From Bacteroidota bacterium (GTDB lineage: Bacteria > Bacteroidota > Bacteroidia > JABDFU01): a stretch of 64,000 bases of DNA. The notes beneath the pieces are model-generated. The model was not told the DNA's origin, ran no database searches, and was given only the letters and a program-made list of their open reading frames with translations. The first letter of the stretch is position 1, and each line of letters begins with the position of its first letter. Location: assembly GCA_013286385.1 (NCBI GenBank), contig JABDFU010000001.1, forward strand, positions 39,730 through 103,729, given 5' to 3'. Both the position numbers and the translations under genes were made by a program. Of this stretch, positions 1-64,000 are shown one piece after another.

Positions 1-474
1 GTGAACCTTGGCAAAAAATTCGATTCGGTTATTTCTCTTTTTCATGTGGCGAGTTACCAGACCTCCAACGAAGATCTCCGGCAATTTGTTGAAACGGCGA
101 AAAAGCATCTTAAAAAAGGGGGGCTTTTTATTTTTGATGTCTGGCATGGTCCTGCCGTGCTTACCGACAAGCCTTTGGTCAGGACAAAAGAAGTTGAAAA
201 CGAAAGCTTGTTAATTATCCGTGATACACAGCCGGTATTGCGCTCAGAAGAAAATGTTGTTGAAGTTAATTTTATCATAAAGGTTTCGGATAAAGTTCGA
301 AATACCACCCAGACGCTTTCAGAGTGCCACCGGATGCGTTATCTGTTCAAACCTGAACTGATGCTGCTTCTGAAAGAAGCAGGCCTGGAACTGATCAGAA
401 GCGAGAAATGGATGACTGCCGAAGACCCCTCTTTTTCTTCCTGGTACGTTACCTATATAGCAAGAATGAATTAA
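1..474 (+). CDS. Class I SAM-dependent methyltransferase, C-terminal part (5' end outside the window)
   Basis: ORF is open at the window start and stops at TAA 472-474. 'ISLFHVASYQT...AKKHLKKGGLFIFDVWHGP' resembles the post-SAM-binding region of Rossmann-fold methyltransferases. Confidence 0.6.
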   Translation: MNLGKKFDSVISLFHVASYQTSNEDLRQFVETAKKHLKKGGLFIFDVWHGPAVLTDKPLVRTKEVENESLLIIRDTQPVLRSEENVVEVNFIIKVSDKVRNTTQTLSECHRMRYLFKPELMLLLKEAGLELIRSEKWMTAEDPSFSSWYVTYIARMN

Positions 475-477
475 CCG

Positions 478-1722
478 ATGGCGGAAAAAAGAATTGCAAT
501 TCTGGTTTATTGTTATCCGGTTGCTTATTCTCCTACCATTTTGAACACGGCCCTTTATTGGGCCCGACAGGACTACAAAGTCGATCTTCTGATTGATCGT
601 TACGTGTTTGATGAAATTGAGCAACAGCATCCGCTTATTAAGATCATGTATTGCACCAAACTTCCTCCTGTTAAAAAATCGGCTTCGGATAAAACAGAAA
701 CTGAGAAATCTTCTCCTGACAAACAGGTGTCTGGCAAACCTAAGTCAGGGATAAACCTATCAGTCTACCGGGACTTGTACAAAAGCATTTTCCCTCAATG
801 GCTTCTTCAGGTTCGTTCTTATTCCAGGGGGATCAGAACGGCAACAGTGGGAAAATCGTACTGCTTTGCAATCGCCTTCGAGCCGGAGGCCTTAATAGCC
901 GCCGGCTGGTCAGGATTAACAGCGAAATACAAATCCTATTACCACAGCCTCGAATTGTACGAAAACAATACATTCAAAAACCGTCTGCGAAGAAAACTCG
1001 AGCGAAAAGCACTTAAAAAAACAGTTTTTACAGTTGTACAGGATGAGTATCGCAAAGAAAAATTAATCCTGGATCTGGGCCGGACAGACCTCAACGTCAT
1101 TTTGTCTCCCGTTTCCATGATGGGGCCTGCTTTGGCCGATAAAAGCGATTATGTGTATAGAAAATTCAATATTCCAAAGGAAAAAAAAATAATTCTTTAT
1201 ACCGGAGCTTTTTATTCAGAAGCGATGATTGAAGAAATGGCGAATTCGACTAACGATCCGTTATGGGATAAGGATTGGGTGTTGCTCTTACACGGATTTT
1301 GCAATTCAGAGTTTATACTAAACAATATCCGTAAAAATACCCGCCCTGAAAAAATTATGCTTTCACTCAGCAATTTATCTCAGAACGAATTAGATCTGTT
1401 GACATCCTCCGCACATATAGGGCTGGCCCTTTACAGTCAAAGGAATGCTAACCTGATGTTTACGATACTGTCTTCTGGTAAAATTGCGCAATACGCCAAA
1501 TGCGGACTTCCGGTTGTTTTAATTTCGAATCCGCCAACGGATGAGTTTATCGGTAAATACAGATGTGGAGTTGCACTTAATAACGAAAGCGAAATCTGTC
1601 AGGGAATTTCTCTTATTCTTAAGGATTACGAACGCTATAGAAACAATATGCTGGAGGCCTTCCGGTTAAAATATGATTTTGAAACGAACTATAAACCCGT
1701 AGCCGATTATCTTTTAAACTGA
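478..1722 (+). CDS. Putative glycosyltransferase (GT-B-like), paralogue of 2600..3703
   Basis: ATG lies 3 nt after the upstream stop. C-terminal 'GKIAQYAKCGLPVVLISNPPTDEFI' parallels 'GKIGTYFKNGLPVIAGNLDSF' in 2600..3703 and the donor-binding half of GT-B enzymes. Contains a Lys/Ser-rich insert 'KKSASDKTETEKSSPDKQVSGKPKSG'. Confidence 0.4.
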   Translation: MAEKRIAILVYCYPVAYSPTILNTALYWARQDYKVDLLIDRYVFDEIEQQHPLIKIMYCTKLPPVKKSASDKTETEKSSPDKQVSGKPKSGINLSVYRDLYKSIFPQWLLQVRSYSRGIRTATVGKSYCFAIAFEPEALIAAGWSGLTAKYKSYYHSLELYENNTFKNRLRRKLERKALKKTVFTVVQDEYRKEKLILDLGRTDLNVILSPVSMMGPALADKSDYVYRKFNIPKEKKIILYTGAFYSEAMIEEMANSTNDPLWDKDWVLLLHGFCNSEFILNNIRKNTRPEKIMLSLSNLSQNELDLLTSSAHIGLALYSQRNANLMFTILSSGKIAQYAKCGLPVVLISNPPTDEFIGKYRCGVALNNESEICQGISLILKDYERYRNNMLEAFRLKYDFETNYKPVADYLLN

Positions 1723-2603
1723 TGCAGATTGTCCTGGTAAATTATGCAGACGAAAATTTCAAAGTGCGAAGGCGCCTTTCGGTTGCTTCGGCTAAAAAAT
1801 TCGGCATTAAGCGTATTGTAACCTGGGACAGGCCGCAATTGTTGAAGACCGATTTTTATTTGAAGAATAAGTTGATTTTAGATCAACCACGTGGATCAGG
1901 TTATTGGCTCTGGAAACCTTATATTATTCTGGATTCTTTACAGAAATTAAATGACGGAGATGTTTTGGTTTACCTGGATTGCGGATTGAAATTCGCCCTA
2001 AACCCTAGCCCTTTAGTTGAGTTGTGTAAAAGCAGCACTACAGGTATCCTGATTTGCGATAACAGGCCCGTACTCAATTGCTGGTTTACCAAAAGAGATG
2101 TTTTTACAGTTTTGAACAGTGATAGTGAGACCTATTGGAATTCATTTCAGGTTATGGCCGGATTTATGCTGGTTCGCAAGTCTGATTCTTCAGTTTCTTT
2201 TGTCAGCGAATGGTTGAAGACTTGTGAAATTAACAACCTGATTACAGATGATCCGAGCCAATGTGGGCTGCCCGAGTTGCCTGGCTTTGTGGAGCACCGT
2301 CACGATCAGTCCCTGCTTTCTGTGCTTGTAAAAAAGAAAGAAATGGAAACCTACAGAAATCCTACTTTTCATGGGAATTATCTTAAACCCGAAAAATTCA
2401 GAGTAAAAGGGGAGAGATTAAACTATCCCTTCTTTTTGAGGGAAGGGATAAATACGTACAGCAAGGAGTCTCAGGGAAATTCTCCTTATGGCACTATCAT
2501 TCAGTATTTTCCGAAGAATTACGAAAGTTGGCAGGTCAGGCTAAGTGATTTCTTTCGCAAAGTAAAACACAGGTTAAATTCATTGAGTATTTTTAGCCTG
2601 TGA
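1722..2603 (+). CDS. Hypothetical protein, possibly a GT-A-like sugar transferase
   Basis: TGATG overlap with the upstream gene suggests translational coupling. Carries 'QPRGSGYWLWKPYIILDSL...VLVYLDCG', but I cannot assign a family with confidence. Confidence 0.3.
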   Translation: MQIVLVNYADENFKVRRRLSVASAKKFGIKRIVTWDRPQLLKTDFYLKNKLILDQPRGSGYWLWKPYIILDSLQKLNDGDVLVYLDCGLKFALNPSPLVELCKSSTTGILICDNRPVLNCWFTKRDVFTVLNSDSETYWNSFQVMAGFMLVRKSDSSVSFVSEWLKTCEINNLITDDPSQCGLPELPGFVEHRHDQSLLSVLVKKKEMETYRNPTFHGNYLKPEKFRVKGERLNYPFFLREGINTYSKESQGNSPYGTIIQYFPKNYESWQVRLSDFFRKVKHRLNSLSIFSL

Positions 2604-3703
2604 AACGCATCGCCCTTTTTTTTGACCGTACTTACGTTGATGCGCATTTCTGCTTTACAGAATTGGCCCGACACCTGGCAAAGAACGAATTTCAGGTTGA
2701 CCTTTTTCATTTGTCCAATCCCTATAATCTGGCTCCTAATTTTTTTGAACCGAACATTTCGGTCAGACAATTTCCCCAAGGAAAACTTGAAAAGCTGGTC
2801 TTTACATACCGGCGTTGGTTTACCGACGAATTAAAATACGATGCTATAATTGGAACTCCCATTCATGGAGCTGTTTTGGGATGTCGTTTGGCAAAAGAGC
2901 AGGGCGTTCCTTTTTTTTATCTGGCCGATGAAATTTTCGATCCCCTGACACGCTATCATAAACTGGAAAATTGGGGAAAGGCCAAGTCGCTGGATAAAAA
3001 AGCGAATCAGTCAGCCCTCGCAAGTATAGTCCTTGGTGAGGATCGTTTTACTTATCAGAAAAAGGTTAATTCGCTTTCTGACAGCCACAGGCATTTTCTT
3101 ATTCCCAATTCCCCTTCGGGAGAAGTTAAAAAACTTCAGAGTCATTATTTCAGGGATGTATTTGAAATCAGAGACGAAAAGCCGATCGTTCTGTTTATCG
3201 GGACTTTGAATTGGAACCTGGCCAGAACGATTTACGAAGAAACCAGGGAATATAAGGACAAGGATTATCATTTGGTATTTCACGGAAGAACTCAGGGTCT
3301 TATGGCTCAGAATAAACCTCATCCTTTCATTAAGGTATCAAAGGAACCACTGCCTTCTTCCCTGCTTAACTATGCAATAAGCTCAGCCGACCTGGGATTG
3401 GTTTTGTACGATCAGTCTATTCCTCAGGAAAGCAACAACGGCTGGACGGGAGGTAAAATAGGCACCTATTTTAAAAACGGATTGCCTGTTATTGCAGGCA
3501 ATCTGGATTCTTTTCGTCAGTTCGAAACAAACGGTGTGGGTGCATTTTGGGACGGCAAGACCGAATTAGACCTGATGATTAAATCAACCCTTGCAAAAAC
3601 TGATTTTCTGCAGAAAAACATTCCTGCTTTTTACAACCTGCATTACCGTTACGAAAAGTTTTTTGCGCCTTTTTTAACCTTCCTTCTGAATTCGGTTTCA
3701 TAA
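2600..3703 (+). CDS. Putative glycosyltransferase (GT-B-like)
   Basis: GTG start sits in a GTGA overlap with the upstream stop. 'LVLYDQSIPQESNNGWTGGKIGTYFKNGLPVIAGNLDSFRQFETNGVGAFW' looks like a GT-B C-terminal domain. Confidence 0.4.
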   Translation: MKRIALFFDRTYVDAHFCFTELARHLAKNEFQVDLFHLSNPYNLAPNFFEPNISVRQFPQGKLEKLVFTYRRWFTDELKYDAIIGTPIHGAVLGCRLAKEQGVPFFYLADEIFDPLTRYHKLENWGKAKSLDKKANQSALASIVLGEDRFTYQKKVNSLSDSHRHFLIPNSPSGEVKKLQSHYFRDVFEIRDEKPIVLFIGTLNWNLARTIYEETREYKDKDYHLVFHGRTQGLMAQNKPHPFIKVSKEPLPSSLLNYAISSADLGLVLYDQSIPQESNNGWTGGKIGTYFKNGLPVIAGNLDSFRQFETNGVGAFWDGKTELDLMIKSTLAKTDFLQKNIPAFYNLHYRYEKFFAPFLTFLLNSVS

Positions 3704-3716
3704 AATATACAGCATA

Positions 3717-4607
3717 TCAATACGTCCTGTTCAGAATAGTTACAGGCTCGGCCGCTTCAACTTTCTTCCGTACAAAATCCACATCCCTTAAATAGATTGC
3801 ATTGCTTTCTGTCAGGTCAGGAGAAGGGGTTAATTTTCGTTCAAATGGGGAATAACGGTACTTCGAAAATCCGTTTCCGGCCAGAATTTCATGAATCTCC
3901 TGATCCGAATGACCATAACGTTTACCAGTACCATTAAGCTCTATTATAATGGCCTTGAGCGATTCCTTTTTAAGGGTATTTGATCCTCCAACCAGCACTT
4001 CGTATTCAAAACCCTCTACATCGATTTTCATCAGGCCAGGGTTTTGGTCTCCAACAATTGAATCCAGTGTTACTACTTCTACTTCAATAAAATATTTTTC
4101 GTTTTTTACAGCATCTTCGGTTATTACATTGTTATAAGTATCCCACATGCTGGTAAACTTCAGCATTTTTTTTTCTGCCCCTAATCCTTTATTATGCAGA
4201 TGAACCAAGGGCTCCAGGGAATTGATAGATGTATTTTTTTTAAGGTGTTCAAAAGTTGCCGGAATAGGTTCAATTGCAATTGAACGGGATTTTCTGTGGC
4301 CAGAGGCAAGCAGGGTAAAGGTTCCGATATTTGCGCCAACATCCACAAACAAATCTCGCTCTGAAAGGAAATGAAGTAAAAAAGACATTTCCTCAAACTC
4401 CTGAAGACCACAATAGACGTTTCCGGTAGATGCCCTCATGCCTTTGCTCACAATAAGCTGCGTGTTACCCACAAATGGGTAGATTACCGGGTAATTGAAC
4501 AAGCGAACATGCAACTGCCATTTCATATACCTCCAGCAGGCAGAAATAACCTTATTCCTGGTTAATGGATGCGTTCTGAAATTTTTGAGTATTCTTAGAA
4601 TTCCCAT
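3717..4607 (-). CDS. FkbM-family methyltransferase
   Basis: 'LFVDVGANIGTFTLLAS' is a SAM-binding Gly-rich motif, and 'MKIDVEGFEYEVLVGG' is the FkbM family hallmark. Confidence 0.8.
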   Translation of the reverse strand: MGILRILKNFRTHPLTRNKVISACWRYMKWQLHVRLFNYPVIYPFVGNTQLIVSKGMRASTGNVYCGLQEFEEMSFLLHFLSERDLFVDVGANIGTFTLLASGHRKSRSIAIEPIPATFEHLKKNTSINSLEPLVHLHNKGLGAEKKMLKFTSMWDTYNNVITEDAVKNEKYFIEVEVVTLDSIVGDQNPGLMKIDVEGFEYEVLVGGSNTLKKESLKAIIIELNGTGKRYGHSDQEIHEILAGNGFSKYRYSPFERKLTPSPDLTESNAIYLRDVDFVRKKVEAAEPVTILNRTY

Positions 4608-4613
4608 TCAATC

Positions 4614-6110
4614 CTAATTTTCTTCGTTCTGAATTTCAATAAAGGGCTCTTCTTTAACCATTCTCTTCATTAAATAAAAAAGCATTGCCATCACCAGGAT
4701 TGATTTCACGAACTGGTTAAAAATACTGGTAAAATCCTCCTCAGCCTTAATTACATAGAAAAAAACAAAGGGAAGCCAAACAAGGTATTCTTCATTTTTC
4801 CTTGAGCGATTGACCAACTGCATGTACATCAGGTTAAAAAATAAGCCATAAATAAGCATAAACAACATTCCCTTAAACTCTCCGAAATTGGCATAAGCCT
4901 CTCCGACTATTCCCAGATTCATACTCGCCCCGTTTAGCGGCATGCCTGTATACTTTTCGAAATATTTTGTTCCGCCCGACACCGCTTTGTCGGGTGCAAG
5001 AATACGAGGCAGTAACGCAGCTTTAATTCCGTCAAGTATTGTTTCCCCCTCTCCAAACTGTTGATACTGGGGAACAACGTACATAATACGGGCAATTATC
5101 CAGCCTTGGTTAAGCCGGTCTATAAAACCCTGATTTTTATCATCGCCCTGGTCGCTTTTCTTATCCGAACTTGAAATCTGGTTGCCCATCAAACCGAACA
5201 ATTTTCCGGCATTTTTTGAGGTCTTGCTGCTTTGAGACGTCCCCGTTTCCCCATGGTTTTGTCTCTCTGCGGGACCCATAGGCCCCTGCATCTCACCTGG
5301 TCCCTGAATTTGCCCGGTCTGGGCATCATCATCTGCCCAAACTGTTTCCCTCAATTCACGTTTTACCGCATTAATAATAAAAATTGAAACCGAAAGAGAA
5401 GCCAGCAATATTGGTTTGGCAATTATGGATGATTTATTAAGGTAGGTAAACATGATCAGAAGAAACCCTCCCCAGATAAAAACTTCGTGAAAAATGGCGC
5501 TGTTCGCGGCTCCTATTAAGACTGGAGCGAAGGCCAGCAGCAGCATAGGATATTTGAATTTGCTATTTGATTTTAAAAGATAGAACGAACCTATTATGGA
5601 GGTATGGGAAAGGAGGAGAAAAAAATAGTTAAGACTTCGGGGAGCAAAAGGACTGAGAATAAAGGCCGTAAATCCTAAGATCAGCAATATCCGTCCCCGC
5701 TTAAAAAAATAATCGGGATTTTCTTCCTGTTCATAATGCTCTTCTTCCTGCTGATTTCTTCTAAGGGGGATAAGTAATCCCAGAATCAATGCAGCAGTTG
5801 CCGGGACTACAAAATTCATGTAACGGTTTTCATCAATACTCATAAAATAAAATTCGCTGGCCTTAAAAAAATGATAAGAAAGAACGGGTGCAACTACCCA
5901 CTGCAACAGCGCGATAATAATTATCAATTCCCGTATGGGAATGGTTCTGCCAAGTTTATAGTAAAAACTCTGACCATAGTAAAAGAAAAGGCCCATTCCA
6001 ACCACTGACAAATCGGCCATTTCAGGTTTAATGATTTTGAATACAAGCGCGAGTCCCATGGAAGTAAAAAAGCGGGTAACGCTGACAATTGTATTTTCCC
6101 CGTATTCCAT
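4614..6110 (-). CDS. Polytopic membrane protein, O-antigen/EPS polymerase (Wzy)-like
   Basis: At least 10 hydrophobic segments and one long hydrophilic loop, located inside a glycosyltransferase operon. No diagnostic motif, so the call is by context. Confidence 0.45.
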   Translation of the reverse strand: MEYGENTIVSVTRFFTSMGLALVFKIIKPEMADLSVVGMGLFFYYGQSFYYKLGRTIPIRELIIIIALLQWVVAPVLSYHFFKASEFYFMSIDENRYMNFVVPATAALILGLLIPLRRNQQEEEHYEQEENPDYFFKRGRILLILGFTAFILSPFAPRSLNYFFLLLSHTSIIGSFYLLKSNSKFKYPMLLLAFAPVLIGAANSAIFHEVFIWGGFLLIMFTYLNKSSIIAKPILLASLSVSIFIINAVKRELRETVWADDDAQTGQIQGPGEMQGPMGPAERQNHGETGTSQSSKTSKNAGKLFGLMGNQISSSDKKSDQGDDKNQGFIDRLNQGWIIARIMYVVPQYQQFGEGETILDGIKAALLPRILAPDKAVSGGTKYFEKYTGMPLNGASMNLGIVGEAYANFGEFKGMLFMLIYGLFFNLMYMQLVNRSRKNEEYLVWLPFVFFYVIKAEEDFTSIFNQFVKSILVMAMLFYLMKRMVKEEPFIEIQNEEN

Positions 6111-6112
6111 GC

Positions 6113-7258
6113 TTAGCTATTCAGAAATTCTTCAAAGGAAATTAGGTTTCTGGTGTACGAATACGTTTCGTTTTTTGCGCTGATACCTGAATCAAAAAAA
6201 CGGGCATCTGCATACAACATGTGGGCCAGGTTGATTATTTTGTCCCGGAGTTCCTTGGTATTTTTCACATTGTAAAGATAACCTGTTTTTCCTTCCTCAA
6301 TCAGGTCAGCCGAGCATCCGGAGGAATTGCTTACAATAGCAGGTAGTCCCATAGCAAAGCCCTCGTTTACGACCAGGCCCCAGGTTTCCCGGTAATCGCT
6401 GGTAAGTATAAGGGCATGTGCATTTTTCAATTCTTCTTTGAGCTCTTTTTGGTTTTTAAAACCCTTGAAAAATACCGAAGTATGCGCTTTGCTGAGTTCC
6501 CTGCAGTGCTCCAGCAGGTTTCCCGAGCCAATCATCCAAAGTTCCAGGTCAGGATTCAAGGCGGAGGCTTCCGTAAAGGCCTTAATAGCATCTTCGGGCC
6601 TTTTCTTTTCAATGAATTTGCCGATCCAGACAAAAACCATTTTCCCGTTTTGTTTTTGTTCGGCAATATCCCCATCTTTTTTCCAGAAAGTCTGATCAAC
6701 AGCATGCGGTGAAAAAATCAATTGAGAAGGTTTAGCCCCGTTTGCCAGCAGGTACTCCCTGTTTCGCTGACCGACATACAGGAGCTTGTCGTATCTGGAC
6801 AGCAGCAGTGGATAGAGAAGTTTTTTAAGCATGCTTTTGTAAATGGGTTCTTCAGGGTTCAGTTGGCTGTCTCCTCTTACAGCAACTTTCAGGTTTAGTT
6901 TCCTGGCTTGCAGCAAGGCCTGAATATAGGCCTTCAGATACCATCCCAGGATCACAACATGCGTAATTCTTTTTTCTTCCAATGCCTTGCCGATTTGAGG
7001 ACAATCGCAGCCTTTGAAATTGTTCAGCGAAGGTTTTTTCGAAACATTTTCCAAAAACACAAAGGAGTATCCGCTCATCAGGTCAGTATCCCAGCTAAAT
7101 TGCTTCCCGAATCCCGAAGCTCCAATTTCTTCTTCATTGGGTTTATGACAGTAAAAGACGACCAGATCAATAGTCTGGGCCAGGTAACGAAAAAGTGGGC
7201 TGTAATACTGGATGGGATGACTTACAACAATACCTAATCTTTTCATTTTGTTGAACAA
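6113..7258 (-). CDS. Glycosyltransferase family 4 (GT-B)
   Basis: 'RETWGLVVNEGFAMGLPAIVSNSSGCSADLIEEGKTGYLY' is the E-x7-E type donor-binding region. The start could instead be Met5 (7246), which removes the 16-nt overlap. Confidence 0.8.
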   Translation of the reverse strand: MFNKMKRLGIVVSHPIQYYSPLFRYLAQTIDLVVFYCHKPNEEEIGASGFGKQFSWDTDLMSGYSFVFLENVSKKPSLNNFKGCDCPQIGKALEEKRITHVVILGWYLKAYIQALLQARKLNLKVAVRGDSQLNPEEPIYKSMLKKLLYPLLLSRYDKLLYVGQRNREYLLANGAKPSQLIFSPHAVDQTFWKKDGDIAEQKQNGKMVFVWIGKFIEKKRPEDAIKAFTEASALNPDLELWMIGSGNLLEHCRELSKAHTSVFFKGFKNQKELKEELKNAHALILTSDYRETWGLVVNEGFAMGLPAIVSNSSGCSADLIEEGKTGYLYNVKNTKELRDKIINLAHMLYADARFFDSGISAKNETYSYTRNLISFEEFLNS

Positions 7259-8505
7259 ATCAGATCGAGTTTCTCAGCGAGCAGGCGGGCCGATTGCCGG
7301 GCCGAATACCTGTCCAGTTCATCCAGTTGCGGTGCCCATTTGCTCTTTTCCATCACAAGAGATTGAAAGGTTCGAATCAAATTTGCCTGCAGGTCGTCCG
7401 GCGAAATGCCTTCCGTATACGTACAAAGGTAATCAGCAGCATTCGCATCCCGGAGTATCTGTACGGCGCTGCTTTCACTGTGCAATACTGCAAATACCGG
7501 TTTTTTCGAAAGCAGGGACTGAAATACCTTGGAGGCCGTATAATGTTTCTCTGTGCTTCCGATAATCATTACCCCGGCAGATTCTGAAAGAAGATGCAAT
7601 ACCTCTAAAAATGGAAGCCGGTCAGGTTTTTCATGAACGATCTCCTCAATTCCGTTTTCCCGGGCGTATTCCCCGATTGTTTTACCGGGGTAGATGCCGG
7701 TCCCGATAAAAAAAAGCTGTACACGTTTATCCCAACTCTCTGACCGTTTAAGTTCAGCAATGCCTTTAAACAAAAGCTCGATAAACAAATGTGATTTGGG
7801 CAAAAATGCTCCTGCGTATGCCAGTGGTTTTATATCCCGAACAGGATCCCATGGGAGTTTTATATTGGTTAGTCTGATCAAATGGTCATTCGGGTCGAAA
7901 CCATAAGGCATGCCCAGGTGTTCGATTTTTTTATTCTTAAAGTTTCGATCCAAAACAGGTTGAAAATACAATACAGACACACCTGAAATAAGGGAAGCAT
8001 TTTTAACTGCAAAAGGTTCCAGAATCCGGGCAACCGCATTGCTCAGCCAGGCTCTGCTGAATTTTTTTTCAAGATTCGTAAATCCGTTTACCCAGGGATC
8101 AATATAATCGATACCGTAGGGTATGCCTGTACGTGAATTCAGCAGCCGGCCAATAACGGCCGTATAGAAAGAGGGGATAGGTATCCAGACAAAATCCGGC
8201 CTGTCGCTTGTGATCAGCTTCCTTGCCCCTTTGTAAAGCTGAAAAAAGGATCGTAGTCCGATGTCTCCGAAAAACCGAAAACGCTTTAACGCTTTAAACG
8301 CATTCACATACCTGACCTGAACTGCCGGAGAAACGGTTTTAAGGATATCCTGATCGGGTTTCTCTTCGTAAAATTCAGGGTTAACGGTCAGTACAGTGGT
8401 ATGCCAGCCGAATTCTCCGATGAAATTCGAAATCAGCCTGGGCCGGTGAATTCCGGCCAGATTGCTGGGTGGCCAATGAGGATAAATGATCAGCAGTTTC
8501 TTCAT
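7243..8505 (-). CDS. Putative glycosyltransferase (GT-B-like)
   Basis: N-terminal 'MKKLLIIYPHWPPSNLAGIHRPRLISNF..GWHTTVLTV' is typical of GT-B N-domains. Lies within the operon. Confidence 0.5.
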   Translation of the reverse strand: MKKLLIIYPHWPPSNLAGIHRPRLISNFIGEFGWHTTVLTVNPEFYEEKPDQDILKTVSPAVQVRYVNAFKALKRFRFFGDIGLRSFFQLYKGARKLITSDRPDFVWIPIPSFYTAVIGRLLNSRTGIPYGIDYIDPWVNGFTNLEKKFSRAWLSNAVARILEPFAVKNASLISGVSVLYFQPVLDRNFKNKKIEHLGMPYGFDPNDHLIRLTNIKLPWDPVRDIKPLAYAGAFLPKSHLFIELLFKGIAELKRSESWDKRVQLFFIGTGIYPGKTIGEYARENGIEEIVHEKPDRLPFLEVLHLLSESAGVMIIGSTEKHYTASKVFQSLLSKKPVFAVLHSESSAVQILRDANAADYLCTYTEGISPDDLQANLIRTFQSLVMEKSKWAPQLDELDRYSARQSARLLAEKLDLICSTK

Positions 8506-8513
8506 TTGAGAGC

Positions 8514-9743
8514 TTAAGCTTGCAAAACACTCCAGACCTTATCGTAATCCAGTTCCCAATTCAATCCTTTCTGAGAACCCGCTCTTGATTTTAATTTCAT
8601 TTGTTTCAGCAATGACCTGTCTTCTCCTAATCTGTCAATGAGTTCAGCCATCTTCAGAAAATCGCCCGAAGGGTAACTATAGCCGCATTGGTATTCATTA
8701 ATAGTTTCCTTTAGTCCGGGCAGGTCGCTTGCAATTACAGTCAATCCCGCATTTATAAAGTCAAATAGCTTATTTGAAGAAGTCAGCATTTGATTTTCTT
8801 CCTGCGCCAGTTCTCCGATCAGCCCGATGTCGTAATGCACAAGTGAATTTACAATTTCGTAGGGTTCGGCGGGTGCAAGCAAGCTTACTTTTCCTTTCAG
8901 CGGTTCATCCTTCATAAAGTTTTCAAAAACAGCCTTTTCTTCTGTCGTGATCAGTCCCTGGAGATATAAGTGCACCGGGGTTTTACAGTTTGCAACAGCC
9001 TTTAAAAGGATAGTAAGGCCTCTGGTATTATTAAAATAAATCGTCATTCCGTGCCAGACCAGTTTGAGGGGCGCTGTGGAGGAGGGGTCATCGTCAGTAA
9101 ATTCGGGTAGTTGAAGCATTAGCCTCGAGGGAAGGTTGCGTACCCGAAAAGAGGGAATGCTGAGCCGATAATCTTTTTTGAGTTGCTCCAGCATCGCATT
9201 GGTTGTGGCCAGCAGAACATCGACGCTTGAAATGAATTTTGGTTCGGCAAGGTTTACCCAATCACTCAAGGGTTTTGCGTACTTCCGGTACTGTCCCCTG
9301 AAATATTCCTGTGAATCGTAAATGAGCCGGGCCCCAGTCCGCTGTTTTAAACCGGCCGCAAAAGGCAAATTGTCGACCAGGTGTATCAGGATATAGTCGT
9401 ACCGTCCTTTTATTTTTGAGAGGGCACCAATCAACCCCTTATTCATAAAATACGTAAATCCGGCTTTTGAGCCCGTTTTGCTCCAAAGCAAAGCAATGAA
9501 TTTATTGATAAGACTCACCCACAGCCAGCGAACAGATGAAACAGTGTTTCGCCTGCTGATGTCGTTTTCAAGTATCGTCCAGGGTTTATTTTTAATGGCA
9601 TTTTGGTAAACCTCCCTGCTGGCTATTCCTGTTACCGGATTGAAAACAATCACTTCCCAGCCTTTTTCAGCAAAATAGTCCGCGGCTTTCAGTAACCGCG
9701 GATTGTAACAGATTTCATTATGGGAAAGAATCAGGATTCTCAA
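8514..9743 (-). CDS. Putative glycosyltransferase (GT4-like)
   Basis: 'MRILILSHNE..' N-domain and 'NKLFDFINAGLTVIASDLPGLKETINEYQCGYSY' C-domain. 4-nt overlap with wecB. Confidence 0.55.
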   Translation of the reverse strand: MRILILSHNEICYNPRLLKAADYFAEKGWEVIVFNPVTGIASREVYQNAIKNKPWTILENDISRRNTVSSVRWLWVSLINKFIALLWSKTGSKAGFTYFMNKGLIGALSKIKGRYDYILIHLVDNLPFAAGLKQRTGARLIYDSQEYFRGQYRKYAKPLSDWVNLAEPKFISSVDVLLATTNAMLEQLKKDYRLSIPSFRVRNLPSRLMLQLPEFTDDDPSSTAPLKLVWHGMTIYFNNTRGLTILLKAVANCKTPVHLYLQGLITTEEKAVFENFMKDEPLKGKVSLLAPAEPYEIVNSLVHYDIGLIGELAQEENQMLTSSNKLFDFINAGLTVIASDLPGLKETINEYQCGYSYPSGDFLKMAELIDRLGEDRSLLKQMKLKSRAGSQKGLNWELDYDKVWSVLQA

Positions 9744-10843
9744 TTCGCTTTTTTTAACACTACATCCGCTATGCGTTTTGCCGCTTTTCCGTCTCCGAAA
9801 GGGTTTTTCCCTCCGGTCATTTTTTTGTACAGCTCTTTGTTTGAAAGTAAGGCCGAAGTTTTTGAAACGATACGCTTTGCGTCCGTTCCGGTTAATATAC
9901 CAAAGCCCGATTTTACCACTTCGGGCCGTTCAGTTACAGTGCGCAATATCAGTACCGGTTTTTTTAAGGAGGGTGCTTCTTCCTGAATTCCCCCTGAGTC
10001 GGTCCATATCAAAAAGCTTTCCTTCATTTCCCTGAGAAGGTTCGCGTACGAAAGTGGTTTGCAAAGGGTAACGCCCCTGGTATTTCCCAGTAGTCGTTGA
10101 ACCACGTTCTCTACATTCGGATTGGGGTGAACAGGCCAAATAAATGCTACCCCTTTGTGTTTTTTCAAAACATTTTTAACCGCAGTACAAATAGCCGCAA
10201 TTCCTTTGCCATGATTTTCCCTGCGGTGAGCAGTAATCAGTATTTTTTTTAGTTTACCTGAAGCCTCAGTTTGAATTCGGTCTCCTTTCTTTACGATCAG
10301 GTTCATAGTATCTACAACCGTATTTCCGGTCAGGGTTATGCTCTCTTTGCTTACTCCTTCCCTGATCAGATTCTGAGATGCATTCGCAGTAGGTGTAAAA
10401 TGGTAAGTCGCCAAAAGTGAAATAACCCTTCTGTTAAATTCCTCCGGATACGGGTTTTTAAGATCGAAACTCCTCAGTCCGGCCTCTACATGTGCGACAC
10501 TGATACCCGCGTAAAACCCGCTTATTCCAAGGGCCAGGACAGTTGTTGTATCGCCCTGCACAACAATCAGGTCGGGCTTCAGCCGACTTAAAAGCTCTGC
10601 ACTTTTCTCCGTAATCTTCGAAAGGGTCAGGTTCAGATTCTGATTGGCCGTCATGACCTTGAAGTAGACGTCCGCTCGTATCGCAAAAAAAGCCTCCAGT
10701 TCATCCACCATTTCCTTGTGCTGACCTGTATTGAGTATGGTAAGATGTACTCCTTTTCTTTTTTTTAACTCAAACAATACGGGGGCCAGTTTAATCAGTT
10801 CGGGCCTTGTTCCGTAAGCAAGAAGTATTTTTTTGGCGCTCAA
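9740..10843 (-). CDS. wecB: UDP-N-acetylglucosamine 2-epimerase (non-hydrolysing type)
   Basis: Carries 'YGTRPELIKLAPV', 'VQGDTTTVLA', 'HVEAGLRS' and 'DSGGIQEEAPSLKKPVLILRTVTERPE'. The length of 367 aa fits. Confidence 0.9.
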   Translation of the reverse strand: MSAKKILLAYGTRPELIKLAPVLFELKKRKGVHLTILNTGQHKEMVDELEAFFAIRADVYFKVMTANQNLNLTLSKITEKSAELLSRLKPDLIVVQGDTTTVLALGISGFYAGISVAHVEAGLRSFDLKNPYPEEFNRRVISLLATYHFTPTANASQNLIREGVSKESITLTGNTVVDTMNLIVKKGDRIQTEASGKLKKILITAHRRENHGKGIAAICTAVKNVLKKHKGVAFIWPVHPNPNVENVVQRLLGNTRGVTLCKPLSYANLLREMKESFLIWTDSGGIQEEAPSLKKPVLILRTVTERPEVVKSGFGILTGTDAKRIVSKTSALLSNKELYKKMTGGKNPFGDGKAAKRIADVVLKKAN

Positions 10844-10856
10844 TTTTCGTACTGGT

Positions 10857-12062
10857 TTAATTTATTGTATTCATCCGGTCAATTCTGATTTTTTTAATCA
10901 GCGCATCGGCAAAAAACTTCGGAGCCCAGTTCGGGTATTCGTTTGCATGATAATCGCCCCAGATCGGATAAGATCCTCCAATTGCCCCGTATAACGGATG
11001 ATCTGTTTGCAGATTCAGTTTTTGAGTCAGTTTGATGGTTTTAATCAGGTTTGTCGCCGAAATGTAATATTTTTTTTCGCTTGTAATCTGAAACAAGTCG
11101 AGTAAAACAATTGAAAACTGAGCATTCCCGGTCAGGCAAACATAATTACTGCTTTTTTTCCAATCAGAAGACAAGGTAGCCGGCAATAAATACGGCGAAT
11201 CGATACCCGGTTTTTCCAGGCCGTATTTAAAGATCAGGGTATCACAAACCGCTTTTGGTACTTCAAATAAGCGGGCGTCCTTTTCTACTGCCCCCATTAA
11301 TTTGTAAATTTCAAGAAAACCCTGCAGAGTATAGGCTATGGTATGTGTATAGGGGTCTTCATTTTCTGAAAAGCCCATGAAGTTGAACCAGTTATCCGAA
11401 GTCTTTTCTGAAAAGATCCAGTCCAGATTTTTTTCGCTGGCTTTTTTATACCTCGGGTTTCCTGATTGTTTGTACAATTTATAAAGAGACCACGCAATTT
11501 TTGAATGATAGGCATGGGGTATTCCTTTAAAGCTAAAGCTGCTCCACTTGCCATCGCTGTCCTGAACCTGTAACAGCCAGTTGGCGGCTTTTTCGGCCGC
11601 CAGTTTGAATCGTTCCTGTTTGGTCGTTTCGTAGAGTGAGGTAAATCCGAGAATAACCATTCCGGTGTCAAATACATCCGACATAAAACTGTTGGGATCC
11701 GAAACTCTGACGGCGCCTTCCGGCAATTGAATTTTTATTTCCCAATCCCCCAGTTCAATCGCTTTTTTCAAATACGCTTCTTCTGTTTTAAATTCAGCAA
11801 AGTCAATCAGGGTAGAAATAATATACCCGGTAGTTTCAGGGTAGGATTCGAGCCAGCCCAATTGCAGCGACCAGGCCTTGGCAATTCCGCCCTCTTTTTG
11901 CTCCGCTTTTAATATCCATTGTATGCAGGCATCCAGATGCAATTCATCCGACTGTTTTTTCTCCTTGCGTTTTAACCAATGGTCAATGTAAAGCCCGGCA
12001 TTTCTTTTAAAAAAGCCGGCTCTTTTTTTAATCGATCTGGCAATGCCTAGTACGAACCGCAT
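10857..12062 (-). CDS. Hypothetical protein, possible (alpha/alpha) toroid fold with a QW-like motif
   Basis: 'AANWLLQVQDSDGKWSSF' resembles the QW / prenyltransferase-squalene-oxidase repeat. The sequence is helix-rich with no signal peptide. Function unknown. Confidence 0.3.
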   Translation of the reverse strand: MRFVLGIARSIKKRAGFFKRNAGLYIDHWLKRKEKKQSDELHLDACIQWILKAEQKEGGIAKAWSLQLGWLESYPETTGYIISTLIDFAEFKTEEAYLKKAIELGDWEIKIQLPEGAVRVSDPNSFMSDVFDTGMVILGFTSLYETTKQERFKLAAEKAANWLLQVQDSDGKWSSFSFKGIPHAYHSKIAWSLYKLYKQSGNPRYKKASEKNLDWIFSEKTSDNWFNFMGFSENEDPYTHTIAYTLQGFLEIYKLMGAVEKDARLFEVPKAVCDTLIFKYGLEKPGIDSPYLLPATLSSDWKKSSNYVCLTGNAQFSIVLLDLFQITSEKKYYISATNLIKTIKLTQKLNLQTDHPLYGAIGGSYPIWGDYHANEYPNWAPKFFADALIKKIRIDRMNTIN

Positions 12063-13402
12063 ACTTTATTTATAACACGGGCTAATTTACCTGTTAAATT
12101 TTTTCTATGTAAGGAATTCAGAAAGTCGGTATTGGGATGCAATTCAGATTTTCCTTCAAAAAGCTGAATCATACGCTGAGCAGATTCCTGAGGGTCATCG
12201 GGGTTACAGATGAGACCCATGCCCGAATTGAGAATCATCCGTTTTTGAGCTCCGTTTGAAACAAATGCGAGAATGGGCCTGCGCATGCTGAAATATTCAA
12301 ACGTTTTTCCCGCAATACTGTAATCATCTCCTTTTAAAACCTTGGAGGAGGTCAGCAGAAGAAAATCGCACTGTTTTTGAAATTCGACGGATTCTTTCCT
12401 TGTTTTTTTGCCCAAAAGCTGACAGCTGCTTTCCAAGCCATATTCCCCGATCATTCCGGGCAGCCAAAGAGGCACCTCCCCGATAAAATTTATTTTAATC
12501 CCTGCTTTCAGATCAGGTCTGATTTCAAGAACGCGTTTTACTGCTTTCAGGAAAAAATAGGGCGACCGGTAAAGCCAGTCTTCTCTTAGCAGTGTATACT
12601 GAAGAATCCGGTTTATTTTTTTTGAATACCATGGAGAAAGCAGCTGCTCCCTGGCTTTCGGATCGTAATAAAAACTTCCCACATAGCCAATGACAATAGT
12701 ATCGTCTTTCTTTTCCCGGTTTACAATCGACCAGTCTGTTATCTTTTCATCATACCCATTTGGTATAAAATGATACTTTTTACGCTCAATATCCGGGTGG
12801 AATTTAATGAAGTCAAGGATGGTCTGATCAGAGGTGGTAATAACGGCATCCGAAGCCCTTATGTACTTTTCTTCCATGATCCGTGTAAGAAAAAAGTGAA
12901 CAAAAGATCCGAACGGAGTTGTTCTCCACGTTAGCCAGGGATCCCTGAAATCAAGGATAAGAGGAAGTTTGAATTTTTTTGAAATCTCGAGTCCTGTTCT
13001 CATTGTTGAAAATGGCGGTACTGAAACGAACACCGCTTTCGGCTTAAATTGCTGAACTGCTTTTTCAACCTCCGGCCAGATCTTTTTTCTCCACTTGCTT
13101 GATTCTGAACCCGAATGCAGATTAAAATAAATATTCAGAAAAGCCTTGAGGGGAGAATTGTATAAGTTCAGAATATTTTCAGAAGGCACGAATCGAATAT
13201 CGGTATCTGCCGGAATTTCATTCAGCAATGCTTCGTCTACAAAAAAATCGTCGTAAATCTTTCTGTAGGAATCACGATCTACCGTTAAAACGATCGGGTT
13301 AATGCCAAAATCCCGCAGGTACTTAACAAAATAAAGCGAGCGAAAGGTACCCCCTGAATTTAAAGGAGCAAAGTGGTAGGCTATGAATAGTACGTTAGTC
13401 AT
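12047..13402 (-). CDS. Putative glycosyltransferase (GT4-like)
   Basis: 'NVLFIAYHFAPLNSGGTFRSLYFVKYL' and 'AGKTFEYFSMRRPILAFVSNGAQKRMILNSGMGLICNPDD'. Confidence 0.6.
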   Translation of the reverse strand: MTNVLFIAYHFAPLNSGGTFRSLYFVKYLRDFGINPIVLTVDRDSYRKIYDDFFVDEALLNEIPADTDIRFVPSENILNLYNSPLKAFLNIYFNLHSGSESSKWRKKIWPEVEKAVQQFKPKAVFVSVPPFSTMRTGLEISKKFKLPLILDFRDPWLTWRTTPFGSFVHFFLTRIMEEKYIRASDAVITTSDQTILDFIKFHPDIERKKYHFIPNGYDEKITDWSIVNREKKDDTIVIGYVGSFYYDPKAREQLLSPWYSKKINRILQYTLLREDWLYRSPYFFLKAVKRVLEIRPDLKAGIKINFIGEVPLWLPGMIGEYGLESSCQLLGKKTRKESVEFQKQCDFLLLTSSKVLKGDDYSIAGKTFEYFSMRRPILAFVSNGAQKRMILNSGMGLICNPDDPQESAQRMIQLFEGKSELHPNTDFLNSLHRKNLTGKLARVINKVCGSY

Positions 13403-14414
13403 TGCAGGACTGAATGACTTCCTCAGGAGTCAGATTCTTTAGACATTTAACTTCGTAAGGGCAGTTGATGTACGAATTGACCATTTGTATATCCGCAACC
13501 CCAAACTGACAGGGTTGGCAGGGGTAGTCCTTAAGCAAAGGTTTTATTCCCGGATTATAGGTTTTGTTTTTTTTGGGTGAAGTAGGGCCGAAAAGCGCCA
13601 GTCCTTTTGCCCCGGAGGCTCCGGCGAGATGCATTAAGCCGCCGTCGTTTCCTATAAATTTTTTGCAGTGTTTAAAAATCGAAACAAGTTCTCCCCAACT
13701 GAATTTTTCTATATACAGATTCTCCAGTTTTTCAGGGTGGTCTATAAAGGAATGTTTCCTAAGTAATCCGAATCCTTTTAAAAAAGTCCACAACGCTTTA
13801 CTGTTGAGAAATTTTTGAGACAGCAACCTTCCCAAAAACCGGGGATAGACATAGGAATACCTGAAATCGAGGTCTTCTTTTCCTCCGATCCATATCGTAT
13901 TTGCTTTGCCTGTCAGCTTCATTAGCTGCTCATAGCCTGGCCATCTGCGGGTGGGATTGATCGCAGAGCCCCCGGGATAAAAAACATACTTTTTTTCAAC
14001 GGATAATTGCCTGACAGCGTCCGACCGTTCTTCTTTTAAAAGCATCAGGGTTGAACACCCGTACCCGGACGGATAGAGCGCTTGTACCACAGACAGGTAT
14101 TGCTCTGTTTCGCTCATTACCTTCGAGCTGTGGTTGTCTGACTGGATGTAAAAATAATTCTGAAAAGCTATCCGAATTTCCTCCTGATACGTGAAGGAAT
14201 GAATAAGGTGTCTGGTTTTGCAATTTTCCAAAGAACGGAGCACTACTTCCTCACCATAGCAAGTCCTTAAATAATTCTGAAAGGAGGCATTTACCCTGTT
14301 TAAAAAAATACCGGTTTTGATTTTATTGGCAATGCAATATTCGACAGCGTACAGAGCCTCTATGGCATTCCCTATCCCTGCGTCTGCAAGTAGTACTACC
14401 TCAAATTCTTTCAT
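13395..14414 (-). CDS. Glycosyltransferase family 9 (heptosyltransferase-like)
   Basis: 'FIGNDGGLMHLAGASGAKGLALFGPTSP' is the GT9 signature. Confidence 0.7.
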   Translation of the reverse strand: MKEFEVVLLADAGIGNAIEALYAVEYCIANKIKTGIFLNRVNASFQNYLRTCYGEEVVLRSLENCKTRHLIHSFTYQEEIRIAFQNYFYIQSDNHSSKVMSETEQYLSVVQALYPSGYGCSTLMLLKEERSDAVRQLSVEKKYVFYPGGSAINPTRRWPGYEQLMKLTGKANTIWIGGKEDLDFRYSYVYPRFLGRLLSQKFLNSKALWTFLKGFGLLRKHSFIDHPEKLENLYIEKFSWGELVSIFKHCKKFIGNDGGLMHLAGASGAKGLALFGPTSPKKNKTYNPGIKPLLKDYPCQPCQFGVADIQMVNSYINCPYEVKCLKNLTPEEVIQSCND

Positions 14415-14453
14415 AACCTGTACCTGTATACCGAGGGTATAAAAGTAAAGAAT

Positions 14454-15395
14454 TTAAAGTTGCCTGTACGGGGTATCGGGCAAATTCAGAAAGGCTAAAT
14501 GAGCATTGGGGGGAGTCTTTTCCCTGAATCTATGGAAAAGGGCTAATGGCAAACGGGGAAGGGAGTAGAGTAATCCCAGGTAGTAATTTTTCCCAAGCTT
14601 GCTGTTAAACAGCAAGCGGTAGGGCAGAGCCATAAAAAAGAAAAGAAGAAAATTGTTTGTCCTGACATTCCTGACCATTCCTATGATTCGGTTTCTTTGC
14701 TGCAACCTCAATAGCTGGTTCTTCTTTTTTTCAGTTGTCCAGGATCCGCCTCCGCAATGATAAACAACTGCTTTTGGGTGATTAACCGATTTCCAGCCCC
14801 GGTTCCAGGCTTTGTGACTCAAGTCGGTATCTTCGTAATAAGCCGGATAATATATCCTGTCAAACCCTTTTAATTCATTGTACATACTTCTGCGGTATAT
14901 GCTGGCTCCTCCACAAGCATAGAATATGTTTCGTTCAAGCTGGAGTTGATCAGGTTCATAATCAATAAACAGCCAGCCCCTTTCAACTCTGGCCTTACTT
15001 CTGTTGTATTGTATCTGTGTTCCTTCCCAATTCATAAGGGTACAGGAAACGGCAAAAAGCTCAGGATCCTTTTCTAGTAGGGGAAGGGCGCTATTCAGAA
15101 CATCGGGATGGAGCATCAGGTCATTATTGAGTATGAAAATATAATCGGCATGCACTTCTCTGGCCACGGAATTAAGACTAAAGAGGTAATTGTTTTCAGA
15201 TTGAATAAACCGGTAATGCTGAAATTGAGTCCGAACATACTGCTCCGATTCCTTATCAGTCCCATTTTCCACAACGATGACTTCCACAAGGTAGTTTTTG
15301 GTGTTCAAAACAAGTTCCTCAACAGTAGGAAGTAAAGCCTCCAGGAAGCTTTTGTTTTTATAACTGAGTATAAGAAGGGCACACCTGGCTTGCAT
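14454..15395 (-). CDS. Glycosyltransferase family 2
   Basis: 'LLILSYKNKSFLEALL', 'VIVVENGTDKES', 'FILNNDLML' and 'YYEDTDLSHKAWNRGWK' fit a GT-A fold with DxD and ED motifs. First gene of the minus-strand operon. Confidence 0.8.
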   Translation of the reverse strand: MQARCALLILSYKNKSFLEALLPTVEELVLNTKNYLVEVIVVENGTDKESEQYVRTQFQHYRFIQSENNYLFSLNSVAREVHADYIFILNNDLMLHPDVLNSALPLLEKDPELFAVSCTLMNWEGTQIQYNRSKARVERGWLFIDYEPDQLQLERNIFYACGGASIYRRSMYNELKGFDRIYYPAYYEDTDLSHKAWNRGWKSVNHPKAVVYHCGGGSWTTEKKKNQLLRLQQRNRIIGMVRNVRTNNFLLFFFMALPYRLLFNSKLGKNYYLGLLYSLPRLPLALFHRFREKTPPNAHLAFLNLPDTPYRQL

Positions 15396-15445
15396 ACTGT
15401 TAAATATTTATTTAATGCCTATTTTAGTCGTAAAGTTAAGGGTTA

Positions 15446-16519
15446 ATGCCAAACGGTCTAAAATATATTTCCCAGCTTGATTCCCTTCGGACGATAGCTA
15501 TTCTGCTTGTGGTTACTGATCATTGGCTTGGTGGATTCTGGACCTTTGGCGGAGGTACCGGGGTGATTCTTTTTTTTGTTCTCAGCGGATTTTTAATTAC
15601 CCGTATTTTGCTCAATTCAAAATATACCCCAGGCGTAAAAAGAGTCTACAGTATTAAAAACTTTATCATCCGGCGAAGCCTGAGAATTTTTCCGATTTAT
15701 TTCCTATTTGTTTTTTTCTTTATTATCGCCGGAGATCCATACATGAGGCTTCAGTACGGATGGTACCTGACCTACTGTTCCAACATTCATTTTTTTCTTA
15801 TAAACAACATCGATAACGCGATGTACAATCATACCTGGTCGCTTGCGGTTGAAGAGCAGTTTTATCTGATCTGGCCATGGATGATACTCTTTATTCCGGA
15901 AAAGAAAGAACCGGTTTTGATTTTTAGTATGATTGTTGTTGCGATTCTGTTTAGGTATACATTGGATACCAGGGGATATTATGGCCTTGTTTTAACCCCT
16001 TCAAATTTTGATGCATTTGGTTTGGGGGCATTGCTGGCCTGGTTAAAATTGAATGAAACCCGCAGCAAAGTGGGGGCTGAAATTTCCGGATTTCTGAATG
16101 TGTATACAAAATACTTTCTTGTCGGTTTTTTACTTATTTCGCTTTTTCTGTTCAACGTAAATTTGCCACAGTCCTTGGGCAAATGTTCTCCTGTTCTGTT
16201 TCAGTTCTTTTTTTCTGTATTTTCCATGGCCTTAATTAATCAGGCCATTTTGGGATTTACAGGAATTTTGGGCAGATTTTTCAACTATAGTGCTGTACTC
16301 TATATCGGTAAAATCAGTTATGGAATTTATCTGTACCACAAAGTGATTCCCTGGGCCCTTTCCTATGGATTGTCTAAATTCGGGCATACGTATAGCGACA
16401 AAGGCTTTTTTTCGTTTTTTTTACAACTTCTCCTTGTCATTCTCGTGGCTCACCTGTCCTGGATAATAATTGAAGTTCCGATGAACAGACTGAAGAAAAG
16501 ATTTGAGTATGCCCGGTAG
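15446..16519 (+). CDS. Acyltransferase family 3 (membrane O-acetyltransferase)
   Basis: 'HTWSLAVEEQFYLIWP' motif plus about 10 transmembrane segments. Confidence 0.85.
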   Translation: MPNGLKYISQLDSLRTIAILLVVTDHWLGGFWTFGGGTGVILFFVLSGFLITRILLNSKYTPGVKRVYSIKNFIIRRSLRIFPIYFLFVFFFIIAGDPYMRLQYGWYLTYCSNIHFFLINNIDNAMYNHTWSLAVEEQFYLIWPWMILFIPEKKEPVLIFSMIVVAILFRYTLDTRGYYGLVLTPSNFDAFGLGALLAWLKLNETRSKVGAEISGFLNVYTKYFLVGFLLISLFLFNVNLPQSLGKCSPVLFQFFFSVFSMALINQAILGFTGILGRFFNYSAVLYIGKISYGIYLYHKVIPWALSYGLSKFGHTYSDKGFFSFFLQLLLVILVAHLSWIIIEVPMNRLKKRFEYAR

Positions 16520-17663
16520 AAAGTTCAAAGGGTTGAAAAATCTGCTGATTGAAGCAGATTACGGTCTTAAGAATGGATTACTGAATGCGATCAGTAGTCT
16601 TTTTTTTAAGGCATTTGAAAAGAACAGTTCCATTTCAAAAATAATTGTATTCAGGACCGGGTCGATCGGAGACAGTATTTGTGCATTGCCAGCCCTTTCG
16701 GCCATTGTCGGCAATTTTCCGGATGCAACGATTGACCTGCTTACAAATGCAGGCTCTGCAGACTTTATATCCCTCGATAAACTCATTAATAAATCCAAGT
16801 TCAATGAAATCATAAATTATTATGGTTTGAGTAAAATTGAGCTCTACAAAAAGCTTCAAACAAGCCAGTACGATCTTTTTATTGATCTTACCCAATACGA
16901 TGCAACGCTGAGCAAACAGCTTAAAATCCTTCTTTTTGCAAAGCAGCTCGGTGTAAAATACGCCTTTGGCTGGCGTGTTTCCCAAACGTTCCTGTTTAAG
17001 CAATACCAGGAAAAAAACAAAATTTTTACCAATGAAAGAGACCGTCTGCTGGATATATTGAAAGCAAATGGTCTTGAAATTGATAATCCGAAATACATAT
17101 ATGATCAGAACCCCGAAATATCCGCCGGAGTTCAGAAAATAATCTGGGACAAAACCCTGGCCAATAAAAACCTCAACATAGGTTTGGTGATTGGTAGCAA
17201 ACTCGAGCGTAACAAATGGCCTCTGGACTATTTTAAACAAGTTGCAGATCATTATACAGACCAGGAATACCGTATTCTGGTTTTTGGCGGAAAAGAGGAT
17301 AGGGTAAATGCAGAATCCCTGACATCTGATAACACTATGCACAATAAAAGGGTATTCAATTTTTGCGGCGTTTTTTCGCCGCTGGAGACGGCCCAGGCTA
17401 TGAAATTCTGTGCTGTGGTGCTCACCAATGATACGGGTCCCATGCACCTGTCCTATATGACAGACACTCCGGTTGTCGCCCTGTTCAGCTCACGCGATTT
17501 TCCCGGCAAATGGTACCCTCCTCAGGACGGTGTCAACAAAGTCTTTCGCTCCGAAAATATAGCATGTTCAATTTGTATCGGCAAAGGCTGTTCAGATAAT
17601 ATCTGTATGAAAAAAATAAGTCCTGAAAAGGTAATAGAGGCAATTGATGCAATCGTAAATTGA
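16503..17663 (+). CDS. Glycosyltransferase family 9 (heptosyltransferase-like)
   Basis: 'IVFRTGSIGDSICALPALSAI' and 'VVLTNDTGPMHLSYMTDTPVVALFS'. Confidence 0.75.
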   Translation: MSMPGRKFKGLKNLLIEADYGLKNGLLNAISSLFFKAFEKNSSISKIIVFRTGSIGDSICALPALSAIVGNFPDATIDLLTNAGSADFISLDKLINKSKFNEIINYYGLSKIELYKKLQTSQYDLFIDLTQYDATLSKQLKILLFAKQLGVKYAFGWRVSQTFLFKQYQEKNKIFTNERDRLLDILKANGLEIDNPKYIYDQNPEISAGVQKIIWDKTLANKNLNIGLVIGSKLERNKWPLDYFKQVADHYTDQEYRILVFGGKEDRVNAESLTSDNTMHNKRVFNFCGVFSPLETAQAMKFCAVVLTNDTGPMHLSYMTDTPVVALFSSRDFPGKWYPPQDGVNKVFRSENIACSICIGKGCSDNICMKKISPEKVIEAIDAIVN

Positions 17664-17683
17664 CACCATCTTAAACTGAAGCC

Positions 17684-19639
17684 ATGTGCGGCATTAACGG
17701 CATACTAAATCCAGACCAAAGCCTTTTACGGGAAGCGATTGTGCGTATGAACAGTGCGCTTGCTCATCGGGGGCCCGATGACGAGGGTTTATTTGTTTCC
17801 GATAACCTGGCTCTGGGTCACCGCAGGCTTTCCATTATCGACCTTTCTGCCCAGGGTCATCAGCCCATGCACTTCGACAACGGCAGGTACAGCATTGTTT
17901 ACAATGGGGAGCTCTACAATTTCAAAGAAATTCGCTCCGAAATCCTGGCCTCCTTTCCATACCAGAAATTCTCCACCCAAACCGATACCGAAGTCATTCT
18001 GGCTGCTTATGTCTGCTGGGGAGGCAGTTGTCTCGATAAATTCAGAGGTATGTTCGCTTTTGCCATTTACGATCGCCACACGGATTGTCTTTTTATGGCC
18101 CGCGACCGGATGGGAATAAAGCCGCTGTATTATTACAAGGCAGCCAAAATTTTTGTCTTTTCCTCAGAAATCAGAGCCCTGCTTCAATCGGGCCTTGTTC
18201 CCCGAAAACTGGATGCAGGAAACCTCGCTGATTATTTGCGCTACCAAACGGTACATGCCCCCAATACAATACTTAAGGACGTATTTATGCTCATGCCAGG
18301 GCACTTCGCTAAGCTTGATCTGAAATCAAACGAATTCAAGATCACTTGTTACTGGTATCTTCATGCCAAAGTATCGACACCCGCTTCGAGTACCTCTGAC
18401 CCGAATGTTCAAAAATCGTCCGTAGGTCCGAATTATGCCGAAGCCAAAGAGCAGGTAAACAAACTGTTCACCCAGGCAATCGAAAGAAGATTAATAGCTG
18501 ATGTCCCTTTCGGGGCATTTCTGTCCGGTGGTATTGATTCAAGTGCTGTGGTTGCAGTAATGAGCCGTATTTCAACTATTCCGGTTAAAACATTTTCGGT
18601 TTCTTTTTACGAAAAGGAATATAGCGAGGAACAGTATTCAAAACGAATTGCCGAAAAATTTCATACCGATCACTGCGACATCAAACTTTCCGCTGTAGAT
18701 TTTAAAAAGGAAATTCCATCGGCGCTGAAGGCCATGGACCATCCAAGCGGAGACGGTCCCAATTCCTATGTTGTTTCAAAATACACAAAGCAGGCCGGTA
18801 TTACGATGGCTCTTTCAGGCCTTGGCGGAGATGAATTGTTTGGCGGCTATGCCATTTTTAAGCGTATGAAATCCCTTCAACAGAACAGCATTTTGCAAAA
18901 AACGCCTTTGGTCATCAGAAAAATGCTTGCAAGCCTAATCAGGCAGTTCGATTCCTCAGTTGCAGGCGAAAAGATGTCCGCAATCCTGTCCCTGCAGGCT
19001 CTTACCCTTCAAAATACATATCCTGTATCCCGTCAGGTACTCATGGATGACGAGATTTCGAAATTAATTACCCGCAACTCTGCAGACTCGGCCTCAACTG
19101 TATATTCAGCAATTCCTGCCAATATAGTTCAGCAAATGGCCGGAAAACTGATAAACCGCCTGCCGCTCTCAGACCACCTGATATCTGCTGTTTCCATTCT
19201 TGAAATGTCAAGTTATATGCAAAATGTCCTGCTTAGAGACACCGATCAGATGAGCATGGCAAATGCTTTGGAAGTTCGCGTTCCCTTTCTGGATCACGAA
19301 TTGGTTGAATATGTTTTAGGTCTCAATGATAAGCTCAAATACCCTCACACCCCCAAGAAACTCTTTGTGGACGCCATGGGCGATCTGTTACCATCCGAAA
19401 TTGTAAATCGTCCGAAAATGGGTTTCAGTTTTCCATGGCAACAATGGTTGAAAACAGATTTAAGGCAATTCTGTGAGGAGAGGATTTATTCCCTGGCTAA
19501 ACGTTTTGTATTTAATGAAATTGAAGTCATTGCTGTCTGGAAACGTTTTTTAAATGATGACAAACGTATTACCTGGTCAAGGGTATGGCACCTGGTGGTG
19601 CTGGAAAACTGGTTGATAGAAAATAAAATCGATTCCTGA
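17684..19639 (+). CDS. asnB: Asparagine synthase (glutamine-hydrolysing) family amidotransferase
   Basis: 'MCGINGIL' carries the N-terminal Cys nucleophile and 'FLSGGIDSSAVV' is the PP-loop. Location in a glycan locus suggests a sugar-amidating paralogue. Confidence 0.85.
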   Translation: MCGINGILNPDQSLLREAIVRMNSALAHRGPDDEGLFVSDNLALGHRRLSIIDLSAQGHQPMHFDNGRYSIVYNGELYNFKEIRSEILASFPYQKFSTQTDTEVILAAYVCWGGSCLDKFRGMFAFAIYDRHTDCLFMARDRMGIKPLYYYKAAKIFVFSSEIRALLQSGLVPRKLDAGNLADYLRYQTVHAPNTILKDVFMLMPGHFAKLDLKSNEFKITCYWYLHAKVSTPASSTSDPNVQKSSVGPNYAEAKEQVNKLFTQAIERRLIADVPFGAFLSGGIDSSAVVAVMSRISTIPVKTFSVSFYEKEYSEEQYSKRIAEKFHTDHCDIKLSAVDFKKEIPSALKAMDHPSGDGPNSYVVSKYTKQAGITMALSGLGGDELFGGYAIFKRMKSLQQNSILQKTPLVIRKMLASLIRQFDSSVAGEKMSAILSLQALTLQNTYPVSRQVLMDDEISKLITRNSADSASTVYSAIPANIVQQMAGKLINRLPLSDHLISAVSILEMSSYMQNVLLRDTDQMSMANALEVRVPFLDHELVEYVLGLNDKLKYPHTPKKLFVDAMGDLLPSEIVNRPKMGFSFPWQQWLKTDLRQFCEERIYSLAKRFVFNEIEVIAVWKRFLNDDKRITWSRVWHLVVLENWLIENKIDS

Positions 19640-19684
19640 TAAAAAGAGCAAATCGTATATAGTAAATTGAATTCTAAAAAGCAT

Positions 19685-20815
19685 ATGTTGATATTTGTTG
19701 ACTGGTACTTACCGGGATACAAAGCCGGCGGACCTATCCAGTCCTGTGCCAATCTGGTTGCTCAGTTGAAACAGGAATACGATTTTTCAATTGTTTGCCG
19801 GGATTCAGATTTTACAGAAACCAGGCCTTATCCGGGAATAAAAAGTGACCGGTGGACCGTTATCGAAAAGGGTGTAAGGATTTGGTACATTTCAGTTTCC
19901 GAATTAAAAGGCACCACAATAAAAAAACACCTGAACCACAATTATGATGTACTTTATCTGAACAGTTTGTTTTCGCGTTATTTTACCATTCTTCCGCTTC
20001 GTTTAAACAAAAAGATAAAAAAGGTGGTGCTTGCACCTAGAGGTATGCTGGGATCCGGAGCCTTGGGTATTAAACCGCTGAAGAAAAAGCTTTTTCTGGC
20101 CTTTGCGAAAATCACAGGATTGTATTCGGGAATAACATGGCAGGCCTCTACAGTTCAGGAGGAAGCCGAAATCAGAGCTGTATTTGGGACCTCTCCCCAT
20201 GTCGTGACTGCTTTGAATTTGCCTCCCCTTAAGAAACTTGAATTTCATTCACGAAAAAAGGAATCAGGAATTCTTCGTTTATTTTTTTTGTCCCGCATCT
20301 CAATCAAAAAAAATCTGCTGACTGCTCTGGATTATCTTTCGCAATTGAAATCGGATGAGACTGTTTCTCTAGACATTATAGGAGCTGTCGAAGATAAGCC
20401 CTATTGGGAGCTTTGCCTTCAAAAGATAAATGAGATGAAGAAATCAAAGCCCAATGTTTCAATAAACGTCGTTGGCCCTATAGAAAACAAGAATCTTCAG
20501 TTGAAGCTTATCGATTACCACGCCCTGATTCTTCCCACTCAGCATGAGAATTTCGGACACGTTATACTGGAAGCTCTTGCCTGCGGCTGCTTAGTTATCA
20601 TATCCGATCAAACCCCCTGGAGAAACCTACGGGAAAGGAAGATCGGCTGGGACCTATCCTTATCAGAGCCCGAAAAATTTGTCAGCGCAATCGAAGACCT
20701 TGTCGCGATGAAGGAAAAAGAATTTAATGAACTATCTTTGAACGCCTTTAAGGAGGCCGAAAAATTTTACAATAACAAAGAACTTTTGGATCAGAACCGT
20801 AGACTCTTCGGCTAA
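19685..20815 (+). CDS. Glycosyltransferase family 4
   Basis: 'PTQHENFGHVILEALACGCLVIISDQTPW'. I prefer ATG 19685 to the TTG at 19667 used by the track. Confidence 0.7.
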   Translation: MLIFVDWYLPGYKAGGPIQSCANLVAQLKQEYDFSIVCRDSDFTETRPYPGIKSDRWTVIEKGVRIWYISVSELKGTTIKKHLNHNYDVLYLNSLFSRYFTILPLRLNKKIKKVVLAPRGMLGSGALGIKPLKKKLFLAFAKITGLYSGITWQASTVQEEAEIRAVFGTSPHVVTALNLPPLKKLEFHSRKKESGILRLFFLSRISIKKNLLTALDYLSQLKSDETVSLDIIGAVEDKPYWELCLQKINEMKKSKPNVSINVVGPIENKNLQLKLIDYHALILPTQHENFGHVILEALACGCLVIISDQTPWRNLRERKIGWDLSLSEPEKFVSAIEDLVAMKEKEFNELSLNAFKEAEKFYNNKELLDQNRRLFG

Positions 20816-20856
20816 AAAACGCAAACAAACATTGATGCAAACCCTATAGGATATTA

Positions 20857-21417
20857 ATGCAAATCCCTACTGATCTTTCGAAATACGATAATTCGGGCTT
20901 TGATGCCGGGGCAGGACAACTAAAACGTGGGCTTTGGTTTGTTGTGAATGCTTGTTTTTTTATTTCCTACAACCCTTTTAATTCTTTGAAGCTATTTCTT
21001 CTGCGCTTATTTGGCGCAGAAGTGGGGACAGGAGTGGTAATTAAACCGGGAGTGAACATCAAATACCCCTGGAAATTAAACATCGGTAATTACGTTTGGA
21101 TAGGTGAGAAGGTCTGGATCGATAACCTTGACCGGGTTGAAATCGGCAATAGCGTATGCATTTCACAGGGCGCCATGCTGCTTTGCGGCAACCACGATTA
21201 TAAAAAAAGCACTTTCGATCTGATTACGGGCAAGATTATTTTGGAGGACGGTGTCTGGATTGGAGCAAAAGCAATTGTTTGTCCCGGAGTTACTTGCTTT
21301 TTTCATTCCGTTTTAACAGTAAATTCGGTTGCATCTAAAAATATGGAAAGCAATTCAGTATATACTGGAAACCCAGCCATCAAAATTAAGGACAGGTCTG
21401 TTTCTAATTCAGCGTAG
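20857..21417 (+). CDS. Hexapeptide-repeat acetyltransferase (WcaF-like)
   Basis: Left-handed beta-helix repeats 'IGNYVWIGEKVWI', 'IGNSVCISQGAML' and 'DGVWIGAKAIV'. Confidence 0.8.
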   Translation: MQIPTDLSKYDNSGFDAGAGQLKRGLWFVVNACFFISYNPFNSLKLFLLRLFGAEVGTGVVIKPGVNIKYPWKLNIGNYVWIGEKVWIDNLDRVEIGNSVCISQGAMLLCGNHDYKKSTFDLITGKIILEDGVWIGAKAIVCPGVTCFFHSVLTVNSVASKNMESNSVYTGNPAIKIKDRSVSNSA

Positions 21418-21420
21418 TAA

Positions 21421-22818
21421 ATGCTATTTAATTCTTTTCACTTCTTTTTGTTTTTTCCCATTGTTACTTTTTTCTATTTTCTTTTTCCACACAAATTCAG
21501 ATGGTCTTGGTTGCTTGTTGCGAGTTGTTATTTTTATATGGTTTTCAAGCCCATCTATATTCTGATTCTGTTTTTTACCATTGGGATTGATTACATAGCT
21601 GGTATTCAGATTGAAAAAAGGAAGGGAAAAGGGAAAAAGCATTTTCTCATAGCAAGCTTAATTGCCAACATTGGGGTATTGTTTGTGTTCAAATACTTTA
21701 ATTTTTTCAACAATACTATTTCTTCAATTCTCAGTTTCTTTCACCACACGAATAATTTCAAGAGCCTCGAATTGCTTCTTCCGATCGGTTTGTCTTTTCA
21801 TACCTTTCAGGCCATGAGCTATACGATTGAAGTATATAGGGGACATCAGAAAGCCGAACGGCATTTTGGCATTTACGCACTTTACGTTATGTTTTACCCC
21901 CAATTGGTTGCAGGGCCAATCGAGCGGCCTCAAAACATTTTGCACCAGATACATGAGGTTCATTTTCCCGATTATGTTAAAATTGCGGGCGGATTGAGGC
22001 TCATGCTTTGGGGATTTTTAAAAAAAATGGTTATTGCCGATCATTTGGGGGAATACGTTGATAAAATGTATGCAAATCCTGGTCATTTCCATGGATTTCC
22101 CACACTACTTGCTGTATTGTTTTTTTCCATTCAGATTTATTGTGATTTTTCAGGTTATTCAGACATCGCTATTGGTGCGGCCCGAACAATGGGCTTCAGC
22201 TTGATGAGGAATTTTAATATGCCCTATTTTTCAAAATCCATTCAGGAATTTTGGAGCAGATGGCACATTTCCTTATCCAGTTGGTTTCGGGATTATTTAT
22301 ACATTCCTTTGGGTGGTAGCCGTGTCGCTAAGAGCAGACTGTATTTAAATTTGATGATTGTTTTTTTAATAAGCGGATTATGGCATGGCGCAAATTGGAC
22401 CTTTGTTGTATGGGGTGCGCTGCATGGTTTATTTATGATTCTTTCACTGTCAGGTAAACGTTTTCTTCCAAAATCAACAACGATACCTGTTTTTCTTTTA
22501 GTGACATTTGCCTGGATTTTTTTCAGGGCTGTAGATTTTAATCAGGCCTGGTTGGTATTAGTGAATTGTTTTATAGGATATTCGGTTATACACCCCGGAT
22601 TAACCACAGAATTAGTAAACAAACTTAATTTTTCTGTTTGCATTGCGGGTGCACTAGCACTCTTTCTGATCGAATACCTTCAGCTAAACTATACTATATA
22701 CAAACATATTCTTAATCTGAAAACGATTCCACGTTTTGGGTTATACATTCTATTACTCTATATTATTGCTGTGTTTGGGGTATTTAACAATGAAAAATTT
22801 ATTTATTTTCAATTTTGA
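21421..22818 (+). CDS. MBOAT-family membrane O-acyltransferase (AlgI/DltB-like)
   Basis: 'FWSRWHISLSSWFRDYLYIPLGGSR' and 'SGLWHGANW' with the conserved His. Polytopic. Confidence 0.9.
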   Translation: MLFNSFHFFLFFPIVTFFYFLFPHKFRWSWLLVASCYFYMVFKPIYILILFFTIGIDYIAGIQIEKRKGKGKKHFLIASLIANIGVLFVFKYFNFFNNTISSILSFFHHTNNFKSLELLLPIGLSFHTFQAMSYTIEVYRGHQKAERHFGIYALYVMFYPQLVAGPIERPQNILHQIHEVHFPDYVKIAGGLRLMLWGFLKKMVIADHLGEYVDKMYANPGHFHGFPTLLAVLFFSIQIYCDFSGYSDIAIGAARTMGFSLMRNFNMPYFSKSIQEFWSRWHISLSSWFRDYLYIPLGGSRVAKSRLYLNLMIVFLISGLWHGANWTFVVWGALHGLFMILSLSGKRFLPKSTTIPVFLLVTFAWIFFRAVDFNQAWLVLVNCFIGYSVIHPGLTTELVNKLNFSVCIAGALALFLIEYLQLNYTIYKHILNLKTIPRFGLYILLLYIIAVFGVFNNEKFIYFQF

Positions 22819-23747
22819 AAAAAACTTTCATTTTTAAGTTTGTTTGCATTCTCGCAACCTTTGTTTTGTTGTTTCAGCTGAGCTTTGGGTTCCTGCTTCC
22901 TTTGTTACTTGTGCATTCAGGAGATTCAACTATGCAAAGATGGTATAACTTTTTTCGCCATCCAGTTGATGCTGAACTGGTTATCCTGGGAAGCTCCCGC
23001 GTTCACAGACATTTTGATCCATCTGTAATTGAAACCAAGACCGGAATGAAAACAGAAGACATCGCAACGGGCGGAGCTCTGTTCAATTTTCTAGAAGCCC
23101 TTTACAAAGATTATTTGAAATTGAATAAGTCGCCAAAGGTTTTTATTTTTGGTTTGGATCTGAGTGGACTGTACAATTCTGATTTGGTGCCCAATCCTGA
23201 ATTTTTTTTTCAGGGAATGTTACCTTCTTCTTCGATTTCTCAGCTCCCTGCTTTTCAGTTGGTAAATACTCCAAGGTCTTTTGGATATTTCTATTACAAG
23301 GAATTCTATTTCAATGCCATTGTCAACCCGGAAAAGAATACATTTTACAAAGGATTTGAAGCGTGTGATTTGAAGTGGGGAGAAGTAAAAGACCCCGGCT
23401 CTGGGGAGGTTCTTGAAAATTTCAGTTTTGGCATCGACCCCATTTTGATTGACAGAATTATGAAATTCATTTCGAAACAGGCCGAAAATGGGAGTCAGTC
23501 TTTCGCCGTAATTGCTCCCGAGTTCAACTCGGTTTGGAAATTTGAAAGCAATAGGAATGAAGCCGTTGAAGAAGTCTATTCGATTGCAAAAAAATACAAG
23601 GTCAGAATAATTAATTTTTCTGACACTTCTTACAAAGTAAATTTTGACAAAAATTACTTTTACAATACCCAGCACCTTAACGCAAAAGGAGCTACACTAT
23701 TTAGCAAGGATTTTTGCGATTCCCTGGCGAAATATGTGAAAAGGTAG
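22815..23747 (+). CDS. Hypothetical exported/anchored protein, probable MBOAT accessory (DltD/AlgX-like role)
   Basis: TTG start in a TTGA overlap with the MBOAT stop, and an N-terminal hydrophobic anchor 'FVCILATFVLLFQLSFGFLL'. The role is inferred from position; 'ILGSSRVHRHFDP' is only loosely DltD-like. Confidence 0.35.
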   Translation: MKKTFIFKFVCILATFVLLFQLSFGFLLPLLLVHSGDSTMQRWYNFFRHPVDAELVILGSSRVHRHFDPSVIETKTGMKTEDIATGGALFNFLEALYKDYLKLNKSPKVFIFGLDLSGLYNSDLVPNPEFFFQGMLPSSSISQLPAFQLVNTPRSFGYFYYKEFYFNAIVNPEKNTFYKGFEACDLKWGEVKDPGSGEVLENFSFGIDPILIDRIMKFISKQAENGSQSFAVIAPEFNSVWKFESNRNEAVEEVYSIAKKYKVRIINFSDTSYKVNFDKNYFYNTQHLNAKGATLFSKDFCDSLAKYVKR

Positions 23748-23838
23748 TTTTCGATTCATCAAATTAACAGGCTCAGGTTCATATCTAAACCACCGCTCCC
23801 AAAATTTCATTCTTGTCTGCACCTAATTTTACTTTGCT

Positions 23839-25575
23839 TTGCCTTATCCGAAAACCAAATACCCCAAAACCAATGATCTGGTAAGCCAATGCCGGTTATT
23901 TTTTACCTCCGTACTGTCATTCGTTTTTTTTGCAGTATTCCTGCTTTTTGCAAGCGCCGTTTCCTTTGCCCAGAAAAAAAGCTACGCCGGCCAGGGCGCC
24001 GTTTCTGAAATTGTCATGGCCTCCCCGGCAGAGATGGTTGGCCATTTCGATATGTTTTTCCGTTCAAAGGTCGCTGCAGAAGACAGCGACCGGCATACCT
24101 ACTGGTACAAAATCGTATTCAGCAAGGAATGCTCTTTTGATTTTACTTTGTTTCCGCTTTTCGAAAGCGACCGCTACGGATTCGATGTATTCAAAGTCGA
24201 AAACGACGCAAACTTTTGTCAGGCCCGGGTAAATCAAACAATAAAACCGGTTAAAAACATGGAGATCAAAATGTCCTATCACGACAATGATCAAACCGAA
24301 ACCTTCCGTTCAAATCTGGTCCAAACCCGCAAAGTTCCTGTCAAAGCAGGCGAGACCGTCTACCTGGTTGTTAAAAGCCTGAAAGGGCAGGACCACGGTC
24401 ACATCATTGGCCTTAATACCTGTGATTACGGTTATGTTCTGGAAGTCGATAAAGCGATTCCGAAATCTGACTCATCCCAATCAACGTCAATCCAAACGGC
24501 AGTGACAGTGCGTGCTGAATTAAGCGATGAAGAAGCTCTTGCATCCATCGGAAGTAAACTCTGTCCTCCGGATGGCAAACCGGTACAACTGGGTACGCTT
24601 AATTTCAATTCAAAAATTGAAGTCAGCAATTTACTTTACGCTAAAGGCGAAGTTAAAGGGGCCTCTGCAAAAAAAATCACGAAGCAGGCGCCTCTGCCAC
24701 TAAAAACAAAATCCTGCCTGCCGCAGGCATTGGCTTCATCTTCGTTAAAGGCTCAAAACACTAGTAGCTCCGCAATTGTGAAAACTCCTGCGGTAGTGTC
24801 GGCCTCTGTTTCGCAGGCTGCACCCGCAACTCCCGCTGTCCCGACCACCCCGAAGCCCGATATCTGGCTGAAAGAGTTGCAACCAACAGCCGCAACCACA
24901 AAATCAAAACTTATTCCCGTCAGGTGTCTGGTGACGGATGCTGTAAAAGCCAGCCCGATAAGCGAGCAGATAACCATTAAAGACGAACTCACCGGGGCCT
25001 GTATACCCGTGCAAAAAACAGCCACCGGTGAGTTCGAATTCGCAGTCGAAAAAGGCCGCATATACAAAGTAGACTGTGCGGTGATGGGATACAAAACCTT
25101 TGACCACCCGGTTAATATTTACAAAACTTTAAGAGGAGAGGAAAATCAGTTTGAAATCAAGCTGCAGCCTTTGGTGGCCGGAGAAAATTTCATACTTAAA
25201 AACATTTATTTTAATCCAAACACCCCGGTAATCAAGGACGAATCAACTGAAGAACTCGCGAAGCTCTTTACGTTTATGAAAAATAACCCTGAAGCGATTA
25301 TTTCAATCGAGGGTCATACCAATGGTCACAACCATATTGGTCGTGAAAGCTGGAGAGAAAAGAAAGGCGGAGACTGGGCCTTTCACGGAAGCGTCAAAAA
25401 GCTTTCAAGGCACAGAGCGTATCAGGTTATGAGCTACCTGGTCAAAAACGGCATCGCTTCCTCCAGGGTTAAAACCAAGGGTTGGGGAGATGCGCATGAA
25501 CTGTATCCCAACGCCCGTACAATGGAACAACGGTTAAAAAACATGAGGGTAGAGGTGGTCATACTTAAAAATTGA
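23839..25575 (+). CDS. OmpA-family protein with N-terminal unknown domain, Pro/Thr/Ala linker and C-terminal OmpA-like peptidoglycan-binding domain
   Basis: Signal-like 'FFAVFLLFASAVSFAQ', then 'FNPNTPVIKDESTEELAKLFTFMKNNPEAIISIEGHTNG...HRAYQVMSYLVKNGI'. There is no in-frame ATG before the signal peptide, so the TTG start is uncertain. Confidence 0.75.
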   Translation: MPYPKTKYPKTNDLVSQCRLFFTSVLSFVFFAVFLLFASAVSFAQKKSYAGQGAVSEIVMASPAEMVGHFDMFFRSKVAAEDSDRHTYWYKIVFSKECSFDFTLFPLFESDRYGFDVFKVENDANFCQARVNQTIKPVKNMEIKMSYHDNDQTETFRSNLVQTRKVPVKAGETVYLVVKSLKGQDHGHIIGLNTCDYGYVLEVDKAIPKSDSSQSTSIQTAVTVRAELSDEEALASIGSKLCPPDGKPVQLGTLNFNSKIEVSNLLYAKGEVKGASAKKITKQAPLPLKTKSCLPQALASSSLKAQNTSSSAIVKTPAVVSASVSQAAPATPAVPTTPKPDIWLKELQPTAATTKSKLIPVRCLVTDAVKASPISEQITIKDELTGACIPVQKTATGEFEFAVEKGRIYKVDCAVMGYKTFDHPVNIYKTLRGEENQFEIKLQPLVAGENFILKNIYFNPNTPVIKDESTEELAKLFTFMKNNPEAIISIEGHTNGHNHIGRESWREKKGGDWAFHGSVKKLSRHRAYQVMSYLVKNGIASSRVKTKGWGDAHELYPNARTMEQRLKNMRVEVVILKN

Positions 25576-25668
25576 CACATCATGTATGTTGTTTATACGC
25601 GACAGACTTGTCATGTATAAAATATTTGATTAATTTTACATGATAAGCTTATCCTGCATATATCATAC

Positions 25669-26775
25669 ATGACAAAAAAAACTGAAAACAGTCCCAAAGG
25701 AAGTGAATCAGCATTCAATTCGTTGCGCTTACTTCCTCCTGAAAAGTACAAGATTGAAACGGTAAAGGTGCTACGGCAATTGGTTAAGTCTTCCGTAGCT
25801 CTTGCAGAGCTTAAGGGGCTGGCGAAAATTCTGCCTAATCCCGACATCTTACTAAATGCGGTCATTTTAAAAGAAGCCCGTGCCAGTTCTGAAATAGAGA
25901 ATGTAATTACTACCCAGGATAAGCTTTACCAGGCCATGTCTGCCAAAGGAGGACTGGTGGATAGCGCAACAAAGGAGGTATTGCGCTATCGTGAAGCCAT
26001 GCTGTATGGTTTTAAGCTGATCCGGACGAAGGGATTTTTAACTACCAATGGTATTATTGAAATTCAGAGAATATTGGAAGAAAACAATGCAGGTATCCCG
26101 AAATTACCAGGCACGGCACTTCGCAATGCAGCAACAGGTAAAGTTATTTATACCCCACCGGATAACATTGATACGATTAACCGCTTGATGAAAAATCTGG
26201 AAGTATACCTCAACACGGAGGATGATAGTTCTCCTTTGGTAAAAATGGCCGTTCAGCATTACCAGTTTGAAAGTATTCATCCTTTTTATGACGGAAACGG
26301 TCGTACGGGCAGAATTATCAATGTGCTGTACTTGATTTTACACAAGTTACTGGATAACCCTGTACTTTATTTAAGCGATTACATTATTGCCAATAAGGCA
26401 GACTATTACCGTTTATTGCAGGAAGTGCGTTCAAAAGAAAATTGGGAGGGATGGATACTCTACATCCTGAAAGGAGTTGAGCAAACTGCGAATGAAACCA
26501 TTGTTCAGGTAAATGAGATCAGTAGTTTGTTTTCACAGACTCAGAACCTGGTAAAAAAGAAAGCTCCGAATGCGTATAGCAAAGAATTAATAGAGTTACT
26601 ATTTGAGCACCCCTACAGTAAAAGCGAATATTTGACTACTCGTTTGGGAATTTCCCGGATTACTGCTTCCAAATACCTGAAAGAACTGGAGGCAATCAGA
26701 ATTCTTCAATCAAGGCGGGTGTGGAAGGAAACTTTGTATATTAATACAAACTTGTTTGAATTGCTTAAAAAGTAG
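25669..26775 (+). CDS. Fic-family protein (AMPylase-type motif) with N-terminal inhibitory motif and C-terminal winged-helix
   Basis: Fic motif 'HPFYDGNGRTGR' at 26278-26313 fits HxFx[DE]GN[GK]R. 'SSEIEN' at 25885-25902 fits [ST]xxxE[GN]. C-terminal 'LGISRITASKYLKELEAIRIL' is HTH-like. Confidence 0.9.
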   Translation: MTKKTENSPKGSESAFNSLRLLPPEKYKIETVKVLRQLVKSSVALAELKGLAKILPNPDILLNAVILKEARASSEIENVITTQDKLYQAMSAKGGLVDSATKEVLRYREAMLYGFKLIRTKGFLTTNGIIEIQRILEENNAGIPKLPGTALRNAATGKVIYTPPDNIDTINRLMKNLEVYLNTEDDSSPLVKMAVQHYQFESIHPFYDGNGRTGRIINVLYLILHKLLDNPVLYLSDYIIANKADYYRLLQEVRSKENWEGWILYILKGVEQTANETIVQVNEISSLFSQTQNLVKKKAPNAYSKELIELLFEHPYSKSEYLTTRLGISRITASKYLKELEAIRILQSRRVWKETLYINTNLFELLKK

Positions 26776-26847
26776 TTGCATACGCAAATTTTCAAACTAC
26801 TTTCCTATCTTCGCATCCGATTTGCAAAAAAATCATACTGTAAAATC

Positions 26848-27861
26848 ATGATAAAACGCATACTGTTTCTGTTGATATTCAGCTCTTCGTTCATTTTTGC
26901 CCAGCAAAAAGCAGATTCAACAGCTCCTGCTGAGCCAGCGGTAGTTCCACCTACCATCAATAATAGCATTACTACTCCAAAATCAGACACATCGAAAACC
27001 CCGGCCGCTGCAAAGCCCGATGCAGCCGCTGCAAAACCTGAACAGGAAAAACCCTCAAATATTAAAACGGGCCCCGGTACCAACGGCAAAGACACCATTA
27101 CCGGTGCGGGTGTTGCAATGGCGCCTTCTTCTATGTTCTTCCGTACGAAACCTGGCAAATCAGAAACCATCTACCTTACCATCACCAACGACCAGAAAAA
27201 ATCGGAGCGCTTTAAAATTTCCTTCCAGGACTATGTCATGGACAACCATGGAAAATCTTCCGGTGTCCCTTTTGGTCAGATTGCGCCATATGGATTAGGT
27301 AAATTTGTTATTGCCTCCCCAAGTCTGGTTGAATTGAAGCCCGGGGAAAAAAAGAAAGTAGCTGTAACGGTATCTATGCCCGAAACCGACGAAGCTTACC
27401 GGTCCTGTTGGACCGAAATGATAGTTGACCGTGTTTCTGAGCGCAAACAGCTTGTTCCTGAAAAAGGAGGCGACAAGACCATGCAAATGGGCGTTATCCC
27501 AACCTACGGATTCGCCATTCACCTTTACCAGAATCCGCCCAACGTCCGGATTAATAAAGTAGAAATAACCAGGTTCAACTTTACCTACAACGATACTGCA
27601 AAGTTTATTGCCCTGGTGGTCAAAAATGCCGGAGATGGCATGGGTTTCTGTAAGTCCTACGTAGAAATTAACAACTTAAAAACGGGAAAAATCGAAAAAG
27701 ACCTGCTTAAGCAATTTGTCGTTTTCCCCGGAATGGAGCGCCAGTTTGATCTTACTATTCCCGGGAAACTGCTCAAGGGAAAGTATTCAGTATTAATGGT
27801 GCTTGATTTCGGAAGCAAAGACCAGCTCGAAACGGCTGAACAGGAGATTACGGTCAATTAG
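26848..27861 (+). CDS. Secreted two-domain beta-rich protein, candidate periplasmic chaperone (PapD-like organisation, hypothesis only)
   Basis: Signal peptide 'MIKRILFLLIFSSSFIFA/QQ' is followed by an ~80-aa Pro/Ala/Thr/Lys linker and two ~100-130-aa beta-strand-patterned modules ('FFRTKPGKSETIYLTITN..', 'LVELKPGEKKKVAVTV', 'FIALVVKNAGDG..'). ATG 26848 is preferred to the track's TTG at 26776. Confidence 0.35.
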   Translation: MIKRILFLLIFSSSFIFAQQKADSTAPAEPAVVPPTINNSITTPKSDTSKTPAAAKPDAAAAKPEQEKPSNIKTGPGTNGKDTITGAGVAMAPSSMFFRTKPGKSETIYLTITNDQKKSERFKISFQDYVMDNHGKSSGVPFGQIAPYGLGKFVIASPSLVELKPGEKKKVAVTVSMPETDEAYRSCWTEMIVDRVSERKQLVPEKGGDKTMQMGVIPTYGFAIHLYQNPPNVRINKVEITRFNFTYNDTAKFIALVVKNAGDGMGFCKSYVEINNLKTGKIEKDLLKQFVVFPGMERQFDLTIPGKLLKGKYSVLMVLDFGSKDQLETAEQEITVN

Positions 27862-27934
27862 CGGGGCCGGATTGTAACCTTCGAAGATTGTAATGCGTAG
27901 AACTCATCAAACAAAGACTATAAATAATTTATTT

Positions 27935-27965
27935 TTTGTTGAATTTATAATTTTTGCTACATTTG
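27935..27965 (+). promoter_or_regulatory. Bacteroidota sigma-A-type promoter: TTTG (-33) N19 TACATTTG (-7)
   Basis: TTTG at 27935-27938, a 19-nt spacer, then TACATTTG at 27958-27965, a perfect TAnnTTTG. It lies 36 nt upstream of ATG 28002. Confidence 0.5.
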
Positions 27966-28001
27966 CATTGAATCCAAAAAACAAACCAAAATCAACTACT
28001 T

Positions 28002-28952
28002 ATGAAAAAAATCTTCAAATTATCCGCGCTGATTGCCGCGATGGTTCTTGGAAAAGTATCATTTGCGCAATTGCAGGACGAACAGGATGTCACTATGACA
28101 ATGGATTTGCAGCCAATTTTGCAGCTTTCCATGGAGGGTCCCGATCAGATTGATTTTACTTTTGACGAGATCAATAAGTACTATACCGGGGTTGTGAAGA
28201 CAGGCGCGAACATTCTTAAAGTAAGCGCTTCGGTATCTTTTGACCTTTGGGCAGTTGGTGTTTCTACCGGATCGTTGAACAGTGTTACAACCGGTTTACT
28301 TTGGGACAATCCAGTACAATACGGTACCGGAATTACCGGAGTAGCTTTGAATACCATTCCGCTTACCGCGCTTGAATTGCACCAGTTCCCTGGCAATCCT
28401 GCCATTGCAACCTGTGCAGGTTCTACTACTGCCAACTCTGATTACAGTCAGCAATTTGCTCCTTTCAATTTCGCTACCAACACTATTCTTGGTGGCGCTG
28501 TAATTGCTTCCGGAAACAATGAAGTGTTTTGTTCTAACCCATCGGGCGCATACTTGCCCCCACTTAGTACAAACGGGCTCACTACTACTGAAAAGTATAT
28601 TGCCGGCGCAAGCAGCACAACTGCCGGTTGCCAGGTAGCTGCAGGTAGCTGGTTATTCGGGTCAATTGCAAACACTACAGCTCTTCCAAACACTGACGTT
28701 TCTTCTGTTGCAAATGCAAATGCTCAGCAAACTGCAGGCGGATACTATTTTGTAATGGATTACCGGATTCTTCCGGGTCTTCCTGCAAAATTCCCTTCGA
28801 CTTTGCCAGCTAACGATGCCAATAAAGCGGCTCCTTCTGTTACTGAAGCAACTCTTCAATGTGGTAGTTTAAATGTTGCTGGTAACGGCTTTTTCGCTGC
28901 TCCCGGTGTTTACACCATGTTCCTGAAATACATTTTGGCTGAAGACCAATAG
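28002..28952 (+). CDS. Secreted Gly/Ala/Thr/Ser/Asn-rich protein, candidate major fibre subunit (single copy of the 'ILAEDQ' domain)
   Basis: Signal peptide 'MKKIFKLSALIAAMVLGKVSFA/QL'. Paralogous to the C-terminal half of 29013..30398. Ends in 'PGVYTMFLKYILAEDQ'. Has its own promoter and terminator. Confidence 0.4.
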   Translation: MKKIFKLSALIAAMVLGKVSFAQLQDEQDVTMTMDLQPILQLSMEGPDQIDFTFDEINKYYTGVVKTGANILKVSASVSFDLWAVGVSTGSLNSVTTGLLWDNPVQYGTGITGVALNTIPLTALELHQFPGNPAIATCAGSTTANSDYSQQFAPFNFATNTILGGAVIASGNNEVFCSNPSGAYLPPLSTNGLTTTEKYIAGASSTTAGCQVAAGSWLFGSIANTTALPNTDVSSVANANAQQTAGGYYFVMDYRILPGLPAKFPSTLPANDANKAAPSVTEATLQCGSLNVAGNGFFAAPGVYTMFLKYILAEDQ

Positions 28953-28973
28953 AATAATATACGCTCAATCATT

Positions 28974-29004
28974 AAAAGGCTGCCTCATCTGGCAGCCTTT
29001 TTTT
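28974..29004 (+). terminator. Rho-independent terminator/attenuator hairpin
   Basis: AAAA, GGCTGCC (28978-84), loop TCATCT, GGCAGCC (28991-97), then TTTTTTT (28998-29004). It starts 22 nt after the stop of 28002..28952. Confidence 0.65.
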
Positions 29005-29012
29005 ATATATAT

Positions 29013-30398
29013 TTGTATGTGGAGACATGTATTCGAAAATGCCTGTGGGTTGTTATTGGTTTATTTCTGCTAAAATCAACTTCCTTTGCAGGTGTATGTC
29101 CTGGTCAGTCTTTCGTTGGCAATCAGCTTCAAACAGCAACTCTTGAGTTTACCAGTTTCGGCGACCTCATCTCCGGTAAGGCGTTTAGCGCATTTGTTAT
29201 TACGGTAACTGATCCCACGGTTGGTTGTCCCTGGGATTTATTCATTTCTGACGCGGCTCCTTTTGCACCTACTGTAACTCAGCTTATAAGCTATAGCGGT
29301 CAGGGAGTAGTTTTGCCAATTTCGGATGTAAATATAAGGGCTACAACCTCCTGCGACGGCCCTAATGAGTTATATGGTGGTCTTGTACGTACTACACCAA
29401 ACATCAATGAGAATTTCCCTGCCCTTGCAGCATCCCCGTTTGCTGTTGTGGGTGCCGGTTCACACAATGTGATTGGTACCGACGGGGCTCACGATGGTGT
29501 ATTGGCAAACAATACGGGCTTTTGTGCCGGCAATATTAATGATTTTGGTAACGGCTCAAGCAATCCCCAGAACAATGTCATACAATTTGATATACAGGTG
29601 ACGCCCGGTGTAAATACAATCATACAACCCGGTCTTTATCAATTGAGTGTAACAGTTGTGCTGGAAGATGATGCTACTGGAGCGCAATTACAGCACCAGA
29701 CCTTTACTTTTGAAATCGACATCGAGCCCATTATACAGCTAACGATGAATACCAATTCCCAGATTGATTTTGAATTCACCAGCCTTACGAATTATTCCGG
29801 AGGAATCACCCAATATGGTGCTACGATTCTTCAGGTCAGTTCGAGTGTGAACTGGGATTTAATGGCCGTAGGCACTTCAACACTAAATGAATCAGGAGCC
29901 CCGGGTACAAATCCCTATTGGGATAATACAATTAAATATGCGGCCACCGGTACAACCAACATTCCGCTTGACATTCTCGAACTCTTTCAGTCTCCCGCCA
30001 ATCCTTTTAATGCGGTGCCGGGTGCCGATTACAGTGCGGGCTTTACCAGCCCTCCTTCCGGCAAAAACAACCTGATTACAGCCTATGGTTCGGGTGTGGC
30101 TCTTACGGCTGTGGCACCTTATTCGCTGGCACCTGGGGCGGCAACAAGAACCATTGCCGGTGACTGGACTACGGTGGGGGCCCCCCTTCATGCGGGAATA
30201 CCCGGAAGTTACCTTTCTATTAATAAGGCAGGAGCAGGCGCCTGGGTAAATGCCAACTACCGTTACGTTATCAGTTACAGGCTTACACCAGGATTGCCGG
30301 TACTTTTTTCGTATTCCAAAATATATACCATGCCCACATTTGCAACACCGGGATCCTATACGATGCAGGTAAAATACATTTTGGCAGAAGATCAGTAA
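29013..30398 (+). CDS. Secreted protein made of two tandem copies of the subunit domain (candidate minor/tip subunit)
   Basis: Signal-like 'VVIGLFLLKSTSFA/GV'. The internal domain ends in 'PGLYQLSVTVVLEDD' and the C-terminus in 'PGSYTMQVKYILAEDQ'. 'IEPIIQLTMNTNSQIDFEFT...ILQVSSSVNWDLMAVG' aligns with 'LQPILQLSMEGPDQIDFTFD...ILKVSASVSFDLWAVG' of 28002..28952. The start is non-ATG (TTG 29013 or GTG 29019). Confidence 0.4.
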   Translation: MYVETCIRKCLWVVIGLFLLKSTSFAGVCPGQSFVGNQLQTATLEFTSFGDLISGKAFSAFVITVTDPTVGCPWDLFISDAAPFAPTVTQLISYSGQGVVLPISDVNIRATTSCDGPNELYGGLVRTTPNINENFPALAASPFAVVGAGSHNVIGTDGAHDGVLANNTGFCAGNINDFGNGSSNPQNNVIQFDIQVTPGVNTIIQPGLYQLSVTVVLEDDATGAQLQHQTFTFEIDIEPIIQLTMNTNSQIDFEFTSLTNYSGGITQYGATILQVSSSVNWDLMAVGTSTLNESGAPGTNPYWDNTIKYAATGTTNIPLDILELFQSPANPFNAVPGADYSAGFTSPPSGKNNLITAYGSGVALTAVAPYSLAPGAATRTIAGDWTTVGAPLHAGIPGSYLSINKAGAGAWVNANYRYVISYRLTPGLPVLFSYSKIYTMPTFATPGSYTMQVKYILAEDQ

Positions 30399-30413
30399 AC
30401 CGTTAAACCGTTT

Positions 30414-33400
30414 ATGCAGAAGACACTATCCTTTTGTTTTTTCATACTGATCGCATCGATTCTTTCTGCCCAGAATTTACCTTCAGACACCGTCAAAAAC
30501 CCAAAGCCAGTGGGAAAACTTACTGCCCAATTCGACAGTGTCGAAATTCTGATTCAGGATGGGGAGGTTTTCTCAAAAAACATGCGGGTCGTAAGCAATG
30601 TAGATGTTCCCTTTTCATTCAAAGTAGATATCACGTTTCCTGCAGAATGGAAGTCCCTTGTTAATCCGAACAAAAAATACACAATAGATCCCCACGATAC
30701 CCTATACGTGCCCTTGCATTTAGTACCGCTTGGAAAGATCAAAGGGAATACCAAATACATGATTACTGCCTTTTTGTTTGATACCATAGGTTCTCCGATT
30801 ACTTCAGCCTATGTTAACGCGGCCCGGCCGAAGTTTACCAAATGGTCGTTAAATCTGGGTCCCTACAAAAAAATTTATTTTAAGAATGATTCCAGTACGG
30901 CACGTTTTACCATCAATGTCGGAAACGAAGGAACCGAGACTCAGGACCTTTACCTGAGCATGGGAAACCTTAGAAAAGATGTTATCATACTCGACACAGC
31001 CGGAAGAATTATAAAAAAGCCGTCTTACACTTTTAGTCTGAAGCAGTTTTCTGATACTACTTTTCATTTCGGGGTAAAGATTTTTTCGGCATCACGCAAC
31101 ATGAAAAGGGTTGATTCAGATGGCTACAGGCCTGGTGGCCCTGGCGAATCAAGATCCTATGCGATTTTTGTAAAAACGATGGAAACCAGTTTGTTCGGTT
31201 CTCTTGCCAGGCAAATAAGTGACCGGCTGTCATTTGTAAAATTGCCCAATGAAACCAGAATATCAGATTACGGCATGTATTCCCTGCCCATGACCATGGA
31301 TCTTACCTTCAGCAATTTGTTTTCTGATGAATTATTGACCAACCTGCATCTGTATGGGGCAACCAAACTGGATGACGGAGCGAATATTTTTTACAACGCA
31401 CAGTTTATGACCGCATTTAATACGCTTGGCAGTTCTGTTTTCCCTTCTCCTTTTCTTACGCTGGGCTATTCAAACTATCGCATGTCCATAATGATTGGCG
31501 ATGTAGGAGGCGGAGCGGGTGGTATTGGGTTCGGGGGCAAAGGAATTACCGGCCAATACATGCTCAGTAAGCGGCACAGGGTCGGGGCTTTCTTTGTGAT
31601 GAATCCCGGTTTTTTAAATAGAATCACATATATAGGATTCGGAGCCAATTACAACTATACCGGAGAAAAATTTACCGGAGGGGTTTCGTATGCACATTTG
31701 GAAAATATGGGTAATTTAAATGGAGCCGTCAATTCAGATTACCTGAGTTTTCAGGGATCTTACACAATAGCTTCAACCCAGGGTGTCTCTCTTTCTGTAA
31801 TACTTGTCAATAATGTTCAGGGTTCGATAGCAAATCAGGGTTATAATGTAAGTGCGGGCTATCATGGAGGCTTTATCAGGCAAAAACTCCAGGTGAATCT
31901 TTCGGGTTCTTTTTTTTCGAGCTATTATTCGTTTTACGATCAGGGAAACCGGGGGATGGTAAATCTGAACAGCAGCTATCGATTTAAAAAGAGCTGGTAC
32001 CTGCGCATGAACAATTCCTTCAACCAGTACGCCGCAACCGAGCCGGTACCGACCCTGATTTTTTATTCCCAGCAGTCCCTTAATAATCAGATATCTGTAT
32101 CCCGTTCGATGGATATTCACTCTTCTTTTACAGCAGGCTTTTTCTTTAATGTATTCAGAGACGACTACTACGACTATACCTCCGTGTCAAGAGGTATTAA
32201 TCTGGGATTGAATTATTCCCTTCCCGAAAGCTACCTGATCTTCAGTACAAATACCATGATGGGTTTCACACAGATTACAAGCGCCCCCGACTATCCGAAC
32301 AATTTTTTCATCAACCTGTTCACCTTGCTTAAATACCGTGTGTTCTCGCTTAATGTCAGATACAGCAACGGAAATCCTTCGGGCATCAATATCAACACGA
32401 CCAGTTCGAATCTCTATTCAGAAGACCTTGCCATTACCCTGAACCACCAATACCAGTTCAGAAACAGGCGTTTCATCTTAAATAATTCCATTACCTATAA
32501 TTTAATGCCCGAGATTCAACGCAACAGTTTTGGCATTACGCCCGAATTAAATTATTATTCGCTGAACGGATGGAGAATACGACTTACCGCAGGATATTAT
32601 TTTTCAGAATCGGCGCCATTGAATTACACTTCGTTTCAGTCGCTTGTCCCTTCTTCGTCAGACAATTCTTCAGCTTCGACTGCCCCGATCGTTTCAACAA
32701 GTTATTTGCTTATGCTGGGAGTTCACAAAGATTTCGGTATTCCCCTGCCTTTTATCAAAAGAAGATATCCAAGTCTTAATTTCATTGCCTTTGTGGACAT
32801 CAATGGTAATGGTAAATTCGACTATGACGAAACCCGTCTCGAAAACGTCGTGATCAACGTAAATGGTTGGGAAGTGATGACCAATTCGAAAGGAGAAGCT
32901 CAGCTTAAGAATATGCCAGAGGGTGATTACGTCTGGCAGGCTTTCTGTCTGGACGATCTGAAAGGGTTTTTCCCGAATATTTCAGATAAAATAAAGGTTT
33001 TTGCTCCGCCTGAAGATTCTGTTCGCTCGAGATTTTTTGATCCCGGAAAGGTAGTTGCGGTGCCCTTTGTAAAGGGAATTCGTCTTTTCGGAAAAGTGTA
33101 TGCTGACCGTGAAAAGCTGTCTCCCGATGCATTAACCGCCCTAGACCTTTCAGGGATACGTATTTCTGTTAATTGTCAGGGCAAAAAATCGGCAACTCTT
33201 ACCGAAAGTGACGGATCTTTCTCTTTTTACCTGCCTTATGGTTCGTACATATTAACGATGGATGAAAAGGTACTTGGTGATCAATTCAGGGTATTGCAGA
33301 ACGATATTGATCTCACTCTGAACAAAGGGGTTGAAAATATGTTTGTTTCGTTTTACATAGTCGAAAACCAGCGAAAAATTATCCGTAAGCACTTCGATGC

Positions 33401-34028
33401 AAACGGCAATCTGATCAGCGAGGAATCAGAGGCTGTGAAACCGGCAGGTTCAGGAGGGGCCACAGGCTCTTCGGGTACGTCAAACATTCCGGGCGGAAAC
33501 AATGCTGCATTTTCTGGTATTGCCGCAGGAAATATACCTGGCGGAGGCTCTGGTGCAGCAGGGCCTGGTTTAGTCACGGCCAATGGTGCGGGAACTGGCT
33601 CAGGTTCAGCCAATGGTAGCGGATCCGGAGCGTCAGCCGGCGCCGGAAAAGACCTCATTGCCGAAGCCAACGCTGCGGCTAACAAAAAGCCACGCCCGAA
33701 AAACGATGTATCGAAAGATGCATTTTTGGCCGACAAAACAGATGCCACAACTACAAAAGGCCTTATTTATACCGTTCAATTGGGGGCATTGGTAAAGCCA
33801 CTCGATCCTGTTATATTCAAAGGGCTTAAAAATCTTATGTACGAACGAATCGACAACCAGATGGTACGCATTACCGCAGGCAATATGGGCACTGAAGCTG
33901 AGGCGCTTGCCGAACGCGATAACCTGTCCAGGGTTGGCTTCCCCGGAGCCTTTGTTTCGGTATACTACGACGGTAAAAACATTTCACTGTCTGAGGCCCG
34001 TCAGATCAAAAAGAACAGCACTCATTAA
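30414..34028 (+). CDS. 1204-aa outer-membrane beta-barrel-like protein with flanking Ig-like domains, Gly/Ala/Ser linker and C-terminal SPOR-like domain (candidate usher/export pore)
   Basis: Signal peptide 'MQKTLSFCFFILIASILSA/QN'. The central ~500 aa has alternating aromatic/Gly beta-strand patterning ('YIGFGANYNYTGEKFTGGVSYAHL', 'WRIRLTAGYYFSE'). 'SDGSFSFYLPYGSYILTM' is CarboxypepD_reg-like. The linker is at 33438-33653, and the SPOR-like 'IYTVQLGAL...MVRITAGNMGTEAEALAERDNLSRVGFPGAFVSVY' at ~33759-33990. Confidence 0.45.
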   Translation: MQKTLSFCFFILIASILSAQNLPSDTVKNPKPVGKLTAQFDSVEILIQDGEVFSKNMRVVSNVDVPFSFKVDITFPAEWKSLVNPNKKYTIDPHDTLYVPLHLVPLGKIKGNTKYMITAFLFDTIGSPITSAYVNAARPKFTKWSLNLGPYKKIYFKNDSSTARFTINVGNEGTETQDLYLSMGNLRKDVIILDTAGRIIKKPSYTFSLKQFSDTTFHFGVKIFSASRNMKRVDSDGYRPGGPGESRSYAIFVKTMETSLFGSLARQISDRLSFVKLPNETRISDYGMYSLPMTMDLTFSNLFSDELLTNLHLYGATKLDDGANIFYNAQFMTAFNTLGSSVFPSPFLTLGYSNYRMSIMIGDVGGGAGGIGFGGKGITGQYMLSKRHRVGAFFVMNPGFLNRITYIGFGANYNYTGEKFTGGVSYAHLENMGNLNGAVNSDYLSFQGSYTIASTQGVSLSVILVNNVQGSIANQGYNVSAGYHGGFIRQKLQVNLSGSFFSSYYSFYDQGNRGMVNLNSSYRFKKSWYLRMNNSFNQYAATEPVPTLIFYSQQSLNNQISVSRSMDIHSSFTAGFFFNVFRDDYYDYTSVSRGINLGLNYSLPESYLIFSTNTMMGFTQITSAPDYPNNFFINLFTLLKYRVFSLNVRYSNGNPSGININTTSSNLYSEDLAITLNHQYQFRNRRFILNNSITYNLMPEIQRNSFGITPELNYYSLNGWRIRLTAGYYFSESAPLNYTSFQSLVPSSSDNSSASTAPIVSTSYLLMLGVHKDFGIPLPFIKRRYPSLNFIAFVDINGNGKFDYDETRLENVVINVNGWEVMTNSKGEAQLKNMPEGDYVWQAFCLDDLKGFFPNISDKIKVFAPPEDSVRSRFFDPGKVVAVPFVKGIRLFGKVYADREKLSPDALTALDLSGIRISVNCQGKKSATLTESDGSFSFYLPYGSYILTMDEKVLGDQFRVLQNDIDLTLNKGVENMFVSFYIVENQRKIIRKHFDANGNLISEESEAVKPAGSGGATGSSGTSNIPGGNNAAFSGIAAGNIPGGGSGAAGPGLVTANGAGTGSGSANGSGSGASAGAGKDLIAEANAAANKKPRPKNDVSKDAFLADKTDATTTKGLIYTVQLGALVKPLDPVIFKGLKNLMYERIDNQMVRITAGNMGTEAEALAERDNLSRVGFPGAFVSVYYDGKNISLSEARQIKKNSTH

Positions 34029-34056
34029 CAATAGTCAATCAGATCAGGTGCGGACA

Positions 34057-34632
34057 ATGGAACTGGTTTTTGCGAGTTCGAACCAACACAAGAAGCAGGA
34101 AATTGCTTTGCTTCTGCCTAAAGGCATTGCCCTGAAAGGCCTACAAGACATGGGCTGCGCCGAAGAGTTGGCCGAAACCCAAACTACCCTTGAAGGGAAT
34201 GCCCTCCAGAAAGCCCGCTACATCGGCAGCACCTACCGTGTAAATTGCTTTGCCGACGATACCGGTCTTGAAATACAGGCCCTTGAGGGCCGGCCAGGGG
34301 TTTATTCGGCCCGCTATGCCGGAGAACAAAAAAGCGCCGAAGACAACATGCGCAAAGTTCTTCAGGAACTGGCCCCGATCAGCAACCGCAAAGCCCGGTT
34401 CAGAACTGTCATTGCCCTCATTCTGGACGGCAAAGAACAGCTCTTCGAGGGCATCGTTGAAGGCCGTATCGCCGCCGAAAAAAACGGCGGCTCAGGCTTT
34501 GGCTACGATCCCATCTTTATCCCCAATGGGTATAGCAAAACTTTCGCCCAAATGTCCATCTCCGAGAAAAATACCTTAAGCCACCGCGCCCTGGCCATCT
34601 CAAAACTCGTCAGCTTTCTGAGCACTTATTAA
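34057..34632 (+). CDS. rdgB: Non-canonical purine NTP pyrophosphatase (RdgB/HAM1 family)
   Basis: 'LVFASSNQHKKQEI', 'FADDTGLEIQALEGRPGVYSARYAG', 'GFGYDPIFIP' and 'KNTLSHRALA'. I use ATG 34057; the track's 33907 start overlaps the upstream gene. Confidence 0.9.
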   Translation: MELVFASSNQHKKQEIALLLPKGIALKGLQDMGCAEELAETQTTLEGNALQKARYIGSTYRVNCFADDTGLEIQALEGRPGVYSARYAGEQKSAEDNMRKVLQELAPISNRKARFRTVIALILDGKEQLFEGIVEGRIAAEKNGGSGFGYDPIFIPNGYSKTFAQMSISEKNTLSHRALAISKLVSFLSTY

Positions 34633-34686
34633 CACTTCTTTGCTCAAACAAATCAGGCTGCCAGCGATAGTTTTATTCAATATGGC

Positions 34687-34694
34687 TAACTTTG
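34687..34694 (+). promoter_or_regulatory. Candidate -7 box TAACTTTG
   Basis: Perfect TAnnTTTG 27 nt upstream of ATG 34722. It overlaps the track's TTG start (34692), which argues for the ATG. No good -33 TTTG. Confidence 0.35.
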
Positions 34695-34721
34695 CTGGAG
34701 TTTTTAAGGCTGCTTTTTACA

Positions 34722-37508
34722 ATGAAACTTAAAGTCGGTATTTTTTTCGGTGGCAACTCCAAAGAACGTGAAGTCTCCTTCGCCGGAGGCCGGACGGTTT
34801 ACGACAATCTGAATAAATCCCTTTTCGATGCCGTTCCGGTTTTTGTAGACTCCTTTGGTAATTTCGTTTTGCTCGAGTGGCAATACATTTACAAAGGCAG
34901 TATACGTGATTTTTATCCTCCTGTAGAATTCATACCGTCCGGAAACGATGGCCGCAGAAGCGGCGGCAGTGGCGCAAGCAACAATGGCAACTCCGGCAAG
35001 GGGGACTATCAGATCTACGCTGAAAATCTGGGCCCATTGGGTGCCCGGGAACAGGAAGAGCTCATCGATAAAATCGGAAGCCGCATATACCCTTCAGAGC
35101 TCAACGGTATGATCGATTTTGCTTTTCTCTGCCTGCATGGAAGTAACGGAGAAGACGGCCGCCTTCAGGGCCTGCTCGAATACCTCAGCATTCCCTATTC
35201 GGGTTCCGGGATACTGCCTTCGTCCATAGGCATGAACAAGTCGGTTCAGAAAGAGCTCATGGTCAATGCAGGCTTTGCAAGTCCGGCTTACCTGAGCGTA
35301 AGCCGGGAAGAATGGGACAGGGGCAAAGCAGCCGAATCCCTGTTTGAAAAAGTCAAAAAAAGCATAGGATTCCCGCTGGTTATCAAGCCGGCCAATCAGG
35401 GTTCTTCCATAGGTGTTAGCATACTACATAATTCAGATATTCAGTCATTTACAGTATCAATGGAGAAGGCTTACTTTAATAGGTATCTGTATGCCTCCCA
35501 GTGGAATAAACTGAGCTCCGAAGCCAAGCTCGAATACCTGCGGCAGTTGGCCGACATTCGCGAAGGAATTGGTTTTCCCCTGATGATCCGTAAGCCCGAC
35601 AAAGAGAACCCCAATCCGAATTACGACAAACGCACGGTATTTTATCACCCGGATGAATTGGCTTCTTACCTGGATCAGGTCATGCGAAGCAGGGTAGGGG
35701 TACTGCTCGAATCTGCAGCGGGCGAAAGTCATGTGCTGATCGAGGAATTCATCGAAGGCCGTGAATTTTCCTGTATCGTTCTGCAGGATGAGAACAAAAA
35801 GGCCATTGCCCTGCCTCCGACCGAAATCCGCAAAGGAAAAGAACTCTTCGATTACCGTTCGAAATACCTGCCCGGATTATCCCGCAAGATTACCCCCATC
35901 GATCTGCCGGCAGATCAGATCAACGAACTCAGAAAGCAGTGCGAGCGTCTCTTTTATGCCCTTCATTTCGATGTTTATGCGCGTATAGACGGATTCATCC
36001 GTACCGATGGCCGCATCTTCCTGAACGATCCCAACACGACCTCGGGCATGATGCCCTCTTCCTTCTTTTTTCACCAGGCCGCCGAGATCGGGCTAAATCC
36101 TTCGCAGTTCCTTACCTACATTATCAGAACCTCCCTTTCCTGCCGTATTGCAGACTCCAAAAACAGCGGGCTATACGATCAGTTGCTCGTTCAACTCGAC
36201 AAGGCCATTGAACAGGATCATCACCAGTCGGCAAACCGCATACGGGTGGCCGTTCTGTTCGGAGGCTATTCCTCCGAACGCCATATTTCAGTCGAAAGCG
36301 GACGCAACGTTTTTGAAAAACTGGCCTCCTCTTCGAAATACGAACCACTGCCGGTTTTTCTTACCGGCAGCGACGATGAGCATAAGCTCTACAGTGTTCC
36401 CATCAACCTGTTGCTGAAAGACAATGCCGACGACATCAAAGAAAAAGCCGAGAACTACAGTGTTCATCCGGTCATTCAGCAGATCATCGATGCCTGTGCG
36501 CCCATTACAGCTAAATATGCAGGAACCAAGGCGCTTTCGAAACCCCGGCAACTTTCCTACACCGGATTAAAACAGTCTTGCGAAGTTGTATTCATTGCCT
36601 TGCACGGACGTCCCGGCGAAGACGGAGCCGTGCAGCGTCAGCTCGATAAGCTCGATCTTCCCTACAACGGTTCGGATGCCGCGAGCTCTAAAATCACGAT
36701 TGATAAGTATACGACCAACGAAATCCTGCGCCGCAACGGCTTTCTGGTTGCCCGCCACATGCTGGTAAGCGAAGAAGACTGGCAGGACTACCCCGTTAAG
36801 ATGCTCGACCTGATCAAATCTGATATACACTTTCCTTTTATCGCTAAGCCCGTTGACGACGGTTGCAGTTCAGCCGTACGAAAAATCAAGACGCCCGAAG
36901 AATTCTCGGCCTTCGCCAAACTTATTTTCCGTAAAAACGAAGAACTCGATCCGCAGGCCTCCGAACTACTGCACCTCCGGGCAAAAGAAGAATTTCCCAT
37001 AAAAAAAGTAATCCTTGTCGAAGAACTTATTGCTGCGAATGGCGCCAGGCATTTTCTCGAAATCACCGGAGGCATGCTTACTTCTTATGACACAAGCGGT
37101 CATTTAGAGTACCAGGTCTTCGAAGCCTCCGAGGCCTTGTCCGAAGGAGAAGTGCTGTCACTCGAAGAAAAATTCCTGGCCGGGCAAGGTCAGAATATTA
37201 CTCCGGCAAGGTATTCGGCCGAACCGGTCCTGCGGCAAAAAATTTCGGATCAGGTAAAAAAGCAGCTGGGCGCTGCCGCAAAACTGCTGAACATAAACGG
37301 ATACACCCGCATCGACGCCTTTGTCCGCATATTTTCCGACAGCAGGGTAGAAGTCATCTTTATCGAAGTCAATTCACTTCCGGGCATGACGCCCGCGACC
37401 TGCATCTTTCACCAGTCTGCCCTGCAGGGTTATAAACCGTACGAATTCATCGACCGTATACTCGACTTCGCCTTTGCCCGAAAAAACCGTAAATTGGCTC
37501 CCCGGTGA
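34722..37508 (+). CDS. ddl: Tandem fusion of two D-alanine--D-alanine ligase-like ATP-grasp modules
   Basis: Module 1: 'KVGIFFGGNSKEREVS', 'LHGSNGEDGRLQGLLEYLSIPYSGSG', 'KPANQGSSIGVSIL', 'NDPNTTSGM'. Module 2 (from ~36235): 'RVAVLFGGYSSERHISV', 'LHGRPGEDGAVQRQLDKLDLPYNGSD', 'KPVDDGCSSAVRKI', 'IEVNSLPGMTP'. Confidence 0.75.
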   Translation: MKLKVGIFFGGNSKEREVSFAGGRTVYDNLNKSLFDAVPVFVDSFGNFVLLEWQYIYKGSIRDFYPPVEFIPSGNDGRRSGGSGASNNGNSGKGDYQIYAENLGPLGAREQEELIDKIGSRIYPSELNGMIDFAFLCLHGSNGEDGRLQGLLEYLSIPYSGSGILPSSIGMNKSVQKELMVNAGFASPAYLSVSREEWDRGKAAESLFEKVKKSIGFPLVIKPANQGSSIGVSILHNSDIQSFTVSMEKAYFNRYLYASQWNKLSSEAKLEYLRQLADIREGIGFPLMIRKPDKENPNPNYDKRTVFYHPDELASYLDQVMRSRVGVLLESAAGESHVLIEEFIEGREFSCIVLQDENKKAIALPPTEIRKGKELFDYRSKYLPGLSRKITPIDLPADQINELRKQCERLFYALHFDVYARIDGFIRTDGRIFLNDPNTTSGMMPSSFFFHQAAEIGLNPSQFLTYIIRTSLSCRIADSKNSGLYDQLLVQLDKAIEQDHHQSANRIRVAVLFGGYSSERHISVESGRNVFEKLASSSKYEPLPVFLTGSDDEHKLYSVPINLLLKDNADDIKEKAENYSVHPVIQQIIDACAPITAKYAGTKALSKPRQLSYTGLKQSCEVVFIALHGRPGEDGAVQRQLDKLDLPYNGSDAASSKITIDKYTTNEILRRNGFLVARHMLVSEEDWQDYPVKMLDLIKSDIHFPFIAKPVDDGCSSAVRKIKTPEEFSAFAKLIFRKNEELDPQASELLHLRAKEEFPIKKVILVEELIAANGARHFLEITGGMLTSYDTSGHLEYQVFEASEALSEGEVLSLEEKFLAGQGQNITPARYSAEPVLRQKISDQVKKQLGAAAKLLNINGYTRIDAFVRIFSDSRVEVIFIEVNSLPGMTPATCIFHQSALQGYKPYEFIDRILDFAFARKNRKLAPR

Positions 37509-38332
37509 GCAACTTCGTTTCGTTTATTAAAAGCAAAGTCTTTTTAAAACATCTGGGCCTGGCTTTGCTCGTGCTTTTCGTACTGACCTGGATAGTTTTC
37601 AAGGCGCTGAACATTTATACCCTGCACGGAGAAAGCATACAGGTACCCGATTTTACGGGTCTGAAAATAGCAGAACTGAACACCTTTGCGAAGGAGAATA
37701 AACTCAATTGCCGTATCATCGACTCCGTGTACGACCCCAAAGCTCCAAAAGGCATCGTGATACGCCAGGATCCTGCAAATAAAATTGCAGTCAAACAAAA
37801 TAGAACCATCTATTTGTACGTTACCACCCAGACAGCACCCCAGGTCATCATGCCGAAGCTTAAAGATAAATCACTCCGACAAGCCATTTCCATGCTCGAA
37901 TCCTATGGTCTCCGTTTTGGCCATCCACAATATAAACCCGATCAATGCGCCAATTGTATACTCGAACAGCGTGTAAAGGGAAAAAAAATAGAGGCCGGTA
38001 CCTCACTTCCCAAAGGAACCATAGTCGACCTGGTGGTTGGAAAAGGCCTGAGCAACGAAAAGGTAAGCATCCCGAATCTGAGTGGTCTCACCTATAGCCA
38101 GGCCCTTGATAAACTCGGCGAATTTTCGCTCAGCGAAGGGGTTCCTACTTTTGAAGCCCCCGCCGATACGCTGCATGAAAAACTCTACCGTCAGATTCCC
38201 GGCCCCGGTAAAGACCGACTGATACGCATGGGAAGCAGCATCGATCTGTTTTTTACAAACGATAAAGACAAATTAAAACAACCCGGTACTGACGAACCAT
38301 CAGACACTGTACTACAGAATAAACCCCAATAA
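37505..38332 (+). CDS. Membrane-anchored standalone PASTA-domain protein
   Basis: GTG start in a GTGA overlap, TM 'LGLALLVLFVLTWIVF', and three PASTA-like repeats ('VPDFTGLKIAELNTFAKENKL', 'MPKLKDKSLRQAISMLESYGL', 'IPNLSGLTYSQALDKLGEF'). Confidence 0.75.
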   Translation: MSNFVSFIKSKVFLKHLGLALLVLFVLTWIVFKALNIYTLHGESIQVPDFTGLKIAELNTFAKENKLNCRIIDSVYDPKAPKGIVIRQDPANKIAVKQNRTIYLYVTTQTAPQVIMPKLKDKSLRQAISMLESYGLRFGHPQYKPDQCANCILEQRVKGKKIEAGTSLPKGTIVDLVVGKGLSNEKVSIPNLSGLTYSQALDKLGEFSLSEGVPTFEAPADTLHEKLYRQIPGPGKDRLIRMGSSIDLFFTNDKDKLKQPGTDEPSDTVLQNKPQ

Positions 38333-40264
38333 ATGAGAAAAGTTCTATTTTGGATAGTCTTGCTGGGTTCTGTAAGGCTTTCTGCCCAGGAAATCATCGG
38401 CAGCCTTCAAACCAATCCCGTCATCATCCAGCATTACAACCAGCATTACAACAATATTATTAAGCACCACATCGTTCCTCAACCCATCCCCAACGATACA
38501 CTTCCTTTTCTCGATGACTTTTCACGTCCGGGGCCCTATCCCGACTCCTCCAAATGGATCGATAAATCAGTCTTTATCAACCGCACATTCGCCATCGCGC
38601 CGCCTTCTATAGGCGTTGCCACCTTTGACGGTCTTGATTCAACAGGATACCCCTACGATTTTTCGGCAAGTCCGACCACCGTAGCCCCGGCCGATTATCT
38701 CACTTCGAGGCCTATCAACATGCCTGCTGCAGGAGGCGATTACGACTCCTCGGTCTTCTTCAGTTTTTACTACCAGGCACAGGGCAATGGCATATACCCC
38801 AAGACTGACGATTCCCTTGTACTCGAATTTTATGCCCCCAACTCCCGGACCTGGAACTGGATATGGTCCGTTCCGGGCTACCAGCCTGTATTCCCTGATA
38901 CCGGATTCCACCTGGTCATGATCCATATAAAAGATACCGCCTTTTTTCAAACCGGTTTTCAGTTCAGGTTCCGCAATTACGCCTGTCCCTGCGGTAACGT
39001 AGACCACTGGAACATCGATTACGTCTACCTCAACAAATCCCGAAACTACAACGATACCGTTTTTCAGGATATTGCCTTTGTCTACAATCCTTCGCCCTTG
39101 CTCAAAAACTACCATCAGATGCCCTGGCGGCAGTTCATCCGTTCAGAATTGGCAGACACCTTATCCACTTTCATACGCAACAACAATACCAGTGCAGTTA
39201 ACCGAACCTACACGTATCAGATCGACAGTGGCTCGACAACCCTGAGCCCCATCTGGACCCCAAGTGCCTCCAACCTGTTTCCTTTTGATACAAGCGGTTA
39301 TTGCCCTTACAAGCCTTTTGCCCGTCCTCCTATGGTCGACAGCAGCAGTATAGGGCCGGTCTTTAAAGACACGGCCGAATTCGTCTGGACCAGTTATTTC
39401 AACAATAATTCGGGAGACTTCGACTATTACAACGACACCGTCCGCTATTATCAGCGCTTTACCGATTATTATGCCTACGACGACGGCACTGCCGAACAGG
39501 CCTATTTCCTGCAGAGTGAACCCACCTTTGATCCTTCGTTCTGCATGCAGTTCAAATTAAATGCTGTTGACACTATTCGCGCCATCGAACTATTTTTTAA
39601 TCCGGTGGTAACCAATGCAACGCTCTTTGGTTTCAGGCTTGCCGTCTGGAACGATAAGGGAGGAATGCCCGGTACCCAGATCTACACCGATACGATTTTA
39701 GAATACCCCGATTACGTTCAGGGCACTTTCAATCAGTTTGCGGTTTACCGGATGAGAGATACCGCATTCGTTCTCCAGCCGGGCTACTGGTACTTCGGAT
39801 TCACACAGGACAATTCAACCACCAACGAAAACCCTCTGAATATAGGATTCGATGTCAACACCAATTCGAACAGTAAAACCTGGGTAAATGTTGACGGTTC
39901 CTGGCAGCAATCCGATCCCACCGGTCCGAACGGCCCTGTAACAGGTACCGTCATGCTCAGACCCCTGTTTGGCGTAAACAGATCTCTCACCGGCATACAA
40001 AATCCCAAAAAACCAGCGGTCAACTTCGCCGTATACCCCAATCCTGCATCCACTTCAGCAAACCTGATCCTTAGTTCATCAAACGAAAGCAATCCGACCT
40101 ACAGCATGAGCCTGCTTGATACCTACGGTAACCTGCTCCTTACCATCAACAATTACAAAGCCACGCCCATAGACTGCTCAAGTCTGGCCGAAGGCGTCTA
40201 TTTTATCAGACTCAGCGATCAAAAATTTAATTCATCAGTAAAGCGCCTGGTTGTAATTCATTAA
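38333..40264 (+). CDS. Secreted protein of unknown function with T9SS type-A C-terminal sorting domain
   Basis: Signal 'MRKVLFWIVLLGSVRLSA/QE'. The C-terminus 'FAVYPNPASTSANLIL...GVYFIRLSDQKFNSSVKRLVVIH' follows the Por secretion tail pattern. Confidence 0.7.
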   Translation: MRKVLFWIVLLGSVRLSAQEIIGSLQTNPVIIQHYNQHYNNIIKHHIVPQPIPNDTLPFLDDFSRPGPYPDSSKWIDKSVFINRTFAIAPPSIGVATFDGLDSTGYPYDFSASPTTVAPADYLTSRPINMPAAGGDYDSSVFFSFYYQAQGNGIYPKTDDSLVLEFYAPNSRTWNWIWSVPGYQPVFPDTGFHLVMIHIKDTAFFQTGFQFRFRNYACPCGNVDHWNIDYVYLNKSRNYNDTVFQDIAFVYNPSPLLKNYHQMPWRQFIRSELADTLSTFIRNNNTSAVNRTYTYQIDSGSTTLSPIWTPSASNLFPFDTSGYCPYKPFARPPMVDSSSIGPVFKDTAEFVWTSYFNNNSGDFDYYNDTVRYYQRFTDYYAYDDGTAEQAYFLQSEPTFDPSFCMQFKLNAVDTIRAIELFFNPVVTNATLFGFRLAVWNDKGGMPGTQIYTDTILEYPDYVQGTFNQFAVYRMRDTAFVLQPGYWYFGFTQDNSTTNENPLNIGFDVNTNSNSKTWVNVDGSWQQSDPTGPNGPVTGTVMLRPLFGVNRSLTGIQNPKKPAVNFAVYPNPASTSANLILSSSNESNPTYSMSLLDTYGNLLLTINNYKATPIDCSSLAEGVYFIRLSDQKFNSSVKRLVVIH

Positions 40265-41311
40265 ATGGAAGAAGAGGAAGGCGAACAGGAGTTATTTGAA
40301 CATTACCGCTTCGTCATTGACAAAGGCCAGGAACCCCTGCGCATCGATAAATTCCTGATGAACCGCGTTGAAAACGCGACCCGGTCAAAAATACAGCAAG
40401 CTGCCGAAGCCGGGACGATACACGTCAACGGCAAGGCAGTCCGGTCTAATTACCGGGTAAAGCCGGCAGACCTCATAACCATTCTGCTTACCAGGCCTGT
40501 GAGGGAAATCGAACTGATTCCCCAGGACATTCCTATCGATATTGTTTACGAAGACCAGGATTTTATCATTGTCAACAAGGAAGCCGGCATGGTCGTACAT
40601 CCGGCTTATGGCAACTACAAAGGCACCCTGATGAACGCACTGGTTTACCACTTCGAAAATCTTCCGGTACGCGAATACAACAACAAAGACATCGATGCGC
40701 GTATACGTCCCGGACTGGTCCACCGTATCGACAAAAATACCTCCGGCATCCTGGTCATTGCCAAGACCGACAACAGCATGGCAAAGCTGGCCAAAGAATT
40801 CTTCGACCACAGCATAGACCGCACCTACTGGGCCCTGGTCTGGGGCGATTTCAAAGAAGAGACAGGCACCATCACCGGCCATATCGGCCGCAGTCTTAAG
40901 GATCGTAAGAAAATGGACGTGTTTCCCCACGGAGAGTTCGGCAAGACAGCCATTACCCATTATAAAATACTCGAACGCTTCGGATACGTCACCCTGATCG
41001 AATGCAAGCTGGAAACCGGCCGCACGCATCAAATACGAGTTCATCTGCGCTACGCAGGACACCCCGTTTTCAACGATGAGGTCTACGGCGGCGACCGCAT
41101 TTTAAAAGGAACCACCTTCAGCAAATACAAGCAATTTGTAGAAAACTGCTTCAAGCTGTTGCCCCGTCATGCCCTGCATGCCAAATCCCTGGGCTTCATT
41201 CATCCCACAACAAAAAAATACGTTCACTTTGATTCCCGGCTTCCCCCTGACATGGAAGCGGTGGTTGGCAAATGGAGAGAATACGCCCGGCACAAGGCCC
41301 TGGAGGAATAA
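40265..41311 (+). CDS. rluD: RluA-family 23S rRNA pseudouridine synthase (RluD-like)
   Basis: S4-like N-terminus 'RIDKFLMNRVENATRSKIQQAAEAGTIHVNGKAV', catalytic 'HRIDKNTSGILVIAKT', and 'GRTHQIRVHL'. Confidence 0.9.
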   Translation: MEEEEGEQELFEHYRFVIDKGQEPLRIDKFLMNRVENATRSKIQQAAEAGTIHVNGKAVRSNYRVKPADLITILLTRPVREIELIPQDIPIDIVYEDQDFIIVNKEAGMVVHPAYGNYKGTLMNALVYHFENLPVREYNNKDIDARIRPGLVHRIDKNTSGILVIAKTDNSMAKLAKEFFDHSIDRTYWALVWGDFKEETGTITGHIGRSLKDRKKMDVFPHGEFGKTAITHYKILERFGYVTLIECKLETGRTHQIRVHLRYAGHPVFNDEVYGGDRILKGTTFSKYKQFVENCFKLLPRHALHAKSLGFIHPTTKKYVHFDSRLPPDMEAVVGKWREYARHKALEE

Positions 41312-41595
41312 AAGTCCATGAGGAATAAACCGTCTCTGAAGTGTGAGTTGGCCAGTTCCTTTTCCAGTCTTATTCCTAAAAGGGAACAGGCAAGTCCTGT
41401 ATCCGTGAAATATAGTTTTGGAGTTTTAACAACGCGTTTATTAAAATTTTGGTGATGTGGAGGAAGAAAAAACACAATGTAACTGCTCTGTAATATAGCT
41501 AACCAGGAATTGACTGTTTTTATGTTAATTCCGCATTCATTGTTTAAAGTAGTACAAATATAGTAATTGATTACCCTATTTGTACTAATCTTCAA
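41312..41595 (-). pseudogene. Relic of a DUF4143-type AAA+ ATPase gene (internal fragment only)
   Basis: 'NIKTVNSWLAILQSSYIVFFLPPHHQNFNKRVVKTPKLYFTDTGLACSLLGI' matches the DUF4143 region of Bacteroidota 'ATP-binding protein' genes. The N-terminal ATPase part and the C-terminal end are missing. The track ORF (41224..41595) reads through into the rluD 3' end. Confidence 0.55.
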
Positions 41596-43777
41596 TACTG
41601 ATTTTTCCTGTTCCCAGGACAGTTGAAGAATTCAAAACCCTGTAGAAATACATCCCCGGGGCCAGGTTGCCCCGGTTCAGAATAAATGTCGTTGCCACAT
41701 CTGACGCACTACTTTGGCCGACTATACCCGGGCCGGCTGCATTGATTTGCCTTTCAACCAGCCTTCCCATTGCGTCATAAATAAACAGACTCAGGCTGCC
41801 TGTTTCAGTAACCAGGATTGTAGCGCTTTCCCGCATCGGGTTGGGGTAAACAGTTACCTTTCCATGCAGGCCTGTCAGAGCAGGCCTGCCGATCCCCAGA
41901 ACATTGTCCCAGTTGAACATTCCGTTCGAAGCCGAAGAAGTCAATCCTCCCGACCAGCCCGTGGTTACGTCGTAAAATCCGATTGCGCCATGATTCGTGC
42001 TGTCGATTCTGCTCCAGTTCAGTCCCCCGTTATCTGTACTAACAGTGCCCCTATCCGACCCGCTCATGCCGCTCATGATGTAATTACCGATTGCGCCCGG
42101 TACAGAACAAAGCCAGCCATTCAGAATTGGTCCGCTATAGCCCAGCCCCGACCAGGAATTTCCTCCGTCAGATGTACTCTCAATCGAATGTCCGTCTGTC
42201 ACTATTCCATTGCTTGAATCGGTGAAAGCTATTCCGCAAATCTGTCCGACCAGTCCCGAATTTTCAACTCTCCAGCTCTGGCCCATGTTGGAGGATTTAA
42301 AGATGCGTCCCGCAGTAGTGGTAAACCAGAGTGAATTTCTGACAGCGGCAAATGTGTTATCCAGGCCTTCTTCGTTAAGCAGGTTGTAGGGAATATTTGC
42401 CTGTGGTACTCTGGTCCAGTTTTGGCCTCCGTTGGTTGTTGTGTAAATTTCCCAGTAGCCCTGATTCGAATCTCCCACGCAAACCCCGTTATTCGAATTG
42501 AAAAAATAAACCAGGTCCGGATATCCCCAGGGCCCTGCAAAAGTTGCTGTAGCCTGATGATTCCAGGTTTTTCCGCTATCCGAAGTCATGTAGACGGCAC
42601 CTCCTCCGGCTGTATTACTGGTATCAATCATACTTACCCAGGCGGTATCAGCACTGCGGGCAAAAACGCAGTTAATTGTCATTTTGCTGCCGGCTGCGGA
42701 AACAGTATCCGCCTTCCAGCCAATGCCCCCATTTACAGTTGAAATACAGGTATTTGTATACGTATTTCGGGTCGTATCAAAAACCGAAGCCCAGACGGTA
42801 TTCTGGTTTACAACCGAAATGCTGAAAGCGCTCAGATTCGAAGTGCCCAGGCCGGATGGTTCCATAAACCACTCACCCGAAGCCGAGACATATGGATTCG
42901 CAATCCTCACGATTACACTGTCCGTAAAAAAACAGCCGTTCGTGTCGCTTACACTAACTTTCCATACCAGTGCAGAGGCTGTGTCCAGAATAGTAAAAAC
43001 GTCGGTGTCCCTGCTCATTGAAAGGTTTCCTCCCGGGCTCCAGCTAAAACTGAAAGGGCCGGCCGAATCCCCGTAATCTGCTGCAATTGCAACCCTCAGG
43101 CTGTCTGCAATTCCGGTATACAGCGATTTGTATCTCACATGAAAGGCGGCATCGATGCCGTTCACCGTGAACCGGGCGCTGTCTATAACAAGACAGCCGT
43201 TCGTGTCGAGTATGCTCACCTGACACAGAATACTTTTGCCGGGCCCTGTCCAGGTAACTACGTTGCTGTCGGCGCTGACAGAAAGCATCCCCTTTGGGCT
43301 CCATCCGAAGAAAAAGGGGCCTGTTGAATCCCCAACATCCTTTGCAATCAATGCAATCAGCGTATCGGGCGTTCCCGAACAAACCGAGTACTGTTTTGAA
43401 AAGAGGGTAGAAGAGAGGCTGTTGATCATCAAGCTAATTACCGTACTGGTATCATTAAGACATCCAGAACCTTTGGTTGACAGCGCCACCAAACGGAAAC
43501 TCATTTGCCCACCGGCAAGACTATCCGTGCGAATGCGCAGACTGTCTGTATTTATACCCTTGTAGGTGAATCCGCTGTCCAATGTAGTCCAGACTCCGGC
43601 CTTGAGCACCATCCATTTCAATAAACTGTCCGTCCCCGTAACGCTTACTTTCAGAAATGTGCTGTCTCCTTTGCAAAGCGAATTGTTCGGCGAAGCCGGA
43701 TTGAGCGTGGGGCATTGCCCATAAGAAGCGAGTAGCCAATAGCCAATAGTGAATAGGGAAAGAAAAAACCGCTTCAT
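41585..43777 (-). CDS. Secreted Asp-box (BNR) beta-propeller protein with T9SS type-A C-terminal domain
   Basis: Signal 'FFLSLFTIGYWLLASYG/QC'. Two internal N-terminal repeats ('IAKDVGDSTGPFFFGWSPKGMLSVSADSNVVT' and 'IAADYGDSAGPFSFSWSPGGNLSMSRDTDVFT'). Asp-boxes 'SDSGKTW', 'TNGGQNW', 'SNMGQSW', 'SDGGNSW', 'TDNGGLNW'. Tail 'VTVYPNPMRESATILV...GMYFYRVL'. Confidence 0.75.
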   Translation of the reverse strand: MKRFFLSLFTIGYWLLASYGQCPTLNPASPNNSLCKGDSTFLKVSVTGTDSLLKWMVLKAGVWTTLDSGFTYKGINTDSLRIRTDSLAGGQMSFRLVALSTKGSGCLNDTSTVISLMINSLSSTLFSKQYSVCSGTPDTLIALIAKDVGDSTGPFFFGWSPKGMLSVSADSNVVTWTGPGKSILCQVSILDTNGCLVIDSARFTVNGIDAAFHVRYKSLYTGIADSLRVAIAADYGDSAGPFSFSWSPGGNLSMSRDTDVFTILDTASALVWKVSVSDTNGCFFTDSVIVRIANPYVSASGEWFMEPSGLGTSNLSAFSISVVNQNTVWASVFDTTRNTYTNTCISTVNGGIGWKADTVSAAGSKMTINCVFARSADTAWVSMIDTSNTAGGGAVYMTSDSGKTWNHQATATFAGPWGYPDLVYFFNSNNGVCVGDSNQGYWEIYTTTNGGQNWTRVPQANIPYNLLNEEGLDNTFAAVRNSLWFTTTAGRIFKSSNMGQSWRVENSGLVGQICGIAFTDSSNGIVTDGHSIESTSDGGNSWSGLGYSGPILNGWLCSVPGAIGNYIMSGMSGSDRGTVSTDNGGLNWSRIDSTNHGAIGFYDVTTGWSGGLTSSASNGMFNWDNVLGIGRPALTGLHGKVTVYPNPMRESATILVTETGSLSLFIYDAMGRLVERQINAAGPGIVGQSSASDVATTFILNRGNLAPGMYFYRVLNSSTVLGTGKISIED

Positions 43778-44868
43778 TTAATGTAATTGAAATTCTGCCC
43801 TTTTTTGATGCTCTTTAACGCTTCGTATATCAGTAAAATTACATTTTCCACATCCTTTTTTTCAACCATTTCTACCGTCGTGTGCATATATCTCAACGGA
43901 AGGGAAATCAGGGCTGAAGCCACGCCTGATGCCGAATACGCGAAGGCATCGGTATCGGTTCCGGTAGCACGGGAAACCGCCTGGCGCTGAAAAGGAATCT
44001 TTTTCTTTCCGGCAGCCTGAAGAATCAGTTTCAGGAAATTATTCTGAACGGCAGGGCCATAACACAATACCGGGCCTTTTCCGCAACTGATATCTCCGCT
44101 TGCAATCTTGCTCATCATAGGAGTCTGTGTACAGTGGCATACGTCCGTAATTATAGCCGCATCCGGCTTTATCCGGTGACTGATCATTTCAGCGCCGCGA
44201 AGACCAACCTCTTCCTGAACCGAATTGGTAATATACAAGCCGAAAGGCAATTTTACCTTGTTTTCTTTCAGCATACGGGCCACTTCGGCAATCATAAACC
44301 CGCCGATCCGGTTGTCCAGAGCCCTGCCCACAAAATAACGATCGTTCAGAATCATAAAGGGATCTTCGTAGGTAACCACGCAACCCACATGAACACCGAT
44401 TTTTTCAACCTCTTTGGCCGATTTACATCCGCAATCCAGAAAAATATTTTTAAGCGTAGGGGTCTCTTCCTTCAGTAAATCCCGCGTATGAATCGCGGGC
44501 CATCCGAATACAGCCTTGACAATTCCCTTATCCGTGTGAATGTTTACCCGCTTCGAAGGGGCAATCTGGTGGTCAGAGCCCCCGTTGCGGCGCAGGTAAA
44601 TAAAGCCGTCCCGGGTAATGTAATGTACAAACCACGAAATTTCGTCTGCATGAGCCTCAATCACCACTTTGTAGCCGGCCTCCGGATTAATCACCGCAAC
44701 AGCGGTACCGTAGGTATCCACAAAATACTCATCCGTATAAGGCTTAATATACTTCAGCCACAATTTCTGACCTTCACTCTCAAATCCGGTAGGAGACGGG
44801 TTGTTCAGGTAATTCTCCAAAAACGCCAATGAGGCTTTATTCAGAATACGCTTGCTTTCTTTTGCCAT
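43774..44868 (-). CDS. M42-family metallo-aminopeptidase (FrvX/glutamyl aminopeptidase-like)
   Basis: 'VIEAHADEISWFV', 'GRALDNRIGGFMIAEV' and 'VQEEVGLRGA'. ATGA overlap with the downstream gene start. Confidence 0.8.
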   Translation of the reverse strand: MAKESKRILNKASLAFLENYLNNPSPTGFESEGQKLWLKYIKPYTDEYFVDTYGTAVAVINPEAGYKVVIEAHADEISWFVHYITRDGFIYLRRNGGSDHQIAPSKRVNIHTDKGIVKAVFGWPAIHTRDLLKEETPTLKNIFLDCGCKSAKEVEKIGVHVGCVVTYEDPFMILNDRYFVGRALDNRIGGFMIAEVARMLKENKVKLPFGLYITNSVQEEVGLRGAEMISHRIKPDAAIITDVCHCTQTPMMSKIASGDISCGKGPVLCYGPAVQNNFLKLILQAAGKKKIPFQRQAVSRATGTDTDAFAYSASGVASALISLPLRYMHTTVEMVEKKDVENVILLIYEALKSIKKGQNFNYIK

Positions 44869-44872
44869 AAAT

Positions 44873-44880
44873 CAAAGTTA
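44873..44880 (-). promoter_or_regulatory. Candidate -7 box TAACTTTG (minus strand) immediately upstream of the M42 peptidase ATG
   Basis: The reverse complement of CAAAGTTA (44873-44880) is a perfect TAnnTTTG. Only 4 nt separate it from ATG 44868, implying a leaderless or near-leaderless mRNA if it is functional. Confidence 0.3.
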
Positions 44881-44933
44881 GTAATTATCCAACACGCAAA
44901 TTCTCTACCTTAGTACGGATCATATCTCAATTA

Positions 44934-45932
44934 ATGAGGTTTAAGCAAATATACCGGGCAGTAGGCCTCATTTTACTGGTTACTCTTCTTGGGGTCGTCG
45001 GTTACATGACCATCGAAGGCTATTCCTTTCTGGATGCCTTTTACATGACCATTATTACGGTTTCCACAGTCGGATTTCAGGAAGTTCACCCATTAAGTAC
45101 CGGCGGCCGTTTATTTACGGCCTTTCTGATTGTAACAAGTTTTGGTACTTTTGCCTATGCCATTTCCGCCATATCCAAGAATGTCGTCGATGGAGAGCTG
45201 AACCTTTACTTTAGAAACCGCAGAGTGACCAACAGCATTAAAAAACTCGAAAACCATGTAATCCTTTGCGGATACGGGCGCAATGGCAAGCAAGCCGCAC
45301 ATGTCCTTAAGAAACACGACCAGCGCTTTGTTGTAATCGAAAAGAAAAAAGAGATTATTTCGAACATGAACGAAAAATACCGTGAACTGGTATTAGAAGG
45401 TGATGCCACAAGCGACGAAATCCTGGTAAGTGCCGGCATAGAAAAAGCCCGGGCCCTTATCACTACGCTTCCCATCGACGCTGATAATTTATTCATCGTG
45501 CTTTCGGCCCGGGCGCTTAATCCAAAGCTGGTTATCATCAGCCGGGCCTCCGACGACAACACCGATAAAAAGCTGAAGATTGCAGGCGCCAGCAACGTCA
45601 TTATGCCCGACAAAATAGGAGGAGCCCACATGGCTTCCCTGGTCATGAAACCCGATGTCATCGAATTCCTCGACTACATTACCGGACAGGGAGGCGACAA
45701 CATCAGGCTCGACGAGATCACCTTCGATCATTTGCCCGATCAGTTTAAAAACAAAACCATACGGGAGCTTGAAATCCGCAATAAGTCAGGGGCCAACATC
45801 ATCGGGTTTAAAACCGAAGCGGGTGAATACATCATCAATCCCTCTCCCGACACCATTTTTAAGCACAATGCGAAGCTCTTTGTCCTGGGCACTGCCGAAC
45901 AGATTGCCAACCTCAAACAATTATTTGTATGA
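44934..45932 (+). CDS. Two-TM pore-loop cation channel with RCK (TrkA-N/TrkA-C) domains (MthK-like)
   Basis: TM1, pore helix, 'TVSTVGFQEV', TM2, then 'VILCGYGRNGKQAAHVL' (Rossmann GxGxxG). Confidence 0.75.
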   Translation: MRFKQIYRAVGLILLVTLLGVVGYMTIEGYSFLDAFYMTIITVSTVGFQEVHPLSTGGRLFTAFLIVTSFGTFAYAISAISKNVVDGELNLYFRNRRVTNSIKKLENHVILCGYGRNGKQAAHVLKKHDQRFVVIEKKKEIISNMNEKYRELVLEGDATSDEILVSAGIEKARALITTLPIDADNLFIVLSARALNPKLVIISRASDDNTDKKLKIAGASNVIMPDKIGGAHMASLVMKPDVIEFLDYITGQGGDNIRLDEITFDHLPDQFKNKTIRELEIRNKSGANIIGFKTEAGEYIINPSPDTIFKHNAKLFVLGTAEQIANLKQLFV

Positions 45933-46900
45933 AGATTCTGGTTACGGGCAGCAACGGCTTGTTGGGTCAAAAAATAATTTACGCGCTGCTGAAACTCAAT
46001 GCCGGTCAAAAACCGATCGGTAATTGCGATTGGCCAAAGGTCAAAGGTATTGGCATCATTGCCAGTTCAAAAGGCGAAAACCGTCTGATTCAAAAGGCCG
46101 GATACCACTATGAACCGCTCGACATCTGTGACAAAAACCAGGTACAGGAGGTACTCGCCAGGCACCGTCCCGACGTAGTCATCAACACTGCGGCCATGAC
46201 CAATGTGGACGCCTGCGAAACCCAGCGAACAGAAGCCTGGGATGCAAATGTTACGGCGGTTCAGAATATCGTAGAGAGTTTAACAGTTAAAAAGTCAGAA
46301 AGTTTAGCGACTGATTTCTATGATCCTTTGCTGATTCACATCTCCACCGATTTCATTTTCGATGGCGAGCATGGCCCTTACAAAGAAGAAGACCAGGCCA
46401 ACCCGCTGAGTTATTATGCCCTCACCAAATGGGAAGGGGAGAAGGTGGTGCAATCTTCTCAACTACGCTGGACCATCCTGCGCACGATCATCGTTTACGG
46501 TATAGTCGACAACATGAGCCGTTCAAACGTGGTGCTCTGGGCAAAAGACGCACTCGCAAAAGGTCAGAAAATAAATGTAGTGGACGATCAGTTTCGTTCC
46601 CCGACTCTGTCCGAAGACCTCGCACAGGGCTGCATACTGGCAGCCCTGAAAGGTAAACAAGGCATTTATAACGTTTCCGGAAAAGATATCCTGAGCATAC
46701 TCGAACTGGTAAGCCGGGTTGCTGATTTTTGGAAACTCGACAAATCAACTATCAATCCTGTAAAATCAGATACCCTCCATCAGGCCGCCAAACGGCCGCC
46801 CCGGACCGGATTCATCATCGACAAAGCCATAAAAGAACTGGGCTATGTACCTCATTCCTTCGAAGAAGGCCTGGCAATCCTTGATGCTCAGCTCCCATGA
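45929..46900 (+). CDS. RmlD-like SDR (dTDP-4-dehydrorhamnose reductase family)
   Basis: 'MKILVTGSNGLLGQ', 'HISTDFIFDG' and 'YALTKWEGE' (YxxxK). ATGA overlap with the channel gene. Contains an ~35-aa insert after the Gly-rich loop. Confidence 0.7.
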   Translation: MKILVTGSNGLLGQKIIYALLKLNAGQKPIGNCDWPKVKGIGIIASSKGENRLIQKAGYHYEPLDICDKNQVQEVLARHRPDVVINTAAMTNVDACETQRTEAWDANVTAVQNIVESLTVKKSESLATDFYDPLLIHISTDFIFDGEHGPYKEEDQANPLSYYALTKWEGEKVVQSSQLRWTILRTIIVYGIVDNMSRSNVVLWAKDALAKGQKINVVDDQFRSPTLSEDLAQGCILAALKGKQGIYNVSGKDILSILELVSRVADFWKLDKSTINPVKSDTLHQAAKRPPRTGFIIDKAIKELGYVPHSFEEGLAILDAQLP

Positions 46901-46904
46901 CCCC

Positions 46905-47486
46905 ATGTTAGGTCTTAAACTTTCAACCGATCCCCGCTGGGTCTCCATTGCTCAGTCCAACCTCGAAGAGGTACTCACCGACCACGCCTGGTGCGAGCAA
47001 AAAGCCACCTCCAATGCCATTTCCATTATCGTCAGTTATCCCGAACACAGTGATATGGTTGACGAACTGCTGAAGATCGCAAAAGAAGAACTTGCCCACT
47101 TCGAAATGGTTCACGAGAAAATAAAGGCGAGAGGCTACACATTGGGTCCCGAACGCAAAGACAGCTACGTTAACGAACTGTATAAATTCATGCGCAAAGG
47201 CCACCGCCGTGAAATTGTCCTCCTGGATCGCCTGCTTTTCTCAGCCATGATAGAAGCACGCAGCTGCGAACGATTCAAAGTCCTCACCGAAAATATCAAA
47301 GACGAAGAACTCGCCCGGTTTTACCGCGAGCTGATGATCAGCGAAGCCGGTCATTATACTACTTTTATCGGCCTTGCCAAAAAATACCTCGATCCCGAGG
47401 AAGTTGACAAACGCTGGCAGCAATGGCTTGAGCACGAATCGAAGGTTATCGCCAACTACGGCAAATCAGAGACGATACACGGGTAA
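46905..47486 (+). CDS. miaE: tRNA-(ms2io6A37)-hydroxylase
   Basis: 'LTDHAWCEQKATSNAISIIVSYPEHSDMVDELLKIAKEELAHFEMVHEKIKARGY' fits the di-iron MiaE family. I prefer ATG 46905 (or 46884) to the track start at 46845. Confidence 0.8.
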   Translation: MLGLKLSTDPRWVSIAQSNLEEVLTDHAWCEQKATSNAISIIVSYPEHSDMVDELLKIAKEELAHFEMVHEKIKARGYTLGPERKDSYVNELYKFMRKGHRREIVLLDRLLFSAMIEARSCERFKVLTENIKDEELARFYRELMISEAGHYTTFIGLAKKYLDPEEVDKRWQQWLEHESKVIANYGKSETIHG

Positions 47487-47524
47487 GAATCAGGTAATTT
47501 CTGGTTTTTCATTAACTTAGCCTT

Positions 47525-50500
47525 GTGTGCAGATGTTTAATTTTTTTCTCCTTTTTAATTTCAGTACTGACGGTTGACCGGACGGTTGCCCAACAGTCGC
47601 TTTGGGTAAAAAATCCCTTTGAACATCACTTATTTATTGAAAATAAGGGTCAATTCCGGAAAACAGGAAACACAGACGCCTGCGATATAAAGTTTGCCTG
47701 GATCAGTGACGGAATGTCGGTTTATTTTACCCCATCCGGACTGTGTTATTATCATACTGAAATAAAACCTGAAAGCGCCGAAGAAAGGGAAAGGGAAGAA
47801 CGCGGAGGACCGAAAAAAGAAAAGGGCCTTAAGGGGATACCTCAGTTTGTGAACATGGACTGGGCTGATGCTGATCCCAACGTTAAAATCAGTGCAGAAA
47901 ACGCAGGGGATTATTATTTCAATTATGCCGACCTGAAAGACAAATCGGGCAAGTCCTCTATCAAAGCTTCAGGGTTTAAAAAAATTACCTACAAAAATAT
48001 TTATCCCGACATCGATATTGTTTACACTTTTCCTTCAGGGAAACAGGGGATAAAATACAGCATTGTGCTTCATCCGGGGGCCAATCCCTCTCTTGTAAAA
48101 ATGAAATACTCCGGTAAAATGACTGCCGGTATTGATCCTGAAGGCGACTTGTTAATCAAGTCGCCATTCGGCGACATCGTCGACCATGCGCCTCAGACTT
48201 TTTTTGAAAACGGAGAAACAATTCCCTCGGTATTTCAGCTTCAGGGGAATACCGTTTCTTTCAACTTTAAAACGTTGAATGCCGGGCCAGGAACTGTCAT
48301 ACCTTCCACTGTTGTAATTGACCCCTGGACCACTGTCCCGACGTTCACCGGAACCAACTCTGCATACGATGTTGCGTATGATTTTCAGGGTAACGTATAC
48401 GTTTGCGGGGGAACTTTTCCCTGGCAGGAAATTAAATTAAACAGTGCCGGAGTAATCCAGTGGGTATACTCAGCCAATCCTTTCAATGCGACCTGGATGA
48501 ATTTCTACGGAAGTTTTGCCGTAGATGCGCAAAGCGAGAGCAGTTACCTGGTAGAAGGCATTAACACCGGAATAGGCGCTCAGGTTATCAAGGTCAATGG
48601 GGCAGGGACGCAACTGATTGTTTTTCCCGGAAATCCGCAACTCGAGGAAATGTGGAGAATAGTTTACAATAACTGCAACAAAGAAGCAGTCATTGCCGGA
48701 GGCGGAACCACCCAGGAGAATCAGGCCTGTGTGCTCGACACCAACCTGGTTGCGATTACTGCGGTAAATGTGCTTTCAACAACTGAAATTGCCCATGACA
48801 TTTGTTTGCTGGCCCTTGACAATTCAAACAATTGCTACATGGCCACAACCAACTACGGTTCCGCTACCTGGACCAACCAGTTGCTGAAAGTTCCGGCCCA
48901 TACGCTTTCCCCGATGGCGTTTATGGTTTCTGACGGATACGATTTCCAGGAAGGAGGATCCTACGTTTCCTATTTCTCCGGAGGTTCAGCCCGGTCAAAC
49001 GGGTTCAACGGCATGGCTGTCAGCGACAATTACCTTTACACGTACGACGGGGCGATCCTGAAAAAATGGGATAAAAATCTGGGAACCTTGTTGCTGAGCC
49101 AAACCCTGAGTACTACTACCTGCGCCTGGGGAGGACTGGCTGTTGACGATTGCAACAATCTCTATGTAGGCTATCAGTCCTCCGTTCAACAATATGATTC
49201 CATGCTTGTTCTCAAGGCCACCTACCCTGTTGCCAATACCGTGTACGGGCTTTGTCTTGGAGTAAACAGCACCCTGGACGTTTGCGGAAACGGGTTTGTT
49301 CAGTCCCTGAAGATTTCTTCCAACTGTTCCAGGGGAATGAGCCTGGTCACCAATTCCGCGGGTTCTTGTTCGGCAGGATCTGCAACTGTTACTCCTGCCG
49401 GGGGAACGGCTCCTTATACCTATTTTTGGAGTACCGGACAGACGACTCAGACCGTAACCGGTCTGAGTCCGGGCAACTATTTTGTAACGGTTACCGATGC
49501 TTCCTGCATCCGCAAGGTACAGGTTGATTCGGTTCAGGTTACAGCAGGCGGACTTACCCTTCATCTTCAGACTTCAACGGCGACCTGCACCAGCGTTAAC
49601 GGTACGGTGAAAGTGACTGTTACAGGAACAAGCCCCAGCTATACCTACAACTGGAGCACCGGCGCATCTTCAGTGACCGCCGCCCTGGCTGATTCCATAC
49701 AGGGATTTACAGGAACGGGTTATACGGTAACGGTTACTGACAATACGGGGTGTTCGGGAACAACATCCGTGGTGCTGGCCAGTAAAGCGGCAGCAACGCT
49801 TGCCAGCTCGGGTACCAATGTAAGCTGTAACGGAGCCCTGACCGGGTCGGTTTATACAACCCCCAGCGGAGGAACTCCGGGGTATACCTACAACTGGAGT
49901 AACGGAGCAACCGCTCAGACCGTTACCGGATTGGGCCAGGGAACTTACACGGTTACGGTAACGGATAAAAGCAATTGCAGCAGTAGTTCCACCGTAAGCA
50001 TCACGCAACCTCCGGCCCTTATAGTTCAGCCTTTTTCCAGCCCCGAAGCATGTGGAACCAAAAATGGTATTGCGGCGGTGGTCGTTTCAGGCGGAAGTCC
50101 CGGGTATACGTACTTGTGGACAAACGGAGCAAGCGGAGAAACGGCGGCTAATCTGGCCGCCGGAAATTATACGGTAACGGTAACGGATGCCAACAAATGC
50201 AAAGACAGCATTCCCATTAAAGTCCCGGGAACAGGCAGTATTACGGCTGTTGCCGGACGGGACACCTTTGTTTGCACCGGCAAGTCTGTGCAATTAAATG
50301 CTTCGGGAGGAATCAATTACTCCTGGAGTCCTGCAACAACCCTCAGCAATGCCGCTGTTGAAAATCCTTTTGCTTCTCCGCTTTCCACAACAAAATATTA
50401 CGTAACGGTTACCGCCGGAGGCTGTATAAGCAAAGACAGTTTACTTGTTACAGTTAATCCCTTACCTCTGGTAAGCGCCGGAAGCTCCGCCACAGTTTTG

Positions 50501-50989
50501 TCCGGAACAGGTATCAGCCTGGATGCTTCGGGAGGCGTTTCGTATTTATGGCGACCTCCGGTCTGGCTTTCTGACTCAACAACCTGCAATCCCCTGTTTG
50601 ACGCTTCCGCTCCGGGAGTTTATACCTACACGGTCATTGTCACCGACGCAAACGGCTGCAGTTCTGAGAATACAGTTTCGATTCGTGTAAAAGAACTGAA
50701 TTGCGAATCCGACAGCATGCTCTTTGTACCTACGGCATTTTCTCCCAATGGGGACGGAGTCAACGATGTACTGTACATTCGTGTTACGCCCTGCATCCGA
50801 AGTCTGCTCTTCAACGTATTCGACCGCTGGGGACAGGAGGTATTTCAAACCATCTCTGCCGGTATCGGCTGGGACGGAAAATTCAACGGCAAGGCTTGCA
50901 ATCAGGATGTGTTCGTTTATTATGTATCGGCCATACTCGTGGACGGAACCTCAATTACCCGAAAAGGGAACATTACCTTAATGCGATGA
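47525..50989 (+). CDS. Large secreted adhesin-like protein: N-terminal beta-propeller-like region, four SprB-type repeats, two Ig-like modules, T9SS type-B (gliding-motility) C-terminal domain
   Basis: GTG start. Repeats such as 'VSCNGALTGSVYTTPSGGTPGYTYNWSNGATAQTVTGLGQGTYTVTVTDKSNC'. Tail 'FVPTAFSPNGDGVNDVLYI...FNVFDRWGQEVFQ...GWDGKFNGKACNQDVFVYYV'. Confidence 0.8.
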   Translation: MCRCLIFFSFLISVLTVDRTVAQQSLWVKNPFEHHLFIENKGQFRKTGNTDACDIKFAWISDGMSVYFTPSGLCYYHTEIKPESAEEREREERGGPKKEKGLKGIPQFVNMDWADADPNVKISAENAGDYYFNYADLKDKSGKSSIKASGFKKITYKNIYPDIDIVYTFPSGKQGIKYSIVLHPGANPSLVKMKYSGKMTAGIDPEGDLLIKSPFGDIVDHAPQTFFENGETIPSVFQLQGNTVSFNFKTLNAGPGTVIPSTVVIDPWTTVPTFTGTNSAYDVAYDFQGNVYVCGGTFPWQEIKLNSAGVIQWVYSANPFNATWMNFYGSFAVDAQSESSYLVEGINTGIGAQVIKVNGAGTQLIVFPGNPQLEEMWRIVYNNCNKEAVIAGGGTTQENQACVLDTNLVAITAVNVLSTTEIAHDICLLALDNSNNCYMATTNYGSATWTNQLLKVPAHTLSPMAFMVSDGYDFQEGGSYVSYFSGGSARSNGFNGMAVSDNYLYTYDGAILKKWDKNLGTLLLSQTLSTTTCAWGGLAVDDCNNLYVGYQSSVQQYDSMLVLKATYPVANTVYGLCLGVNSTLDVCGNGFVQSLKISSNCSRGMSLVTNSAGSCSAGSATVTPAGGTAPYTYFWSTGQTTQTVTGLSPGNYFVTVTDASCIRKVQVDSVQVTAGGLTLHLQTSTATCTSVNGTVKVTVTGTSPSYTYNWSTGASSVTAALADSIQGFTGTGYTVTVTDNTGCSGTTSVVLASKAAATLASSGTNVSCNGALTGSVYTTPSGGTPGYTYNWSNGATAQTVTGLGQGTYTVTVTDKSNCSSSSTVSITQPPALIVQPFSSPEACGTKNGIAAVVVSGGSPGYTYLWTNGASGETAANLAAGNYTVTVTDANKCKDSIPIKVPGTGSITAVAGRDTFVCTGKSVQLNASGGINYSWSPATTLSNAAVENPFASPLSTTKYYVTVTAGGCISKDSLLVTVNPLPLVSAGSSATVLSGTGISLDASGGVSYLWRPPVWLSDSTTCNPLFDASAPGVYTYTVIVTDANGCSSENTVSIRVKELNCESDSMLFVPTAFSPNGDGVNDVLYIRVTPCIRSLLFNVFDRWGQEVFQTISAGIGWDGKFNGKACNQDVFVYYVSAILVDGTSITRKGNITLMR

Positions 50990-50997
50990 TTAAGTCT

Positions 50998-53805
50998 TTA
51001 GTTAATCACAATCATTTTTTTTGTCGCTGTAAATCCCTCACCGGCCAGTGAATAGTAATACATCCCGTTTTGCAAATCAGCCGTACTAACACTATAATAA
51101 TACGCTCCTGCCTCCAAAACAGTCTGCGACCCCTGAAGGTTTCCCCGAACCAAACGCCCGCCGGCATCGTACAATCTCAATTCAATAGAAGATCGTTTCG
51201 GCAGAACAAAAGTGATCGTTGTTTGAGATCCTGCAGGGTTGGGATAGTTTGAAAGCTGATAAAGTTCAGCTGCCGGGAGATTTTTTATTCCTGATATCGA
51301 TTGCGTACTTGTTACCGTCCCCGAATAAATCCCGTGACCGTGCGTTGCCACAATGACCATCCCGTCGGATGACCGGGTGTCAATCATGTCGCAAACGACA
51401 TTTCCGATTGTTTCCCCGCCTTGCTGGGCCCAGACCGTGTTAAGGCCCATCAGGGTATCCGTTGCATACAGGCCGGTGCTGGTGGCCACCAGAAAAACGG
51501 TGCCATTGCTCACGTGCAAAATACTGGCCCAGCGGCAGGAGGGCCCGTCGCCTGCACCGGAACTGTATTGTTCGAGGTTCCCGGCCACCTTGGCCCAGGA
51601 AGTTCCGGCATTTGTAGAATAAAAGAGGCTGTACACCTGGTAATTCGAAAATACGGCCATCACATTGTTTCCGTTCAGCGGGTCGACGGCTATGCAGCTG
51701 ACATAGCCGTCCTCCGGAAAAGCATTCGGATTCAGGGTTCCGGTAATATTGGTCATTATCGGGTTGGCACTGCCGGCGCTGTCAATGCGGTAAATCGCAG
51801 TCGTATCCGTACCGATGTAAACTCTGTTGGCCGGTGTTGTGGAAACCGCAACAGCCGTAATATAGGCTTTGGGAATGGGCAAGGTGTCGGCAAGTCTTGT
51901 CCATCCGGTTGTTATGGAATCCCAGTTCCCGATCATGGGAATATCATTCAAACTGTCGTTTCTCCAGAGTTTGTTGCCTGCACTCATATACATCCGGTTG
52001 TTGTTATTGGGATCCAGAACGTAAGGGTTAACAAACAAATAATCTTTTGCCCCAATAGGATCGATCCGGGCAAAAGTCAGCACGTTGCCGGCCGTATCCA
52101 GACTGGCCTTCATCATTTTCCCGTTTTCGATTGAAAAATAATAGGCCGAACGGTTGTTTGCAATTGCGCAGCAGGCCCCGTCACCTCCCCGTGGAGTGAC
52201 CCAGGGTCTCAGGTTATTTGCATTGTTGGTAAACCAGCTTCCGTTATCCTGTGCTCCGCCGATCACATACGCACTTCCCGAAACGGCATGATCCAGGGCA
52301 CAGGTGTAAAACATTGTGGTCACATAACCTGTATTCAAACGGGTCCAGGCCACCGAAGTATCCATGTAATTCAGGGTTTTAAAAACGCCACCGTCATTGC
52401 CGTTCAGCATGGCGCTGGTATCTGAGTTAAAAAACGCAAACACATGCTGATCGGGATGATGATTGGGATATTCGGCAACAAGCGGATAGGCCGAGTTGAC
52501 GCCATATCCACCCATGAAGGTAATTTTGGTTGAAGTGGCAAACCCATCCGTAGAGCGGAATATATTCGTACCGCCTATGAATACCGTATTGGCATCGTTC
52601 GGTTTTACTTTAACTTCCATGTCGTATCCCGCCTGGGAATCATATACATTGAACGGACGCTGTGTTACCGGAAGGTTTGCTGTCCGGTTTTGCCAGACAC
52701 CTCCTGAGCCTGATCCGGTACCTGATACATAGGTATATTTCCAGAAACTGTTCCAGTCGTCCGTTTTAAAAATCTTTATCGTGTCGGCAGCTCCTGAATT
52801 CGGAGTGTTTGCCAGGAAATAAACCTGGGTCTCATCCGATGGGGCGAAGGCCATTACAATTCTGCTGTAGGAAGCCGGAAAGCCCGCAGGCGTTATATTC
52901 GTAAACGTAACCCCGTCGGGTGAACGCCAGATTCCCTTATCCGGTCCGCAGGAATCCAGTGTGCAATACACCACTCCAGAAGGGGTCACCATAACATCGG
53001 TGGCATAGGATAAGATGCTTCCTCCTCCGAGAACAGTAGTCCAGGAAGTTCCTCCGTTGGTGCTCTTATAGATGTAGCCAATAGTAGCCGCGTATACAAT
53101 GTCATTCGCCGTATCCGCGGGATTTGTCGCCACATTCCAGACGATATCAAAATAGCTGTCCAGTGCCTGAGGCTTGCCCGAGTTCGTTGCAGACAATGGA
53201 TTCCAGCTGACCCCGTCATCCGTTGATTTAAATAACCCATTGCCTAAAAAATAGGCAGCTCCTCCGGATGCCGAACAGCCGAATCCCTCTCCCGATCCGA
53301 AATACCAGGTATTTGTTTTTCCCTGGCGCAGGTCCTGTGCGATACAGGAAACGTTTTGAAGGTTGCTTGCGTCCAGGGAAGGTGTCCAGGTAAGGCCTCC
53401 GTTGGTTGAACGCCAGACTCCGCCCGATGGAGTCCCTGCAAGAATGATGTTCTCATTGCTGATATCTATTTCCAAAGCCCTTGTACGCCCGCCGACATTA
53501 ACAGGGCCCCTGTTGGTCCAATCCGTTACGGAACGAATTTTAAATGCAGACGAATTCAATCCTCCGTAACCCGACCCTCCGTAGCCCGGCAGGTTTTGAG
53601 CAAAAGCAAGCTCCCGGTAGCGCACGCTTTTAGGAACCAATCCCGTCTGCGGATCCCTGAGCCGCTTCCACTCGAAAAAATCCCGGTCTGCTGTTTCGTC
53701 TCCGCCCGCAGCGCTTATGTGCGCTCTGCCCCGCGGCGCATAAACCGAAACAAACCCCAGCAGAGTCAGACAAACAAAAGTCAGATATTTAGTCCAGTTT
53801 TTCAT
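50998..53805 (-). CDS. Secreted Asp-box (BNR)/sortilin-like multi-propeller protein with T9SS type-A C-terminal domain
   Basis: Signal 'LTFVCLTLLGFVSVYA'. Asp-boxes 'STNGGLTW', 'STDDGVSW', 'STNGGTSW' and 'STNAGTSW'. Tail 'LSNYPNPAGSQTTITFVL...NGMYYYSLAGEGFTATKKMIVIN'. Confidence 0.75.
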   Translation of the reverse strand: MKNWTKYLTFVCLTLLGFVSVYAPRGRAHISAAGGDETADRDFFEWKRLRDPQTGLVPKSVRYRELAFAQNLPGYGGSGYGGLNSSAFKIRSVTDWTNRGPVNVGGRTRALEIDISNENIILAGTPSGGVWRSTNGGLTWTPSLDASNLQNVSCIAQDLRQGKTNTWYFGSGEGFGCSASGGAAYFLGNGLFKSTDDGVSWNPLSATNSGKPQALDSYFDIVWNVATNPADTANDIVYAATIGYIYKSTNGGTSWTTVLGGGSILSYATDVMVTPSGVVYCTLDSCGPDKGIWRSPDGVTFTNITPAGFPASYSRIVMAFAPSDETQVYFLANTPNSGAADTIKIFKTDDWNSFWKYTYVSGTGSGSGGVWQNRTANLPVTQRPFNVYDSQAGYDMEVKVKPNDANTVFIGGTNIFRSTDGFATSTKITFMGGYGVNSAYPLVAEYPNHHPDQHVFAFFNSDTSAMLNGNDGGVFKTLNYMDTSVAWTRLNTGYVTTMFYTCALDHAVSGSAYVIGGAQDNGSWFTNNANNLRPWVTPRGGDGACCAIANNRSAYYFSIENGKMMKASLDTAGNVLTFARIDPIGAKDYLFVNPYVLDPNNNNRMYMSAGNKLWRNDSLNDIPMIGNWDSITTGWTRLADTLPIPKAYITAVAVSTTPANRVYIGTDTTAIYRIDSAGSANPIMTNITGTLNPNAFPEDGYVSCIAVDPLNGNNVMAVFSNYQVYSLFYSTNAGTSWAKVAGNLEQYSSGAGDGPSCRWASILHVSNGTVFLVATSTGLYATDTLMGLNTVWAQQGGETIGNVVCDMIDTRSSDGMVIVATHGHGIYSGTVTSTQSISGIKNLPAAELYQLSNYPNPAGSQTTITFVLPKRSSIELRLYDAGGRLVRGNLQGSQTVLEAGAYYYSVSTADLQNGMYYYSLAGEGFTATKKMIVIN

Positions 53806-55669
53806 ACACCGAATTGTTACTCTTGTATTCCGGTACGATCTGTTTCATTTTCGAGACGATAACCGTATTGTCCTGTTTGTCAAACAACAGCACCAGCTCT
53901 GCAATTTCGGCTGAAATGACAGCGTAGTCGTACTCCCTCACCCTGGCAATCATAATCTGCGAATGATGCGTAGGCGTCACGTTCTCATTGTTGTTCAACA
54001 ATTCTTCAAAAAGTTTTTCTCCCGGACGAAGCCCGGTATAAACGATGGCGATATCCTTATCCAGTGTCAATCCCGAAAGCTGTATCATTTTCCTGGCCAG
54101 GTCAACAATCTTAACCGGCTTTCCCATATCAAATATAAAAATCTCACCGCCCTTACCCATGGCTCCGGCCTCAAGCACCAGCTGACAGGCTTCGGGTATG
54201 GTCATAAAAAAACGGGTAATTTCTTTGTGCGTAACCGTAAGCGGTCCGCCATTTTCAATCTGTTGGTGAAAACGCCGAATTACCGATCCGCTCGAGCCCA
54301 AAACGTTTCCGAAACGCGTGGTTATAAATTTTGTGGCAGAAACCTTGTTCAGGGCCTGAACATAGATTTCGGCAATGCGCTTCGAAGCGCCCATGATGCT
54401 GGTGGGGTTCACTGCCTTGTCGGTAGAAACCAGAACGAACTCGTCCGCCCTATATGCGTTGGCCAGATCGGCTACAATACGCGTGCCCAAAACATTGGTA
54501 AGGATAGACTCCGATGGATTGTTTTCCATCATCGGCACATGCTTGTAGGCTGCTGCATGAAAAATCACCTGAGGCTTAAAGGTCTTAAACAGATTTTCCA
54601 TTCGTTCCTTCACTCTGACATCCCCGATAACGATTTCAAAGTCACCAGGTTTGAGTGTATCCAATACTTCCAATTCAAGTTCGTACAATGGAGTTTCAGC
54701 CTGGTCCAGCAAAACCAGCAACTTTGGTTTAAACCGAATCACCTGCCGGGCAATTTCACTTCCAATGGATCCTGCTGCCCCGGTAATTAAAACGACCTTG
54801 CCAAACAACTGCTTCCGGATATTGGCCTCGTTCAGTAAAATAGGATCCCGTTCGAGTAACTCTTCAATTTTTACTTTTTTGATTTGTTTAAAACTCAGCT
54901 CTCCGTTGATCCAGTGAGAAACCGGTGGCACATTTAAAATCCGGGTGTTGTATTTCAGACACAATTCAACAATTTCCTGCTTGCGTGAAGGCTGAATCTG
55001 CTGAAGCGAAAGAATCACCTGGGCAATTACCCCGCTCTGTAAAAACGTCTCCAGTTTGTCCGCCGCATGAATCGTAACGCCTTCGAGCTTACGGTTCTTC
55101 TTCCTTAGATCGTCATCAATAAAAGCCACCACCTTGTATTTGCTGCCAGCGTCCCTGTCCAGTGTACGTTTGGTAATGATGCCCGATTCGCCTGCTCCGA
55201 AAATGATCACCTGACTTTTTCCCCTGCTCGGGTTTTTAATTTCAAAATAAAGTGCCTTGAACATTATCCTCAGGCTGATCATCAGAAAAGTGGTGGCTAG
55301 GTATTCGATAATAACAATAGAGAAGGGGATAGGGTAGGTGCGGTTGACGATGTGATACATAAACAGATTGAAGAGCACAAAAAACAGACTGCCCAGGCTA
55401 AGCACTATGAAAATACGCTGAGCATCCTTTGTTCCGGTATACTTTACAATACCCTTGAAGGTTTTCGAACTATAAAAACTCAATGCCCTCACTCCCAGAA
55501 TCACAGAAAAAACAATCGGGAAGGCCTTTATTTCAATCGGAGGAATCGAAAAATTAAACCTGAGCAGATAGGCAAGAACCAGTGAAAAAAAGCAAATCCC
55601 CAAATCGATGAAAAAAATCATCCAACGGGGAGTATTGCGCTCGAACAATATAGTAAACCGGCTCTGCAA
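53789..55669 (-). CDS. Membrane-anchored nucleotide-sugar 4,6-dehydratase/epimerase (CapD/WbpM/PglF family)
   Basis: Four N-terminal TM segments, 'VLITGAAGSIGSEIARQV' and 'VSTDKAVNPTSIMGASKRIAE'. Confidence 0.85.
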   Translation of the reverse strand: MQSRFTILFERNTPRWMIFFIDLGICFFSLVLAYLLRFNFSIPPIEIKAFPIVFSVILGVRALSFYSSKTFKGIVKYTGTKDAQRIFIVLSLGSLFFVLFNLFMYHIVNRTYPIPFSIVIIEYLATTFLMISLRIMFKALYFEIKNPSRGKSQVIIFGAGESGIITKRTLDRDAGSKYKVVAFIDDDLRKKNRKLEGVTIHAADKLETFLQSGVIAQVILSLQQIQPSRKQEIVELCLKYNTRILNVPPVSHWINGELSFKQIKKVKIEELLERDPILLNEANIRKQLFGKVVLITGAAGSIGSEIARQVIRFKPKLLVLLDQAETPLYELELEVLDTLKPGDFEIVIGDVRVKERMENLFKTFKPQVIFHAAAYKHVPMMENNPSESILTNVLGTRIVADLANAYRADEFVLVSTDKAVNPTSIMGASKRIAEIYVQALNKVSATKFITTRFGNVLGSSGSVIRRFHQQIENGGPLTVTHKEITRFFMTIPEACQLVLEAGAMGKGGEIFIFDMGKPVKIVDLARKMIQLSGLTLDKDIAIVYTGLRPGEKLFEELLNNNENVTPTHHSQIMIARVREYDYAVISAEIAELVLLFDKQDNTVIVSKMKQIVPEYKSNNSVYEKLD

Positions 55670-55799
55670 GGAGTTTTAAAGATAACATAAATACGGCTTT
55701 TGTATTTTAAATCCCTCAAGAATTTGCTCAGTTCAACTATTACCTCGAACTTTACCTGTCGCGGAATGGCTTAAATAGTATAACTTTTAAACTGATTTA

Positions 55800-56897
55800 A
55801 TGGAATCTACCTTAACCGAATTAAAGTCTACAGCCCTGCTCAGCAAACACATTGCTCTGGGAGCAAAAATGGTACCTTTTGCAGGCTACAACATGCCCGT
55901 TTCTTACGCGGGGCTTAACGAAGAGCATGCCTGTGTACGTAACAGCGTAGGGGTGTTCGATGTATCCCATATGGGTGAATTCATTTTGAAAGGAGAACAT
56001 GCCCTCGATCTGATTCAACGCGTCACTTCAAATGACGCGTCGGTGTTAACCGATGGAAAGGCCCAGTATTCCTGCCTTCCCAATGACAAAGGAGGAATCG
56101 TAGACGACCTGTTGGTTTACCGCATCGATGCAAAAACCTATATGCTGGTGGTCAATGCTTCCAATATTGACAAAGACTGGAACTGGATCCAGAAGTACAC
56201 TACCAAAGCTGTTGAAATGCACAATATTTCTGATAAAACCTCTTTATTGGCCATACAGGGTCCCAAAGCATTGGCCGCTTTGCAAAAACTCACGAACGTA
56301 AACTTAAGCGAAATTCCCTACTACAGCTTTGTGAAAGGAACCTTCAACGGAGTAGAGAATGTCATTATTTCCAATACCGGTTATACCGGAGCGGGAGGAT
56401 TCGAACTTTACTTTGAAAATCAATATGCTTCGAAAATATGGGATGCAATTTTCGAAGCAGGTGCGGAGTTCAACATCAAACCCATTGGCCTTGGAGCCCG
56501 TGACACACTTCGGCTTGAAAAAGGATTCTGCCTGTACGGAAACGACATTAACGACAGCACCTCTCCGCTGGAAGCCGGTTTAGGCTGGATCACCAAATTC
56601 ACAAAGGAATTTACCAATTCCAAAGCTCTGAAAGAACAAAAAGAAAAGGGTCTTGTGAAAAAACTGGTTGGTTTTGAAATGATCGACCGCGGAATACCCC
56701 GTCACGATTATGCCATTACTGATGCAACCGGTAATCAGATAGGCCTTGTTACATCCGGCACACAAAGCCCGACCCTTCAGAAAGCAATCGGTCTTGGCTA
56801 CGTTCCTGCTGCACTAAGCAAACCCGGATCCGAAATTTATATCCGCATCCGCGATAAGGCCATCAAAGCACAGGTTGTGAAGATTCCTTTTTTGTAA
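55800..56897 (+). CDS. gcvT: Glycine cleavage system aminomethyltransferase T
   Basis: '[13 protein letters not shown]', 'FDVSHMGEF', '[11 protein letters not shown]' and '[11 protein letters not shown]'. Length 365 aa. Confidence 0.9.
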
Positions 56898-56921
56898 AAA
56901 CCGGATTGGTTCAGTTAACCT

Positions 56922-58604
56922 TTATTGAATGTTAAACGGGCTGGGTTCTCTCCTGTAAAAAACAAAACCATTCTTACGGTAAAGTTCCTTTAGCAAGGGA
57001 TGCAGCTTTCGGATAGTCTCCGTCTCTGTAATTTTCGCTGAAAAATAAGCGGGTCTGTCAATAGGCCCGTCCAGAAGCCAATCCGGGAGGTAGCTTTTGT
57101 TGTTTTTGGTCGGACGTATTTCACCGTAAAAATACTGGGCATAGCTCTTAAAGGTTATGGTCTCCAGGTAACAATCTTTTCCTCTGAGTTCCTGGTAAAA
57201 TTCGATGGCTGCACCTTGTACGTACTGCTCTATTTTCGGAGCAATGACAAGCGAAGAAAGTTCAACCACGAAAAGGTTCGTTACAAACAAAATACCAACA
57301 GCAGTAAAAGTTCTTTTTTTATGTGCCATACCAAGGCAAACTATCAGCGCAACAAGGGATCCTGCTCCGATCAGGCCTTCCCAGCCCGACCAATGGACCT
57401 GTGCTTTGAGATTTTCAACCGCAAAAGCGTCGTCAATCAGATTGCTTGCCAATAGTCTGGATTTGAAGCGGTCCACAAGCGGAAGGCACAACAAGACCAG
57501 GCCAAACAGTCCGCCAATAATGCCAATCAGAATACTTATGCCCTTTTTCCAGGCTTGGGTTCCGTTGAGAATACCGTGCATGCAGCGTGCTGAAAAATAG
57601 GTAAGCGGAAAATAGCAAAGCGATGAATAATGTATGATCTTGGTATTTACGATTGAAAAAAGCAAAAGCACAACCCAAAACAAGATCAGCATCCAGCGCC
57701 TGAAATGTCTCTGAAACAGTGTATCTGCAGTGTTCTTTTTCATTCCCCAGATGGCAAATGCCGATGCCGGGAAACATCCGACCAGCAACACTATGAAATG
57801 GTAATAAAATGGCCCTCCGTGACCCGAATCCTGTGTTTGAAAAAGCCGAACCTGGTATTGAAAAAATTCAGTTATAACAGCAGAATTGCCCGATAGCCAC
57901 AGTATCAAAAACCAGATTCCTCCCAGAGACAATACCACGGCCCCGTATACAATAAGCTGTCCAAAACTGATCACATTCCTGAATCGTTTGATCAGCAGGT
58001 AAACCAGTACACAAAGACCCAGAATCAAAATGGCAACAGGTCCTTTTGTGAGTACGGCAAGTCCGATAAAAAAAGCTGATTTTATAAGCAGTATCAGCCT
58101 TTCTTTGGAAGATTCTGTGTTCGCCGACTCAGCCGGTGTGTTTGTGAACAACACAAACAAATAAATTCCGCAAAAAATAAACAGGTTAAACCAGGGATCT
58201 ATAATTCCCGATTTAAAATAAAACTGGGGCAGGGTAGAACCTGCATAGGAAAGCACCCAGAGCAGGCCCATTTTCTTGTCGTACAAGCGGTTGCCAATGT
58301 TAAATACCAGCAGTAAGGTACCAATGCCACAGAGCGCATCGGGCAAGCGGGCTGCAAATTCATTTACCCCAAAGAGCTCCATGCATCCCGCCGAGAGCCA
58401 GATAAACAAAGGAGGTTTTTCCCAGAACGGAAGAAAGTTAATTCGAACCGTGAAAAAATCATGCGTTACCAGCATCTCCCTGGCACACTCGGCAAAATTG
58501 ATCTCATCCCAATCGAACAGATGTACCCTACCCAAAAAAGGTATCAGCAGCAAGGCCGCCCCAAGGCCTATTGACAGGTTCAGTTTTAGGAGGCTGTTCT
58601 TCAT
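56922..58604 (-). CDS. Glycosyltransferase family 39 (ArnT/PMT-like lipid-linked sugar transferase)
   Basis: Polytopic, with first-loop 'WDEINFAECAREM' (DE-type motif). I prefer ATG 58604 (ATGA overlap with the PAP2 stop) to the track start at 58643. Confidence 0.7.
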   Translation of the reverse strand: MKNSLLKLNLSIGLGAALLLIPFLGRVHLFDWDEINFAECAREMLVTHDFFTVRINFLPFWEKPPLFIWLSAGCMELFGVNEFAARLPDALCGIGTLLLVFNIGNRLYDKKMGLLWVLSYAGSTLPQFYFKSGIIDPWFNLFIFCGIYLFVLFTNTPAESANTESSKERLILLIKSAFFIGLAVLTKGPVAILILGLCVLVYLLIKRFRNVISFGQLIVYGAVVLSLGGIWFLILWLSGNSAVITEFFQYQVRLFQTQDSGHGGPFYYHFIVLLVGCFPASAFAIWGMKKNTADTLFQRHFRRWMLILFWVVLLLFSIVNTKIIHYSSLCYFPLTYFSARCMHGILNGTQAWKKGISILIGIIGGLFGLVLLCLPLVDRFKSRLLASNLIDDAFAVENLKAQVHWSGWEGLIGAGSLVALIVCLGMAHKKRTFTAVGILFVTNLFVVELSSLVIAPKIEQYVQGAAIEFYQELRGKDCYLETITFKSYAQYFYGEIRPTKNNKSYLPDWLLDGPIDRPAYFSAKITETETIRKLHPLLKELYRKNGFVFYRREPSPFNIQ

Positions 58605-59242
58605 CGGGCAGTTCTGTTTGCTAACAGCGAAGAATCCATCCACGGTTTATTCACAACAGCTGTCATGAACCAGTAACAAGCCATTGCGCTGAATACCCCT
58701 ACAAGAGAACCCGCATAAATATCTTCGAAAAAATGCTGAGACAAATACACCCTTGAAAATCCCACCAGTAGTGTCAGGCAGAACAGCGCCGCTTTCATCC
58801 AATTCGTTCGGCAAAACAGGGCCAGGCAAAAGTAAACCGCAAAGGCAGTCGTGCTGTGACCCGAAGGAAAGCTGTAGTAATAATCCATATCAACTCCGGG
58901 AACCAAATGCAGAGACGTATTTCCCTCAAAAAATTTAACCGGTCTGAGCCGTCCCTCAAACACAAAATGTTTGAGGGTCTGGGTAATCCCCGAACTCAGG
59001 CCCCAGCTGAGCAGCACAATAAGCGAATACCGAAAGCGCACCAGCAGCAAAATCAGTCCAATCATCAGTGCAAACAATCCATCACCTAAAAAAGTAAGGT
59101 ATCCGAAAAATAGATCTCCCATGTGATTGTGAAACCGGTTGATCTGAAGGTGCAGATCCCCTTTCCCGTAAATGAGCAACAGGCCGCCCCCGAGAATCAG
59201 GAATAGGAAATAAGGGAATAAAAAATAACGGTTTTTTATCAC
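58601..59242 (-). CDS. PAP2-family lipid phosphatase
   Basis: 'SFPSGHSTTAF' (PSGH) and 'SRVYLSQHFFEDI' (SRx5Hx3D). GTG start. Confidence 0.8.
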   Translation of the reverse strand: MIKNRYFLFPYFLFLILGGGLLLIYGKGDLHLQINRFHNHMGDLFFGYLTFLGDGLFALMIGLILLLVRFRYSLIVLLSWGLSSGITQTLKHFVFEGRLRPVKFFEGNTSLHLVPGVDMDYYYSFPSGHSTTAFAVYFCLALFCRTNWMKAALFCLTLLVGFSRVYLSQHFFEDIYAGSLVGVFSAMACYWFMTAVVNKPWMDSSLLANRTAR

Positions 59243-60018
59243 TAAGTATGCGATCCGATCGTCTTCTTCAGCTTATCCACCTGGGCATCCCAAAGCAGTC
59301 TCGAACTAAGCTGTTCATCCTCACCGTCAGCAAAATCAACTACTATAAGAGAAACATCGCCGGTAAGGTCGTCCGTCTGAATTTTGAATTCAAAATAACT
59401 TCCGTCCGTCTTGTCCATCCATTGGTAGCGGATAAATTCCTCTTCCTTAAGCGCAAGCAGGCGGGCTTTTTGTTCAGAACCGTCCCAGTAAAAGGTGTAA
59501 ATTCCGTCCCGTATATTTACATTGTCCGAAAACCACTCCGATAAACCGCTGGGTGAGCTGATGAAATCATACAACAAGGCCTCTGAACAACGCATCACAT
59601 ACTCCAGTTCAAACCGTCCCTTCGGTTCTTTTTTTGTCGTATTGACAGGTTTTCCGTTTGAACTCGCCGGTTGAATAGGGTTGAAGGGTGTAAATACTTT
59701 TCTGATTTTCTTGACCTTCACCGAAGGCTGCCGTCCGGCCCTCTTCACTTTTGCCGGAGCTGCAGCCACTGCCACTTCAACTTCCCGTACAGCTGCCACA
59801 GGTTTTTTCACGTTCTTCACCTCTTTCATAACCGTCTTATCCATCTTCACCTCTTTCTTATCGACCTTCTCTGACTTCTTTTTCATCTTCACTGCTTTCT
59901 TATCCATCTTCACTGCTTTCTTTACGTTTTTTTCGGTCTTATTTATAACCTTTTTCTGGGGTTTGGCGGGTTTTGCCTTCTTTATACTCTTCACCGGTTT
60001 CTTTGCCTTCTTAGCCAT
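59242..60018 (-). CDS. Lys-rich (histone-H1-like) N-terminal tail fused to a START/SRPBCC-like domain
   Basis: ATG 60018 gives 'MAKKAKKPVKSIKKAKPAKPQKK...'. The C-terminal 'FELEYVMRCSEALLYDFISSPSGLSEWFSDNVNIRDGIYTFYWDGSEQKARLL' resembles Bacteroidota START-like proteins. The track's upstream extension to 60069 is not needed. Confidence 0.6.
   Translation of the reverse strand: MAKKAKKPVKSIKKAKPAKPQKKVINKTEKNVKKAVKMDKKAVKMKKKSEKVDKKEVKMDKTVMKEVKNVKKPVAAVREVEVAVAAAPAKVKRAGRQPSVKVKKIRKVFTPFNPIQPASSNGKPVNTTKKEPKGRFELEYVMRCSEALLYDFISSPSGLSEWFSDNVNIRDGIYTFYWDGSEQKARLLALKEEEFIRYQWMDKTDGSYFEFKIQTDDLTGDVSLIVVDFADGEDEQLSSRLLWDAQVDKLKKTIGSHT
59842..59925 (-). repeat. Four tandem 21-nt (heptad) coding repeats
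   Basis: Plus-strand CATCTTCACCTCTTTCTTATC (59842-62), a degenerate unit, then CATCTTCACTGCTTTCTTATC (59884-904) and CATCTTCACTGCTTTCTTTAC (59905-25). These encode KKAVKMD/KKAVKMK/KKSEKVD/KKEVKMD. Confidence 0.7.
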
Positions 60019-60090
60019 TTTACTAAAAATAAATTTACAAGGGGGCAATATATAAAAAAATACAATCAACAGTTATTTAATTTGTTTTTT

Positions 60091-60098
60091 TATATTTG
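60091..60098 (+). promoter_or_regulatory. Candidate -7 box TATATTTG upstream of the tRNA
   Basis: Perfect TAnnTTTG 12 nt upstream of the mature tRNA 5' end. No well-spaced -33 element. Confidence 0.4.
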
Positions 60099-60110
60099 TC
60101 GCCCATTAAA

Positions 60111-60184
60111 GGCGAGGTAGCTCAGTTGGTTAGAGCGCAGGATTCATAACCCTGAGGTGGGGAGTTCGACCCTCCCTCTCGCTA
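60111..60184 (+). tRNA. tRNA with CAT anticodon (Met; the Ile2/lysidine alternative is not excluded)
   Basis: Hand-folded 74-nt cloverleaf. Acceptor GGCGAGG/TCTCGCT, D arm GCTC-AGTTGGTTA-GAGC, anticodon arm CAGGA-TTCATAA-CCCTG (CAT at 60145-47), variable loop AGGTG, T arm GGGAG-TTCGACC-CTCCC, discriminator A. No encoded CCA. Confidence 0.85.
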
Positions 60185-60363
60185 CAAAGACGATTCCTTG
60201 CCATTTTCAGTGTAATGCGCGGGCAAAAGAGCCGTATTCTCACTTTTTTGACTTTAAGTGATTATTCCGAAATGTAACCATGTTGATATTTCTGCGTACA
60301 AAAGCGTCTGGAATATTTGGAATCCGAAGTTTAATTGGCTAAATTCAATTAAATTTCATTTCA

Positions 60364-63300
60364 ATGGATAGAAGCGTGCTACGTACTGCGGTTTTTTTTG
60401 TGTTGTTGATTTCTTGCGGTTTTCACGGGCTTTTGGCCCAGTCCCGACTTTCTGATTCTACCCGTTCAGGTTCATCCGACAAAGGGTATGTTCTTTCTCC
60501 GCAGGAGGAGCAGGATTTTATACGGGAAATGATGGAGCATCAGCGCATTTCCCAGGCTCAGGCAGAAGTACAGCTGAGCAAGTACAAAGCAATCCTGGCT
60601 TCTTCACCCAAACTTCCTCCGGTAAAAACAGAGGCTGTGCATAAAAATCCGGTTGTAAACGCCTCCTGCAGTAATCTGGATTTCAGTGCAGGGACAACTG
60701 CAAACTGGACCTGCACAGGAGACTATCAGGTTGTTTCAATTGGTACAGACAGTTTCGGAGGGTTTCCCAAAGCAGCTCCCGGAGGCTCTTATTCGTTGGA
60801 ACTTGGAAATCCGTATCCCCGTTTATCACCCTATCCTCCTGCCTTTGCCATTAACTCCTCTGCCCAGCAGACATTTACGGTGTCTGCTGCCGACCCTGTT
60901 ATTTTACTCCAATTTGCTTTTGTAATTCTTGAATTCGGTCACGCTCCGACGGATGCCGCCAGGGTAAAAATCGAAGTTCTTGACCAAAACAATAACATCA
61001 TTTTCTGCTCCCAGGATTCGGCATACGATGCTCCGGGAGGCCCTCCCGGGTTTCTTCCGTCAACTGTTCAGGGTCTTCAGAACGACCCCTTTCTTTCCCC
61101 GGGAACATATGTCAATCCGCTTTACCCTACTACCTATATGCCCTGGAAGACTGCCAATCTCGATTTATCCTCTTATATAGGTACATCGGTTACCCTTTTG
61201 GTAACCACTTCCTGGTGCAGGTTCAATTACGACTGGGCCTATTGTTATTTCAATGCCGTTTGCAGTCCTCCGAACAAAGTAGTTCAAAATGACACCTTGT
61301 GTAAGAGTAATCCGGTTCCGCTTTGCGCTCCCAGCGGTTTTGTAACCTATAACTGGGCGGGGCCGACAGTTAGCGGACAAACTACCCAATGTGTAAATAC
61401 CAGTATACCCGGAAGTTATTCGGTCACTTGTACAAATTTTGAAGGTTGCACATATACCTACGATTATCAATTGAATATTACGCTGGATAAAATTACTTCT
61501 GCTTTTTCAGATGCTTTGGGGGCGGTCTGTACGGGGAACTATAACTTTACAAATTCTTCGAGCGCAACGCCGGTTGGCATTACAAATTATCAATGGAGCT
61601 TTGGAGATGGAGCGACTTCAACCACCCCGAATCCAAGCCACAATTACCCTCCCGGAGCGAATACGTATGACGTCAAACTGGTGGTGACCTCTTCTGATGG
61701 CTGCAAGGACTCAATCACCAAACCTGTAACCACCGATGCTGCAATTACCCCCAGTATAACCCCAACTCCTGCCACCTGCGGGAACAGCAATGGGGCATTA
61801 AATGCTTCGGCGACCGGAGGAAACGGAGTGTACACGTATTCCTGGAATACGAACCAGACGGGGGCCCTCCAAACTGGTTTGCCGGCTGACAATTACACCC
61901 TTACCGTTACCGATGGAACCGGGTGTACGTCTTCAGCAGTAGGAATTGTAAACAGCTCGGGAAGCGCAGGGACAGCTGCTATTCAACCTCCGGTAAATAT
62001 TACCTGCGCCGGCTTGACCAATGGTTCAGCAACGGTGAATATTACCGGAGGCACGGGAACCTATACCTATGTCTGGAGTAACGGAGTGACAACCATGACA
62101 AGCCAATCCGTCAGCTCAAGCAATACGGCAACGGGATTGGCGGCTGGCACCTGGACCGTATCGGTAACTGATGCTTCAGGATGCAAAACCACTTCAAACG
62201 CCAGCATTACTGCCCCTGCTCCTATACTTGCAGTGCCTGGCAGCACGCCTGAAACCTGTGGTAACAATAACGGAAGTGTAAATGTTACGGCCAGTGGGGG
62301 AACAGGAACCTTAAATTACCTGTGGTCGGGCCTGCAAAATACCCAAACGGTTAACGGTTTGGGTGTGGGAACGTATTCGGTAACAGTAACCGATGCCAAT
62401 TCCTGCACTTCTTCTGTTGTTGCAGCAGTTACCGGTCCGACCAAATTAACCCTTTCTGCTACCGGATTAAGCGCCAAATGCAATGGCGCCTGTGATGGTC
62501 AGGCTGTTGTTATACCGGCAGGAGGAACATCTCCGGTTCTGGCGCTTTGGAGCAATGGAGGAACCAATCTGGCTATTAGCGGACTTTGTTCAGGCACTTT
62601 CAGCGTTACCCTTACAGATATAAACGGTTGTCAGAAGGATACGTCTTTCCTGGTTCCGCAACCGACAGCCCTTTCTGAAAATCTTTCAAGTACAGCAACC
62701 AATTGCAGTCAAAGCGTCGGAACGGCTACAGTGCTAAGCACCACCGGTGGCACAGGAACCTATACTTACAGTTGGAGTAATGGAGCGACTACCCGGACTG
62801 CAACCGGTTTGCCCGCAGGAGAAGCGGTAGTGACGATAACGGATGCCAATGGATGTAACAGCGAAGACTCGGTTTTGGTTATTAACAATATAGGGGTCGT
62901 GGCAAGCATTACAGGTACAACTCCGATTCTTTGTTTTGGAAATTGTACGGCAACTGCTACAGCACTCGCCACAGGAGGCCTGGGTCCTTATAATTATAAC
63001 TGGAGTGGTGGGGGAGGGACTTCAGCAGTCGCTTCTAATCTTTGCCAGGGTAATTATACTATTACAATCACGGATGCCAATAATTGCACTTCCATGGTCA
63101 GCACTGTAATCAGCCAGCCTTCAGCGGTAGCTCTTTCTCCATTTCTTCCTGCAACGATTTGTATTGGACAAAGTTCCCTGATAACGGCATCCGCCACCGG
63201 CGGAACCCCTGATTATACCTATACCTGGAATCCCGGAAACATAGTGGGTAATTCATTTACAGATACCTTAAAAACGACAGCTACATTCACCGCCGTCGCA

Positions 63301-64000
63301 ACCGACGCTAACGGTTGCGCCTCCATGCCTCAATCGGTAACGATTACCGTAAATCCTCCGCTGTCACTGGTTGCCCAAAGTCCTCCATTTGTATGTCCCG
63401 GAATAACGGTAAACCTTACCAGTGAGGCTACAGGAGGTGATGGAACTTATAGCTATACCTGGTTGACCAAGCCCAATCAAACCACACAGGGTATTTCGGT
63501 GGACGCTACAGTTGCCCAAACCTATACTGTTCTGGTCAATGACAATTGCGGAACTCCTCCGGATACGGTGCAGGTTCATGTAGGAGTGAATCCGGTGCCG
63601 GTTGTAAATTTTACGGCTGATAAAACGGCCGGTTGTCCCTTGCTTTGCGTAAATTTTACAGACAAAAGTACGGTGACTTCGGGTACCGTTGCCAGTTGGA
63701 GCTGGGGCTTCGGAAATGACAGTACTTCTGCCGTGCAGAATGCTTCGAGTTGTTTTAAAACAGGAATTTACAGCGTCTGGCTGAAAGCAACCAGCAATCT
63801 GGGCTGTTCAGCCATCGACACGATTAAGAATATGATCACCGTGTATGCTGATCCGGTTGCGGCCTTTACAACCAACCCTCTGGCTGCGACTGTTGTAGCC
63901 CCTACCTATTACTTTATGGATCAATCCACTACACCCATTGGAAGGATAGTCAGATGGTCCTGGACTTTTGCTGATCCGACAAGTGATGTTTTGGACACCC
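60364..64000 (+). CDS. Very large secreted adhesin-like protein (N-terminal part; 3' end outside the window) with SprB-type repeats and PKD domains
   Basis: Not in the supplied ORF track. I translated every codon of the frame from ATG 60364 (preceded by in-frame TAA 60340-42) to 63999 and found no stop. Signal '[18 protein letters not shown]'. PKD '[39 protein letters not shown]'. Six SprB-type units such as '[53 protein letters not shown]'. Confidence 0.85.
   Translation, partial: [1212 protein letters not shown]

Follow-up and report, generated by a model that had tools for sequence, protein, structure and literature searches.

Do four neighbouring genes for secreted proteins in a member of the Bacteroidota encode a fibre-assembly system, and if so, how does that system relate to the chaperone-usher pili? 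The surface structures known from this phylum are type V pili, type IV pili and those that depend on T9SS, and classical chaperone-usher systems are not known in it. The question comes from a first-pass annotation of a 64 kb stretch of Bacteroidota DNA (64,000 nucleotides, referred to here as the window), in which the four gene products, here called P1 to P4, were read as a periplasmic chaperone, a structural subunit, a minor or tip subunit and a large usher-like protein of the outer membrane. We find that P2 is homologous to the subunit of the TLP-1 fibre, whose structure has been solved, and that the genes form a module of wide distribution in the phylum. We consider it likely, though well short of certain, that this Bacteroidota-specific operon builds TLP-1-type surface fibres by a chaperone-usher-like route.

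Gene calls and family annotation

The four open reading frames were found on the forward strand, as a row of genes for secreted proteins, where the first-pass annotation had placed them (Table 1). An alternative TTG start at 26776 would lengthen P1 by 24 residues, and the database protein P0017 starts at the ATG; the public gene call for P3 begins two codons downstream and gives 459 residues. Read directly from the sequence, each N-terminus passes from basic to hydrophobic residues and then to a small-x-small motif, as expected of the type-I signal peptides claimed for all four proteins, with cleavage predicted by eye between IFA and QQ in P1, SFA and QL in P2, SFA and GV in P3, and LSA and QN in P4. 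Inspection likewise agreed that a lipobox cysteine is absent from all four; the cysteine of P3 comes after A-G-V and so does not fit a lipobox.

Searches of Pfam (2025) and NCBIfam (June 2026) brought none of the four proteins to the cut-off of any model, in keeping with the view that they belong to no named family, and none matched Por_Secre_tail, as the absence of a T9SS signal had implied. A neighbouring gene (38333-40264) does match Por_Secre_tail, with E 3.5e-10. Homologies that had been named as speaking against a fibre system (SusC/D, T9SS or gliding components, type V pilins) do not occur among the Pfam and NCBIfam matches of P1 to P4. Of the two modules that had been recognized, SPOR-like and CarboxypepD_reg-like, both were matched but below the Pfam cut-off, and the SPOR-like match is consistent among relatives.

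Table 1. Features of the four-gene operon, in window coordinates; domain limits and roles are predicted
Feature	Residues	Position (nt)	Strand	Description
P1 (gene 1)		26848-27861	+	ORF, 337 aa from ATG
P1 signal peptide	1-18
P1 linker	~22-85			Disordered, Pro/Ala/Lys
P1 N-domain	88-196
P1 flexible loop	197-214
P1 conserved stretch	215-231
P1 C-domain	238-336
Promoter-like motif		27935-27965	+	Bacteroidetes-type, TTTG-N19-TACATTTG, 36 nt 5' of P2 ATG
P2 (gene 2)		28002-28952	+	ORF, 316 aa
P2 signal peptide	1-22			Mature N-terminus Q23
P2 donor strand	~V30-P38	28089-28115		VTMTMDLQP
P2 C-terminal strand				Conserved, PGVYTMFLKYILAEDQ
Hairpin and T-run		28974-29011	+	Intrinsic-terminator-like, P2-P3 spacer; 11-bp stem, 6 G-C pairs
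P3 (gene 3)		29013-30398	+	ORF, 461 aa
P3N	~27-221	29091-29675	+	Tip-like minor subunit, Cys-rich, without donor strand
P3C	227-461	29691-30395	+	P2-type pilin domain
P3 junction		29700-29729	+	Donor-strand-like FTFEIDIEP; 'A-QLQ' retained
P4 (gene 4)		30414-34028	+	ORF, 1204 aa
P4 signal peptide	1-19
P4 N-terminal domains	~36-282	30519-31259		Two beta-sandwiches
P4 barrel	~293-774	31290-32735		~26 strands; end ...GVHKDF, then invariant GIPLPF
P4 C-terminal domains	~788-984	32775-33365		Two beta-sandwiches
P4 linker	~1006-1100			Gly/Ala/Ser
P4 SPOR-like domain	~1115-1204	33756-34025

A module conserved across the Bacteroidota

The description of the operon as an orphan proved wrong, for the module is kept in roughly 100 species genomes. 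A genome scan found a P4 relative encoded in 104 species genomes, and was far more productive for this purpose than a repeat of the P4 search with a linker-trimmed profile of five sequences, made on suspicion of low-complexity bias, which added only two distant relatives. Among loci with enough flanking sequence, about 65 species genomes of Bacteroidota have the order P1-P2-P3-P4 on one strand, and all loci but one (L070) read P1-P2-P3N-P4; the proposed check on whether the four families co-occur thus came out positive, with essentially all related loci showing this order. The carriers span Flavobacteriales, Bacteroidales, Chitinophagales and other lineages, all of them Bacteroidota, and the start of P4 is often just 3-15 nt from the third gene in related loci. 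A distant branch of P4 relatives is accompanied by P2-like and P3N-like genes and has no adjacent P1, which suggests that P1 may not be indispensable.

The genes that flank the module are unrelated from locus to locus, and no other secretion component was found to be conserved near it in related loci. The OmpA-family and Fic genes beside it in the window were considered as parts of the system and rejected, since other genomes do not keep them beside the module. Since none of the four families is described by a Pfam or NCBIfam model, thousands of such genes are annotated as hypothetical.

P2 and P3 are related to the TLP-1 protomer

The TLP-1a/b fibrils were found in water of the Tsinghua Lotus Pond by CryoSeek cryo-EM and reported in PNAS in 2024 at 3.2-3.5 A (PMC11494351). 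In these polymers each protomer receives the N-terminal strand of another; the donor to protomer n is protomer n+4, so that four separate chains, each joined through such strands, make up the 8-nm helical tube. The authors stated that the gene, the organism and the assembly machinery had not been found (PMC11494351). Residues 25-314 of P2 align to chain residues 3-235 of this protomer (PDB 9IKJ/9IKK) with E 6.2e-24, and the P2 family profile does so with E 9e-65. The suggestion that P2 is a structural subunit is therefore upheld in a more specific form, as the fibre protein to which it is homologous has a solved structure and forms its polymers through donor-strand exchange, and on this homology we conclude that it is the major fibre subunit, a TLP-1-type pilin. 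Residue 1 of the TLP fibre aligns with the predicted signal-peptidase site between A22 and Q23, directly after SFA, and the motif AQLxDExxVTxTMDLQP is nearly invariant across the P2 family. The sequence thus suggests that the signal peptide of P2 is cleaved and that the strand at its mature N-terminus serves as the donor.

The window P2 has just 29% identity to TLP-1a and about 58 extra residues that form surface-loop insertions, so that its fibre geometry may differ from that of TLP-1, and the second genes of sister operons in other genomes are 38-48% identical to TLP-1a. The subunits are 24-30 kDa in size, and among 1.84 billion proteins the family makes up just 95 clusters. UniProt A0A2M8AA21, the reference model of the TLP-1 paper, likely belongs to a specific locus, but the link is unproven, since its cluster shows just 'hypothetical protein' GenBank accessions from Flavobacteriales/Vicingus MAGs. 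In the literature available for the search, no later paper was found that deals with the genes of TLP-1 or describes an usher system of the Bacteroidota; the cyanobacterial tubular pilus (PMC12397347), which was considered, is a different system.

P3 had been described as two tandem copies of the P2 domain, and this is half correct. P3C is of P2 type, its residues 227-433 matching TLP-1b with E 6.5e-20, but P3N is a divergent, Cys-rich paralogue rather than a like copy. The P3N family aligns to the P2 family (hhalign, 98.6%) beginning past the P2 donor strand, and P3N itself is without the 12 N-terminal residues that form that strand in P2. It has four conserved cysteines, and in other genomes it is mostly encoded by a separate gene, for a protein of about 205-230 aa. 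Judged from its sequence, P3 fits a minor or tip subunit.

Sequence features around the P2 gene

A promoter and a terminator of its own had been proposed for P2. A sigma-70 promoter scan is not informative for Bacteroidota. The Bacteroidetes-type motif TTTG-N19-TACATTTG has only three matches in the whole 64 kb, one of them before P2. As a family feature it fails, for it stands upstream of P2 in only 2 of 69 loci and is at best lineage-specific. For the terminator, a terminator-like hairpin with T-run was confirmed at 28974-29001, and an equivalent recurs in 54 of 70 related P2-P3 spacers as against 5 of 67 P1-P2 spacers of similar length, and the hairpins of related loci differ in sequence. 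The P2-P3 hairpin is probably an attenuator that sets an excess of subunit; that P1 lies upstream of it together with P2 suggests a similar abundance of the two proteins.

Predicted folds of P1 and P4

The reading of P1 as a two-domain Ig chaperone holds at the level of AF2 and Foldseek. The model shows two Ig-like beta-sandwich domains (pLDDT 80 overall, >90 over residues 88-337), and its best PDB matches are the WxLIP structures 9i25/9i1y, ahead of the pilus chaperones, of which more than 30 chains follow at E 1e-8 to 1e-6 with TM 0.5-0.58 (target length), including CfaA, CsuC, FimC, Caf1M, EcpB, DraB, SfaE, CupB2 and YadV. The P1 homologues (n=57) are named 'DUF916 domain-containing protein', and a sub-threshold match to PF06030 (DUF916/WxLIP_PGBD), at 24.2 bits for the window P1 against a cut-off of 27.3, is the sole consistent Pfam signal, present in all 57. 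Weak matches to models of PapD-like fold occur as well, to MSP (Motile_Sperm) in 41 and to PapD_N in 11 of the 57 (best E 1.7e-4), and the window P1 matches neither PapD_N nor PapD_C (PF00345/PF02753). Single-sequence and profile searches of P1 against the PDB gave no chaperone, only noise, and comparison of the P1 family with profiles of six E. coli chaperones gave an hhalign probability of 1.5%. The chaperone and usher profiles were built from six E. coli K-12 operons and are shallow, without archaic or alternative systems, so that very remote homology is compatible with these negative values.

P1 terminates directly after its second domain, with no match to DUF3324, and since nothing in it would fix it to a membrane or to peptidoglycan, neither a transmembrane helix nor a lipid anchor nor a binding module, we take it to be a soluble periplasmic protein. 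The most conserved stretch in the family, residues 215-231 (GVIPTYGFAIHLYQNPP), is a candidate for a donor strand of G1 type, given its conservation and the low pLDDT of the loop before it.

The check proposed for P4 was whether it forms a large barrel with a plug. The AF2 model (pLDDT 77.9, barrel ~90, pTM 0.51, from an alignment of only 18 sequences) places a barrel between beta-sandwich domains, and no plug is seen in it, as no segment of some 80 residues is inserted where barrel strand 6 passes to strand 7. The top seven PDB matches in Foldseek are all FimD, over 807-865 aligned columns though with low TM-scores of 0.27-0.40, and PapC is also among the matches; TonB-dependent receptors (~600 columns) and LptD rank below FimD, with E 1e-7 to 1e-5. 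Among the 18 members of the P4 family there was no match at E<=1 to Usher (PF00577), and likewise none to the TonB plug (PF07715) or the TonB-dependent receptor barrel. Single-sequence and profile searches of P4 against the PDB found no usher and only noise, which in the P1 and P4 searches consisted of synaptotagmin C2 domains and low-complexity linker matches, and hhalign of the family against the six E. coli ushers stayed below 1%. The sub-threshold CarboxypepD_reg-like matches are located past the barrel and not ahead of it. The SPOR-like end is matched by PF05036 in all eight relatives (best E 8e-5), and this end of P4 varies in the family, being SPOR-like, OmpA (P0015) or nothing; such peptidoglycan-binding modules at the C-terminus imply that both ends are periplasmic. 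A comparison of the N-terminal region of P4 with P1, to see whether it is a built-in copy, gave an hhalign value of 29% (E 6e-4).

Comparison with known systems

With TLP-1 the operon shares the whole protomer, to which P2 and P3C are homologous, including the N-terminal donor motif and the C-terminal strand; the fibre was known without gene or organism, whereas here the subunit lies in a four-gene Bacteroidota operon. The chaperone-usher pili (type 1/Fim, P/Pap, CFA/I, archaic Csu, CupE) are alike in parts list and logic, with Sec-exported subunits that carry an N-terminal donor strand, a soluble periplasmic partner of two Ig domains (P1), a large barrel between periplasmic beta-sandwiches (P4), a subunit without donor strand that is suited to a tip (P3N), no ATPase, a hairpin past the major-subunit gene and a joint operon. 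In the model of P4 the beta-sandwich domains stand on both sides of the barrel in usher order. The differences are that sequence similarity is undetectable, that the gene order here is chaperone, major subunit, minor subunit, usher, and that the P4 model puts two domains before a barrel of about 26 strands in which no plug is visible, with a tail of peptidoglycan-binding type at the end, where a classical usher has one N-domain, a 24-strand barrel and a plug. The homologous TLP-1 fibre is moreover a four-chain tube linked from n+4 to n rather than one coiled chain (PMC11494351).

The closest fold to P1 comes from the WxL clusters of Firmicutes, in which WxLIP (DUF916-DUF3324; PDB 9I1Y, 9I25) is encoded with two WxL proteins, so that cluster and operon have in common one protein of two Ig domains and two related partners; the prediction for WxLIP is that one of its hairpin strands inserts into the partner protein (PMC10599100). 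Unlike WxLIP, P1 has neither a C-terminal transmembrane helix nor DUF3324 and matches PF06030 below cut-off, and unlike the WxL clusters, the operon has a dedicated barrel protein and a host with an outer membrane, and no WxL domain was matched by Pfam in P2, P3 or their family. Type V pili (FimA/Mfa1) occur in the same phylum and are strand-exchange polymers too. Their pilins are made as lipoprotein precursors, are cut by a protease and use a C-terminal strand as the donor, while the proteins of the operon have no lipobox, an N-terminal donor strand and no match to a type V family. TasA and the archaeal cannulae share donor-strand complementation with the TLP-1-type fibre and have no dedicated Ig-type chaperone or barrel, for both of which the operon keeps candidates.

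Proposed assembly route and alternatives

The analysis shows that P2 is related to the protomer of a solved fibre held by donor-strand exchange, and it gives predicted folds for P1 and P4 (AlphaFold2 models compared by Foldseek), a conserved gene order and a conserved hairpin. From these we infer that P1 donates a strand, that subunits are translocated through P4 and that P3 has a tip role. The chaperone-usher reading of the first-pass annotation is supported as far as folds and the logic of the operon go, none of the refuting conditions named there turned up within the reach of the analysis, and P1 and P4 most likely assemble the P2 fibre, as chaperone and usher. The lack of PapD or usher sequence similarity and of a plug marks a new variant, very divergent or convergent, and not a classical member. 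In the route that we propose, P1 to P4 would be exported by Sec and lose their type-I signal peptides, leaving P2 with an incomplete Ig-like fold and the N-terminal donor strand VTMTMDLQP. P1 would hold P2 in the periplasm, probably capping its groove with a strand of its own, for which the candidate is 215-GVIPTYGFAIHLYQ-228 after the flexible loop, and the P1-subunit complexes would dock at the periplasmic N-terminal domains of P4, an outer-membrane barrel presumably tethered to peptidoglycan through its SPOR-like end. There the donor strand of an incoming P2 would displace P1 and the chain would be threaded outwards. P3, whose first domain is without a donor strand, could occupy only the distal end and would probably initiate assembly, and the hairpin after P2 would keep transcripts of P1 and P2 above those of P3 and P4.

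P2 might instead self-assemble outside the cell without a chaperone, in the way of TasA fibres and archaeal cannulae, with P1 as a WxLIP-like adaptor that binds the base of the fibre and joins it to the envelope, and P4 as just a secretion pore or anchor. This we regard as unlikely. It is favoured by the fold and family signals of P1, which point to WxLIP and PF06030 before any pilus chaperone, by the proposal that WxLIP stabilises and anchors its partner (PMC10599100), by the distant P4-type loci without adjacent P1, and by the existence of chaperone-free donor-strand polymers (PMC12518558). P1, however, is by its sequence a soluble protein with no anchor in a membrane and no module for binding peptidoglycan; its gene stands first in the operon in about 65 genomes and shares P2's side of the hairpin, suggesting similar abundance, and subunits with an open groove must still traverse the periplasm without polymerising.

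That the likeness of P4 to ushers is merely that of a large barrel, P4 being a transporter or envelope-integrity protein (TonB-receptor-, LptD- or OmpA-like) and the fibre leaving the cell otherwise, seems to us decidedly improbable. The matches to TonB-dependent receptors and LptD, the low TM-scores to FimD, the lack of sequence similarity to ushers and the occurrence of CarboxypepD_reg-like domains in SusC-type receptors too would agree with it, but FimD holds the first seven ranks over far more columns than the receptors, none of the 18 P4 members matches a TonB plug or receptor model, no other secretion component is conserved nearby, and P4 is strictly linked to P1, P2 and P3N in fixed order, often within 3-15 nt of the third gene. 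A chance neighbourhood of four unrelated secreted proteins that form no system has nothing in its favour beyond the missing family annotation and is refuted, to the point of having practically no weight, by an order and strand kept across Flavobacteriales, Bacteroidales, Chitinophagales and others despite different neighbours, and by the homology of P2 to a solved fibre subunit.

Implications

With the chaperone-usher-like route as the preferred reading, the operon supplies the gene family of the TLP-1 subunit, its carrier lineages (all Bacteroidota) and a candidate assembly machine of three components, and if the reading is true, chaperone-usher-type assembly extends to the Bacteroidota. A wider hypothesis, on which we are evenly divided, is that these systems form a pilus class of the Bacteroidota's own, in which TLP-1-type tubes of four donor-strand chains are served by a DUF916-type chaperone, of ancestry shared with Firmicutes WxLIP, and by a barrel of about 26 strands that has no plug and is tethered to peptidoglycan; that the class is independent of, or diverged beyond sequence recognition from, proteobacterial chaperone-usher systems; and that the TLP-1 fibrils so abundant in the pond come from these Flavobacteriales, Bacteroidales and Chitinophagales, which are widespread in fresh water and the sea. 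An evolutionary question raised here is whether the DUF916/WxLIP fold is a second lineage of strand-donating chaperones, present in diderms and monoderms. A four-chain TLP-1 tube is not obviously made by a single pore, which counts against the proposed route, and how one pore builds such a tube is the mechanistic question. Cultured carriers, among them Pseudotenacibaculum haliotis KCTC 52127, Polaribacter uvawellassae, Polaribacter sp. MF5-112 and Lutibacter sp. Hel_I_33_5, make the assembly of TLP-1 open to genetics.

Organization and export of the gene products

The operon comprises four genes, P1 to P4, all on the + strand and with exactly the boundaries given to them in the first-pass annotation. 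Type I signal peptides had been proposed for all four products, and each does begin with a Sec-type N-terminus and a small-x-small site in the translated ORF; the predicted cleavage sites are IFA-QQ, SFA-QL, SFA-GV and LSA-QN for P1 to P4 respectively. A lipobox is found in 0 of the 4 proteins, as is a match to the T9SS C-terminal sorting domain, which the product of the neighboring gene at 38333-40264 does match, and P1, P2, P3 and P4 all stay below the cut-offs of the Pfam and NCBIfam models. P1 scores slightly under the cut-off of the Pfam model DUF916/WxLIP_PGBD, and the CarboxypepD_reg-like and SPOR-like modules named in the first-pass annotation are seen in P4 as signals below threshold. 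With the ORFs, the signal peptides and the absence of lipobox, T9SS and family matches all as first described, the initial observation is confirmed.

Coordinates of the operon genes in the window and of loci of the distant P4 branch in other genomes
Feature	Position	Strand	Description
P1	26848-27861	+	ORF, 337 aa
P2	28002-28952	+	ORF, 316 aa
P3	29013-30398	+	ORF, 461 aa
P4	30414-34028	+	ORF, 1204 aa
L086	1661-6326		P2-like pilin (189-232 aa across the three loci, shorter), P3N-like protein, P4-like barrel; no adjacent P1
L087	5637-11065		as L086
L088	5626-9943		as L086

The second gene and the TLP-1 fiber

A PDB sequence search with P2 matches 9IKJ ("TLP-1") and 9IKK ("TLP-2"), each deposited with 16 chains, at E 6e-24 over nearly the whole protein, and a family profile of 30 relatives finds these two entries at E 9e-65 and no other PDB entry. 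By sequence, then, P2 is a homolog of a known fiber subunit, TLP-1a/b of the CryoSeek study. These fibers are 8-nm helical tubes from filtered pond water, solved at 3.2-3.5 A with the sequence derived from the cryo-EM density, in which donor-strand exchange supplies protomer n with the N-terminal strand of protomer n+4 and so completes its Ig-like fold; mass spectrometry and metagenomics gave no matching sequence, and the authors stated that the species of origin was unidentified (PMC11494351). In the sequence alignment, residue 1 of the fiber model falls on P2 Q23, directly after the predicted signal-peptidase site, and the best-conserved parts of the family are the donor-strand motif AQLxDExxVTxTMDLQP and the last strand PGVYTMxVxYxLxEDQ. 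TLP-1a is 29% identical to P2 of the window and 38-48% identical, at full length, to the second gene product of related operons, the top match coming from a groundwater Bacteroidetes MAG. It is a small family: clustering at 50% identity leaves 95 clusters in 1.84 billion proteins, and no Pfam model matches it. A search of the later literature found no identification of the TLP-1 genes; the fiber is already known, and its genes and machinery were not found described in the literature searched.

A chaperone-like first protein

Several of the 57 relatives of P1 carry the name "DUF916 domain-containing protein", and weak Pfam matches among these 57 are to PF06030, the DUF916/WxLIP_PGBD model (57/57), Cep192_D6 (43/57), the MSP domain (41/57) and PapD_N (11/57), all of which we take to be PapD-like folds. 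In the AlphaFold2 model built from their alignment, a signal helix is followed by a linker of Pro/Ala/Lys (residues ~22-85), which is disordered, and then by two beta-sandwich domains with pLDDT >90. The top Foldseek matches in the PDB are the Enterococcus faecium WxLIP structures 9I25 and 9I1Y (E ~1e-10), followed by an unbroken run of chaperone-usher chaperones (CfaA, CsuC, FimC, Caf1M, EcpB, DraB, SfaE, CupB2 and YadV) at E 1e-8 to 1e-6 and TM 0.5-0.58 on target length. The PapD-type organization suspected from sequence is thus borne out at the level of fold; profile-profile comparison (hhalign) of the family with six E. coli chaperones is negative (1.5%). For WxLIP, insertion of a hairpin strand into the WxL partner has been predicted (PMC10599100), so that strand lending is common to both groups of proteins that P1 resembles in structure. 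The most conserved segment of P1, 215-GVIPTYGFAIHLYQNPP-231, sits after a low-confidence loop that ends domain 1 and is a candidate for the donated strand.

An usher-like fourth protein

Relatives of P4 are few in the protein database, and a model of residues 21-1010 from 18 sequences reaches pLDDT 77.9, rising to ~90 in the center. It has two N-terminal beta-sandwich domains, ~26 long strands (residues ~293-774), close to the region of ~270-790 first guessed to be a beta-strand core, and two C-terminal beta-sandwich domains; the final barrel strand closes with ...GVHKDF and is followed by an invariant GIPLPF motif. In a fold search of the PDB, FimD takes the first seven places, at 807-865 aligned columns and with E as low as 5.6e-13, and PapC comes next, while TonB-dependent receptors and LptD rank lower with fewer aligned columns. 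None of the 18 family members matches Usher PF00577, a sequence-based PDB search with P4 gives no match, and hhalign of the family against six E. coli ushers stays <1%. The model has no plug-sized insertion after strand 6. A near-invariant, glycine-rich hairpin at residues ~355-385, GDVGGGAGGIGFGGKGITGQY, lies on predicted barrel strands 5-6; it may fold into the lumen and is a candidate for an element that closes the pore.

The C-termini of P4 relatives vary, being SPOR-like, OmpA or nothing: PF05036 is matched below threshold in 8/8 of the SPOR-like ends, and one relative (P0015) ends instead in an OmpA domain (E 1.7e-15). Such peptidoglycan-binding tails place the C-terminus in the periplasm and, given an even number of strands, the N-terminus as well, as in ushers. 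In marine Flavobacteriaceae, namely Lutibacter sp. Hel_I_33_5 (locus L001, 8001-12257) and Polaribacter (L032, L037, L040 and L048), the conserved core is preceded by 450-800 Lys/Glu/Thr-rich repetitive residues, for totals of 1418-1779 aa.

A fused third protein

P3 had been described as two copies of the P2 domain, which holds for its C-terminal half (9IKJ/9IKK, E 6.5e-20 in the PDB sequence search) but not for its N-terminal half, P3N, which belongs to a separate, remote family, an independent gene of 205-230 aa in most genomes. That family has four conserved cysteines and is homologous to the P2 family (hhalign 98.6%, E 5e-16), with an alignment that begins at P2 mature residue 17, so that the 12 donor-strand residues are absent. 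A subunit with a groove and no donor strand could take only the distal end of a chain, as tip subunits of the FimH/PapG type do. The junction in the window, ...VVLEDDATGA-QLQHQTFTFEIDIEP..., retains "A-QLQ", as at a signal-peptidase site, and a donor-strand-like segment eight residues past the last P3N strand. From its sequence P3 looks like a P3N gene fused with a duplicated P2 gene, possibly with complementation in cis.

Conservation and proposed regulation

Three P4 relatives at ~30% identity (Lutibacter sp. Hel_I_33_5, a Flavobacteriales MAG and a metagenome contig) each belong to a set of four genes that matches the operon in content and order, between unrelated neighbors. When one genome was scanned for each species, 104 genomes had a P4 relative, and the 80 loci retained are all from Bacteroidota, including Polaribacter, Pseudotenacibaculum, Flavicella, Salibacteraceae, Vicingaceae, Crocinitomicaceae, Bacteroidales, Chitinophagales and Prolixibacteraceae. 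The co-occurrence check named in the first-pass annotation is upheld: wherever enough upstream DNA is available, P1, P2, a P3N-type gene and P4 follow one another on a single strand, with a sole rearrangement (L070). Some of the carriers are cultured strains, among them Pseudotenacibaculum haliotis KCTC 52127, Polaribacter uvawellassae SLMDC-22 and Lutibacter sp. Hel_I_33_5, in which the explicitly open question of the origin of TLP-1 becomes testable. A distant P4 branch retains P2-like and P3N-like genes, with P1 elsewhere in the neighborhood or absent within 7 kb; at L087 a P1-like ORF (E 9e-45) lies at ~12704-13501 on the opposite strand.

The terminator suggested after the second gene is present as a hairpin at 28974-29001 with a T-run. 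A hairpin and T-run follow P2 in 54/70 loci, compared with 5/67 P1-P2 spacers of equal size, and the stem sequences differ, a pattern that points to conserved attenuation by which P1 and P2 would outnumber P3 and P4. For the separate promoter proposed for P2, the window has a promoter motif of the Bacteroidetes type, which is not conserved at other loci.

Proposed assembly of the fiber

The analysis shows the homology of P2, the folds predicted for P1 and P4, the linkage of the genes and the hairpin. Best supported among the readings is a pathway like that of chaperone and usher which makes TLP-1-type fibers, all its functional statements resting on prediction. All proteins of the system would be exported by Sec; P1 would capture P2 and P3 and bring them to P4, a barrel tethered to peptidoglycan, at whose periplasmic domains strand exchange and then extrusion would follow, with P3 at the distal fiber end. 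We infer that P1 donates a strand, that the fiber passes through P4 and that P3 serves as the tip. A real puzzle is that TLP-1 contains four strand-linked chains (n to n+4), which are not obviously the product of one pore.

The main rival is polymerization free of a chaperone, with P1 as a WxLIP-like adaptor, a reading in keeping with WxLIP as the top fold match and with the distant P4 loci that have no P1; however, P1 is soluble, strictly linked to the module and, by its place upstream of the hairpin, probably co-expressed with P2. A WxL cluster, a type V pilus, T9SS cargo and a SusC-type system were each tested for the operon and rejected. The analogy originally drawn, to a divergent or convergent chaperone-usher system, agrees with both fold and gene logic, and none of the characterized alternatives tested fits. 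The working logic is similar to that of the chaperone-usher pathway, although P1 and P4 fall outside the sequence-defined PapD and usher families, and gene order, subunit size, barrel features, peptidoglycan tether and fiber geometry differ. Chaperone-usher-type assembly logic would thereby extend to a new phylum.

Genomic surroundings

Immediately 5' of the operon, 25669-26775 (+) encodes a Fic/SoFic-like adenylyltransferase (NF046030, E 7e-123, below cut-off) with Fic_N, Fic and SoFic-like_C all found; its adjacency to the module is not conserved in other genomes. Upstream of it, the product of 23839-25575 (+) is a secreted protein of 578 aa that ends in an OmpA domain (E 6.5e-13) and has a long Ser/Ala/Pro-rich middle; its N-terminal 430 residues have no Pfam or NCBIfam match, and it weakly resembles, far below cut-off, CHU_0125-type and PorE-type OmpA proteins. 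At 21421-23747 (+), an MBOAT O-acyltransferase gene (21421-22818) shares a 4-nt overlap with that of a membrane-anchored protein of 310 aa that matches no family, an arrangement resembling polysaccharide O-acylation pairs. Up to ~34 kb the window has a G+C content of 0.38-0.45, and between 34 and 54 kb it rises to 0.46-0.50, with the step at the operon end; the low-GC stretch far exceeds the operon in size and is therefore not an island signature for it. Beyond the step, the 938-aa product of 34692-37508 (+) is an unusual tandem Ddl fusion: Dala_Dala_lig_N and _C each occur twice, so that one polypeptide holds two full D-Ala-D-Ala ligase units. A PASTA-domain protein follows at 37505-38332.

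What the first reader, a model, noticed from the sequence alone, without database searches (positions are those of the whole stretch)
28002..30398. Subunit paralogy: one-copy and two-copy proteins, each domain ending in PG-x-Y-x(6,7)-L-x-ED
The 316-aa protein and the C-terminal half of the 461-aa protein align over their whole length. Examples are 'LQPILQLSMEGPDQIDFTFDEINKYYTGVVKTGANILKVSASVSFDLWAVG' against 'IEPIIQLTMNTNSQIDFEFTSLTNYSGGITQYGATILQVSSSVNWDLMAVG', and 'YYFVMDYRILPGLPAKF' against 'YRYVISYRLTPGLPVLF'. Both end in the same octapeptide: 'PGVYTMFLKYILAEDQ*' (28902-28952) and 'PGSYTMQVKYILAEDQ*' (30348-30398). The N-terminal half of the 461-aa protein ends in the related 'PGLYQLSVTVVLEDD' (29628-29672) and has 'CPWDLFIS' where the others have 'WDLMAVG'/'FDLWAVG', so it appears to be a third, more diverged copy of the domain. 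A strictly conserved terminal beta-strand plus acidic tail is the kind of element used for donor-strand exchange, chaperone capture or pore targeting. It is only loosely reminiscent of the Gly...Tyr C-terminal strand of classical pilins, and that resemblance is not evidence of homology.
Basis: seen in the sequence. Interest (0 to 1): 0.65.

Follow-up and report, generated by a model that had tools for sequence, protein, structure and literature searches.

The report
Bacteroidota strand-exchange pilus gene cassette
These two genes encode the building block and a fused end-piece of a tubular surface fibre whose structure was solved in 2024 from pond water without its genes or host being known. 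The window shows the conserved four-gene kit that probably builds that fibre.

Summary
The 316-aa protein and the C-terminal half of the 461-aa protein are paralogues (BLASTP E=7e-30). The N-terminal half of the 461-aa protein is a third, diverged copy (profile-profile E=3.6e-13). The C-terminal motif is conserved in 86 subunits and 74 related proteins from about 85 other loci.

The family is not unknown. Its profile matches PDB 9IKJ/9IKK (E=6e-46), the TLP-1a/b pond-water fibrils. These are 8-nm tubules held together by donor-strand exchange.

In that structure the donor is the N-terminal strand.

New here:
- The N-domain of the 461-aa protein lacks a donor strand. In most loci its equivalent is a separate ~200-250-aa 'cap' gene. 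In this window it is fused to a whole pilin, whose donor strand follows the cap's last strand after five residues. This looks like in-cis complementation and suggests a tip piece.
- A four-gene cassette is conserved in uncultured Bacteroidota. It consists of a WxLIP/PapD-like two-domain periplasmic protein, the subunit, the cap, and a ~1000-1200-aa barrel-like protein.

The chaperone and usher roles are inferred. Homology to the usher family and to the WxL domain was not detected.

The parts
26848..27861 (+). Two-domain periplasmic Ig-like protein ('c361', 337 aa from the ATG). It has a signal peptide and no C-terminal membrane helix. It is the candidate donor-strand-complementing chaperone.
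   Evidence: 29 of 31 family members hit Pfam WxLIP_PGBD/DUF916 (best E=1.3e-11). There are weaker hits to MSP, PapD_N, ASH and Cep192, and 2 members hit WxLIP_HBD. hhalign against three plasmid WxLIPs gives probability 95.6%, E=1.1e-8, over 210 columns covering both domains. PDB EfmWxLIP1 matches at E=0.005. The gene is linked to the subunit gene in 79 of 85 loci.
28002..28952 (+). Major fibre subunit (316 aa), a member of the TLP-1 family.
   Evidence: The profile of alignment A1 matches 9IKK/9IKJ at E=6e-46 and 1e-44 over the full length. BLASTP against TLP-1b gives 30% identity, E=4e-30. There are 577 homologues, none annotated and none with a Pfam domain.
28002..28067 (+). Signal peptide of the subunit (residues 1-22, predicted cleavage SFA|Q).
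   Evidence: TLP-1b chain residue 2 aligns to precursor residue 24, so the mature fibre subunit starts at Q23. Q23 is invariant in alignment A1.
28068..28127 (+). N-terminal donor strand region of the subunit (residues 23-42, QLQDEQDVTMTMDLQPILQL).
   Evidence: It is homologous to beta1 of TLP-1, which inserts into protomer n from protomer n+4. 9 of its 20 positions are invariant in A1, against 53 of 316 overall.
28902..28949 (+). C-terminal strand of the subunit (PGVYTMFLKYILAEDQ). It is the acceptor-cleft edge strand (beta7), not the donor.
   Evidence: It aligns to the last strand of TLP-1 (...YPGVYTLNVKFVMVE). The paper assigns beta7 to the cleft and to lateral contacts. The motif is conserved in 86 of 86 subunits.
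28974..29001 (+). Terminator-like hairpin (11-bp stem, then a T-run) between the major subunit gene and the next gene.
   Evidence: It is the top terminator-like site in the 23.5-34.7 kb scan and is visible in the sequence. A role in raising the ratio of major to minor subunit is an inference.
29013..30398 (+). Two-domain protein (461 aa): a cap domain fused to a complete pilin domain.
   Evidence: hmmsearch gives Ndom 175 bits for residues ~33-221 and Cdom 315 bits for residues ~224-461. About 14 two-domain cluster representatives exist among 1.84 billion representative proteins (50%-identity clusters). The gene occupies the position of the single-domain cap gene of other loci.
29094..29672 (+). 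Cap (N-terminal) domain, residues ~28-220. It is a third copy of the fold, lacks a donor strand, and is Cys-rich.
   Evidence: hhalign against the C-domain gives E=3.6e-13, with the alignment starting only at beta2. hhalign of the 71-sequence single-domain cap family against this domain gives probability 99.4%, E=2.2e-21.
29628..29672 (+). Last strand of the cap domain (PGLYQLSVTVVLEDD).
   Evidence: Verified by translation. AF2 predicts a strand at 207-219. It aligns to the terminal strand of the other copies.
29685..29741 (+). Internal donor-strand homologue (residues 225-243, QLQHQTFTFEIDIEPIIQL). It is predicted to complement the cap domain in cis.
   Evidence: It aligns to the mature N-terminus of the subunit, including the relic 'AQLQ' of the signal-peptidase site. 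AF2 predicts a strand at 225-237, five residues after strand 207-219. The cis pairing itself is inferred.
29685..30395 (+). Pilin (C-terminal) domain of the two-domain protein. Its own acceptor cleft is open.
   Evidence: BLASTP E=7e-30 against the 316-aa protein. hhalign E=1.2e-63. BLASTP against TLP-1b gives 32% identity, E=5e-24.
30414..34028 (+). Large secreted protein ('u1204'), the candidate outer-membrane assembly pore. Layout: N-terminal beta-rich region (~res 20-290); barrel-like region (~res 290-785, 31281-32768); two prealbumin/CarboxypepD_reg-like domains (~res 790-1000); and a lineage-specific low-complexity tail with a weak SPOR-like end.
   Evidence: It is conserved next to the subunit in 78 of 85 loci. 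CarboxypepD_reg, SpaA and SdrD_B hits occur in 16-20 of 31 members. The central region is 50-62% G/Y/F/N/S/T and 4-14% charged, and there is no hydrophobic helix after the signal peptide. There is no Pfam Usher hit and no PDB sequence hit. The pore role is inferred.
23839..25575 (+). OmpA-domain protein (578 aa), a possible peptidoglycan anchor linked to the cassette only in this clade.
   Evidence: The Pfam OmpA domain hits at E=6.5e-13. Homologues lie directly upstream of c361 in L006, L007 and L014 only.

Best explanation
The two genes encode subunits of a TLP-1-type surface fibre of an uncultured Bacteroidota bacterium.

The 316-aa protein is the major subunit. After signal-peptide removal at A22|Q23, its N-terminal strand (residues 23-42) is donated to the cleft of a neighbouring subunit. 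The conserved C-terminal PG-x-Y...ILAEDQ strand is the wall of its own acceptor cleft.

The 461-aa protein is a natural fusion of two parts:
- a donor-strand-less 'cap' domain, which is a separate ~200-250-aa gene in most related loci;
- a complete pilin.

The pilin's donor strand follows the cap's last strand after a five-residue turn. It most likely fills the cap's cleft in cis, which leaves the pilin domain's cleft open for the first major subunit. A subunit that can accept a strand but cannot donate one can only sit at one end of a strand-exchange polymer. By analogy with FimH, CsuE and CfaE, this is the distal tip, the part assembled first.

The upstream WxLIP/PapD-like two-domain periplasmic protein probably keeps subunits assembly-competent by inserting a strand into the cleft. 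The downstream ~1200-aa barrel-like protein probably serves as the outer-membrane assembly and secretion platform.

Shown: family membership, three-fold paralogy, absence of a donor strand in the cap, conserved synteny, and WxLIP homology of the neighbour. Inferred: cis complementation, tip location, and the chaperone and usher roles.
For: Family membership:
- The profile matches 9IKJ/9IKK over the full length at E=6e-46.
- The mature N-terminus coincides with the first residue of the fibre model.
- The published structure shows N-terminal beta1 of protomer n+4 inserting between beta2 and beta7 of protomer n.
- The two ends of the subunit are its most conserved parts.

The cap:
- The N-domain matches the C-domain at E=3.6e-13, but only from beta2 onward.
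- In 74 ORFs (about 70 loci) the gene between the subunit gene and u1204 encodes a single-domain protein. It matches the subunit HMM only from about position 20, and it matches the window's N-domain at E=2.2e-21.
- The fused form occupies the same position in the loci that carry it. Eight fusion ORFs were recovered, in 8 loci plus the window.
- The fusion junction ...VVLEDD-ATG-AQLQHQTFTFEIDIEP keeps the whole mature pilin N-terminus.
- AF2 predicts strands 207-219 and 225-237 back to back.
- After TLP-1, the best Foldseek hits of the model are the two-domain tip adhesin CsuE, the engineered in-cis complemented CfaE-CfaB and CfaB-CfaB fusions, and LpfD.

The cassette:
- 75 of 85 loci carry c361, the subunit and u1204 on one strand. 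67 of them are in the order c361-subunit-u1204.

The neighbour:
- c361 is homologous to WxLIP.
- WxLIP is predicted to insert a strand in parallel into the incomplete WxL sandwich (PMC10599100).
- A WxL-WxLIP co-structure is deposited as 9I25.
Against: - No structure or contact map of the complexes could be computed. The AF2 model of the 316-aa protein was poor (pLDDT 46) and that of the 461-aa protein only moderate (pLDDT 59). Cis complementation therefore rests on secondary structure, linker length and analogy.
- u1204 shows no sequence similarity to ushers or to any solved structure. Its barrel is inferred from composition only.
- c361 reaches PapD_N only weakly (4 of 31 members, best E=1e-4). 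Its Gram-positive homologues are thought to be stable surface partners rather than transient chaperones.
- TLP-1 fibrils are four-start (n+4 to n). A single usher extruding one protofilament does not obviously explain that geometry.
- Some strand-complemented filaments, such as TasA and archaeal cannulae, polymerise without a chaperone.
Confidence: 0.6

Rival explanations
1. One reading: the conserved C-terminal strand with its acidic tail is itself the exchanged (donated) strand, as in Bacteroidota type V pili, or is a pore-targeting signal.
For: The strand is strictly terminal and highly conserved in all three domain types. Type V pili of the same phylum do exchange C-terminal strands (own knowledge).
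Against: - In the solved homologue the donor is the N-terminal beta1, and beta7 remains in its own domain.
- There is no lipoprotein cysteine after the signal peptide, and no FimA/Mfa Pfam or NCBIfam hit.
- The tail ends in E-D-Q rather than in an aromatic beta-signal, and no T9SS C-terminal domain was found.
- In the cap domain the same strand is internal and is followed directly by a donor-strand homologue.
Confidence: 0.05
2. The fibre self-assembles without a chaperone after secretion, as TasA and archaeal cannulae do. In this view c361 is a stable surface or periplasmic adaptor, like WxLIP in Gram-positive bacteria. u1204 is an anchor or a generic secretion pore, not an usher that catalyses strand exchange.
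For: - c361 is homologous to WxLIP, which is proposed to be a permanent partner of WxL.
- u1204 has no detectable usher homology.
- The four-start geometry of TLP-1 is hard to reconcile with a single usher.
- The fibrils contain only one protein.
Against: - c361 lacks the membrane helix of WxLIP and has only a signal peptide, so a soluble periplasmic location is likely.
- Incomplete Ig-fold subunits crossing a diderm periplasm generally need their groove capped (established for chaperone-usher systems; own knowledge).
- The linkage of c361 and u1204 to the subunit is near universal.
Confidence: 0.2
3. The 461-aa protein is not a tip. It is an ordinary minor shaft subunit, a cell-proximal anchor or terminator, or a tandem-duplicated pilin with no special position.
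For: Tip location was not observed. The TLP-1 reconstructions show only one protomer type. In classical systems terminators are also specialised paralogues (own knowledge).
Against: - The N-domain and its 74 single-domain relatives lack the donor strand but keep the cleft strands. They can therefore cap only the acceptor end.
- A terminator of the PapH type has the opposite defect (own knowledge).
- The fold search retrieves two-domain tip adhesins and in-cis complemented fusions.
Confidence: 0.15

Closest known systems
TLP-1a/TLP-1b fibrils from Tsinghua Lotus Pond water (PDB 9IKJ, 9IKK; CryoSeek, PNAS 2024, PMC11494351)
   Same: There is full-length sequence homology (profile E=6e-46; 30% identity to the 316-aa protein and 32% to the C-domain). 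The mature N-terminus, the N-terminal donor strand and the C-terminal beta7 strand are the same. The best AFDB match reported by the authors was a Flavobacteriales protein, which fits the Bacteroidota-only distribution found here.
   Different: The window's subunit is about 60 residues longer and only 30% identical. The closest fetched loci reach 44%. The published work did not identify the organism, the genes, any minor subunit or the assembly machinery. The cap, the cap-pilin fusion and the four-gene cassette are not described there.
Chaperone-usher pili (Fim/Pap, archaic Csu, CFA/I), with their two-domain tip adhesins (FimH, CsuE, CfaE, LpfD) and the engineered in-cis donor-strand-complemented fusions (3F83, 3F84)
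   Same: - The subunits have an incomplete Ig-like fold completed by a neighbour's N-terminal strand.
- A conserved C-terminal strand lines the groove.
- The operon has a two-Ig-domain periplasmic protein, a major subunit followed by a hairpin, a specialised end subunit, and a large barrel-like protein with N- and C-terminal beta-sandwich domains.
- Foldseek links the 461-aa model to CsuE, CfaE-CfaB, CfaB-CfaB and LpfD.
   Different: - No Pfam Fimbrial or Usher hit was found, and PapD_N hits are only weak.
- The donor comes from protomer n+4, giving a four-start tubule.
- The tip domain is a paralogue of the pilin fold complemented in cis by the fused pilin's own donor strand. It is not an unrelated lectin domain.
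- The candidate usher is about 1000-1200 aa and has prealbumin-like C-terminal domains.
WxL clusters of Bacillota (small WxL, large WxL, and WxLIP = DUF916+DUF3324; PMC10599100; PDB 9I25, 9I1Y)
   Same: - The neighbour c361 is homologous to WxLIP over both domains.
- The cluster logic matches: one single-domain subunit, plus one larger protein carrying the shared domain at its C-terminus.
- WxLIP is predicted to complete the WxL sandwich by inserting a strand.
- The subunits here also carry W-x-L (CPWDL, NWDL, C.W.L) and a terminal G.Y....[YFW].L.E tail.
   Different: - Homology of the subunits to the WxL domain was not detected. There is no PF13731 hit, and hhalign gives E=0.004-0.5 with probability below 10%.
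- c361 lacks the C-terminal membrane helix.
- The host is diderm, and a barrel-like protein is part of the cassette.
- WxL proteins are not known to polymerise.
Type V pili of Bacteroidota (FimA/Mfa1)
   Same: They occur in the same phylum and are strand-exchange polymers of beta-sandwich subunits (own knowledge).
   Different: Type V pilins are lipoproteins. They are matured by an arginine-specific protease and donate a C-terminal strand. Here the signal peptides are of the signal-peptidase-I type, the donor is N-terminal, and no type V family hit was found.
TasA fibres, archaeal bundling pili and cannulae (chaperone-free donor-strand complementation)
   Same: They are polymers linked by N-terminal strand donation. 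The TLP-1 authors compared their fibrils with the Tas fibre.
   Different: Those systems have no dedicated two-domain periplasmic partner and no barrel-like protein. Their donor comes from protomer n+1. No sequence similarity to them was detected.

Membership tests
TLP-1 fibril subunit family (PDB 9IKJ/9IKK) | Full-length sequence homology to the TLP-1a/b protomer | tested here: met
   hmmsearch of alignment A1 gives E=6e-46 and 1e-44, covering residues 24-299 of the profile against 2-236 of the chains. BLASTP of TLP-1b against the 316-aa protein gives E=4e-30, and against the 461-aa C-domain E=5e-24.
TLP-1 fibril subunit family (PDB 9IKJ/9IKK) | N-terminal donor strand directly after the signal-peptide cleavage site | tested here: met
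   Chain residue 2 aligns to precursor residue 24. QLQDEQDVTMTMDLQPILQL is homologous to LISEQNVTVTMDLQPVLQL. In the 461-aa protein the same segment is internal, at residues 225-243.
TLP-1 fibril subunit family (PDB 9IKJ/9IKK) | Assembly into an 8-nm four-start tubule by n+4 to n strand exchange | not testable with these tools
   This needs cryo-EM of fibres, or multimer prediction.
Classical chaperone-usher pathway | Usher of the PF00577 family | tested here: not met
   No Usher hit at E<=0.01 in any of 31 u1204 family members. No usher or other PDB chain is matched by the A4 profile.
Classical chaperone-usher pathway | PapD-like periplasmic chaperone (PF00345/PF02753) | tested here: inconclusive
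   PapD_N is hit by 4 of 31 c361 members, best E=1.1e-4, below family-level confidence. MSP, ASH and Cep192 domains are also hit; I recall these as belonging to the PapD-like group. The strongest match is WxLIP_PGBD.
Classical chaperone-usher pathway | Fimbrial subunit family (for example PF00419 or SCPU) | tested here: not met
   No Pfam or NCBIfam family is hit by the 316-aa or 461-aa proteins, or by the 32 A1 members even at E<=10. Only fold-level similarity was found.
WxL cluster (Bacillota) | Adjacent WxLIP (DUF916 + DUF3324) protein | tested here: met
   29 of 31 members hit PF06030, best E=1.3e-11, and 2 hit PF11797. hhalign gives probability 95.6%, E=1.1e-8, across both domains.
WxL cluster (Bacillota) | Subunits carry the WxL domain (PF13731) | tested here: not met
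   No PF13731 hit. Profile-profile comparison with 16- and 46-sequence WxL alignments gives E=0.0036 to 0.5 and probability <=9%. The equivalent motifs align, but not significantly.
WxL cluster (Bacillota) | WxLIP ends in a transmembrane helix | tested here: not met
   c361 ends ...DQLETAEQEITVN with no hydrophobic segment. The alignment to WxLIP stops before the helix of WxLIP.
Type V pili (FimA/Mfa1) | Lipoprotein precursor and a type V pilin family domain | tested here: not met
   The signal peptides end in A|Q with no lipobox cysteine. There are no FimA/Mfa family hits in Pfam or NCBIfam.
T9SS cargo | C-terminal sorting domain (type A or type B CTD) | tested here: not met
   No CTD model in NCBIfam or Pfam is hit. 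The C-terminus is the structural strand beta7.

The most novel reading that the evidence does not exclude
The Bacteroidota TLP-1 cassettes and the WxL clusters of Gram-positive bacteria may be two branches of one ancient strand-complementation surface system. In that reading the WxL domain is a diverged homologue of the TLP-1 pilin or cap fold, and WxLIP and c361 are its dedicated strand-inserting partners. The diderm version would add a new, non-PF00577 class of usher. It would use a donor-strand-less cap, fused in cis to a pilin in this window, to nucleate a four-start tubule.
Probability: 0.3. Interest if true: 0.8.

Novelty: new variant of a known kind. Interest (0 to 1): 0.62.

Why it matters
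TLP-1a/b are high-resolution structures without a biology. Their authors could identify neither the organism, the gene nor the assembly route.

This window and about 85 related loci change that:
- They place the family in uncultured aquatic Bacteroidota. Relatives were detected in 158 matching stretches across a collection of 185,579 species genomes, and all 80 loci kept for inspection were MAGs.
- They give a compact four-gene cassette that can be synthesised and expressed.
- They predict a tip or nucleator subunit and a chaperone-like partner.

How a four-start strand-exchange tubule is built therefore becomes directly testable. The work also points to a possible new usher class. It further suggests an unexpected evolutionary bridge to the WxL/WxLIP surface complexes of enterococci, listeriae and lactobacilli, which are linked to adhesion and virulence.

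Tried and rejected
- AF2 of the 316-aa protein with 32 homologues gave pLDDT 46. It was too poor for a fold search and was not used.
- Homology of the subunit or cap to the WxL domain was tested three times with increasingly broad WxL profiles. It was never significant and is kept only as a lead.
- u1204 against solved structures and Pfam gave no usher, LptD, BamA or other barrel match.
- The N-terminal region of u1204 against c361 gave only E=0.004, probability 8.6%, so no claim is made.
- An amphipathic-alternation score did not separate the putative barrel from its flanks. Only composition and charge did.
- Type V pilus, T9SS cargo and an OMP beta-signal were considered for the C-terminal motif and rejected.
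- No further TLP-like ORF exists elsewhere in the window.
- Literature searches for follow-ups on the genetics of TLP-1, or for a Bacteroidota chaperone-usher of this kind, found nothing in the held library. A paper for PDB 9I25/9I1Y was not found either.
- The sigma-70 promoter scan was at background level (16 sites found against 19 expected).


Full report
**1. The observation**

The + strand carries a run of genes:
- 23839-25575: 578 aa, with an OmpA domain.
- 25669-26775: a Fic protein.
- 26848-27861: 337 aa counted from the ATG.
- 28002-28952: 316 aa.
- 29013-30398: 461 aa.
- 30414-34028: 1204 aa.

BLASTP aligns the 316-aa protein with residues 224-461 of the 461-aa protein at 33% identity, E=7e-30. 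The N-terminal half of the 461-aa protein is not significantly similar by BLASTP (E about 0.03).

I aligned 14 two-domain homologues (A2) and compared the N-domain profile with the C-domain profile. hhalign gave probability 97.9%, E=3.6e-13, over 174 columns. 'CPWDL' aligned to 'NWDL', and the two terminal PG-x-Y strands aligned with each other. The three-copy paralogy is therefore real. Notably, the alignment of the N-domain starts only at the second strand of the fold.

**2. What the family is**

Neither protein hits any Pfam or NCBIfam model. The 316-aa protein has 577 homologues, all unannotated, from Bacteroidota metagenome bins. A profile of 32 of them (A1) matches two PDB sequences over their full length: 9IKK_A (E=6e-46) and 9IKJ_A (E=1e-44).

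These are TLP-1b and TLP-1a, fibrils found by cryo-EM in filtered water of the Tsinghua Lotus Pond (PMC11494351). According to that paper:
- They are 8-nm helical tubules with a 15-Å negatively charged lumen.
[quoted passage not shown] This is donor-strand exchange.
- The authors had no gene, no organism, and no match in their own metagenome or mass spectrometry. [quoted passage not shown]

Later CryoSeek papers and citing papers in the held library add nothing on TLP-1 genetics.

The TLP-1b sequence, reconstructed from the alignment, is 30% identical to the 316-aa protein (E=4e-30). It is 32% identical to the C-domain of the 461-aa protein. The closest fetched loci reach 44%.

The first modelled residue of the fibre corresponds to Q23, directly after the predicted signal-peptidase site SFA|Q.

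**3. What the terminal motif does**

In the solved homologue the C-terminal strand (beta7) is not exchanged. It stays in its own protomer, forms one wall of the acceptor cleft and takes part in lateral contacts. The exchanged element is the N-terminal strand, here residues 23-42 (QLQDEQDVTMTMDLQPILQL).

Both ends are the most conserved parts of the protein:
- 9 of 20 positions of the donor region are invariant.
- 6 of the last 16 positions are invariant.
- Overall, 53 of 316 positions are invariant.

Across the 85 fetched loci, all 86 subunit ORFs end in PGVYTM.V[KQ]Y.L.[EQ][DN]Q-like tails. The motif is the counterpart of the C-terminal F strand of classical pilins.

**4. The third copy is a cap**

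A scan of one genome per species found 158 stretches (in a collection of 185,579 species genomes) that encode relatives. All 80 loci kept for inspection were metagenome-assembled Bacteroidota. A few of them carry obviously wrong bin labels.

In these loci the gene between the subunit gene and the large downstream gene almost always encodes a protein of about 200-250 aa. This protein has the following properties:
- It matches the window's N-domain. hmmsearch gives 22-59 bits over nearly the whole model. hhalign of the 71-sequence family against the N-domain gives probability 99.4%, E=2.2e-21.
- It matches the subunit profile only from about position 20 onward, that is, after the donor strand.
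- It begins right after the signal peptide with Q-(x)-C, carries a C.W.L motif and several conserved cysteines, and ends in [PS]G.YQ[LI].[LIV].[FY].L.E plus 0-3 residues.

The common ancestor of these cassettes therefore had a donor-strand-less paralogue that keeps the cleft strands.

Eight fusion ORFs were recovered in the fetched loci. In those loci and in the window, the same position holds a fusion of this cap with a complete pilin. The junction reads ...VVLEDD-ATG-AQLQHQTFTFEIDIEPIIQL. The cap ends where caps normally end. Four residues later the entire mature pilin begins, including the relic 'AQLQ' of the signal-peptidase site.

The AF2 model of the 461-aa protein has moderate quality (pLDDT 59, with core strands at 77-86). 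It predicts strand 207-219, the cap's last strand, followed five residues later by strand 225-237, the donor-strand homologue. A five-residue turn between two long strands implies a hairpin. This would place the donor strand next to beta7 of the cap, in the position it occupies in trans in the fibre.

Foldseek of this model against the PDB returns, in order:
[quoted passage not shown] - the engineered in-cis donor-strand-complemented fusions CfaB-CfaB and CfaE-CfaB;
- the adhesin LpfD.

I therefore read the 461-aa protein as a natural in-cis complemented cap-pilin fusion. A module that can accept but not donate a strand can occupy only one end of the polymer. By the logic of chaperone-usher pili that end is the distal tip, which is assembled first. 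The cis pairing and the tip position are inferences. I could not inspect coordinates or run multimer predictions.

**5. The cassette**

75 of 85 loci carry c361, the subunit and u1204 on one strand. 67 of them are in the order c361-subunit-(cap)-u1204. The ten incomplete loci are contigs that end close to the genes.

*c361 (window 26848-27861).* It has a signal peptide, a low-complexity linker and two Ig-like domains.
- 29 of 31 family members hit Pfam WxLIP_PGBD (DUF916), best E=1.3e-11.
- There are weaker hits to MSP, PapD_N, ASH and Cep192, and two hits to WxLIP_HBD.
- hhalign against three WxLIPs from Enterococcus and Latilactobacillus plasmids gives probability 95.6%, E=1.1e-8, over 210 columns covering both domains.
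- Unlike WxLIP, it has no C-terminal membrane helix.

WxLIP is the partner of WxL-domain proteins in Gram-positive 'WxL clusters'. These clusters typically hold one small WxL protein, one large protein with a C-terminal WxL domain, and one WxLIP. AlphaFold predicts that a WxLIP hairpin strand inserts in parallel into a gap of the WxL sandwich (PMC10599100). PDB 9I25 contains a WxL protein (chain A) together with EfmWxLIP1 (chain C). A strand-inserting, chaperone-like role for c361 is thus a reasonable inference.

The most conserved block of c361, GVIPTYGFAIHLYQNPPNV, lies at the end of domain 1. This is where the G1 donor strand of PapD-type chaperones lies (own knowledge).

*u1204 (30414-34028).*
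- It has a signal peptide and no further hydrophobic helix.
- It has an N-terminal beta-rich region.
- Its central region of about 495 residues is 50-62% G/Y/F/N/S/T and only 4-14% charged. This is typical of outer-membrane barrels.
- It has two prealbumin/CarboxypepD_reg-like domains.
- In this lineage it carries an extra low-complexity tail with a weak SPOR-like end.

This layout (periplasmic domains, then a barrel, then two beta-sandwich domains) parallels that of ushers. However, no usher homology is detectable by Pfam or against PDB sequences. The pore or usher role is inferred from architecture and linkage only.

*Other features.* A strong terminator-like hairpin (28974-29001) follows the major subunit gene, as is common in fimbrial operons (own knowledge). 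The OmpA-domain gene is linked only in the closest relatives. The Fic gene is an insertion specific to this window.

**6. The WxL lead**

The subunits carry W-x-L motifs and a terminal G.Y....[YFW].L.E tail that resembles the end of WxL domains (...TYTTTIVWNLSEGP). The cluster logic also matches, with a small protein, a large protein carrying the shared C-terminal domain, and a WxLIP.

I tested homology with WxL profiles of 16 and 46 sequences. The best result was E=0.0036 at probability 9%, for the C-terminal hairpin only. All other comparisons gave E=0.05-0.5. The equivalent elements align in the same order but not significantly. Subunit homology is therefore unproven, and I do not file the proteins as WxL-domain proteins.

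**7. Open problem**

TLP-1 is a four-start polymer: four strand-linked protofilaments make one tube. One usher-like pore would extrude only one protofilament. The following all remain open:
- whether u1204 oligomerises;
- whether four caps nucleate the tube;
- whether protofilaments associate after export.

This is the main reason to keep the chaperone-free rival alive.

**8. Verdict**

As proteins, these are new members of a family with a solved structure. As a system, the following are not described in the literature I could search:
- the cap and its in-cis fused form;
- the WxLIP-like partner;
- the non-canonical usher candidate;
- the restriction to uncultured Bacteroidota.

I rate this a new variant of a known kind, with interest 0.62.

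Noticed in passing
window 25669-26775: A Fic/SoFic-type adenylyltransferase gene (NCBIfam E=7e-123) sits between the OmpA-domain gene and c361. In the closest relatives (L006, L007) those two genes are directly adjacent, so Fic looks like a lineage-specific insertion into the cassette.
   Followed up: partly
window 28974-29001: A strong terminator-like hairpin (11-bp stem with 6 GC pairs, then a T-run) lies in the 60-nt gap after the major subunit gene. It may set the ratio of major to minor subunit. A TAcaTTTG motif, which resembles a Bacteroidetes -7 box, lies at about 27958-27965 upstream of the subunit ATG.
   Followed up: partly
window 33414-34025: The large protein carries a G/S/A-rich low-complexity stretch and a C-terminal domain of about 90 aa. 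This extension is present in fewer than 30% of family members. The terminal domain is shared with L005 and hits Pfam SPOR weakly (E=0.028). Together with the OmpA-domain gene, this suggests anchoring to peptidoglycan.
   Followed up: partly
window 34722-37508: A 928-aa protein holds two complete D-Ala-D-Ala ligase modules in tandem (Dala_Dala_lig_N two stretches, Dala_Dala_lig_C three stretches). This is an unusual fusion.
   Followed up: no
window 28065-28070, 26905-26913, 30468-30476; loci L009-L085: All cassette proteins have glutamine directly after the predicted signal-peptidase site (subunit A|Q, invariant; c361 FA|QQ; u1204 SA|QN; cap homologues A|QC). This fits the Bacteroidetes 'Q-rule' of N-terminal pyroglutamate, which I cite from my own knowledge. 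In the subunit that residue is the first residue of the donor strand.
   Followed up: no
L030 7995-9624; L003/L004 11083-11874: Two variants of the cassette were seen. L030 has two tandem subunit genes before the cap gene. L003/L004 have a 263-aa Cys-rich cap that ends in ...AGVYQLTVKYCLRNGP. In five loci the c361 gene lies after the large gene instead of before the subunit gene.
   Followed up: partly
window 1-64000: GC content rises from about 0.41-0.45 to about 0.49-0.50 beyond roughly 34 kb, which is just after the cassette.
   Followed up: no
window 21421-23747: An MBOAT-family O-acyltransferase gene (21421-22818) overlaps by 4 nt with a 310-aa ORF that has no Pfam hit, upstream of the OmpA-domain gene. 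Whether this pair modifies a surface polymer related to the fibre is unknown.
   Followed up: no
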